A stretch of DNA of 64,000 nt from Chrysomallon squamiferum (lineage: Eukaryota > Animalia > Mollusca). Positions 1-64,000 of the stretch are shown here, one piece after another. Below the pieces are notes generated by a model. It saw nothing but the letters and a program-made list of their open reading frames with translations, had not been told where the DNA came from and made no database searches. Both the position numbers and the translations under genes were made by a program. Numbering within the stretch: the first letter of the stretch is position 1; the number at the start of each line of letters is the position of its first letter. The stretch is from NCBI GenBank assembly GCA_012295275.1, contig CM022676.1, positions 12,276,001 to 12,340,000 on the forward strand, read 5' to 3'.

Positions 1-232
1 CAAAGCCCACCACAGAAACAAATATATATAATTTAGTTTGTTTAAGTGTTTGATACTTCTGATCACTAAAGTGTTGATAAACCTGAAGAAAAATAAAATA
101 AAAATAAAAGAGCATGAAATGAAACAGAAGTACAAGTAATAACAGATAAAGAACAGTTACAAAGAGATTTAGCCAGCAACACAGATATATATATATACTC
201 ACACACACATACATACATATAGAAGAACATAT

Positions 233-291
<59 letters not shown>

Positions 292-2304
292 CATGAACAC
301 AAATTCAAGAGTAGATAAACTAGAAAAAAATCTCAATTAGAAGATTCCTTACATGAATATAAAATGAAACATATCTGAAGATAAAGAATCACTTCCACTT
401 ATTTCTTCTAAAATACAGAAAATGTAGAGAACTATAATTATGTTCAATTTATTGAAATAATAATTTTACAAAAACACAAATTGTTTCATCTATGTCATTA
501 ATTAAATGAATTCACAAAGTTATTAATTTATATACAGCTTACGACTCAAACATAAACAGAAATTTCTCTTCAGTAAAATACAGGCATGTGGAAAATGCTT
601 ATTCGTTTTTATTAAGCGTATTAATATTTATACTGCAGTGGAAATTAGGATATAATTTACATAACTCAGCACTTATAAATAAATATTGTCAAAATCACCG
701 TACAAATTTACAACGTTTATTCACATCACACTAGTACCTAAAACAAACGTAAATTAATGTGGTCAGGATCTACTACAGCAAGTTTCGCAGCTTTATCCTA
801 AAATGCAATTGCAAACATATCTAGTTTATTAATGGATGCAAAAATAGTAAATGTTTTGCAGGTCCTAAATGTCATTAAAAAAACCCCTATATTTATGTTT
901 TACAAAATACTGCACTTGAAAACCAAATAAACCATCTTTCAGACTTCAGAGGTCTGCTAAAACGTGGAGTTTACAAAACATAAATATGCCTGGAATCATG
1001 TTGAATGTCTGAACTATCAAATTGTGTGCGAAATAGCTTGAACTCGCACAGTTTAATGGTTAAGCTCATGGATACAGCATTTTGTGGGCTCTATTTAAAA
1101 ATATTTCAAAAAGCTGCCACACAACAATAAAATTAATTATTTGCCAGGAAACAAATCCAAATCAGTATCACTGTCTACTTCAGTAGTGGAATAATAATTT
1201 CAGAAACTGCTGTCTGCGTCAACGTTAAGAAGGTGTCTGCTGATCTAAGGGACATTCAAAACTAATTGGGATTCATATTAATAGCTGCACATAATGATTC
1301 AAAGATTTGTGTTAGAGAACTCATTCAACATTTTAAAAGAGACATCATTTCTACTGCACTTGCTATTTAACACTTAGGCAAGGATCTGCCTGGGAGTGAA
1401 ATATGCAGTTTAAATGTATACATAAACATTAACCAACTGCATTTACTATATAAATAGTGTGAACATCCTTAGAAAATAAGAAAGTATTTTTGGCTGTAAG
1501 ACTTTGTGTAAATTGTAACAGAAACTATGAAAGGCAAAACTGACCTGATAACAGAACATTTACTGAGCCTTTAATTGTATCAGGAGCGAAATCGGAACAC
1601 CCCCAAGTTCCCTCATCATGTTCAGGATTGAAGCTATGAATAGATAGTGTGTATGTTTTACTGGTGGATGCAGTAACTGAATATCCTTTGATCTGTGTAT
1701 CACAGCTGCTGATATCAAATGATTTATCACACTGAACAACAGCGAGTTGTTGAGGATTGGTAAACTCTAGAGCACCACTCACTGAGCCACTTACTACTTC
1801 ACAAGTGAGGCTGAGAGGACGTTTTCTGAAAGCTTTTCCACCTGTAAGTTTCATTTGTGTTACACCTGTAACAAATAAAAAACAAATAAAATTTGTTTTA
1901 TTGTTGTAATTAAAATTCTTTGTGTAACACTGAAACCAGGAATACTGTAGCTACTTGTGTCTTTTTATTACGTTTAGAAAGGTTTCCTTAGTAACCATAC
2001 CAGACACATATCAAAACAAATTGAAACTTAAAAACTGGGTCAGCATGTTTTCCTTAATGTTCCTGATAAGTGAGATGTACTGACTTCCTTTTATTGTAGA
2101 TAATTTACCATTTTGTTGTGCTATTAAAAATAACAACAATAATAGTAAATGAAAAATTATTTTAAAAATAAAATGAGTAATAATTTCGTACCGAATTGTA
2201 TTATGTCTAAACTTATTTTCTAATTTAAATATATTACCTTCAGCAAATATCAGTAAAATGATAAAAAGATGAAAGAAGAAGATCCAATTCAATTGTAAAG
2301 TCAT
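1..2304 (-). CDS. G1: single-Ig-domain surface protein with extended C-terminus (3' end runs off the window)
   Basis: Exons (minus): 2238-2304 MTLQLNWIFFFHLFIILLIFAEG; 1545-1865 Ig domain (LTC...QC-x8-C...YTLSI...DEGTWGC); 353-407 EEISGSDSLSSDMFHFIFM; 82 to <1 FINTLVIRSIKHLNKLNYIYLFLWWAL... All junctions GT-AG with phases 1,1,2. The paralogues' stop is removed by a ~55 nt deletion. Confidence 0.85.
237..289. repeat. (GA)n microsatellite in last intron of G1
   Basis: Directly visible; equivalents in G4, G6, G7 and G8. Confidence 0.95.
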
Positions 2305-4030
2305 TGAATATTAAATCTGAAAAGTAAAAATAAATATTTCAGTAGATATTCATAATTAATTATTAATGGAACCCTTTAGCAACTTAAAACTTGCCTCTGG
2401 AATATATGGGTGCCACACAATTCTTTGGGGGTTTTGGGTTATGAAAAAAAATAAATAAAAATAAACCACCAAAAAACAACAACAATCGGATGAAATTTGT
2501 TTTATTAACTGAAGAGTCACATAGCAATATTCAGCTTTTTGATTAGTATGATTTAATCTTATTACTGATGATTTTATGTTCGCATGTTTTACCAGATTGA
2601 CATTTACAGATGTTTTCAGTATAACAATGTATGATGTACGTTGGATAAATTTCAACAAATCAGAAAGAAAAACAACTACAATTACTTTGAATGTAACAAC
2701 TGTATCTATATCAATTGATAGATAAAATTACTTCAGTAGGTCAGAAGGGTTAGGCCTGAATGAAACCAACAGCAATGTGTTACTTTCTTGTTACAACTTT
2801 TTAATGATTTTTAATTCTCAGGATCTATATCCACCATCAGGCAACAACATAACGAAAGAGAAAAAGATTATTAAATTTATATTTTAAAATAATGATAATT
2901 TATGAACTACATTTATGAAAAGGGAAATTGTATACAAAAGTTGTAATTAAATCAAAGTCCATAAAGTTCACGTTAAGAAATTGTGATTAATGTTTGTTTT
3001 GCACAAGATTTGACTTTATCTGCTTTGCCTTGAAGCTTTTCCTCATTAATGCACAGCATTTGATAATTTTCACTGAGGCATTTGTCCAAACAAAATCTGA
3101 GTTAGGCGCATTGTCATCCAGATAATAGACAACTCGTCTTTTCGTGAATCATTTAAACCGTTCCAAGAAGTGATTAGAATGAAGCAAAAGTTTATGCTTA
3201 CATCAAGAAACGATGCTGTTCTGTTCTATGAAAGAGGAAGGCAACAAAGAGCTTTTTCTGTAAATATGAGTTCTGGTAACAGAAGTATGATGCAGGTGAT
3301 ATTGATCTGATGTCCATGCAGCTAGCTGTAAGAGGATTCAAACAATACTTTGAATAGCATGGATGGCAGATTCTCTTTCCAGATTTCTGGGCAATAAACT
3401 AAGAACCAAACACAAATAAGAAATTGATATATTCATCAGATAATCATGCGGTCCATTTTAACTGTTACGATGTAAATTCGTAAGTATATGTTTTTATGCT
3501 TAAAATATAAGTTAAAGGATTTCGAAACATTATTTGCGGACGATATTTCACCCTAAATTGTCAATATTGTGCAAAACCAAATTTAAGAAAAAGTAGCGAC
3601 CTCGACAATTTAACATACCGGTTTCTTAAATCTCGGACGAAGGAGGTGATCTTTTATTTGTCTCTAAATATTTTTGATATTAATCATTGATGAAATGAAT
3701 TTTCGCAGTATGGAATATTTCCGTCCCTTTGTTAAAAACAAATCGATTTTCGTTTAATATCTTTATGAACGCAGTTATGTTCAGTCTTTATTTTCCCAAA
3801 GTAGTTATATCATGTTAACACTGCACTGTGTTTAATTAATAAAAAATAAATAAACAGACAGATAAATAAAAAGAGTACTGAACACAATTGGGCTGATATA
3901 TTTCTGACGATTTGAAAATGATAAAAACGGCTAGAATCCAAGAGTTCAGCTACAGATTTATAATTCTTTCCATGAAAAACACCGAAAAATATATTAACAA
4001 ATCTTCTCGCTCGCTCAGAAATAAAAATAA

Positions 4031-4076
<46 letters not shown>

Positions 4077-4779
4077 TCAGTAGCATTAAAAAATAAATGT
4101 TGTTTAATCCAAGTATATTTTTACAAATAATAATAAAAACAAAAAATTGGTAAAATATTTTTTATTAACGGCGTGCTATTTAAAAGCTCGAAGGATTAAC
4201 TCTCGTTGAAATGAAGACAAATTCTTGTTCTTCCGAAACTCGCAGTAAAAAACAACAACAGTAACCAAAAAACAAGAACAAAGGAACAAACAAGAAGAAG
4301 ACAAAGAAAGCAACAATAACGTAGTAACTACTTACAAAGTAGAATTCCGTATAGTTATGTTCAGGTTAATATTTGTGACAGCAAAATTCTTGTGATAATG
4401 TGTCAGTAATCGGCCATAGAAACATAAATGTTTTTATAATGACGCCACCTTTAACGAATTATGATTCCGAACTGCTGCTCACATTTATTTTTGTTTAAAT
4501 TTTTATTATAATTTTATTTTATGTTCAATCATATATATGTTAAAGTAGTTATGTGACAATAATAATAATAATAATAAAAATAAGAATAAGAAGAATAATA
4601 ATAATGAAAACAATAAAATCAATAGCAACAACAACAACAACAACAAAAAGAACAACAATAATAATTCCCGTTTTGCGAAAGTATTTTCGGGAGAAAATTA
4701 AAAATACTTCTCGAACAGAAAATGGAAACATTCCAAAGGAAAGCAATGGGGAAATGTGTACAAAGTGGATATAAATGTT

Positions 4780-5480
4780 TTTGTTCTGGAAATTCTAAAA
4801 GCGGAGAACTACGACAGTAGTTTTGGGGTTGGTGCACGTCAGAAGGGTACAATAAGTAAATATTATCATTCAGTAGTAACATAGATGCTTTATCCAACTT
4901 GGCTGACATAATATCTAATGAACTAAAGCCATTAGAAAACTGACAAACATTATTGCACATTTTAATTATCAAAGATATTATACTGCAGGTAATAGTGAGT
5001 AGATAATGTTCTACATTAATTACCACCCTATTTCTTTTGGAACATGGTATTCAGGACTGAACTTTTGCGATGTTGCCCATTCTGCTAGTAAGTCACTTCT
5101 TCCATTTCTCATTCTTAGCCTAAATGTTCCTGCTTCTATTTGCCTAAGGCTGGTTTGTAACAGCACTTTAGGTTGATGGTTAGTATAATGTTTTGTCATT
5201 GAAGCAACTATCTTTGTCTTCTAAGTCTGACATTGATGAATTATTTCAGTGTATAGTGCTTTTTGTTTTACACAGGACAATTTCTGACACCCTCGTGTAT
5301 GCCTCCTCTTTACTTTTGTTCTTCTTTCTGAAAACATCTACACGTGCTTGGCCATTGTTTGCAGTGCAGAGGAGGCAGTACGTGGCCAATTTATAATCTC
5401 ATGAAGCATTCATCTTTTCTCCTCACTTCTGCTGACCCAGTCACATGCCAGACCAGTCTGGTTTTTCTAAGTTCCTTTTC
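4780..5480 (-). mobile_element. Degenerate fragment, possibly ZMYM1-like hAT transposase
   Basis: Broken frames give FRLRMRN..SDLLAEW.TSQKFSPEYH...SIISLIIKMCNNVCQFS, reminiscent of the W..KYTSPEIQNE...FSI region of ZMYM1-type hAT proteins. No TIRs seen; recalled similarity only. Confidence 0.35.
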
Positions 5481-6909
5481 CAAATCCTTGTATATGAATG
5501 TGAATACACTGGTTTTACTCCTTTTAATATTATGCACAATATATGTATATGTATACATGCATGTAGATATATGAATGTATGTATGTATATATGTATTGGC
5601 ACACTGATATATTATCTGGAGATATATTATCTGGAGTACATAGAATATAACGAATGACTATTTTGTTTTTAAACTCAACACTGTTTAATATTATTAGAGT
5701 TCTTCATGATTATATGATGAGATAGAAAAAAGAGTTTCTCCCTTTCCATGGATGGCTCATGTTTGTTAAAATAAAGACATTTATACAAGACATCTCATGT
5801 TTTGTAAAAGTATTCGAATTGAGCAATGAGAGAAATGGCAAATAACAGCACCAAGTGTGGGGTAAACCATCATAATTAAACTTGTCTGCTGATCTAAGCA
5901 TACTAAGTTTATGGTCAGATTATCTTTCATTTTAAGTTTGATTTATTATTGTGTACATAATTTGAATGAAGAAACAAATAAAACAAATAGCTAACTATTA
6001 CTCTAGATCAGCTAGTTTCAGATAAAATGGGAACATAAAAATAGAGTATTTTAAAATGGATGCCTAATAGGGCAAGATAATTTATCTTATTTTACATACA
6101 TTTTTATTTTTTTTATTTTTTATTAATAGTATAAAATTAATAAATGAATAACATTTATGCTAATCAGTGGTATGAGCAATAATTTACTTTCATAAATATT
6201 GATTTATGATTATTATTATTAATTGGTGTGAAGCATGGTTTTTGTTTTCTTTTTTCATTTCAATTCTAATTCCTAAAACTTGAACCATTTGTGTGTGTGT
6301 GTGTGCGTGTGTCCAACTATCAATGTAACCAATGGCAAGATACAATTCAATAAATGATAAATTTATATATTTTTGATTACTAACAAAAATATAGTTATTG
6401 TAGGATAGAACAGTTTTCACTTTAATAAGGTACTTATTATTTGCATTTATGTATTTTTCAAGTTACTTATTTAGTTTAATATCTGTTCCAATTTTCAATT
6501 CTTGGGAATGGTGAGATGAGAAATAAAACAGTTAATTTCATTTAGTTTTTATATTAATTTGGATTGCAGATATACTAAATAACTGGTTACTGTTTTAAGA
6601 TAACAACTTTATCCTGCTCAGATCAAAAGAACAAATCTAGTGAACATATCTTGACACTATTAATAGCGAGTACCGGATAAATGTGTCTGTGTGCGTGTGT
6701 GATATTTTTCCTTTCTGAAAATTTGCGATGGCTTTGTTTTAATTAAATCTTTGAGAACAAAAACATGGTAGCAAAAATTAATTAAATACACTAATTAAAA
6801 TTTAATAAAATTGTTATATCTATTGAGATACTATAGTATCAGAGCACCTGTTTAAAGTCTTTTGATGTCTTGGTGAAATGTGGACAAATTGTTTATTTAT
6901 TTATTACAG

Positions 6910-7833
6910 GCAAGGCAAAGTTCATTATGGTGGCTGACAGAGCTTTCAGATGACATCCTTACAATATTACATGTAGATTCGAAAGTGGCAGTATAAATAC
7001 TACTTTAGACTTCAATCTTCCTGAATGAGCAAATATTATTCGATGTGGCCCGACGTTTGATGTTAATACCTGTTCAAAACTGATACCTGGTTAATCAGTT
7101 GATGCATCAACTGCAACAACATACACAATATCTGCTGATCCCTTCAATCCTGATACTGATGAGGGAATCTGGATATGTGCTGATGCAGATCCTAGTTCAG
7201 TGAAAGGCAAAGCAAACGTTACATCATCAGGTGAGTTTCTTCAACTGCATCTTTCAACTTATTACCATCGAAACATGGCACTAAAACTTAAAGTGCACAC
7301 ATTTATTATTACAATAAGCTGTTTACCACCTGTCTGTGAATTTCTGTGTTTTCAGCTGTGTTTTCAGTTGTTAGTAATGAACTGCCACTGATAAAGAACA
7401 ACAGTCAGTCCTTAGATGTGTCAGTTGTTGGAGTCTGTACATACCAAGCAGCTCAGTGTACTTGGACTTACACAGTTGGTACATTTTGGTGAATTGATTG
7501 TAGGCTGTACAATACTAAATAATGATATTTAATACAAAATATGTTTGTTGAGAGTTCAGGAGAGATTTATAAACAAATCTAAAGAGTTTACATAATTTGA
7601 CTAGTACTTGTAGATTATTTTTTTAAATTAAAATTATTCTTTATAAAATCTGATTGATATAATATGTTTATGGTTTAATGTTTCTACTCTTTTTTTATTA
7701 CATTTTTTTTCTTCATAATATTATTATTTCCTTTTAATATTTAATTTAGCCAAAAATGAGTATTCTTTGTAGGTGGGTCGAATAGGCCATACCTAAATAG
7801 CTAACTAACCTTTACACTGAGGATCTATATTGT
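6910..7833 (+). pseudogene. G2: two-domain Ig family pseudogene
   Basis: Ig exon 6910-7230 (YNITCRF...IRCGPTFDVNTC...DEGIWIC) has three in-frame stops (TGA, TGA, TAA). Domain-2 exon A 7356-7474 is open (AVFSVVSNELPL...GVCTYQAAQCTWTYT). Exon B from 7750 has stops and is cut at ~7833. No leader exon found. Confidence 0.88.
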
Positions 7834-7968
7834 AAATTTATAAACTACACGTATGTCTAAATGAAAAATTTAATGTCTGTAGCCGATAAAATTAGAGCTG
7901 ATAAATTATTCCATAATTTATAAGAATGAATAAGTATAAAGAACAACAAGAATAACACAAATAATAAC

Positions 7969-8012
<44 letters not shown>

Positions 8013-8028
8013 TGTCAGTTATTGCGCC

Positions 8029-8082
<54 letters not shown>
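7969..8082. repeat. Inverted microsatellite (AAT)n-18 nt spacer-(TAT)n
   Basis: Arms are reverse complements around gatgtcagttattgcgcc; second copy at 50528-50688. Confidence 0.9.
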
Positions 8083-8083
<1 letters not shown>

Positions 8084-8544
8084 AAATTTAAAATTCCAGT
8101 GTGACGGTTTCCGAGCGTCCACGAAAATTCCCGATCAAAATTCAAGATGACGTGGTCTGATGCCGGTCAGTGATTACAAATATTTAAACATATATTTTTC
8201 ATAATGCAATCAATTCTCATGGATTACTACACGTAGTTAGTTCAGATATATCATATAAGCAATGTCTTGTAAAAACAGACGTCAGGTTATTGAGTACAAA
8301 TTGTTGCAGAGGTTCAAATTGTTGTGTTTTTTTTCTTATTTTATATTTTATTTTATTATATTTTTTTTCGTAGCTTTGACGTCATATCACCTCATTTGGT
8401 ACCCATTTTGTACTGTAATATTATTCATGCACCACCGATCCATTTAAAAAAAATAGAAAAGAAAAATGTTTCTTAATTTGAAATTAATTTTTGAAATTTC
8501 TTTTTTCTCTTGCAGAAGTGATATTTATTGCCTAACAGAATTAA

Positions 8545-11107
8545 ATGGGTGTACAGATAAACTGCGTTTTCATCCTTTCTGTGTTTGTCATTTTGCTGAC
8601 AACTTCTGAAGGTAATGTAATTACTGGCATTAAACATTTCTAAACCTTATTGAAAATAAAATTAATTTCATAACAAAATGTATGAGTGATAGTTAATTAT
8701 TATTAAAGTAACAAAATACAATCATTTGCAGACTAGGACTATTTAAGATATATAAAGTACAATTTTTAAACAACATCAAGTGTTTTATAAAGGAAATAAT
8801 GACATTTGGCTAAAATATGTCACTTGGAAATCTGCACTCAAATATTCTAGAGTTATACTCAGAAAATTCTATACTGGGTCAGAGGCAAATCTCTCTCTAA
8901 TTGAGTAAAAGACAGCCACGGAAGAATCCTTCAGCGTGATTCACTTCATCATCAACCACAGCAAGCCTTACAGGATAGAGAGATGATAAGAAAAGCATTT
9001 GTTGAAGCAGCTGACTCATTGTTTCAGGAGAAACCGGAAATATTCTTTTCAATCATAGCTCTCGAACTATCAAGAAGCACAGTTACATGATAAATACATG
9101 CAGACACAGTCTTTTTGATTTCATTTATTAATATCTAGCTCCAATTCACAAAATTGCAAAAGACTTTCAAAGTCTATTGGATTTGTTAAACATTTGCTTT
9201 CACATTTGATTGGCATGGTCACCAAGGAAACCTTTCTAAACTTAAACAAAACACGTAAGTGGATACAGCTACAGCATTCGTGGTTTCAGTGTTACACAAA
9301 GAATTTCCATAACAACAACAAAAACAAATTTTAATTGTTTTTTTATTTTACACAGGCGTAACACAAATGAAACTTACAGCTGGAAAAGCTTTCAATAAAC
9401 GTCCTTTCAGCCTCACCTGTGAAGTAATAAGTGGCTCAGTGAGTGGTGCTCTAGAGTACACCCGTCCCGTAGGGGGGATCGTTGTCCAGTGTGATAACTC
9501 ATTTAACATCAGCAACTGTGATATCCAAATCCCGGGATATTCTGTTATTGCATCCACCAGTAACACATACACATTATCTGTTGCGCGCTTCAGTCCAGAA
9601 AATGATGAAGGAACTTGGACATGTACCGATTCAGCTGCTGATACGATTACTGCGAAATTAAATGTTACATTGTCAGGTCAGTTTAGGCATTGTTGTCTTT
9701 CGTAGTTTGTTATCATTCACATAATGCATTATAGCAGAAGATATATATATATATATATTATTTATTTATTATTGTTTTGGATGCTCACTGCTTTTATGTT
9801 GTAAATGTACTAAATTAATGTTACTGAACACTTTTAAACTACATTTTTCATTTCTAGGTAGATGCTGGGTTTAGTGGTATATAATGTGCACCTGTAACTG
9901 TGTGAAAGAATTGTCCATAGATAAATCTTTATATCAATTACGTACAAAACATTTGAATGCTCCCATTTTATCCATTACAATTTTATCCATTACGATTGGT
10001 TTTTCTTTATAATGCTTGTAATTTCTAAAGCTCCCAATTTCAAATAGTGTAAAGATATGTACTGTATATAATATATTTTAATTATTACAAAACAATCCAA
10101 TACTTTCTTTCTTTAGAAGCCACTCAAATGAGTAGCAGTGTATTGACACTTTCCCGCATACCAATCCTTTTCAAGCGATGTAGCACTTAGATCAGCGGAC
10201 AGCATTTCTGAAAATTATTATTCCACTGCCAAAGTGGACAGTCATACTAATTTGGATTTGTGTTCTGTTCCCTGTAATCTTTGACTTAAATAACCTGCTA
10301 GGCTCCTTAATGGTTTTTACTAATAGCTTTAGTGAGTTTAGGTCCAAAACGGATGAACATGTTTTATTCCAAACCTTATCTAAGTTAAATACACTTCAGT
10401 ATGAATATTCATACGTAGTGGACCAACCAAAAATCAGTTTCGAGAAGTCTATGAAACTCGACAAAATATTTCCTTACAAATAAATCTCTATTTATGTTTC
10501 TCAGTCACATGCAGTATAGAGATTAATTGTTTTGTAAATAAGAAATTTGAGATGTTTCAACAAATTTAAAGACATAGTTTTCTATTTTTGAGTCAGAAGC
10601 AGTATATAGACTGATATCATTAAAAATCAGATAATTAATGTCACAGAGTAGAGAAATTTGTGATTTTCTAAATTAATTTTTAAGCAAATTAATTTTCGTA
10701 TATTTTTTGTATATTTTAGAAGCAGCATTAACAAGCGGAAGTGATATTGAATCTTTGCCTGTATTTTTCTTATAATCACGTAATATTTTATTTATTTTTA
10801 TTTTTGTTTTATTTTTTGTTGATGAATTTAGCATTGCTTTTGTGTTGTTTTATATCTGTGTTTGAATACATAAACTGATTTAAATAAATACATTAATGAA
10901 TATATATTATTGTGTTTGTGTATATATTATATATGTGTGTGTTTGTAAGGTTCTAGCTGACCTATCTCTGTCTTTGTTTATGTCTGTCAAAGATCGTCGT
11001 GTTTTTCTATTCTTAATTGTACTTGATAGTTTCAGCTGCTGACTTTATTTCTTATTTTATCTTTCTTCAGATTTATCAACTTTTTAGTAATGACTGGTTT
11101 AATGTAG
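8545..11107 (+). CDS. G3: single-Ig surface protein; stalk exon has a -1 frameshift as assembled
   Basis: Exons: 8545-8611 MGVQINCVFILSVFVILLTTSEG; 9356-9676 Ig; 10720 (or 10726)-10779 ...LTSGSDIESLPVFFL* (TAA 10773-10775, one T short relative to paralogues); 11071-11107 FINFLVMTGLM* intact. Confidence 0.8.
8907..9090 (+). mobile_element. hAT (SPIN/GTF2IRD2-like) transposase fragment in G3 intron 1
   Basis: Translates, with frameshifts, to KTATEESFSVIHFIINHSKPY...IRKAFVEAADSLFQEKPEI...LELSRSTVT*; longer copy at 52049-52597. Confidence 0.7.
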
Positions 11108-11552
11108 ATCTACACACAGCTGACAGATGATGATGGAGACGTATGAAATGCTTACAAAAAATTTAATTTTGTTCTTGTTTCTTTGGGTTTCTTTAACAAA
11201 CTGAATAGTTCTTTGGACTATCGATTCATCTCAGAGCTTTCCCAGCTTAAATTGATAAGGAAGTATTCCTGCAAACATTTCCTTCCTCTTCGTCATCAAT
11301 TAGATTTTAAAGAAAAATAAGATGTGTTCAGAATATTGAAACTAGCGTCTATTAAAAAGGAATTCATCGGATGTCTTTGTTCTTTCTATTTTCTAATATC
11401 TGAAATGCATTTTTCTTTTTGTTTCACCGTTAATCTGTTAATCTTAGTGAACCAGTTATCAAATATTCCAGTTATCAGACATACTATTGTAATAGAAAAG
11501 TAAACAATAAAATTTACAAACGACATAAACAGTGGAACTCGTAAAAAAACAC

Positions 11553-11612
<60 letters not shown>

Positions 11613-12283
11613 GTGTCAACACTAACCATTTATAACCATTTTAATATCAAACAAGAAAAAAAAAATCGTAATAGCAGATGGAAAAAAGAAAGAAAGAAAT
11701 AAGAAAAAAAGAAAGAAAAAAAGGAATGATGCAATAAGTGAAGCTTTAAATACTGATTAAAGTGAAACTGTTAATTCTTCACATATGGATATGTGTGTCT
11801 GAGTGTGTGTGTGTGTGTGTGTGCTTGTCTCTCTCTCTCTTTCTCTCTTTCTCAATCTCTCTATATATATATATGCAGAAATATAGTCATAGATACGTGT
11901 GTGTATGTCAGTATTTGAATTTGTTAGTAGTAGTAACATAACTAATAATAATAATAATAAATAAATAAAAATGTTTTATGATTTAATTAACATGTACTGT
12001 GTTCAAAGATGAAACATAATTCTAGCTTCTAAATGTACAAGTTTTTATTTCTGTGATGCAGTCAAGTTTACTCGAAACATTATAAGTTATACAATTTCTT
12101 TTCGAAATAATCTGACCAATAATAATAATAATAGTAATAACAACAACAGCAACAACAACAATACTCATAATAATAATGAATACAAAGCCCACAACAGAAA
12201 CAAAATATGTATAATTTAGTTTGTTTCAGTGTTTGATACTTCTGATGTCTTTGTGTTTATCTGTCTGTGAGGTGTGTGTAGAT

Positions 12284-12507
12284 CTACAACAAATCAGTGA
12301 TCACTAAAGTGTTGATAAACCTGAAAAAAAAAATGAAATAAAAATAAAAGGGCATGAAACAAAACAGAAGTACAAGTAATAACAATGAACAGTTACAAAC
12401 AGATTTAGCCAGCAACAAAGATACATATATATATATATATAAATAAATATATATATAAACACATATATATATACATATATATATACTTATATATATATAT
12501 ACAACAT

Positions 12508-12600
<93 letters not shown>

Positions 12601-15600
12601 CCTGAACACAAATTCGAGAGTAGATAAAATAGGAAAAAAATCTCAATTAGAAGATTCCTTACATGAATATAAGATGAAACATATCTGATGATAAAGAATC
12701 ACTTCCACTTATTCCTTCTAAAATACAGAAAATATAGAGAAATATAATAATCTTTAATTTATTGAAATAATAATTTTACAAAAACACAAATTCTTTCATC
12801 TATGACATTAATTATATGAATCCATAAAGTTATTAATTTATATACAGCTTATGACTCAAACATAAACAGAAATTTCTCTTCAGTAAAATATAGGCATGTG
12901 GAAAATGCTTATTCGTTTTTATTAAGCGTATGAATATTTATACTGCAGTGGAAATAAGATATAATTTACATAACTGAGCACTTATAAATAAATATTGTCA
13001 AAATCACAGTACAAAGTTACAATCTCTATTCACACCACACTAGAACCCAAAACAAACGTAAATTATTGTGGTCAGGATCTACTACAGCAAGTTTCGCAGC
13101 TTTATCCTAAAATGCAATTGCAAACATATCTAGATTATTAATGGATGCAAAAATAGTAAATATTTTGCAGGTCCTAAATCTCATTGAAAAAAAAAAAAAA
13201 AAAAAGAAGCTCTATTTATGTTTTACAAAATACTGCACTTGAAAACCAAAAAAAACATCTTTCAGACTTCAGAGGTCTGCTAAAACGTGGAGTTTACAAA
13301 AACATAAATATGCCTGGAATCATGTTGAATGTCTGAATTATCAAACTGTGTGCGAAATAGCTTGAACTTGCACAGTTTAATGGTTAAGCTCATTTTGTGG
13401 GCTCTAGTTGACATGACAAAACAGCACTTCCACCAGTATAGGAAGTTGGTAATGTCATCTTTAAAAATATTGTAAAAAGCTGCCATACAACAATAAAATT
13501 ACTTATTTTCCAGAAAACAAATCTAAATCAATATGACTGTCCACTTTAGTAGTGGAATAATAATTTCAGAAACTGCTGTCTGCGTCAACGTTAAGAAGGT
13601 GTCTGCTGATCTAAGGGACATTGAAAAATAATCGGGATCCATATTAATAGCTGCACATAATGATTCAAAGATTTGTTTATAGAACACATTCAACATTTTA
13701 AAAGAGACAACATTTCTACTGCACTTGCTATTTAACACTTAGGCAAAGGATCTGCCTGGGAGTGAAATATGCAGTTTAAATATATACATTAACATTAACC
13801 GACTGCATTTACTATATAAATAGTGTGAACATCCTTAGAAAATAAGAAATTATTTTTTTCTGTAAAACTTTATGTAAATCGTAACAGAAACTATGAAAGG
13901 CAAAACTGACCTGAAAAAGTAACATTTACTGAGCCTTTAATTGTATCAGCAACTAAATCACTACATTGCCAAATTCCCTCATCACGTTCGGGATTTAAGC
14001 TCTGAACAGATAGTGTGTATGTTTTATTGGTGGATGCAATAACTGAATATCCTGGGATGAGTGTGTCACAGCTGCTGATATCAAATGATTTACCACACTG
14101 GACAACAACGTATAGTTCAGGACTGTTAAAGCGTAAAAGACCTCTCACTGAGCCACTTATTATCTCACAGGTGAGGTTGAGAGGACGTTTTCTGAAAGCT
14201 TTTCCAGCTGTAAGATTCATTTGTGTTACACCTGTAACAAATAAAAAACAACTAAAATTTGTTTTATTGTTATAATAAAAACACTTTGTGCAACATTTAA
14301 ACCACGGTTACTGTAGCTGTATGTACTTGTGTGTTTTTGTTAAATTTTGTAAGTGTTCCTTAACGTTCCTGATAAGTGACATTAAGCGTATGAATATTTA
14401 TATTGGAGTGGAAATTAACATATAATTTACGTAACTGAGCACTTATAGATAAATATTGTCAAAATCACAGTACAAATTTACAATCTTTATTCACATCCAC
14501 ACACTATAACCCAAAACGAACGTAAATTATTGTGGTCAGGATCTCCTATAGCAAGTTTCGCAGCTTTATCCTAAAATGCAATTGCAAACATATCAAGTTT
14601 ATTAATGGATGCAAAAATAGTAAATATTTTGCAGGTCCTAAATCTCATTAAAAAAAAAAAAAAAAAAAGCTATATTTATGTTTTACAAAATACTGCACTT
14701 GAAAACCAAATAAACCACCTTTCAGACTTCAGAGGTCTGCTAAAACGTGGAGTTTACAAAACATAAATATGCCTGGAATCATGTTGAATGTCTGAATTAT
14801 CAAACTGTTTGCGAAATAGCTTGAACTCGCACAGTTTAATGGTTAAGCTCATGGTTACTGCATTTTGTGGGCTCTAGTTGACATGACAAAACAGCACTTC
14901 CACCAGTATAGGAAATTGGTAATGCCATCTTTAAAAATATTGTAAAAAGCTGCCATACAACAATAAAATTACTTATTTTCCAGAAAACAAATCCAAATCA
15001 ATATGACTGTCCACTTTAGTAGTGGAATAATAATTTCAGAAAGTGCTGTCTGCCTCAAGGTTAAGAAGGTGTCTCCTGATCTAAGGGACTTTGAAAAATA
15101 ATCGGGATTCATATTAATAGCTGCACATAATGATTCAAAGATTTGTGTTAGAGAACTCGTTCAAAATTTTAAAAGAGACAACATTTCTACTGCACTTGCT
15201 ATTTAACACTTAGGCAAAGGATCTGCCTGGGAGTGAAATATGCAGTTTAAAAGTATACATTAACATTAACCGACTGCATTTACTATATAAATGGTGTGAA
15301 CATCCTTAGAAAATAAGAAATTATTTTTTGCTGTAAAACTTTATGTAAATCGTAACAGAAACTATGAAAGGCAAAACTGACCTGATAACGTAACATTTAC
15401 TGAGCCTTTAATTGTATTAGGAACTGAATCACTACATTCCCAAATTCCTTCATCATGTTCGGGATTGAAGCTCTGAACAGATAGTGTGTATGTTTTATTG
15501 GTGGACGCAATAACTGAATATCCTGGGATGATTGTGTCACAGCTGCTGATATCAAATGATTTACCACACTGGACAACAACGTATAGTTCAGGACTGTTAA

Positions 15601-16078
15601 AGAGTAAAAGGACCTCTCACTGAGCCACTTATTATCTCACAGGTGAGGTTGAGAGGATGTTTTCTTAAAGCTTTTCCAGCTGTAAGTTTCATTTGTGTTG
15701 CACCTGTAACAAATAAAAAAGAACTAAAATTTGTTTTATTGTTATAATAAAAACAGTTGGTGCAACACTTAAACCACGAATACTGTAGCTGTATGTACTT
15801 GTGTCTTTTTGTCAAATTTTTGTAAGTTTTCCTTAATGTTCCTGATAAGTGAGATGTACTGACTTCCTTTTCTTGTAGGTGATTCACCATTTTGTTGTCC
15901 AGTTAAAAATAACAACAATAATAGTAAATGAAAAATTATTTTAAAAATAAAATGAGTAATAGTTTCGTATTGTATTATTTCTAAATTCATTTTCTAATTT
16001 AAATATATTACCTTCAGCAAATATCAGTAAAATGATAAAAAGATGAAAGAAGAAGATCCAATTCAATTGTAAAGCCAT
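12284..16078 (-). CDS. G4: GPI-type Ig protein with two tandem Ig exons (upstream one frameshifted)
   Basis: Exons (minus): 16012-16078 MALQLNWIFFFHLFIILLIFAEG; 15382-15703 Ig-a (322 nt, +1 nt near 15608, TAA at 15597); 13911-14231 Ig-b (321 nt, intact); 12663-12717 EGISGSDSLSSDMFHLIFM; 12284-12320 FINTLVITDLL*. Skipping Ig-a gives a ~159 aa protein. Confidence 0.85.
12921..15852. repeat. Intragenic tandem duplication, ~1.47 kb unit containing the Ig exon
   Basis: Units 12921-14379 and 14381-15852; junction cctgataagtga-c-attaagcgtatg at 14380. Confidence 0.93.
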
Positions 16079-17804
16079 TGAATATTAAATCTGAAATGTA
16101 AAAATAAATATTTCAGTAGATATTCATAATTAATTATTAATGGAACCCTTTAGCAACTTAAAACTTGCCTCTGGAATATATGGGTGCCACACAATTCTTT
16201 GGCGTTGTTACGGTATGAAAAAAAAAAAAAAAGAAAAAAGAACAGCATTGGGATGAAAAAAAAATGTATTAACTGAAGAGTCATATAGCAATATTCAGCT
16301 TTTTGATTATTATCTTTTAATATTTTTACTGATGTTTTTATGTTCGCATGTTTTACCAGATTGACATTTACGGATGTTTTCAGTATAACAGTGTATGATG
16401 TATGTTGGATACATTTTAACACATGATAACCAAATCAGAAAGAAAAACAACTACAATTATTTTGAATGTAACAACTGTATCTATATCAATTGATAGATAA
16501 AATTACTTCAGTATGTCAGAAGGGTTAGGCCTGAATGAAACCAACAGCAATGTGTTGCTTTCTTGTTTACAACGTTTTAATGATTTTTTAATTCTCAGGA
16601 TCTATATCCACCATCAGGCAACAACATAACGAAAGAGAAAAAGATTATTAAATTTATATTTTAAAATAATGATACTTTATGTACATTGTGAAAAGGGAAA
16701 TTGTATATAAAAGTTGTAATTAAATCAAAGTCCATAAAGTTCACGTTAAGAAATTATGATTAATGTTTGTTTTGCACAAGATTTGACTTTATCTGCTTTG
16801 CCTTGAAGCTTTTCCTCAGTAATGCACAGCAATTGATAATTGTCACTGAGGCATTTGTCCAAACAAAATCAGTTAGTCGCATTTTCATCAAGATAATAGA
16901 CAAAAATCGTCTTTTCGTGAATCATTTAAACAGTTCCAAGAAGTGATTTGTATAAAGCAAAAGTTTATGTTTACATCAACAAACGATGCTGTTCTGTTCT
17001 ATGAAAGAGGAAACAAACAAAGAGCTTTTTCTGTAAATATGAGTTCTGGTAACAGGAGTATGGTGCAGATGATATTGATTTGATCAGTAACATTTAAAAA
17101 TAAATGTTGTTTAATCCAAGTATATTTTTACAAATAATAATAAAAAGAAAAAATTGCTAAAATATTTGTTCTTAATGGCGTGCTATATGAACGCTCGAAG
17201 GGTTACCTCTCGTTGAAATGAAAACAAATTGTTGTTCTTCCGAAACACGCAATAAACAACAACACACAAACAAAAAACAAACAAACAAACACGAACAAAA
17301 CGAAAAAGCAACAATAACGTAGTAACTACTTAGAAAGTAGAATTCCGAAGAGTTGTGTTCAGGTTAATATTTGTTACAGCAAAATTCTTGCGATAAGTTG
17401 TCAGTAATCGGCCATAGAAACATAAATATTTTTGTAATGACGTCACATTTAAATAATTATGATTCCGAACTCCTGCCCAGTTTTTTTTTTTATATTTTTG
17501 TTATATTTTTATTTTATGTTCAATCATATCTATGTTAAAGTAGTTATGTGCCAATAACAATAATAAGAATAAGAATAAGAATAAGAAGAATAATAATAAA
17601 AATAAGAATAAGAATAATAATAATAAAAATAATAAACCAATAGCAACAACAACAACAACAACAACAACAAAAAGAACAACAATAATAATTCCCGTTTTGC
17701 GAAAGTATTTTCGGGAGAAAATTAAAAATACTTTTCGAACAGAAAATGGAAACATTCCAAATGAAAGCAATGGGGAAATGTGTACAAAGTGGATATAAAT
17801 GTTT

Positions 17805-18500
17805 TTGTTCTGAAAATTGTAAAAGCGGAGAACTACGACAGTAGTTTTGGGGTTGGTGCACGTCAGAAGGGTACAATAAGTAAATATTATCATTCAGTAG
17901 TAACATAGATGCTTTATCCAACTTGGCTGACATAATATCTAATGAACTAAAGCCATTAGAAAACTGACAAACATTATTGCACATTTTAATTATCAAAGAT
18001 ATTATACTGCAGGTAATAGTGAGTAGATAATGTTCTACATTAATTACCACCCTATTTCTTTAGGAACATGGTATTCAGGACTGAACTTTTGCGATGTTGT
18101 CCATTCTGCTAGTAAGTCACTTCTTTCATTTCTCATTCTTAGCCTAAATGTTCCTGCTTCTATTTGCCTAAGGCTGGTTTGTAACTGCACTTTAGGTTGA
18201 TGGTTAGTATAATCTTTTGTCATTGAAGCAACTATCTTTGTCTTCTGAGTCTGACATTGATGAAACATTTCAGTGTATAGTGCTTTTTGTTTTACACAGG
18301 ACAATTTCTGACACCCTCGTGTATGCCTCCTCTTTACTGTTGTTCTTCTTTCTGAAAACATCTACACGTGCTTGGCCATTGTTTGCAGTGCAGAGGAGGC
18401 AGTACGTGGCCAGTTTATAATCTCATGAAGCATTCATCTTTTCTCCTCACTTCTGCTGACCCAGTCACATGCCAGACCAGTCTGGTTTTTCTAAGTTCCT
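17805..18500 (-). mobile_element. Duplicate of the putative hAT fragment at 4780-5480
   Basis: Part of the segmental duplication; ORFs 18044-18361 and 17544-18050 carry the same motifs. Confidence 0.35.
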
Positions 18501-19900
18501 TTTCCAAATCCTTGTATATGAATGTGAATACACTGGTTTTACTCCTTTTAATATTATGCACAATATATGTATATGTATACATGCATGTAGATATATGAAT
18601 GTATGTATGTATATATGTATTGGCACACTGATATATTATCTGGAGATATATTATCTGGAGTACATAGAATATAACGAATGACTATTTTGTTTTCAAACTC
18701 AACACTGTTTAATATTATTAAATTTCTTCATGATTCTATGATGAGATAGGAAAAAGAGTTTCTCCCTTTCCTTGGATGGCTTATGTTTGTTAAAATAAAG
18801 ACATTTATACAAGACATCTCATGTTTTGTAAAAGTATTCGAACTGAGTAATGAGAGAAATGGCAAATAACAGCACCAAATGTGGGGTAAACCATCATAAT
18901 TAAGCTTGTCTGCTGATCTAAGCATACTAAGTTTATGGTCAGATTATCTTTCATTTTAAGTTTGATTTATTATTGTGTACATAATTTGAATGAAGAAATA
19001 AATAAAACAAATAGCTAACTATTACTCTAGATCAGCTAGTTTCAGATAAAATGGGAACATAAAAATATAGTATTTTAAAATGGATGGCTAATAGGGCAAG
19101 ATAACTTATTTTATTTTTTACATACATTTTTATATTTTTGTTTTCTTTTATTAAAAGGATAAAATTAATAAATGAATAATATTTATGCTAATCGGTGTTA
19201 TGAGGAATAATTCACTTTCATAAATATTGATTTATGATTACTGTTTAAATATTGATTTAGTATTATTAATTGGTTTGAAGCATGTTTTTTTTTCTTTTCT
19301 TTTTTCCTTTCAGTTCTAATTTCTAAAACTTGAACTATTTGTTTATGTGTGTGCATGTGTGTGCATGTGTGTGTGTGTGTGTCCAACTATCACTGTAACC
19401 AATGGCAAGATATAATTCAATAAATGATAAATTTATATATTTTTGATTACTACAAAAATGTAGTTCTTTTAGGATAGAACAGTTTTCACTTCAATAAGGT
19501 ACTTATTATTTGCATTTACGTATGTTTCAAGTTATTTCTTTAGTGTTTAATAGCTGTTCCAATTTAAAATTCTTGGGAATGGAGAGATGAGAAATAAAAC
19601 AGTTAATTTCATTTAGTTTTTATATTAATTTCGATTACAGATATACAAAATAACTGGTTACTGTCTTAAGATAACAACCTTATCCTGCTCAGCTCAAAAG
19701 GACAACTCTAGTGAACATATCTTGACACTATTGATAGTGATTAAACGATAAATGTGTGTGTTTGTGCGTGTGTGCGCGCGCGCGCGTGCGTGCGTGTGTG
19801 ATATTTTTCCTTGTCGAAAATTTGGCACTGCTTTTTTTTAATCAAATCTATGAAAACAGAAACATGCTAGATTAAATTAATTAAATACAATAATTGAAAT

Positions 19901-21769
19901 AACATACACAATATCTGTTAATTACTTCTATCCTGAATTTCATGAGGGAATCTGGATATGCACTGATGCAGATCCTAGTTCAGTAAAAGGCAAAGCAAAC
20001 GTTACATCATCAGGTGAGTTTCTTCAACTGCATCTTTCAACTTATTACCATCGAAACATGGCACAAAAACTTAAAGTGCACACATTTATTATTACAATAA
20101 GCTGTTTGTCACCTGTCTGTGAATTTTTGTGTTTTCAGCTGTGTTTTCAGTTGTTACTAATGAACTACCACTGATAAAGAACAACAGTCAGTCCTTAGAT
20201 GTGTCAGTTCTTGGAGTCTGTACATACCAAGCAGCTCAGTGTACTTGGACTTACACAGTTGGTACATTTTGGTGAATTGATTGTAGGTTGTACAATACTA
20301 AATAATGATATTAAATACAAAATATGTTTGTTGAGAGTTCAGGAGAAATTTATAAACAAATCTAAAGATTTTACATAGCCTTGATAAGTACTTGTAGATG
20401 ATTTTTTTTTAATTAAAATTATTCTTTATAAAATCTGATTGATTTAATATGTTTTTGGTTTAATGTTTCTAATTTTCTTTTTTTATTTCACCTTTTTTTC
20501 ACGTAATATTATTATTTCCTTTTAATATTTAATTTAGCCAAAAAAGAGTAATGTACAACCCATACCTAAAGAGCTAACTAATGTTTACACTGAGGATCTA
20601 CATTGTGTACAAGGAGATGTAAAGACAACTTGCAATTTAAAGTTTAACAGAGTACCAGACAAATTTTCTGAAAAGCTTTTGAGCATTAATGTTTCAATTC
20701 GTCACATTTCACTTATTTATCCAGTTCGTCCTAAGGGCAGTCCTATGATATACTTTGGAAGTAAGAATTAATTGTTATTATTATTATTATTTTTATGATC
20801 AGATTATACAAAGTAAAATAGATGTAGAATTATGTTGCTGAATTTTGTAGGAAAATTTTGATTCATTTTGAATTTATTTATAATTACTGATTGATTTTTG
20901 GCAGAAACATGTCATTATTTTATTTAGTTCTCATTAGTGTTAACGTGAGGGAGGCTGTACAAGTACAAAAGTAGTGGGTATGTGTATGTACATATAATAT
21001 ATACATAAAACTAATAGCTTAGGAGAAAGATATTTTTGATTTTTCACTATTTCAACGAATTAAGAAATTAGTAAAGGTTTCTGTATTTGTATTTTGTAGC
21101 TCCTGAAACAAGCGGAAGTGATTCTGTATATTACACTATGTTTTATCTTATGATCATGTAAGTAATCATTATTTTTTATGTTTATATTATTTCATTTATT
21201 TTTTACCTTTCTGTCTGCCTGTCTGACTACTTATTCTGTGTAAATGTGTCTTGTGTGTAAAAGTATCTTACCAAACTCCACTGCCATACTCTTATCATTA
21301 AAAGATCCTTTTCCACGACCTCATTGCATATGAAATGGAACTGCCTGTATGTCTTGTCGCTTGTTTTTGTTCACACCTCATGTTTTCCTTATATATTATA
21401 TTCCCGCTGAATAAAAACAACCGAATCAAAGAGACAAACTAAAGACCAGCTTGACAAATTTTAAAACTGCTATTTTATTAATAGTGACTAAACAATCATA
21501 AAATGATTACTCTATCATAAGAGTATCTGCTGTTAGTATAGAGAAAACCAAATTGAAACAGTTTCTTATGTATTTGGGTTTCAGTGTTAAAATAAATATG
21601 AAATTATCTGTTTTCATTATACTGTGTACAATAATAGTTTTGCACTGTTTTCTGTTGTTTTTCTACTTCAGAGTTTCAGTTCTCTTTTATTTTTTTCAGG
21701 TTTATCAACATTTTAGTCATCACTAATTTGCTGTTGTCAGAGCTGGCAGATAAACACAGATATGACTAA
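19901..21769 (+). pseudogene. G5: two-domain family member, first Ig exon 5'-deleted, downstream exons open
   Basis: Partial Ig 19901-20013 (TYTISVN...HEGIWICTD..NVTSS, no acceptor); exon A 20139-20257; exon B 20538-20760 PKKSNVQPIPKELTNVYTEDLHCVQGDVKTTCNLKF...GSPMIYFG; stalk 21100-21157 TPETSGSDSVYYTMFYLMIM; last exon 21700-21769 FINILVITNLLLSELADKHRYD*. Confidence 0.82.
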
Positions 21770-21987
21770 GATACTAACAAGCAACTGAACTATATTCGTC
21801 TTTCTTGCTTTGGATTATAAACTAATTATTATTATTATTATTATTATTATTATTTTATTATTTAATTAAACAATTAATTAATGTATTTGTTAATTTATTT
21901 TAAAGTATTTAATAGATAATCTTAATAAAACTGTAATTTATATGTCTGTGCATATGTGTTTGTATGTATTTATCTTTGACACAATGT

Positions 21988-22073
<86 letters not shown>

Positions 22074-22482
22074 ATCTGCTAATAGCAATGAGGTAAATGT
22101 TATTTTAACAATAATAATACATAATATGGTTTTGAAATATGCAACAGAGACTGCATTGATTAGATAAGAGTGCTCTTGTATCTTTACTCTGGTTTTTTTT
22201 GTTTTTTTATTGAGAGAGTGTTTACTGTGTAGAGAATATCTTGAATTATTATTACTTATGTAATTATTGTGATGTCATTCTTCTTTTATTTATAAATAAC
22301 ATATTTAGTAAAAAAATTATCATTTTCAAAGCATTATTACTAACAACAAATATCGCATTACATTTGAGATAATTTTTAATACTTATTATTTCAAAATGTT
22401 ATTAAGAATTCAAGTTATTAAGTACATCATAAAACATTTTATTTATTTATTTATAATTATCATTGTAATTATTCTTATTATA

Positions 22483-22532
<50 letters not shown>

Positions 22533-23010
22533 GAAGTTCCAATATTTATACATATTTTTATTTTTAAGATTGTAATGACAGTAAACTTTTACTTTTATTA
22601 ATATTTTCATACTTTCACAATTTATCTGTGATGTTGCAGCTTTTCTATTTATTATTTGAACTGGAATATTTCCCTGTGTAATATTTAAATTGTTACATTA
22701 ATGATTTCATTAATTATTATTTTTCTTATGGCAAATTCTAGAATATATACACTTCTGAAATTTACTGTTAATATGAAGTGATTTAATGTGCATTTACTTT
22801 GACCTGGAAAATATAGGTGACTTCTGCTTGGAATCCATGTATCACATCTCTAACATGTGTGAAGCCTACAAAATTTTATGTTGCAGAAATCAGCCTGTTT
22901 TTGCACTGCCTTGAAAAATCAACACCAAAATAACATAGTGTTTCTTATCAAGGCACGGAAACAATAGTTATTCCTCTCAGTTATTCCTTTTTTAGAGTGA
23001 GATTTTATGA

Positions 23011-23066
<56 letters not shown>

Positions 23067-23952
23067 CGAACAACAGAAACTAAATATACGTTTATGATTT
23101 TTATTATTATGATATTTCTTATTTATTTGTTTGTTTATTTATTTAGTAGTAGTAGTAGTTGTTGTTTTTGTAATAAATAAACTGAAGAAACCTTCAGTGA
23201 CACAATAAACAAAATATAAAAAATGGGTAGATGAAAATTCGGAATTTTGTGTGAAGAATATACAATAGTAAAATGAGCAATGAAACAAAAACAAATATTT
23301 TTTATCTGTCTCTACTTCTGTTCACTATCTCCACCTCTTCTTGTTATTTTTATTATCTTATATTTACAGACTGTGTGTGTGTGTGTGTATATATATATGT
23401 TTGTGCGTTTCTGTGTTCTTATTTGGACTGCTCAAGAGCAGAGCAATTTTGTGAGCTCTGTTGTTAAGTTACTAATTAAAGCATGTTTGCATCAAATATT
23501 GTAAAAAAAACTGTACTCACTTACATGTGATACTGATCAAATATGCACACACACACACAATATCGGACAACAAAACCAATAAAAATTCCTATAAATATAT
23601 GTATATATGTATGTATGAAATTGTGTTTTTTGTTTATGACTTTATTTATTTATAGCAGGCCCAGATTAAGATCTTAGAAGCCCTAAGGCTAAATGCTTAT
23701 ATATATTATCCCTGGACCATGTTGCAGTTAATTTCATCTAACTTTATTGATGCCTAAATCCAAGATGTAAGTTTATTATTAACCTCTGTTACTAATATTT
23801 TTCATTTATTTTATTATTACTGATTAAATAAAAAGTGTGTTTGTGTAAGACAGAAAAACAAACAGGAAAAGACATCATTAACAACCATTAAACAGTGTAA
23901 TCAACATTACCCCCCTCTCCCTCTCCCTCCCTCCCTCCCTCCCTCCCTCCCT

Positions 23953-24009
<57 letters not shown>

Positions 24010-24328
24010 AAAACCAAAGACCACTGTAAATGAGAAAGCTTTTAAAGACAATTATCAAAGGATAATAAAATTAACTGTAACAGATTAATAATCAAATATG
24101 AATAAAACATTTTGTTTTTAATATTAATACAAAAAAAAAAAATAACAAAACAAACTAAAGGAGAAAGGAATATGGTAATTTCTTAATTGAAATCTGAAAC
24201 TATTTAAAAACATGTTAAGGAAAAAACACTATTCATATTGTTATATTCAACAGTCATGTAGAAAATCATTGCTTAATTATATTTCAATCACATCTCAGTG
24301 TTACTCCATATGCAACGTGTATGTAGAT

Positions 24329-26561
24329 CTACAGCAAACCAGTGATCACTAAAGTGTTGAAGAACCTGAAGAAAAATAAAATAATAGAAGATGAATTGAA
24401 ACTCTCAAGTAGAAATAGTAACAGACATCAGAGAAATGGACAGAGAGAGAGAGAGAGAAAGAGAGATACATTTGATGGTTAGATGTATTTGTGTGTGTGT
24501 GTGTGTGTGTGTGTGTGGAGAGAAAGACAGAGAGAATGAATACAAATTAACAATAAATAAAACATTCAATAAAAATTGAACAATTAGAAGACTACTTACA
24601 AAATTAATAGATAAAACATATCCAAAGTTTCACAATTACTTCCACTTGTTTTTTTCTCTGAAATATACAAAAATGTACACAGGATTAAACCAGTGTTAAT
24701 GTGTATCTTCAGTATTTTCTCTTTCTAATCATATTTCTAAGATGTTATACACAGGATTAAACCAGTGTTAATGTGTATCTTCAGTATATTCTCTTTCTAA
24801 TCATATTTCTAAGATGTGTTTGGTCAAGAATATGCAGAACATTATTTTCATACATGCTCTATTTAAAGTTCAGGCTAATGAGGAGAAATAAAAACTTTTA
24901 GAAGAATGTTTCATGTTATTATTTTTTATATTCTTTTATTTTTTATTTATTTTTTTTCTTCCTTTTTTTAAATTTTTTTTCGTCCTTTTTTTTTTTTTTT
25001 TTTTTTTTTTTGTGCTATTAAAAATCATTTGGAAGAATGAATTGCTAATGAATACACATTCTCCAATACAGAACAAATTTATAAAAATTTTGGATCACTG
25101 TTTTCAGAGTTTATTGAGACCGATGACTGCTCTGTGAAATTAGTTTGTTAGTATGCATTATTCAGTATGCATCTTCATAAATCAAATAAATCAATATTAT
25201 TCAGATATATCACTCATTAGTGAATAAACACTGATGATGTCGTTAGACAAATTCTGCTGTTATATGCAAAACCAATAAGGTAAAAATTACTAATGTGTAA
25301 AGGAATTTAGTAACGAACAAGTAAGAGGTCTGAACAGGCTGAAATATAAGAAATACAATGGGTTTTCAGTAAGATATGATATTATTTTTCACGTATGTCA
25401 ACATAAAAGAAAGAAAAAAGTACATTTATATATACAGAAATATATACAGAGCATATTTATCTGAGAAAGATACAAACCAACGTAAAGTGTAATATTTATT
25501 GAGCCAAGAACTGATCCAGAATCTCCATCACCACACTTCCATACTCCACAATCAGCACTAGGATCAAATTTTTCAACAGTTATTGTGTATGAATCTACTG
25601 TGGATCCAGTAGCTGAGTATCCAGGGTAAGACGATACGCATTTTGTGAAGTCGAAAGAATCATCACACTGAACAACACCAGATGAATCCGGTCGATTAAA
25701 CTCAAAAGGACCAACTATACCTCCACCCACTAACCGACAGGTGATGCTCAGAGGAAGTCCTTTGAAAGCATTTCCACTAGACATTGTTGTTGTTGTCCTA
25801 CCTATTTGTAATAAACAGAAACAGTCCCATTTGAAAATCAAAACCTAAACACTTTATAAATAAGGTAAACAAATTTTGATATTAATGAATGTGTGCAGTG
25901 GCCCAGGGGTAAATGAGTTGTGACATTAAATCTTAATTTTTTTTTAAAGATTATGTGTTGAATATATTTAAAAAAATTATACGATTGAAAATTAAAAGAT
26001 AGAATTAGTAATGAACAGTTAGGCCTCCTGCCCCAGATATTAAAAAAAGAAAAAAAAAAAGAAAGAAGTGTTCATTTATTTATTTATTTAAATTATTTTT
26101 TTATTTTCACACTGTCCAAGATATAGCCCTTTAATTTTATAGTCTTCTTGATAGTTTATTTCCAAATGTTATTCAGAAGCCTTCTCACAACTTCTAAATT
26201 ATGTGAGCCTTATCAAGCACCTGGTTGATAGACAACCTCTTTGGTAGTCCTATGATTTTTGAACAGAAAGGTTGAAAGCTTTTGGACATACTTTAATCAA
26301 ATGTCATTATTTCCTTAATAAAACACTTGATGCTTAAAACTTGTACACATTATTTACATATCTTAAACAGTCCTAGTAAGAAAATGAATTGATTTTGTTA
26401 TTTTAATAATTAACTATCACTTATACATTTTGTCTTGAAATTAATCTTATTTTCAAAAAGGTTTAGAAATGTTTAATGCCAGTAATTACATTACCTTCAG
26501 AAGTTGTCAGCAAAATGACAAACACAGAAAGGATGAAAACGCAGTTTATCTGTACACCCAT
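24329..26561 (-). CDS. G6: single-Ig GPI-type protein with two extra cysteines
   Basis: Exons (minus): 26495-26561 MGVQINCVFILSVFVILLTTSEG; 25478-25801 Ig (donor TTG/gtttgt is weak, end uncertain); 24600-24657 EKKTSGSNCETLDMFYLLIL; 24329-24365 FFNTLVITGLL*. Confidence 0.82.
24676..24817. repeat. 72 bp tandem duplication (2 copies) in G6 intron 2
   Basis: acacaggattaaaccagtg... begins at 24677 and 24749. Confidence 0.92.
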
Positions 26562-28283
26562 TTAATTCTGATAGGCAATAAATATCACTTCTGGAAGAGA
26601 AAAATAGAAATTTTAAAAATTAATTTCTAATTAAGAAACATTGTTTCCAAATAAAAAATTATTAAAAAAATAAAACATTAAAAACTGATATATAAAAAAA
26701 AAAATTAAAAATGATGTGTGAGATATAACCTATTATGTGACACAAACAGGATACAGAAGTAAGTTGGAATACTAAGCTATTTCTATATTCACCAGAAACA
26801 CACACTACTTCTGTTTGGCTGTGAATACTTTTAGATGCAGGTTTTTATTTGTTAGGTTATTTTATTAACATTGAGTGTTCAGATGATTCCTGATGTTTGC
26901 ATAAAACCAAATAATCTTTTTTCAGATTACAGTAATTCATCTTCACTATACCAAACAATTCAAAATTTTATTTCAAACATTTAATGATAATTGTATACAT
27001 ATCTATTTATAAATTTGAAACTAGAGTGAATTTAACATGTACTTGACAAAGTATAAAGAAATATGATGTTACTGTGTATTTGGCAGACTGATTATTGTAA
27101 TGTTTTCCGACAACACTAGAAAAGAAAATTAGCCAGCCCTATATGCAATGACTTTCCAAACACAGGAAACAAAGATATTTTTTAAAATGTATTAATCTGT
27201 GTTATGCTTTCTTAGTAATAAAAGCTGTGTCATGAAATATACCTTTAAGTATAAAAGCCCTGTGTCATAGTACTTTCAAGTACTGAAATTCATGGCTGTC
27301 ATTGTAAGAAATTCAACCTGTAAATATGTTTTCATAATTTGTTTGGACTAGTTATTAAATTACAATTTTTATTTGATTGTAACTCAAATTGTTAACAACT
27401 TCTTCCTTTTCTGAGTGTTTTCCTGTGTGAATCTATTAAAACTTTGCAGGGTACATTGAAAAAAAATAAATAAAATTAAATTAATTAATTAATTAAAAAA
27501 CAATAAAAAATAAAAAATTTGTACTATGCATAAATACATAAATTTTAGCTATCATTTATTTTACTTCAGTGCTGAATTACTTGAAAAAAGAGAGAAAAAA
27601 CCACATGTTGGGCTGCTATTATGACCATTTGAATTAATAAAGTACTACTAAATTATTCCAATTAAATCATCATTAATTAGAAAATTTCTCTTTGTTCTGT
27701 CAGAAAAAGATAAAAGAAGTAAAATAAAAGATAAAATAATAAATAATAATATTAATAGAAAGACTGATTGATAGGTGCATTTAACCTTTAATTTTTAATT
27801 TTATGCAGCATTAATGAAACAAAGAATATTTACATATGTATCTAAATTTTCAATAAGTGTTGAGATCATACAGACACACACACACACACACCACTTGAAA
27901 CAAGACCATTTTTACTATCACTAGTACTACCTCTTAATTTATCTGTGTTAATAAATAAAATAAATTATATTAAAAAAATAACATCACCTTGTATTGAATT
28001 TGTAATGGATTAATGCTTTTCAGCATTCTGCACATGTACTGATATTTACTACTCTCTAAAGTGTGCATACTCTGACTGAATAATGTATATGAGCACTTTG
28101 CATGACGCAGGCTGTTGATAAATTACACCTCCAATATGCATTAAACAATTTTCAGCATGTGCAAAACAGGTTTTTGTGTAGACGTTTATTTTGATTCTGT
28201 ATTATTGAATTATATAATATTATAGTTCTAGTGTTATATATGCATATATTTATATATATATACACACACACACACACGCACAC

Positions 28284-28355
<72 letters not shown>

Positions 28356-30279
28356 ACTAATACCAGACTAAAGATCATTTGACAAAATAATATTTCTAAA
28401 ACAGTTTGTCCAAATAAGGTAATATTTGATATTTTGGCTTTTGAGAAGAACACTAAATTTGAACAAACACTGAGTCAGTCAAATAGGTGAATTAACAATG
28501 AATGACAGTCAGGATGATGGACAAACATTAGTGATAGAGTCAACAAGAATGAAATTAAATGGACAAACATGCAAAATGAAAAAATATAATAAAATAATGT
28601 ACATATATTATTATTTCTTTCATAATGGCTCCACAAAAGCCAGACCAAACTTTTATGGCATAGCCCCATCAAACTAATCCCTCTGGAGCAATATCTAGAG
28701 GGGATAGGAATTATCTCATTTTATATTATTACTTTTCTTTCTTTTCTTTTTTTTAGTCTGTTAATTTTTTTTTTTTTTTTTTCAAATGAGTTGACATAAA
28801 CTGAGGTGCTATAAAATGCTATTTCATAATCAGTCCAGCTTAGGTTAGCAAAACACAGCTCACTAGTAATAAAAGAGACACAACTGTTGTATAATGGCCA
28901 ATGTAACTAAACACAATTAAACATTTTTCTTTTAATTTATTATTATTTTTTATTGTTTGTTTTTATTTATTATTTATTTATTTATTTGAATATTTTTTTT
29001 TTTTTTAAATTTTCTTTGATTTGTAAAAAAACATAAAAAATATAAATAAATAAAAAATGTTAATACTTTATACACTGATGTGTTTAAATGATATAAATAA
29101 TATTATCATTTTATACAGCATTTAGTTTCACATAAATATAGGCCAAACTCGCCCGTTGAGAAATTCACTTTACATCGTCCTGGAAAAAATCGACTTCGGA
29201 CGAGATCGTCAGAAGACTCAGATTAGATACCATTTTGTTTTCATGCCTGCACTACTGCTTCTCTTCAAAGGGCTGTTTTCGTTTTTTTACGTTGTTTTTT
29301 TTTTTTTTTTTTTTTTTTCGCCACCGTTCAGTTATCATTTTTACATATTAATTTGTTTCGCTTTATTTTCAGATTCTTAGTTACGTCCATAAACGAAATT
29401 TCCCTGAAAAATACACTGTTTTTAAATATACTGTAAATTAGCGTACTATTTTGAGTTTGAGAATTCGGCATTTTTGTAAAAAACAAAAAAGTGATGGCAA
29501 ACGCCAGCAGCAGTCGTTAGTATCGTTACTTTGGCCGCTAAAGCTGGTTTGGTTATCATTTTCTAAAACGTTTGTAAGACAACCCAAATAAATAAAATAC
29601 ATTATTAAATTTTAGAAAGGAAAACCTACCTCTTTTTTTTTCTTTTTTTCTGTTTTTGTTTGATCCCGTGTCTTATTAATAAAACTGTTATAAACTTACA
29701 GCTTGATCGCTTAAAGACCACATTATGACGTCACCATGTTTAATTTCCGGCAACGAAAAAACACAATTTCGCCAGATAACAATGGGTATGCTCACAGCAC
29801 AATAACAGCAACAAATTAATAATAATAATAATAATGAAAAATAAATAATAGAAATTGTGCTAAATTCATAATGACATGCAGAAAACGAGGGGAAACAAAA
29901 GCAAAATGTTTTTATTTTTAAAGAAAATAAAAATATTTGTAGGTGCTGGCAGTTATCGGAACATCCATCAAAAACGAAAAATAATCATTTAGTTCAGTAT
30001 AGCCTGTAGAACTGTCACTATTAACCTAAACAGTTTAATACACTTTTAAAGCAGGGTTGTTTGATCTTTATTATGACGTCAATAAAAATTCGTAAAATAT
30101 AGAATACGCTGAACTGTCACTAGCAAGCTGCGTTTCTGCTAGTCTTTCGGACATGATAAAAATTAAATTAAGATAAACTGAAACAATAACCTACAATGAG
30201 TGGATCACCTGTATGCAACAACACTCACTTGAAATGGAAACTAAAATGAAGCACGCCTATGTCGAAAGTAGCCATTTAA

Positions 30280-30338
<59 letters not shown>

Positions 30339-32179
30339 CCCGGTTTTCTGGATTTTCCGGATTTCTTAAAGCCTGATAAATTGTTTGGTATCTATATTCG
30401 ATATTAATCAACAATTGTACAATATTAAAACTGAGAAGAATACAACAGATGTACAACAGAATAAATCGATATGATAAATGTGATAAAAAAAAAAAAATAA
30501 TAATAATAAAACAAATAAAAATTCGGTAACGGAGTTGCTATAGCAACATTCTTCACGGTTACAAACACCATATTTCTTAAATAAAAAACAATAAAAAAAA
30601 TCTCTATATTTCAGAAACTTGTGTGCTTTATTTTATAATTAAAGTCTATATATTTAATATCTTAGAAGTTTAATCCATTTATTCAAACTGGAAACTAATT
30701 ATTTGAAAGAACTGACGTGCGATAAATTGTTCCCTAAAGTTATCGCTATTTCACGGTGGCAAGCATTGCTTGCTGTGTTTATTTCTGTAAGACGTAAACG
30801 ACATTTTCATTTGTAATTTTCAGAAATCTGTTTTAACCAGAAGTTTTTATTTTATCTCATACATCTTCTTTGATTGAACATCAAGTAGTATCATAACTGG
30901 GTAAAAGTAAGTGGATTTTTTTGTTTATCTGTTGTTATTTTTTTATTATTATTATTATTATTTTTTTTTTTTTGGGGTTTGGGTTTTTTTTTTTTTTTGC
31001 GGGGGGGGATGGTGTTTCCGACTGTTTAATATTGAATTCAATAGATAAGGTATGTTCGCCTGTTCCATTTTGTAGGTAATGTAGATTTATATATTATATT
31101 TTACTATATAAATAAATTTTGCGTTTTCGAACATACTGAACTAATGTTTTGTGTGTTAACTATATAATAAAATATATAATATAATAATAATTATGACGAT
31201 TGAGAAAGCATGTAATATATTTTCAAATAAAATTACTATTATTACAATGAAATCACGTTCAACGTTATCATCAACATCATCGTCATTATTATTATAACGT
31301 AGTGGATATTTTAAAATAACTTTGTATTGTTCAACTTTCGGCAGTTATAGGAATATGAATCAACTCAGACGTTTTGGCACTAGAACAAATATAATAAATG
31401 CTATATAAAATAAAATAGGTAATTTTTGGCTTGTCCGTTGAAACAGTTTCTTTATATATGCACACATATGCTACATGTTTGGTCATTTTTAACTTAACAG
31501 AAATAAACTGGAACTATTTTTGAAGACCGCATGTATTCTTGTTTTTAATTTTTTATGAACGGAAATTTATAACAGAAATGTATAAAAACATAGCTTTTAG
31601 TGCCAGTTAATTTGTTGTGTGCGCATTTTATAGGTGAAATTAGACATCAACAAAATGGACTCACACGTTTTCCTGCGTATCTCTCTTCATTTAGTTTCAG
31701 AAGAACGAATCGCAGCAACTTTCTGCGAAGTATTTCTTCTTTGAAATTCTGAACATCTTGAAAATTTCTCTTTATTCTAATTATTAGTATTATTATTCCT
31801 GAAAAAAATGTTTAGGAACAATGATTTCGTTATCTGTTTGGGACTAAAGGCATTTTTTTTGGTGTTAAACTGTTTATCTCAATTATTAAAATATTTGTTA
31901 ATTCAGTTGTTTCACCCATATCAACCAAATTATACAGCTGCTCGAAAATCTCAGGTCTTTGAAGAATAACTCCTCCCCCATTGTCTAGTTTCATAAATTT
32001 TGAAAATATACCACCTCCAAATTGTTTCTAGCATAAATTTGGAAAATGACCACACTAAACCTTTATTATGAATTTCTCTTGTAAATGTTTATTTATTTAT
32101 TTATTTTTATTTTTATTTTTATTATTTTTTTTTTTGTCTTTCAGATTGAAATTCTGTGTCTGGTCAACTTTACATTTCA

Positions 32180-33329
32180 ATGGCTTTTAATTTAAACTGG
32201 GCATTTATCTCTGCTGTTTTTATTATGTCACTGAGATCATATGAAGGTAACGTAATTATTAAAAATGATTAACTGAAGTTAAAGAAAAAAACAATTTTTT
32301 AAAAAATCATGTTGTCACGGTGATTAGTCTGAGTGGTATTAATACCTAGAATTTTTGGCTCGTCCTGTCTAAAGGGTAGCAGACTATAATAGCTTAACGT
32401 GAAAAAGTGTTAATTATCTGAGACAGCTTAACCTACTAAATGACTATTTTGTATCCACTAGAGAACGTGTCGCTAGAAGGCGCATCGATCAAAAGATCTC
32501 GTTTAAAACGCTCGTCGAATATTATAGACATCGCGCGGACGTCAGTAAACGCGACTGCAGACAGCCTTTCTGAATTTACTTTGCAACTTAAATGCCAGTT
32601 TTGAGTTTTGTTAATCCCAGTGTTTCTTAGTTTATAAGATAACGGAACTTCCCCTAATTATATATATATATATATATTGACACAGTTTAAGTTAATCAGT
32701 GAATTTTCACTGACTATTGCATTGAAATGGTGAGACCCAATTCAGATGAGATCGTTATTCTATAGTAATCTTATAGTCCTTGATTGTTTTATTTATTTAT
32801 TTATTTATTTATTTTTTGAATTTATATTTTTATTTTTATTATTATTTACTTTTTAATCATTTAATTTATGCTTCAGTGAATTTTGCCTCACCTTGATAAC
32901 CTACATCTTATAAGATTCTCTTATGGAACTCTGTTGATCTATTTAAATGCGAAGGGGACAGGTAGCTTATAGAGCAGCAGTGGAGAAATGTAGTCTGTAA
33001 TGTATATATTTATGTCAGTTCACTTTTATTACTTTTCGCTGGATAGGAGTAGTGTTCTGACTTCATAATGATCCAGTTTAATGACGAATTGTGCTCAGTA
33101 TTCATTTCAAATGTTTCAAGATTTAGTTTGCATATTTTGTGGTGATAAAAAGTATTGTATCAACCAAGGACAGAGAACAAATCACACAACATGTAAATCA
33201 TTGTTAATTTGTTAATTTATTCATTTCTCGGTCCAGTTTGTTTTCATTCTTTTATTCTTTTTTTTTCTTTCCTTGCTTTTCCCGAATTTTGAAAGCAGTT
33301 GACACCTCAGTGTGATACACTGCAATCAC

Positions 33330-33366
<37 letters not shown>

Positions 33367-34912
33367 TTTTGCATATTTGAATTAATATTTATTAAAAATA
33401 TTTATTTATTTTACTATAACAATGATTTCCTAATTAGAGGAAATGAAATATGATTTGAGGAACGGTTCACTGTGTCATCAGTAACATTACAAATAATATA
33501 TCTCTTTCATTCCTGCCAAATACCTCTAGGCGAGTATGCGCACATGATCAGAGATGCGTCAGTCACGTGATACATCCACCTTAATAGAATATGTTAACAG
33601 AATATGTTAAAGATTGAATTAGTCTTCCCTTGCAGGACTCGCACATCTCAAATTGACGACTGGCAGACCTGCCAAAGGACGTCCTCTCAACATCACCTGC
33701 AAGTTGTTGAGTGGGAGCATAGATGGTTCTTTGGATTTTACTCGTGCTGATACTGCGCTTATTGCTCAGTGTGGCAATTCATTCAAAGCTGAGGACTGTT
33801 TTATGCAGGTACACGATGGATACTCAATTATTGCGTCCACTAGTGATACATACACACTGTCTGTTTTTAAGTTCAATCCTGATGTTGATCAAGGACTATG
33901 GCAGTGTACCGATGTAGATCCTGATTCAACTAGAGGCGAATTAAATATTACCTTAGCAAGTCAGTATCCGCATACCATGTTTCTATAATAATATTAGGTC
34001 TATGTTTTTATGTTCCAGCCCGTTCGCTCTCGAAATGTTAAATTACATATCAGACAGCTCTTTTAAAAATATCTAGTTTACCTGCTGAAACTGATTGCCA
34101 GTATAATTACAGTTAAGTCGTGTTCTATGGATCCCACTGCGTATAAACATTTGGCAAATATCCAGTAATATTACAAATGATCTTCTGATTAATAAGTTGA
34201 TCCATCAGTATAAATTTTAGTTAGTTTTCGAGGTTAAGTTTATCCTAACCCACATGACACCTATAAGAAAGAAATAATTTTGTGGCTAAATTAAATAATA
34301 ACAACAACAACCAAATAACAACAGTAAATGAAAAATAATAATAATTTTTAAAACGGAAAATCACATAAAAAATAGATAACTCAATTTCTATAAACAATAC
34401 TTTTAACGATGAAATAAAACAGTTGTCTCATTACTACTAGTAATAATCAGGGCTGTGGAACTGATTTTTTAAATTATTATTATTGTTATTATTTTATATA
34501 TTTTATTTTACTTTTGTTTATTATTTTATTTTTTATTTATTTATTCTTTTTTTTAAACAATTTTTTTATTTATTTTATTTTATTTTTTTTTATTTTTTAT
34601 TTCTTTTGTTATTGTTATTTTTACTGTTACTATTATAATTTTTATTATTTTTTATTGATTTATTTATTAAAAACATTTTTTTTTAACTATGTAAAAACAA
34701 AGTAATTAATAAAAACATTTTAAAATTCTCTTGGTAGTAGTTTCGAATATTTGTATATAAAAAGGAAATAACATTTTTCTTGGTTTTCTATTTAGGCATG
34801 AGAACAAGCGGAAGTGATTCTCGATTTTGTGACATGTTTTATCTTATAATCATGTAAGAATTTGTGTAATTGTGTCATTTCATTTATTTATTTATTGTTT
34901 ATTGTTCAATTT

Positions 34913-35003
<91 letters not shown>

Positions 35004-35705
35004 GTGTATGTTTCGTGTGTGTCTGTTTTCACTTGATCACCATTAATCAGTACTTCATATCGACTCGAGCAGTATTATGTAGACAATAAACTTTGAACGA
35101 ACAAATTATAGTATCATACAATTTTAATATAATAATAATAATAATAATAGTAATAATAATAATAATCAAATAAAAATACCGTTGGCAAAGATTAGCGTAA
35201 AAAAATGATGTACCAATCTCTAGCAGAGAGGCAGCGTTATCCATCCATATGTCCATCTGAGCTCTTCTCCACCAGAGGACGCTTTGACTAATTGCTTTCC
35301 ATAATCCCGTCAGCTGCTAATGTTATGCGTTTTCTTACTTTGCTCGATGTTTTAGATACGCACGACTGTTATCTGACCTGTGACTAAATCACAAGTCGAC
35401 TATACTTACGATGATTTTTGGACAAATGTGGTTTTATATTCTCAGTATAACGGTACGGCATTGTTCACATTTAACTTTTCATATATTATATTTATCTCAA
35501 CAGAATATAAATTCAACCAGACAAATTTTACACTGTAGGAGTTCGACTCTTCGTGTGTGTGTGTGTGTGTGTGTGCGTGTGCGTGTGCGTGTGCGTGTGC
35601 GTGTGTGGATTCACACACACACGCACGCACCTATCAATCCAGTATGTAAGATTTTGTTTTTCTTTCAGGTTTTTCAACGTTTCAGTCATCGTTGGTTTGC
35701 TGTAG
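32180..35705 (+). CDS. G7: single-Ig GPI-type protein
   Basis: Exons: 32180-32246 MAFNLNWAFISAVFIMSLRSYEG; 33636-33959 Ig (NITCKL...QCGNSFKAEDC...DQGLWQC); 34796-34853 SMRTSGSDSRFCDMFYLIIM; 35669-35705 FFNVSVIVGLL*. All GT-AG, frame open. Confidence 0.9.
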
Positions 35706-36433
35706 ATCTGCATACTCCTCAGAGATAGATAAACACTGAGAGAAACTAAATTATATTATTGTTTCCTTTTTTATACTCATTATATATTATTATTATTATT
35801 ATTAGTAGTAGTAGTAGTAGTAGTAGTATTTATTTATTCATTTATTGTTAATTTAATTATTATTATTAGTGGTATTATTATTATTATTATTTTAATTTTT
35901 TTTTTATTTAATTATTATTATTAAAGTTTTTCTTTTATCAGACTAATTATATTTTGTATTGTATCTTACTAAGTTAAGTCTAATACATTTTTATGCTTAT
36001 ATAATCTAATTTATATGAAAATATAACCTTTCAGTAAGTATGAGATATCGACGTAAGAGTACCTGATACATGTTATCTTTATTATAATTATATAGAATAT
36101 AGCTGTAAAATAGGAGAGAATGTATTATGTTTAGATAATGCAATATAATACTTCAAAAATTAGCTGATAATAAATTTATTTTCTGGCACTGATAGAAAGT
36201 TTGTTATGCTAAGTAGAGTTGTAATTTTTCACGAAATAATAAAGAATTGTTTCTTTATCGTTTGCTTCTAAGTGAATGGTGAACTAATGTATGTCTGTGA
36301 ATGCTGGTTAGAATGATAAATCAGAATTAATTGTTTTAAATAAATTTGACTTTATCTCAGAAAAGATTACTTACTTTACTGAAATTTATAAAGTTTCTGA
36401 TATTCATTGTTAAGTGTGAACTGTCTTAATATA

Positions 36434-37018
36434 CAGGGTGTCCCAAAAGTAACCGAACCGCACACTTAAATAAAATTAGATATTAAAAACAACAAATTTA
36501 AGCTGTATATTTAGTATTTACAAATGTTCAAAATGTCTACTTTGAACTTCAATACAATCACTGGTTTTGGACGACCTTTCTTAGGAGCATTTAACACACT
36601 TCCAGTTACTTCAAATTTGGATACAAGATTGAACATTGTCGATTTACTCGGTACAAGTGTTCTAGAGTTTACTTCCCATCTTTCTTCAACATGCTTGTTG
36701 CTAGTCATTGCATAGTAATTCTTAATAACGAAGATACGTTCATTTAAATCTAAAGTTCTTCGCTGCATTTGTAAGAGTGAGGGTACCATTTCAAGTCAAA
36801 CCATGGAGAGTCCAGTAGCGCGCGCTAAAACAGAAGTCTCGATCACGAAGAACACTACAGTCAGGTAACAAAAATCATTCCAAAGACTACTACGGACAGA
36901 AATAAATGAATAGTACAAAAGATAATATAAAATGACATAAAAGATGGAATTGAATTTGTTATTTTTAATATCTAATTTTATTTAAGTTTGCGGTTCGGTT
37001 TACTTTCGGGACACACTT
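36434..37018 (-). mobile_element. Internally deleted Tc1/mariner-superfamily element
   Basis: Imperfect ~55 bp TIRs (CAGGGTGTCCCAAAAGTAACCGAACCGCA... / ...TGCGGTTCGGTTTACTTTCGGGACACACTT) flanked by TA. Internal ORF 36511-36789 ERIFVIKNYY...PSKSTMFNLVSKFEVTGSVLNAPKKGRPK resembles an N-terminal transposase HTH (DUF4817-like); no DDE/DDD domain. Confidence 0.88.
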
Positions 37019-39295
37019 TACATTTACTTTGTTCCATATTTAAATAGTTTCACATTTTCAACTATGATGTAGCCTCATTTCGTTTTACTTTTACAAAAAA
37101 AAAAAAAAATTAACTTTCTTTTTTAGACATGATACAAATGTTCGTTGTTATGCTGTTTTAAAAAAGTACTCATTGTAATGTGTTGCACAATAAAGAGTTT
37201 CATTTCCTGTTTCCAATCTACTGTTTCTTTTTATTTTGATGAAAGTGTGCAGTTTTTTTGTTTGTTTGTTCTTTTAACAATCATGCCAATTCGTGCACTC
37301 AGCTAAGCGTACTTTCCTTCCCCCACCCCCAAGACACGAACTTAGCTATCTACGTTCTCACAAGTGAATCGGAATGAAAATGCATATATTTTCATCTAGC
37401 TGAAGAAAAAAAACAAGGACATGATAAATTGACACGTGTTGAAAGTTGTCAGAAACTGGATATTCTTAAAGAATTGATAATGTTCTTGACAAATGCATCT
37501 GACATATACTTTGTTTAGTGAACTCATAAGACCTCTGAGCTGAACGTCTAGCTCTGCAGATGACCTTAGCTATTTGACATTACCATGTTTGTCGTTTGAA
37601 GTATGTCTTGTAACATCGTTTTTCACAGGTGCGTTCGTTCAAAACAAAATGCTGTTTTAATTATAAGAATCGGATTAACATTGTGCAGTTTATTGCATGT
37701 TAAAATACTTAGAGATCATTCTGTAGCTTACGAGCTTTATAGGGGAGCCACTAAATGAGATTTCAGCTTTGAATGAATCTGGGGAAAAATGAATAGTGTG
37801 TCCACGTGTTAAATGCTTAAAGGCTGCATTTCTTTTTATATTATTATTATTATTTTATGTGTTTTTATTTTACTTCTTTTTTCTTTTTTTTTATTTTTTT
37901 ATAATGACATTGTGTAATACTGTATTCTAGTTAAAATACCTTAGAATGTGCGCTCTGAGACGGTGCAGTGTTACAGAATCTAATCATGAGTACAGCGAGT
38001 AAGTTTCGCGTAAAAATATCCAAGTTTCATGTTTTCATATTAAATTAGCAAACAGATTAACATGACGCATAGACTATTATTTTCAAGTTTTCAGTAGCGT
38101 GAACAGATATTGCATAAGTGAAAATGCAGAATGACACCGTATTGCAAAAGTTTTAATTTGTAGATATTTAATTTCATTACATTGCTTTAGTGATAGGAAC
38201 AGTTCTTAACATTCTTCTGTTGCTTCCTTGTGATGATGATTCAGCTCTGTCATTGTATGAATGTTAAGCTGTACTGTGAAAAATGTGTTAAATCTCAAAC
38301 GGAAGTTCCTTGGGTAAAATCGCAGCGAAAAAAAAAACCCAAATTAATTAAAAGAACATCTTTTGTTATAAATATGAGTCAGTCTTTTATTTCCCGCTTT
38401 TGAATACCTACTTTAAATAATTACGTTGTACTAAGAGGAAGAGTTCGCACGTATCAGTCTATTCTTATTTATTTATTACTACGCGTGCGCGCGCACCTGT
38501 CTCTTATTCAAGCGAAACAGTTTGGCTTAACAATGTTTATTAATTTTAATATGTAAGATCATCAAACCTTTCAATTTCTGTTTGTATTCTTTCACTGGAA
38601 ATTAAAAAAACAATATATATATATTTATATATGTAACGCAGTTTTAATAATAAAATATATTACTTAAAATTTATCAAGCTCGATGTGTTATGAAATAAAA
38701 CAAAATAACAACAAACTATATTTGTATTTCAACGTGCGACCTTGTTTATATCTGCTAAACTGTGTCCTAACTGGGCGCAAGCGAGGCAAGCGAATTTTAA
38801 AACACAACAACATTGATTTCAACTGCAGCATCCTAGCTCGAACTGTCGCGCCGCTAGCCATACTGCAAGCGTTCATTTAATTGGCTGCGTTGTCAGGATC
38901 AAGGTTTTTGGAGCTGTAGTGAAAACGGTGTCGGAAAGAAACGAGTATAATTGTTTACAGGACTCCTGGATGTTGCATTTAGAGAACGTTTTCTGTGTAA
39001 ACTAGACTATATTCACACATATTTTCGGCGTTTTACGGCCGAGATAATATAAATTATAATTATTTTCCAAAAGGAAATAACTATTTCAGCTGTGGAAACG
39101 TCCGCAGTCACTACGTAAGCAATGTTCGGTCATATATTTCATTAATATATATATAATACAAAATTAAAAAGGAAAAAGTAATTTTAATTCAAATTTTTTT
39201 AATATAATTTGAAACCAGAATAAATCCTTTTAATTTTATTACTGTGCTGTTGTTATTAATAACTATTCATTTCACAGTTATATCCGAAAAAAAAA

Positions 39296-39353
<58 letters not shown>

Positions 39354-40289
39354 TAACCTCAAAATTGAATAAATATTTGAAGTTCAAAATGTTAATAAAG
39401 TTTCTGTTAATTAACAATGTCTTAACAGCTCGTAGGCCTAGGCAGAGTGAGATGCGACGTAACCAACGTCGTTCATTTTCCCTTTCATGGATTACAGCCC
39501 CAGTGGATGGCTCATCATCGATTTCTAAAATCAAACGACATAGAAAAATATAGCATAATATATTTTATTAATCCAGTCATGTAGGCCTATAAGTCAGTGT
39601 CTGCATTCAATCGCTGGTCGATCACTACCACTAAAGAACGAGACATTTCTATTATTTTTAAGGCGAAAACTGCCCAAACTGACTTGTGCAACTGACTCTT
39701 CAGTAAGTTTGTGTAGGCATTTGTTTATAATATTGTTTTTCGTTTGCACAGAATTCTGTGGCACCCTTATATTCCTGTTTGGGATTGTGTTGCCTAGACG
39801 TACTATATCCAGGTAAATGAAAATGCAATATTTGATGAACTCTAAGTAACTCCTCAGTCACTTCACCGCAGTAAATTAAGACTTGGTTCAATATTTTATT
39901 TTATTTTTTTCTTATACAAGTTAAACTTCTGTTAATAATAAGGAAAGTTTAAAAAAAACTTCTAATTTTTTTAACAGTGTTAAATTTTGAGTTTTTTTCT
40001 TTCGTTTTTTTTATTAAATACTTTGGCTACTATTTCGAATTGGATTTATTTCAAGTCAAAGATTAAGAATATTTGATACAGTAGAAATATTTATCCAGTT
40101 TCTCTCTCACTGATAATGAACCAGAAGCAAAACAGAACGTAAAACTTCTTATGTGTCATTTGATAAAAAATATTCTACCTATAAAAAAGTAGGGGGAGGT
40201 AATGTTTAAGTTGTTAAATGGTTCCATTAATAATTAATGATGAAAATCTATTGAAAATATTTATTTTTACATTTTAGATTTAATATTCA

Positions 40290-40891
40290 ATGGCTTTACA
40301 ATTGAACTGGATCTTTCATTTTTTTATCATTTTACTGAGATCTGCTGAAGGTAATATATTTAAATTAGAAAATGAGTTTTATAGATAATACATTTTATAT
40401 ATGAAACTATTCACCCTTCAATCATTTCATTTTTAAAATCATTTTCCTGTTCTTATTATTGTTGTTGTTGTTGTTGCTGCTATTTGGACAACAAAATGTT
40501 GAACAGGAATTATCTCGAGTAAAAGGAATCAATACATCTCACTTACTATTTATTAATTTTAAAAAAATAATTCAATAATTATAGGATTAGAAAGTGCAAA
40601 CAAAAAATTAAAGAAATAAAATTATTTTTCTTGAATATTAATTTTCACAAATTTGTATTCATTCAGTGTAATTCGCAGATTCTGTAGCATATAAATGTTT
40701 CTCCACAGAAATATTTTGTCATGTTTCCATTTTAATTTTTAAAAATAAGGAATATTTTGGTGTGTAGTTATTCCTTATGATTATTATTTCTGTAACTAGA
40801 ATTTACTTTCATAATAAAATATTCAAGTTCTGTAGAAAGTGTAAGAAGGAAAACATGAAAGTAGTAATAACAATTAAATCTTTCAACAAAA

Positions 40892-40927
<36 letters not shown>

Positions 40928-42908
40928 TGTTTTGATATGTGTCTGGTATATGGTCACCAAGGAAACCTTATAAATCTTAACAAAAGCACACAAGTACATA
41001 CAGCTACAGCATTCCTGGTTTTCGTGTTGTACAAAATATATTATTTATAACAATAAAACAAATTTTAGTTGTTTTTTATTTTACACAGGCGTAACACAAA
41101 TGAATCTTACAGCTGGAAAAGCTTTCAATAAACGTCCTTTCAGCCTCACCTGTGAAGTAATAAGTGGCTCAGTGAGTGGTGCTCTAGAGTACACCCGTCC
41201 CGTAGGGGGGGTCGTTGTCCAGTGTGATAACTCATTTGATATCAGCAGCTGTGATACCCAGATCCCAGGATATTCTGTTATTGCATCCACCAGTAACACA
41301 TACACACTAAATGTTGCCAGCTTGAATCCCAAAAATGATGAGGGAACTTGGACATGTACCGATTCAGCAGCTGATACGATTGCTGGCAAGTTAAATGTTA
41401 CAATATCAGGTCAGTTTTGTCTTTCATAGTTCCTGTTACCATTTACATAAAATAAATAAAAAGTTAATTTCTTAGTTTGTGTGGATGGTCACAGCATTTG
41501 TATTGTGTATGCAGTAGTTTAATTATACTGAACACTTCCATTCCCAGGTAGATCCTTGTCTAAATGTTAAAAATCATGTGCAGTAGAAATAATGTCTCTT
41601 TAAAGAGTTGAATGAGTTGTCTACAAAATATCTTTATATCAGTTACGTCCAGCCATTAATAAGAAAGTATTAAAAAATAATAATGTTGTTACAAAACATT
41701 TGAATGCTGCCATTCTATCCCTTTACAAATTGTGTTTTTTTTTTCTTCTTTTTTTATATGATGCTTGTAATTTCCATAGCTCTCCATTTTTATGTTTTGT
41801 ATGGTTTAAAGATAAGTACTGTATACAGATATATAATTAATTATATGAAAACCACTGTACAGTAGTACATCCCTATAACAGCCCCACCCCTGGATGAGCA
41901 CACGCCTACTGAACACTGACTCAGACAGCATTTTCTGAAATTATTATTCCACTGCTGAAGTGGACAGATATTGATTTGGATTTGTTTTCTCGAAAATAAA
42001 TAATTTTATTGTTGTGTGGCAGCTTTCTGAAATATTTTTAACGATGATATCACATGTTTCATGTACTGCTGACAGTACTGTTTTTGTCGTGTCAACTAGA
42101 CCCCACAAAATGCAGTCACCTTGAGCTGAACCATTAAACTGTGCGAGTTCAAGCTATTTCGCACACAGTTTGATAATTCAGACATTCAACATGATTCCAG
42201 GCATATTTATGTTTTGTAAACTCCACGTTTTAGCAGACCTCTGAAGTCTGAAAGATGGTTTATTTGGTTTTCAAGTGCAGTATTTTGTAAAACATAAATA
42301 TAGCTCTTTTTTTTATGAGATTTAGGACCTGCAAAACATTTACTATTTTTGCATCCTTCAATAAACTAGATATGTCTGCAATTGCATTTTAGGATAAAGC
42401 TTCGAAGCTTGCTGTGGTAGATCCTGACCACAATAATTTACGTTTGATTTGCGTTCTAGTGTGGTGGATGTGATTAAAGATTGTAAATTTATACTGTGAT
42501 TTTGAAAATATATATTTATAAGTGCTCAGTTATGTAAATCATATTGTTAATTTCCACTGCAGTATAAATATTCATACACTTAATAAAAACGAATAAGCAT
42601 TTTCCACATGCCTATAAGGCTGAAAAGAATATTTTATTCAAGAGAAATTTCTGTTTATGTTTGAGTCATAAGTTGTATATAAATTAATAACTTTATGATT
42701 TCATATAATTAATGTCATACTATAAAAGAATTTGTGTTTTTGTAAAATTATTATTTCAATAAATTAAAGATTATTATAGTTTTCTATATTTTCTGTATTT
42801 TAGAAGGAACAAGTGTATCTTCTGATATGTTTCATCTTATGTTCATGTAAGGAATCTTCTAATTGAGATTTTGTTTCTATTTTGTCTACTCTTGAATTTG
42901 TGTTCAGG

Positions 42909-43005
<97 letters not shown>

Positions 43006-43132
43006 CTGGCTAAGTATGTTTGTAGCAGTTCTTTGTTATTATTTGTACTTCTGTTTCATTTCATGCTCTTTTATCTTTATTTTTTATTTTTTCAGGTTTA
43101 TCAACACTTTAGTGATCACTGATTTGCTGTAG
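40290..43132 (+). CDS. G8: single-Ig GPI-type protein with shortened stalk
   Basis: Exons: 40290-40350 MALQLNWIFHFFIILLRSAEG; 41089-41409 Ig; 42804-42846 EGTSVSSDMFHLMFM (12 nt in-frame deletion); 43096-43132 FINTLVITDLL*. Confidence 0.9.
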
Positions 43133-43338
43133 ATCTACACACACCTCACAGACAGATAAACACAAAGACATCAGAAGTATCAAACACTGAAACAAACTAA
43201 ATTATACATATTTGTTTGTGTTGTGGGCTTTGTATTCATTATTATTATTATTATTATTATTATTTCATTTTTTTAAATATTCCTCAGATTATCTTAATTA
43301 TATATTGTATGAAATTGTCAGAATAACTGCAGTCAACG

Positions 43339-43386
<48 letters not shown>

Positions 43387-44045
43387 TCTAATTGAGGTTA
43401 TTGTGTCTGCTAGATGTTAATTTTACAGTGATTACAAAACATGATTACAAAATACTAAAAGAGTGGATTGTGTTTGAAAGTGGAATGTAAAACTGTTGTA
43501 TATTTTTTATTATTTTATTTCTCAGCAGTGATAAAATATTTGTTATCTAGAGAATACCATGAATTATTGTTACTTGTATAATCATTATAGTGGGTTTTTT
43601 CTTTATAAATAATTTAGCAAATAATGTGTGTGTTTTTGTAAAATTGTGGTTAGAATAAGGAAAGTTTCGAAGCAGTAATATTAACATTAGAATTACCGAA
43701 AGGAATTGTCTGATTTGCGATATGTTTCTAGTAAACTTGACTGCATCACAGAAATAAAAACTTGTACATTTAGAAGCTAGAATTATGTTTCATCTTTGAA
43801 CACAGTACATGTTAATTAAATCATACATTAAGAGAGATGGGTGTAAATTTCAGGGCCATTTTAAGTCTATGTGCACTGGGTAGGTGTATTAAACTTTGTA
43901 AAATATTCAAATAAATTACTAAGAATGAAAAAGATAGCTATGAATCTAATAAACCAGAAATAAGTGTCTGCTTCAGAAGATGGATCTTTCTAGGGCAAGA
44001 AAATATTAAAATGTAAATGTGTATGTATGTATATATATTTTATTA

Positions 44046-44095
<50 letters not shown>

Positions 44096-44355
44096 TGAAT
44101 CAGAGTGTAGGAAAATGGGTGCCATACATTTGAGTCTTCTCGGCAGCAGGGATGCAGTTTGTGAGATCATGATTGTATTGCATCCTCCTGTGCTAACACA
44201 TTCACGAATATTGTCTATATATATATATATTCAAAGATACATATCTATATAAAAACATACACAGACAAAAGATACATGGTATTACCTAATTATATACTTC
44301 TGTACATAACCATGCATAAAAGAACAAAAAGAAGACAGTTTATGAGATTACTGGC

Positions 44356-44409
44356 ATTATTATAAGATAAACATGGAAGAAGATACAGAATCACTTCTGC
44401 TTATATCTT
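44356..44409 (-). pseudogene. Orphan stalk exon of the family
   Basis: tttag/AA GAT ATA AGC AGA AGT GAT TCT GTA TCT TCT TCC ATG TTT ATC TTA TAA; acceptor kept, donor lost; copy at 53813-53866. Confidence 0.75.
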
Positions 44410-46202
44410 CTAAAATATACAAAAATGAAGAAAATCAGTAACCAGTTATATCCATTATATAAGGTTTTTTTTAAATATTTTATTGTTGCTTGTTTTTTAC
44501 TACAATAAATTAAAACAGTAATAATAGTGTTTTTGATGAAGATGATGCTCATGATAATTCTCACATTTAAAACAAATGAACCATCAAAAAATGTCCAGTG
44601 AATATTATGCTGGTGCTAAATAAAAATGGATCACATTAGACACAGCTTTCTGTGAATCTGACCCACCTTATTCCTATAGTAACTGTGTTGTATTTAACTC
44701 AGTTGTATTCCTTGCTTTCAAATGAAACCAAATAGCCACCTTTATTTTTTTCTGCTGCAGTACTGTTAAGCAAACATACAAACAGTTGTATTTAACCTCA
44801 GGCTTTTCTGTTCATTGGTTCACTAAATATCATTATAATAATACGTCGTAGACGACGATGTGAGTGAAACGTTCCGTTCACTTCATTAAAGAAACAAAGC
44901 ACAAATGTCAAAAATAATAGCTTTATTTGTTTTATTATTATTATTTCTTTTAAATATGAAATGAACTAATTAATGAAACAATAATAGAGAAAAGGTATTT
45001 TCTTGAAAACGTTTCTAAAACAGAAGAGAAGAGAAGATAGCAGGCAATTGGGAACATTGTTTTTTATTCATGACGGTGAAAATCAAGTTGTCTGCAATTT
45101 GTAAGAATCTATCTGTGAACTTTTTATTTTTATTTTTATTTTTTTTTATATATCATACTTCACAGACATGTAGACAGATACGTATATTTTAACTTTATTA
45201 TATTTGATGAAACGTTGTTTTTGGGGGAAATTATTTTTTTATATATGTAAAATGAACTTCACATTTACGATTCAGATTTTCAAAAGCAGATTGTGTGCTC
45301 TTCAGTTGATAGCATTAATAAGATTATAAAACAAGACTGCAGACGACATGGACTATATTTTCTTTCTTAACATGCTGCAGACAGATTTCATGACGTCATC
45401 ACTTACATTACGTAAAATTTATAAATTTTTTGTCTTTTCTTGTTTCTTTCTTTACATTCACATGCAAAATTTTATACACTCACTTTTATATATCATAGCA
45501 AATATAATCAGTTAAAAATCGATCAAAGGGAATAACTATAAAGAAGACATGTAACACAATAGCTGAAATTTGAAACACATACATCGATCAGACAGATTAA
45601 AACATTTCACACTTTACAAAAACATTTCTATAATTTTATGACGTTGTGGACATTTCAAAATCCACAAAAGTTTAATAACATTTTCAAAAAGGAAATATAG
45701 CACTAAGCAATTTGAAATTCAACAAGTTATTGCGTAAATAATAATAATAATTAAACTCTATTATATATGTAAATAAATAAATAAATAAATACTAGTAAGT
45801 GAATAAGTAAGTAAGTAATAATAATAATAATAATAACTGATGATGATGGTGATGATATCGTCTGCAATAGTTCCCGTCAAAGAAAAGAAGTTGTATATGA
45901 ACTGGAAACTAGGAAGTATATTTGTGTTGATAAAAAGTCCGAAACAAATGTAATCAATGCTTCAAGGGGGATAATTCTGTTCTGACACTGATACAAATAC
46001 AATTATAAGACCGTCAGACATACTAGAAAAGTAAACAGTGAAACTCGTTAAAAAAACACGCACAATAATAATAATAATAATAATAATAATAAGCATGAGT
46101 AGTACAAAATAAAGACAGAAACAAGACTACAGTTTAGTTTGATGTCAGTGTTTGATACATCTCATATCTCCGTGTTTGTCTACCTGTCACGATTATGTAG
46201 AT

Positions 46203-50387
<4,185 letters not shown>

Positions 50388-50526
50388 TGAAATTAAATCT
50401 ATATCAAGAACGAAGTACCAAATCTGAAAAACAAAAAGAAGAAGAAGAAAAAGGATATTATTTTTATAATAACCAATAAAAATATTTGTTTTGTTTTAAC
50501 AACAATTATCGTACAATGCATTTGTT

Positions 50527-50527
<1 letters not shown>

Positions 50528-50588
<61 letters not shown>

Positions 50589-50638
50589 TAATAATAATAA
50601 TAATAAAAATAATAATAATAATGTCAGTTATTGCGCCG

Positions 50639-50688
<50 letters not shown>
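50528..50688. repeat. Inverted microsatellite (AAT)n-spacer-(TAT)n at a duplication boundary
   Basis: Same spacer as 7969-8082; sequence to the right matches 8083 onward. Confidence 0.9.
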
Positions 50689-50689
<1 letters not shown>

Positions 50690-51132
50690 AATTTAAAATT
50701 CCAGTGTGCCGGTTTCCGAGCGTCCACGAAAATTCCCGATCGAAATTCAAGATGACGTGGTCTGATGCCGGTCAGTGATTACAAATATTTAAACATATAT
50801 TTTTCATAATGCAATCAATTCTCATGGATTACTACACGTAGTTAGTTCAGATATATCATATAAGCAATGTCTTGTAAAAACAGACGTCAGGTTATTGAGT
50901 ACAAATTGTTGCAGAGGTTCAAATTGTTGTGTTTCTTTGTTATTTTATTTGTTATTATTATTTTTTTTTTTTCGTTGCTTTGACGTCATATCACCTCATT
51001 TGGTACCCATTTCGTACACCACCGTTCCATTTAAAAAATATAGAAAAGAAAAATGTTTCTTAATTTGAAATTAATTTTTGAAATTTCTATTTTTCTCTTG
51101 CAGAAGTGATATTTATTGCCTAACAGAATTAA

Positions 51133-53280
51133 ATGGGTGTACAGATAAACTGCGTTTTCATCCTTTCTGTGTTTGTCATTTTGCTGACAACTTCTGAAGG
51201 TAATGTAATTACTGGCATTAAACATTTCTAAACCTTATTGAAAATAAAATTAATTTCATAACAAAATGTATGAGTGATAGTTAATTATTATTAAAGTAAT
51301 AAAATACAATCATTTGCAGACTAGGACTATTTAAGATATATAAAGCATGAGTACAATTTTTAAACAACATCAAGTGTTTTATAAAGGAAATAATGACATT
51401 TGGCTAAAATATGTCACTTGGAAATCTGCACTCAAATATTCTAGAGTTATACTCAGAAAATTCTATACTGGGTCAGAGCCAAATCTCTCTCTAATTGAGT
51501 ATATGTACTAAAAGTGGCTCAGGATTGAATATTCAAACAGCAGAAAAATCATCTAAAACATGACAACTTACAGCTTCCTTCCTCTTTGAAATTATCGAAA
51601 ACGGCAGCTTGCATATTCTAGAGGATGTGATTGTTGTACCAATACTATTTTTGAATACAGACTATAGCAATAGGTGGAACTTGTAAACTATGCACAAAAA
51701 GATGTTTATACTATTACTTTCCCATTATATTTACTTTATTTATTTATTTATTTTTATTTATTTGTTAATATTATTATTAATATTAATCAATATTTATCTC
51801 CCACAAAAACAAACACACCATGCCAGAACTAACTTAACAGATCTGTACGTATATAAAGTATGGTATATTAAATGTACAAGACAAATTCTGAGATCATATA
51901 ACGAAAACTGTTAATTTGTATTATTTTTTTTTTCTTTAATAGTATTTCCTTTCTTTCAGTGTCTTCATCTTTGGAGACAGTATTATTGTTATGTTTTTAT
52001 TAACGTTGTTTATTTATTTATTTATTTATTTTATTGATTTCTGAGATCTCATCTTTTCACAACCCGTGCGCGTAAACCGTTCGGGGTTCTGCGAAAACTC
52101 CAGCTAATTACCTTGTTACCCTTCCTTTTTATTTCTACTGTGAAAGGGTATAAAAATGAGTGAAAAAGTGGGATCAAATAAGAAACCAAAAACATATCAC
52201 TTGTATTGGGAATGGGAGCAGGAGTTTTTTTCCACAATGTTAAATTCGAAATAAGTTTGTGTGGTGTGTCAATTTAAGATCTTTTGGACTGTTCGGAAAG
52301 AAAGTACAACACTAACTACTCTCCGAAAAGTGAGCTAAGGAAGATAAATAGGAAGATACAAAAATTATAGCTGTCTGGACAACAGTCATTTTTCTCACAC
52401 CTGACTTCAAAATCGAAGACAGCCACCGAAGAATCCTTCAGCGTGATTCATTCCATCATCGACCACAGCAAGCCTTACAGGATAGAGAGATGATAAGAAA
52501 GGCATTTGTTGAAGTAGCTGACTCATTGTTTCAGGAGAAACCGGAAATATTATTTTCAATCATAGCTCTCGAACTATCAAGAAGCACAGTTACATGATAA
52601 ATACATGCAGACACAGTCTTTTTGATTTCATTTATTAAAATCTAGCTCCAATTCACAAAATTGCAAAAGACTTTCAAAGTCTATTGGATTTGTTAAACAT
52701 TTGCTTTCACATTTGATTGGCATGGTCACCAAGGAAACCTTTCTAAACTTAAACAAAACACGTAAGTGGATACAGCTACAGCATTCGTGGTTTCAGTGTT
52801 ACACAAAGAATTTCCATAACAACAACAAAAACAAATTTTAGTTGTTTTTTATTTTACACAGGCGTAACACAAATGAAACTTACAGCTGGAAAAGCTTTCA
52901 ATAAACGTCCTTTCAGCCTCACTTGTGAAGTTCAGTGAGAAGTAATCCCGTAGGGGGATCGTGGCTCAGTGAGTGGTGCTCTAGAGTACACCTGTTGCAA
53001 GTCCCCCAAACTTGTAAGGGGGATCGTTGTCCAGTGTGATAACTCATTTGATATCAGCAGCTGTGATAACAACAACAAAAAAAATTTAATTGTTTTTTTT
53101 TATTTTACCCAGATCCCAGGATATTCTGTTATTGCATCCACCAGTAACACATACACATTATCTGTTGCAAGCTTCGATCCCAAACTTGATGACGGAACTT
53201 GGACATGTACCGATTCAGCAGCTGCTACGATTGCTGGCAAACTTGTACATGTAGAAGCTAGAATTATGTTTCTTCTTTGA
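51133..53280 (+). pseudogene. G10: rearranged G3/G8-hybrid Ig gene with templated insertions and no tail exons
   Basis: Leader 51133-51199 identical to G3. Ig exon from 52862 has net +24, +15 and +39 nt inserts; TGA (52936) and TAG (52951) lie in the first. The exon is joined at ~53239 to sequence matching 43758, losing donor, stalk and last exon. Confidence 0.85.
52049..52597 (+). mobile_element. hAT (SPIN/GTF2IRD2-like) transposon 5' fragment
   Basis: From ATG 52156, with frameshifts: MSEKVGSNKKPKTYHLYWEWEQEFF..LNSK*VCVVCQ...SPKSELRK...LSGQQSFFSHLTSKSKTATEESF...AFVEVADSLF...LELSRSTVT*, matching the recalled N-terminus of this transposase family. Confidence 0.78.
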
Positions 53281-56200
53281 ACACATTAAATGTTAATTAA
53301 ATCATACATTAAGAGAGATGGGTGTAAATTTCAGGGCCATTTTAAGTCTATGTGCACTGGGTAAGTGTATTAAACTTTGTAAAATATTCAAATAAATTAC
53401 TAAGAATGAAAAAGATGGCTATGAATCTAATAAACCAGAAATAAGTGTCTGCTTCAGAAGATGGATCTTTCTAGGGCAAGAAAATAATAAAATGTAAATG
53501 TGTATGTATGTATATATATTTTATTATATTATTATTATTATTATTATTATTATGAATCAGAGTGTAGGAAAATGGGTGCCATACATTTGAGTCTTCTCGG
53601 CAGCAGGGATGCAGTTTGTGAGATCATGATTGTATTGCATCCTCCTGTCCTAACACATTCACGAATATTGTCTATATATATATATATTCAAAGATACATA
53701 TCTATATAAAAACATACACAGACAAAAGATACATGGTATTACCTAATTATATACTTCTGTACATAACCATGCATAAAAGAACAAAAAGAAGACAGTTTAT
53801 GAGATTACTGGCATTATTATAAGATAAACATGGAAGAAGATACAGAATCACTTCTGCTTATTTCTTCTAAAATATACAAAATTGAAGAAAATCAGTAACC
53901 AGTTATATCCATTATATAAGGGTTTTTTTAAATATTTTATTGTTGCTTGTTTTTTACTACAATAAATTAAAACAGTAATAATAGTGTTTTTGATGAAGAT
54001 GATGCTCATGATAATTCTCACATTTAAAACAAATGAACCATCAAAAAATGTCCAGTGAATATTATGCTGGTGCTAAATAAAAATGGATCACATTAGACAC
54101 AGCTTTCTGTGAATCTGACCCACCTTATTCCTATAGTAACTGTGTTGTATTTAACTCAGTTGTATTCCTTGCTTTCAAATGAAACCAAATAGCCACCTTT
54201 ATTTTTTTTTCTGCTGCAGTACTGTTAAGCAAACATACAAACAGTTGTATTTAACCTCAGGCTTTTCTGTTCATTGGTTCACTAAATATCATTATAATAA
54301 TACGTCGTAGACGACGATGTGAGTGAAACGTTCCGTTCACTTCATTAAAGAAACAAAGCACAAATGTAAAAAATAATAGCTTTATTTGTTTTATTATTAT
54401 TATTTCTTTTAAATATGAAATGAACTAATTAATGAAACAATAATAGAGAAAAAGGTATTTTCTTGAAAACGTTTCTAAAACAGAAGAGAAGAGAAGATAG
54501 CAGGCAATTGGGAACATTGTTTTTCTTCATGACGGTGAAAAATCAAGTTGTCTGCAATTTGTAAGAATCTATCTGTGAACTTTTTATTTTTATTTTTATT
54601 TTTTTTATATATCATACTTCACAGACATGTAGACAGATACGTATATTTTAACTTTATTATATTTGATAAAACGTTGTTTTTGGGGGAAATTATTTTTTTA
54701 TATATGTAAAATGAACTTCACATTTACGATTCAGATTTTCAAAAGCAGATTGTGTGCTCTTCAGTTGATAGCATTAATAAGATTATAAAACAAGACTGCA
54801 GACGACATGGACTATATTTTCTTTCTTAACATGCTGCAGACAGATTTCATGACGTCATCACTTACATTACGTAAAATTTATAAATTTTTTGTCTTTTCTT
54901 GTTTCTTTCTTTACATTCACATGCAAAATCTTATACAATCACTTTTATATATCATAGCAAATATAATCAGTTAAAAATCGTTCAAAGGGAATAACTATAA
55001 AGAAGACATGTAACACAATAGCTGAAATTTGAAACACATACATCGATCAGACAGATTAAAACATTTCACACTTTACAAAAACATTTCTATAATTTTATCA
55101 CGTTGTGGACATTTCAAAATCCACAAAAGTTTAATAACATTTTCAAAAAGGAAATATAGCACTAAGCAAATTGAAATTCAACAAGTTATTGCGTAAATAA
55201 TAATAATAATTAAACTCTATTATATATGTAAATAAATAAATAAATAAATACTAGTAAGTGAATAAGTAAGTAAGTAATAATAATAATAATAATAACTGAT
55301 GATGATGGTGATGATATCGTCTGCAATAGTTCCCGTCAAAGAAAAGAAGTTGTATATGAAACTGGAAACTAGGAAGTATATTTGTGTTGATAAAAAGCCC
55401 TAAACAAATGTAATCAATGCTTCAAGGGGGATAATTCTGTTCTGACACTGATACAAATACAATTATAAGACCGTCAGACATACTAGAAAAGTAAACGGTG
55501 AAACTCGTTAAAGAAACACGCACAATAATAATAATAATAATAATAATAAGCATGAGTAGTACAAAATAAAGACAGAAACAAGACTACAGTTTAGTTTGAT
55601 GTCAGTGTTTGATACATCTCATATCTCCGTGTTTGTCTACCTGTCACGATTATGTAGATCTAGAGCCAACCAGTGATGACAAAAATGTTGATAACCCTGA
55701 AAAAAAAAAAAAAAAAAAAAAAAAAAATAAAAAAAATAAAAAGGGCCTGAACTGAAACAAATAACAAGAAAATTATCCAAAGGAAAACATTTACAAAGAC
55801 ATAAACAGAAAATACGCAAAAACACGCAGACACGCTTACACAAAAACACAGATATATAGATACAGAGATAAATAGCTCAGTAGACAGAAACATATATAGA
55901 TACGTACATACATGTACAAAGTGCAAGTTTATAAACATATGTATGTTTGTGCGTGATTTATGTATGTGTAGGTGTGAGTTAATTGTGCGTAGATAGATAG
56001 ACAGAAGTGTAGATAAAATGAATACTAAACTGAACAGTAAAAGAACTAATGAAATAAAAATAAAGGGCACGAACAGAACGCTAAAATATATAATGAGAGA
56101 AAGCAGCGGAGATCTCTAGCTGGAACCACATAAACTGAGAGACACACAGTCATGCACAGGAACACAGATACGTTGATAGATACAAAGACACACGTACACA

Positions 56201-56863
56201 CAAATAGCAGTACATTGATCAATAGGTGAAAAGAAAGACAGATGATTCGATGGATGGATGGATGGAAGGATGGACAGGCATACGTAAATTTAGACCATGC
56301 TACACTGAAAAATAAAACAAGTAACAAAAAGAAAGCAGTTACAAGATTACTTACGTGATTATTATGTAAACCGCGAAAGAAGACAGAGATTCACTTGCGG
56401 ACGTCATAGCTGAAACAGACGTACTATAAATGTTTTAACCAGTTAGGCACAAAATTTTAAAACTGTCATATATACCATAATAAATTAAATTCACAAGTAA
56501 TAATGATGATAATGATGATGATGATGATGATGATATAAACGATGCTTATGATGGTGTTTGTGATGACGATGATCATCACGATTATGATAATAGTAATTCT
56601 TACATTTGAAATATAGATAAGGACTGGATTCAGGAAAAAGCGGTGCAGCAAGAGAAATGTGAGTAATTTTGAGTTTGAGCCTCAGCGTATATCCAATAAA
56701 TTTTTGAGTAGTGTAATACAATGAGCAGGTGGTCTCTACCTCCCCCGGCGGACACGGTTTTGTGTTAGTACTAAACCTGATTAGCTGTTTAGGCACAGGT
56801 TTATCTTCCTTGTCCTTCGGCTACAAAGAAGAAATAATTTCTGGTTAAATTAAATTAATTAAA

Positions 56864-56897
<34 letters not shown>

Positions 56898-59332
56898 AAT
56901 AATAATGATGATGATGATGATGATGATGATACTACTACTACTATTACTACTACTACTACTACTACTACTACTAATAATAATAATATTAAACGAGTAAACG
57001 TTAGAAACATTTGAATAAGAAAATGTAATCTCATTAGCATTAGTAAAAAAATCTTTAATTTATTGGTAAAATTTATTATGTTGTTAAATATAGACATAAA
57101 AATCTTAAATTTATAAACAGCGTGTTCTAAGAAAAAAAAAAATGAAACTGTAGAGCCTTCTACAAAGAAATGTTTAAATCTGATTCAGTTGTTTTTCTCT
57201 CACACAAATAAAAGCTAAAACAAAAACTTCTCAAACAAAAACTTTTATTTTTATCTATTTATTTATGTATTTGTTATGTTTCTTTACTTAACCTAAAGTG
57301 AAACTCAGAATCAGTTTTACAGTATCACTGTTTTACTAATAAAAGTATTCTATACGATTATTTCATATTATACAATCAGTTCACATAGACGCTAACTTCA
57401 TATGTCCAAAAGCATTCTGCCTCTTTATATGTACACCTTCCTATCACAGACACGTGTTTTATGTGTGGTTTATTGCTGAGCAATGGCAGGCCATTGAAAG
57501 CTACGGAAAACACATCTGAAAAGCAAGAATTCACGTAACGAGTTTAGCAAAGGCTGATTTAAATATCGTAAATGTTATATTAAACAAATATAAATACCAT
57601 TTTAGTATAAAGATAAACTATTCCAAAAATGAAAAAAGAACAATTAAAGTGGATTTCATCTGACTGGACATATCCGTACGTTTACTTTATTATGACGTAT
57701 TACATATATAATTAATAAGAAAACATCTGTATTCTATGGAAAATGCGAAAGATTCTGTGATAATCTTATGAATTAATTATATGTCTATAAATGTCATAAA
57801 ACATAAACTAAATAAAAGATAAACGTGTCCCACTTTCTTCCAAGCTGACCTACAAGAGGAATACAGTGATATGCTAGTCTGTGTGTGTTTGTGTATAATG
57901 TCACGTGTGTGGGTGTGTCTGTGTGTTCGTGTGTATGTAAACTGACCTGATGATTCAATCTTTAGTGTGCCTAGAACTGAATCAGGTTCGGAATCACCAC
58001 ATTTCCAAGTGCCTTCGTCGTTGTCCCGACTGAAGCTGTCAATAGAGAGTGTGTACGAATTCGAAGATGCCGCAGTAACTGAATAGCCAGACAGTAGTTG
58101 TAAGCACTTCTTGATGTCAAATGAGTCGTCACACTGAGCAACAACTGCTGCTCCTTCAGGGCGGTTGAAACCAAGAGCACCTGTTATTTCACCACTTACT
58201 AATTCACAGGTGATGGTGAAAGGATGTTCTCTGAAAGCTCTTTCGTTAGCTGATGTCAGTTTTGTTTCTAACTTACCTACGAGAATGAAAACAAAAAGTA
58301 AATAAATAAATAAAAAATAAAATATAACGTTTTATTATTGTTGTTAGATTTGCTAAATTATATGATTACTTGTATCACATGAAATAAGCAACAGTAAACA
58401 TATATAAACATATCAGAATTACATTTTCTTATCGTTTTTAGATAGTGTGACATAATCGAAACAAATCTATTTATAGATATATACGTAGACAGTACTGATC
58501 ACGTCTGTTCCGTTGTTTATCAATAATAAAGGAAGAAGAGCGCGCGCTTTTTGGGGTATATAAATTTCGTTTCATAATTGTGAAAAAACGATAAGAATAT
58601 GTAACTTTGAGTGTCAGCACTTTAAAAACAATCAATGACGAAAGAAGAAGGATGGCGCTTTTTGAACCATGTAAAGTATATATTTTGGGGGTGCAGAGAC
58701 TGAATTGCTGTATTGCTAGAGTAACTGCAACAGTGAACAGTCTGCCGTGTTCTTACGCTTTACCGTGGTACACGAGAGAAACAGCAAGAGTCACGTTACC
58801 TTCACATCTGACTGTCAAGAAAATCTACTCAAAACAAACAAACAACCCTCACCGTCATAATAATAAAGTTACATAAAAAATAGAAAAATAAAAAAATAAT
58901 AAAGAAATAAAGAAAGAAGAAGAAGAAAAAAAAATATATAGAAAAACATACTTAAAGACCTAAACAAAATAACAAAGAAAAAATAAATAATGATAATATT
59001 TGCATACTATTAATAGTCTTAATTGTTACATAGCTATTCATATTTTTGTTATTGTAATAGAAATAAAACATGGTTACCATGTTGATTCATTGTAACACTG
59101 TAAGGCAGTAACATACACAGCGTGTCATAAAAATACTGTATTAGTTAGTGTAGGCGCATTGTCTTTACTTATCTACAACGTTATTTTTATTTTGTTTCAA
59201 CATTCATAGCTAAGGTAATTAACCGTTATAGTTATCATGTAAAGTGTTTAAAAAAGTTAAAGCCAGTGTGAGATTCAAATCTTAGTTACTTTCACGTCAC
59301 GCTTAGCTAGGTTTACGTTTGTGTGTGTGTGC

Positions 59333-59423
<91 letters not shown>

Positions 59424-59896
59424 CGCGCGCGCGTGTGTGTTATTTTTCAGTTTATAATTATTTAATTTATAAACCTTCCTTGCTGCTAAACTAAATATCA
59501 CCAGTAGTCACATAATGATTATGTTCAGTAATGAAACTTAATAATCATTAATATTAAAAAGTATTCTTGTTACATATCATTGATCGTAAGTTCTAGATGT
59601 CATACAAATCTATAGCTTTCAGTAATACTAATAGAAATTATAAAGAAAAGTATTTTTCTGCTATATTATCCTGTTGTCAGCAATGTATTACCTTCACTGA
59701 ATGTAAATGAAGACAGACAGACAGCAAGCACGAATATGCATTTCAGTTGAAAATCCATTGAAATTAAATCTATATCAAGAACGAAGTACCAAATCTGAAA
59801 AACAAAAGAAGAAGAAGAAAAAGGATATTATTTTTATAATAACCAATAAAAATATTTGTTTTGTTTTAACAACAATTATCGTACAATGCATTTGTT

Positions 59897-59935
<39 letters not shown>
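53239..59935 (+). repeat. Near-identical direct duplication, copy A' (partner 43758-50560)
   Basis: See copy A; ORF track repeats (44019/53500, 47035/56491, 48599/57971). Confidence 0.95.
55660..59758 (-). CDS. G11: two-domain Ig GPI-type protein, recent duplicate of G9
   Basis: Exons (minus): 59692-59758, 57947-58276 (one extra Ala: EGAAVVAQC), 57397-57515, 56604-56820 (S>I, P>S versus G9), 56355-56409 (V>I), 55660-55696. Confidence 0.88.
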
Positions 59936-59937
<2 letters not shown>

Positions 59938-60078
59938 TAATAATAATAATAATAATAAAAATAATAATAATAATAAAATAATAATTTAAAAAAAAAGAGT
60001 TGAAATATCTCAAAGAAAACAAAGAAAACTGAAATATTAAAATAATTAATATTAACATATTAGGAGGGCCATACCATA

Positions 60079-60126
<48 letters not shown>

Positions 60127-60585
60127 AATAATTTAAAAAAAGAAAAACACCACACTAAACCAACACGAAGAAAAAAAAGAAGAAAAAAACAACAACAAAA
60201 ACCACTAACGAAAAGGTTAATGATGAAAAACAATAGTCCTAAACAATGCCAACAAAACACCAGAACCAGTGAAAATTAAAAGGGTCTGCTGCTGTCTTTA
60301 GAGACCGTTTGAAAACGTCACAATCTGACGTCAGGAGGGATTACGTCTTCATATTATGGATATAGTAATTTTAAATGCACTTTACATAGGTTAAATCTGT
60401 ACTCTGTTCAGATATGCTTTTGGTTAAAATAAGTGATTTTTTTTTCTTTCTTTCTTGATATTTTTTTTTTTACTTTTTTTTTTTCTTTTTTCTAGTTCTT
60501 CTTTGTTTTTGTTTTTATAAAATAATAAAAATAAAAAATTTAAAAAGCTGTGAAACGGACAGGCCATTTGTTTACAGGGCTTTAA

Positions 60586-60802
60586 CCACACACACCCACA
60601 CACCCACACACACCCATACACCCGCCACACCCCCACACCCACACACAGACACACACACCCACACACACAGACACCCACACACACCCACACACGCACACAC
60701 ACACAAAACACACACACACCCAACACACACACACAGACACAGACACACAGACACACCCACACACCCACACCCACACACACACACCCACACCCACACACAC
60801 CC
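60586..60802. repeat. Degenerate (CA)n/(CACACC)n low-complexity tract
   Basis: Directly visible; source of the spurious CV-rich ORFs. Confidence 0.92.
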
Positions 60803-61282
60803 TTTAAGAGGTACCTTTCATAAATTCATAAATTGTTGTACATTTTCAGTCACAATCGCAAAGCTTCTCACAGAAGTTCGATTCTGTTTTCGTTTAAATA
60901 AACCTATTTAACAATTTATATATTTTAATTATTAATGTTGTGGTCGTGGTTTGGTATTTCAACACCAGAAAAAAAGAATAGTAAAATATATATAAAATAA
61001 TAATAATTAAAAGAAAAAAAAAAGCCGAATAATTAATTTGGCGTATGTTAATTCATTTTGAAATTTTATTTTTTCGAGAAAAAGCAGTCCGGAAGAAATT
61101 TATAAATACTTTTTAGCGTAATTGATGACGTCAACATCCGTAACAGGTCGACTAAAGTAAGTAAGTAATAATTAAAAATAAAATAAAGATTTCGAGTTTT
61201 TCTGGTATTACTCGTTATCTTCTTTAATGATGTTCCCATTATTTTGCAGCTAAATATGTATTTTGTCAGTGCAGCTTTTTCG

Positions 61283-61318
<36 letters not shown>

Positions 61319-61379
61319 CGTCGTACATTATGTAAATAATATTTAATTAACTACTGAAAATGTTTATCTTTCTTTCCTT

Positions 61380-61432
<53 letters not shown>

Positions 61433-61607
61433 CTATCAGTCAATGAAAATGTAATAAATAACAAAATAAAGTAGGAAATAAAATGTGACAGGGTAACAAG
61501 AACATTTTAAAATATGTTTATTAAATCTTATTTCAAAACGGTCACGTTACTGAGTTATTTAATCTAATTATTATTTCTAAAAACAGTCCAGAAACAACAA
61601 CAACGAC

Positions 61608-61662
<55 letters not shown>

Positions 61663-62427
61663 TATTAAATATGCAATATGTCGTTCGAAACGAACTGCTG
61701 TTTTTCAGCAGAGCGGTAACAAATAAAAATAGTAAAATCGGCTACAAATGTTCTCTGTTGTTTACAAATGTTCTCTGCACGTGATCGACCCGGTTATTTA
61801 TAGATCACTTAGACCTTTTAACGATAGCGGATAAAAATAGAACTGTAGTAGTAACCCATATTTATTCTTAGCAGATTTGTTCTCGTGGAATATATAACAA
61901 TGTGACAGCAGCTATAACTCGAAATATAATAAAAGACATACTTACAGTAATTGTTTTTATCTGTTTACGATTCATTTTAACAAATGCAGCAGAAAAACTC
62001 GTTATCGCCAGAGATATTTGTGCAGTAATACAAAAACAATGCCTAGAGCTCGCGGATTTAACGATGTCACTTAATTTCAGTTCTGCTGGCTTTCATTTCT
62101 CTCAGACATGAATTCTTTTGATGATTTAATCATTTTATTCGCACATTAATCTACATATGATTAGTAAAATTAATTGCACAAATCAACAACTTTATACCTT
62201 AATAAGGCCTCTTTCTATGCTTTTTTTTGTTTGTTTTGAAGCTGTCTAAATAACTCCTAGTCATGTGACACAATTTCTTTTGCACACAGGTTTTAGTCAT
62301 TTACTGTCTCAGACTATACATTAAATTTAACTTTGTCACAAACATCTCTCTTGACAAGAACATTATTACGAATACAAAGTGTGTTTCACGGGGTATTTTT
62401 TTTTTGCTTTTTGAGGATAACTACATC

Positions 62428-62846
62428 ATGGAATTGGAAGCGAGGCACATTTTGGTGTGTGCTGTTCTCTTTACAGCTACTTCAAGTGAGTTCATTTAAA
62501 CACGAATAATAAATAGTAGTTTCAAATAATGTTTATGAATGAAAAAAAAAGTATATATATATATATATATATATATTACATTTTTATTTTATTTTTTACA
62601 GTGAAAATGTTATGATATTTATTTTGTTTTTATACAATATTTTCATTTATAAATACAATTTTCTAATTTAAAAAAAAACGTTACAAAAAGTCGGGGTGGT
62701 TTTTGGGGGGCCTGGAACGGATAAATGGTATTTCAGTTAATTTCAGGTGGGAAAATTGATTTGATGTACGAGCAAACTGAGATACGAGTTTGGTCACGGA
62801 ACGAATTAAACTCATAAGTCAAGGTACCACGGTATTTATTTTTGTT

Positions 62847-62889
<43 letters not shown>

Positions 62890-63903
62890 ATATTAATGTA
62901 AGATGAGAATTTTAAGTAAATGTAATTATCACATACTTTTCAGACGCGTATTTCCTCAAAAAGTCAGGAAACGCAGTTGAGGTTGGATTATCTTTCACAC
63001 TCACGTGTCACACGCGTCGCAGAGTGGCAGGGATAGGCTGGACGCGCGGGACCTTGACCATGAATGTTCACCAAGGTCACGGGTCAAACTGCAGTGGATA
63101 TCTGCCAAGAAAATACAAGTTCAAATGTAACGAGGGAACTGTATTCACACTAACAATACCCAAAGTCTTTTTCAGCGAAGATGAAGTGAAATGGTTCTGT
63201 TCAGATCTAGATGGAAAACACAAAAGCAATGTCGTAGTTATACATGTCATGGGCGCTTGTAGGTTTTGCTCGTAAACTATAAATATAATGATAATGAGAG
63301 CCGTGTGTATGTAACGGTGTGTTTAACACATTCAGACAAATGTTCTTGCGTACAAAACATAAAGAAATAACTAAAAGTTTCTAACGTGTGTAAAATGTAC
63401 AATTCTATTACCTCTCACTTGTAGACTAATTTTTACAGAATAGTTAACTAATTTGTTTTTCTTCCTTTTTATTGTTGTTGTAGTTATTTTTATGACAATC
63501 CCATTGAGAAACTCCCAATGTAACAGAGCTGTAACTAGATAATATCCCATAATACTTTAGTTTTGTCTCGACTTTCGAACAGAATCCCAAGTTTCGACTG
63601 CCAAACGATACGTTCCAATGTTAAAAGGTCTCGTTACGTCAGCACACAAAACACAAATACACAAAAGTATGTTTATCAATTATGAAACAGCTAACTGTAA
63701 GGAATAACCATTGATCATTTTCCTGTAATTAGCAAAAAAAATTGGTCATTAATAGATAAACTTGAATTGAGTTTTGATATCGTGGATTTAACACTGAAAG
63801 ATGTTTAAAAGATTTTCACAGTTTTCTAAATTTTGTATTGTTTAGCTATGGCGAAGAGTGGAAGCGAGTCTCTATCTTCAGCTACGTTTTGTCTGATAAC
63901 CGT
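62428..63903 (+). CDS. G12: divergent single-Ig member (last exon expected beyond the window)
   Basis: Exons: 62428-62485 MELEARHILVCAVLFTATS; 62944-63258 NAYFLKKSGNAVEVGLSFTLTCHTRRRVAGIGWTRG...C-x11-C...FTLTIPKVFFSEDEVKWFCSD...; 63846-63903 SMAKSGSESLSSATFCLITV/gtaagt, homologous to the family stalk exon. Confidence 0.82.
62713..62833 (+). mobile_element. Tigger/pogo-like DNA transposon terminus in G12 intron 1
   Basis: ...ggaacgaattaaactcataagtcaaggtaccacgg-TA resembles recalled Tigger/MER44-type ends; only one end seen. Confidence 0.45.
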
Positions 63904-64000
63904 GTAAGTAATCTTTATTTCTAACGTTTCTTTTATTTATTTCATTGTCTCACTGCTTAGTCTATTTCTCCACCAGTTTATCTTTGTATATCTAGTTTTC

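What the first reader, a model, noticed from the sequence alone, without database searches (positions are those of the whole stretch)
52862..53280. G10 Ig exon has three frame-preserving insertions copied from nearby DNA, at predicted loop positions
Seen versus G3/G8: insert 1 (~52932-52960, net +24) is a patchwork of tcagtga, gaagtaat and cccgtagggggatc from the same exon type. Insert 2 (~52993-53017, net +15) uses tgttgcaag and cccaaacttg found ~170 nt downstream. Insert 3 (~53068-53107, net +39) copies the upstream intron end (aacaacaacaaaaa...ttgttttttattttac, ~52818-52857) and creates a new ttttacccag acceptor. All are multiples of 3 (about 1 in 27 by chance) and follow the B-strand Cys, the C strand and the extra Cys pair; insert 1 contains two stops. 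Inference: template switching (Pol theta end joining, FoSTeS/MMBIR) or a copy-choice diversification process acting on the Ig exon. A local assembly or polishing artefact is equally possible.
Basis: partly seen in the sequence, partly recalled or inferred. Interest (0 to 1): 0.8.

Follow-up and report, generated by a model that had tools for sequence, protein, structure and literature searches.

The report
Likely assembly smear in Ig pseudogene
A broken copy of an immunoglobulin-domain gene carries three short insertions copied from nearby DNA, and they are likely an error of the genome-assembly software, which would have blended reads with and without a small duplication, rather than a new way of diversifying immune genes.

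Summary
The three insertions are in the window (net +24, +15, +39) and are built from direct copies of nearby exon and intron DNA. They sit in a copy already cut at 53240. Insert 1 adds two stops and the new acceptor is out of frame, so frame and loop placement carry no weight (1/27 post hoc; loops p about 0.16).

Contigs of public runs join straight across insert 3 in 4 of 8 runs, though these may be paralogues. One run bridges the neighbouring 53240 junction letter for letter.

The anatomy fits a consensus artefact. All donors are direct, offsets rise and then flip sign, 7 of 10 switch points share 0-1 base, and the copied pieces carry homopolymer errors. A linear-gap partial-order consensus of noisy reads, about a third carrying a 350-450 nt tandem duplication, gave such patchworks in 166 of 210 simulations (median net +85, span 106 nt). 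No such duplication was seen in the runs.

Verdict: likely assembly artefact (0.75); private template-switch scar (0.22); targeted diversification (0.03). Interest low.

The parts
51133..51199 (+). Signal-peptide exon of G10 (phase 1)
   Evidence: Translation; an RNA-type contig of run X8 joins this exon type to the Ig exon start (table 7); copies at 8545 and 26561
51502..52414 (.). 913-nt segment in G10 intron 1, absent from G3
52816..52861 (+). G10's own acceptor-side intron end; second-best match to insert 3
52862..53240 (+). G10 Ig-fold exon, cut at 53240, no splice donor; as assembled it gives a 47-aa product
52932..52960 (+). Insert 1, net +24: two donor pieces (about +10 and +36 in insert-free coordinates) around a re-read of the site; stops at 52936 and 52951; one G short in the G-run
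52993..53013 (+). Insert 2, net +15: two collinear pieces of one downstream donor around 5 retained original bases
53066..53108 (+). Insert 3, net +39: copy of an acceptor-side intron end with three homopolymer-type length changes; 3-nt overlaps at both ends
53162..53188 (+). G10-specific donor stretch of insert 2; held letter for letter by contigs of X3 and X5
9309..9351 (+). G3 intron end, best match to insert 3 in the window
9356..9676 (+). G3 Ig exon, intact comparator
41089..41409 (+). G8 Ig exon, intact comparator; folded here
53239..59985 (+). Copy of 43758-50616 joined to the cut exon (88 substitutions, 27 indels); relative to G8 and its downstream DNA the junction is a deletion of about 2.37 kb
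   Evidence: junction bridged by an X2 contig

Best explanation
The three insertions are present in the assembled sequence of a truncated Ig-domain gene copy, and they are likely a consensus artefact rather than DNA of the animal. Inferred mechanism: the reads piled on this locus were a mixture, and a minority carried about 300-550 extra bases (exon 5' part plus an acceptor-side intron end, from a tandem duplication allele or a co-mapped paralogue). A consensus program with a linear gap cost can spread such a long insertion over about 100 bases of target by matching chance letters. Its heaviest path then keeps the normal exon plus a few fragments of the extra DNA, in order. Later short-read polishing would correct the flanks but not the unmappable patch. 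Shown: the anatomy, the truncation, and that such a consensus yields this anatomy in simulation. Inferred: that the assembly used noisy long reads with such a program, and that the longer reads existed.
For: (1) All five donor pieces are direct. Their offsets rise (about +10, +36, +117, +127) and then turn negative (about -210). In simulation 792 donors were direct and 13 inverted, offsets rose in 443 of 463 consecutive pairs, and 79 of 94 two-sign cases ran plus then minus. (2) Patchworks arose in 166 of 210 runs and 445 of 504 runs (looser criterion). Median net was +85 and median span 106 nt, against +78 and about 100 nt observed. One run gave +82 with donors of types 1a, 2b and the intron end in the observed order. 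With no duplicated reads, 48 of 48 runs were clean. (3) Overlaps at the ten switch points are 0,1,1,2,1,1,1,1,3,3; the simulated mode is 1 (386 of 1046; only 29 were 0). MM-BIR is described with 2-5 bp (PMC7407515, passages). (4) There are four homopolymer-type changes in about 55 copied bases, while flanks match run contigs with 0 differences over 52600-52844 and 53128-53500. (5) Contigs join across insert 3 in X1, X4, X6 and X8 (4 of 8 runs laid, sides 33-52 letters). The insert-free form continues at sites 1 and 2 in X5, X6 and X8. X2 bridges the G10-specific 53240 junction with 0 differences.
Against: No listed joint or loose end shows the junction of the required duplication (tables were cut, 19 and 10 loose ends not shown). 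The insert-free joints may come from G3 or G8, which share that sequence. The simulation uses my own simple program and error model and was set up to contain the duplication. Only 4 of 504 runs put an observed donor at an observed site. The length difference actually seen at this locus (2.37 kb) gave patchworks with mostly intronic donors spread over the whole stretch, a poor fit (22 of 377 and 22 of 172 runs were printed and read). The retained 32- and 51-nt pieces are nearly error-free, cleaner than most simulated consensuses (4-30 other errors per 660 nt in the printed examples). The assembly method is unknown, and no raw reads were served.
Confidence: 0.75

Rival explanations
1. A real, private allele: one error-prone repair event (synthesis-dependent repair or MM-BIR with repeated mis-priming, or polymerase theta end joining) rebuilt the exon from a G10/G3-like template. 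It picked up short nearby pieces and persisted because the copy was already dead.
For: Templated insertions of 2-35 bp with microhomology are a polymerase theta hallmark (PMC7454005, passages). MM-BIR makes multiple switches, and such scars accumulate in germlines (PMC7407515, passages). Nine of 10 switch points share at least one base, and insert 3 has 3-nt overlaps at both ends. The array is rearranging: a 2.37-kb deletion, a deletion of about 310 nt in the copy at 19900 and a 6.9-kb duplicate. The retained pieces are clean.
Against: Seven of 10 overlaps are 0-1 nt. It needs either three breaks within about 100 nt or one event with ten switches, all direct and in rising order. An old allele should be shared; a young one should not carry four homopolymer changes. 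The 53240 junction is found in another data set (X2), so it does not by itself tie the inserts to that rearrangement.
Confidence: 0.22
2. A targeted, somatic or germline copy-choice process inserts nearby DNA into loops of these Ig exons to diversify them.
For: Each site is net a multiple of three (1 in 27). All three sites fall between predicted strands. The family is tandem, spliced and diverse. Somatic diversification of snail Ig-bearing FREPs is reported (PMC12074976, passages).
Against: Two stops, an out-of-frame acceptor and a truncated exon leave nothing for selection on frame. Loops are 57 of 106 residues, so three loop hits have p about 0.16 on a weak model (pLDDT 55). No other of the 12 family exon copies found by tblastn shows such inserts. 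Letters between joints in 8 runs are paralogue-type only (table 5c), though contigs drop rare variants. FREP diversity is attributed to gene conversion and point mutation; the word 'insertion' does not occur in that review.
Confidence: 0.03

Closest known systems
Linear-gap partial-order consensus error on mixed haplotypes (Racon/spoa-type scoring recalled from memory and re-implemented here)
   Same: Direct, ordered fragments of nearby DNA interleaved with an intact target; mostly 1-nt overlaps; homopolymer errors; similar net size and span.
   Different: The required longer reads were not observed and the pipeline is unknown. Three searches for a printed description of this pattern (listings only, plus passages of PMC7568353) gave none.
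Polymerase theta end joining / SD-MMEJ templated insertions (PMC7454005, PMC7407515, PMC7615360; passages)
   Same: Short pieces (8-39 nt) copied from within about 250 nt, some with overlaps at entry and exit.
   Different: Three sites with almost no deletion, overlaps mostly 1 nt, no inverted piece, donors in strict order.
MM-BIR / FoSTeS (PMC7407515, passages)
   Same: Multiple switches near a rearrangement junction.
   Different: Described with 2-5 bp microhomology; 7 of 10 switches here have 0-1.
Biomphalaria FREP somatic diversification (PMC12074976, passages)
   Same: Snail Ig-domain gene family (the snail label comes from unchecked notes).
   Different: Gene conversion and point mutation in working genes; here insertions with stops in a truncated copy. 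No fibrinogen domain was looked for.
Templated insertions in human antibodies (LAIR1, VD/DJ inserts; PMC11200687, PMC7754338; search listings only)
   Same: Extra DNA placed inside an Ig-domain gene.
   Different: Those are expressed and arise in B-cell receptor loci, in one case through RAG; here the product is dead and no programmed break site is evident.

Membership tests
Linear-gap consensus artefact | Donor pieces direct and in rising order, sign flip at the duplication junction | tested here: met
Linear-gap consensus artefact | Switches at single shared letters | tested here: met
   Observed 0,1,1,2,1,1,1,1,3,3; simulated mode 1
Linear-gap consensus artefact | Reads of two lengths (300-550 nt duplication) at the locus | tested here: inconclusive
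   No such joint listed in 8 runs; tables cut; junction may lie outside the laid stretch
Linear-gap consensus artefact | Absent from single molecules of the sequenced animal | not testable with these tools
   Only contigs were served
Polymerase theta templated insertion | Insert copied from nearby DNA, 2-35 bp | tested here: met
   PMC7454005 passages (insert 3 is slightly longer)
Polymerase theta / MM-BIR | Microhomology of 2 nt or more at switches | tested here: not met
   3 of 10 switches; PMC7407515 gives 2-5 bp for MM-BIR
Polymerase theta templated insertion | Dependence on POLQ | not testable with these tools
   needs genetics
Somatic Ig diversification (FREP-like) | Variant encodes a working Ig protein | tested here: not met
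   47-aa product, stops at 52936 and 52951, no donor
Somatic Ig diversification (FREP-like) | Many variants per individual, soma over germline | not testable with these tools
   Contigs drop rare variants
Immunoglobulin superfamily, V-like domain (host exon) | Beta-sandwich with B-F cysteine pair | tested here: inconclusive
   C21 and C89 and a second pair C45/C54 invariant in 8 of 8 exons. Eight strands, pLDDT 55.5. CD8-alpha Z 6.5, rmsd 3.6, 92 aligned, tied with a non-Ig protease domain at Z 7.3. No Pfam hit for 4 of 4 exons.

The most novel reading that the evidence does not exclude
A snail Ig-domain gene array is diversified by a copy-choice process that pastes short nearby DNA pieces into Ig loops, and the assembly captured one failed product.
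Probability: 0.03. Interest if true: 0.85.

Novelty: not a real feature. Interest (0 to 1): 0.12.

Why it matters
If the best reading holds, the value is a warning. A consensus program can fake a convincing polymerase-theta-like scar, and the fake has a checkable signature: direct donors only, rising offsets with one sign flip, 1-nt overlaps and homopolymer errors. If real and private, it is an ordinary repair scar in a pseudogene. Only the unlikely third reading, targeted insertion into invertebrate Ig loops, would be important; one search for templated insertion + mollusc + immunoglobulin returned 0 papers.

Tried and rejected
Missing cover, not counted as evidence. Depth is 0 at 52941-53002 in X1, X2 and X4 and at 52936-52952 in X3, X6, X7 and X8. 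But 217 and 49 pieces were not shown, a filter drops records, and contigs lose rare variants.

Junction at 53240.

Subsequence test. The retained 32-nt piece is a perfect subsequence of the skipped donor stretch (2 of 300 mononucleotide shuffles). Better nulls gave 224 of 2000 and 1176 of 9780, and G3's version fails. In simulated artefacts the property held in only 71 of 249 against 655 of 3758 by chance, so it barely discriminates; dropped.

Other artefact models. A false duplication in the draft alone was always removed (6 of 6 runs; 48 of 48). The 2.37-kb long allele fits poorly. With half the reads duplicated, only 3 of 72 runs gave a short patchwork.

Other leads. The indel cluster at 47531-47756 is not locally templated. 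The homologue search found none among 225 candidates, longer proteins only. Pfam gave nothing for 4 of 4 exons. Earlier notes gave nothing near this place or for these words. PMC7568353 passages did not bear on consensus smearing. No supplements were opened.

Full report
Observation. Aligned to G3 and G8, the G10 exon (52862-53240) shows three insertion sites, net +24, +15 and +39. Exact-match mapping gives the pieces. Site 1 is an 8-nt donor from just downstream, a re-read of the site, and a 14-nt donor that is the original sequence of site 2. Site 2 is two collinear 10-mers of one G10-specific stretch (53162-53188) around five original bases. Site 3 is an acceptor-side intron end that matches G3's intron (score 72) better than G10's own (65). 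Among 32 non-simple extra segments in 22,516 aligned paralogue bases, no other cluster has this build.

Surroundings. The window is an AT-rich tandem array with 12 Ig-like exon copies by tblastn. RNA-type contigs show signal exon to Ig exon, Ig exon to short exon, and Ig to Ig splices for the family. A weak model of the G8 exon (pLDDT 55.5) has eight strands and resembles V-type Ig domains among middling hits. Unchecked notes on this genome call the animal a snail. G10 has a signal exon at 51133-51199 and a 913-nt extra intron segment. It is cut at 53240, where it joins a copy of 43758-50616; relative to G8 this is a deletion of about 2.37 kb. As assembled it encodes 47 aa, and the new acceptor gives 33 aa out of frame. 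Frame and loop position therefore cannot have been selected. Split at the retained pieces the steps are +12, +12, +7, +8, +39, and three loop hits have p about 0.16 (57 of 106 residues outside strands).

Public runs. Eleven runs were listed and 8 laid, all as contigs. Flanks match with no difference over 52600-52844 and 53128-53500. The G10-specific exon letters are held by X3 and X5, and X2 bridges the 53240 junction, so the truncated copy is real. Contigs join straight across insert 3 in X1, X4, X6 and X8, and the insert-free form continues at sites 1 and 2 in X5, X6 and X8. These forms may belong to G3 or G8. Whether the sequenced animal is among the runs is not known. The uncovered part is told under Tried and rejected.

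Mechanism. In insert-free coordinates the donor offsets are about +10, +36, +117, +127 and -210, all on the same strand. That is the order in which a molecule with a tandem duplication (exon 5' part, then back to the intron end) would be read. With a linear gap cost a long insertion can be spread over the target at no extra cost by matching chance letters. I wrote a partial-order consensus with such scoring (values recalled) and fed it noisy reads of the G8 region. With no duplicated reads, 48 of 48 runs were clean. With about 36% of reads duplicated by 350-450 nt, 166 of 210 runs gave two or more templated inserts, median net +85 over 106 nt. Donors were 792 direct to 13 inverted, offsets rose in 443 of 463 pairs, and 79 of 94 two-sign cases ran plus then minus. 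On a G10-like model 445 of 504 runs gave two or more inserts. One of them reproduced the observed donor series with +82, but only 4 hit an observed site with the observed donor. Overlaps at the ten real switch points are 0,1,1,2,1,1,1,1,3,3, against a simulated mode of 1. The copied pieces hold four homopolymer-type changes in about 55 bases, in contrast with the exact flanks.

Against this reading. The duplicated molecules were not seen. The 2.37-kb length difference that does exist fits poorly. A subsequence test that first looked strong proved weak. The retained pieces are cleaner than in most simulations, and the pipeline is unknown. The simulation shows sufficiency, not cause.

Rivals and known systems. 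Polymerase theta makes templated insertions of 2-35 bp with microhomology (PMC7454005, passages). MM-BIR switches at 2-5 bp, and such scars accumulate in germlines (PMC7407515, passages; PMC7615360, passages). G10 looks like these in piece size and distance but fails the microhomology feature at 7 of 10 switches, so it is not filed as a member. A private scar keeps 0.22. Snail FREPs diversify by gene conversion and point mutation (PMC12074976, passages); G10 fails the working-protein feature. Antibody insertions were seen in search listings only. Searches for a printed description of this artefact and for templated insertions in mollusc Ig genes (0 papers) found none; the library lacks most subscription papers, and no supplements were read.

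Verdict. The pattern is in the assembly and is probably not in the animal: artefact 0.75, one-off scar 0.22, targeted diversification 0.03. Interest 0.12.

Noticed in passing
window 53241-53280 (+): Without the inserts, the cut G10 exon would read on into a short hydrophobic tail and stop at 53278, giving a possibly secreted single-domain protein with a substitute last strand. No listed RNA-type contig bridged this junction.
   Followed up: partly
window 53163-53240, runs X4 and X5: G10-type exon letters continue past 53240 as an intact exon end, so an uncut G10-like gene or allele exists outside this window.
   Followed up: partly
window 15610 (-), exon 15365-15701: One extra base at a homopolymer breaks the frame of this Ig exon, yet an X8 contig shows its 3' end spliced to the next Ig exon; possibly a second consensus error.
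   Followed up: partly
window 19900 versus 6802-7113: The copy at 19900 lacks about 310 nt of intron end plus exon 5' part; the reciprocal would be a duplication of the kind the artefact model needs.
   Followed up: partly
window 43758-50616 and 53239-59985: 6.9-kb duplicate at about 1.3% substitutions whose far end lies in an AAT microsatellite; real duplication or uncollapsed haplotype not settled.
   Followed up: no
window 51502-52414: 913-nt segment absent from G3, without obvious terminal inverted repeats; not identified.
   Followed up: no
window 1546-58271, family exons: The family has no Pfam match and no longer homologue in one search, and has Tyr/Phe in place of the usual C-strand Trp (recalled Ig motif) plus an invariant second cysteine pair; an uncatalogued Ig-like family.
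   Followed up: partly
window 26511-26561 (-) and 63084-63269 (+): A third copy of the G3/G10 signal exon sits upstream of the divergent exon at 25485-25799, and a weak Ig-like tblastn hit (E 0.027) lies near the window end.
   Followed up: no
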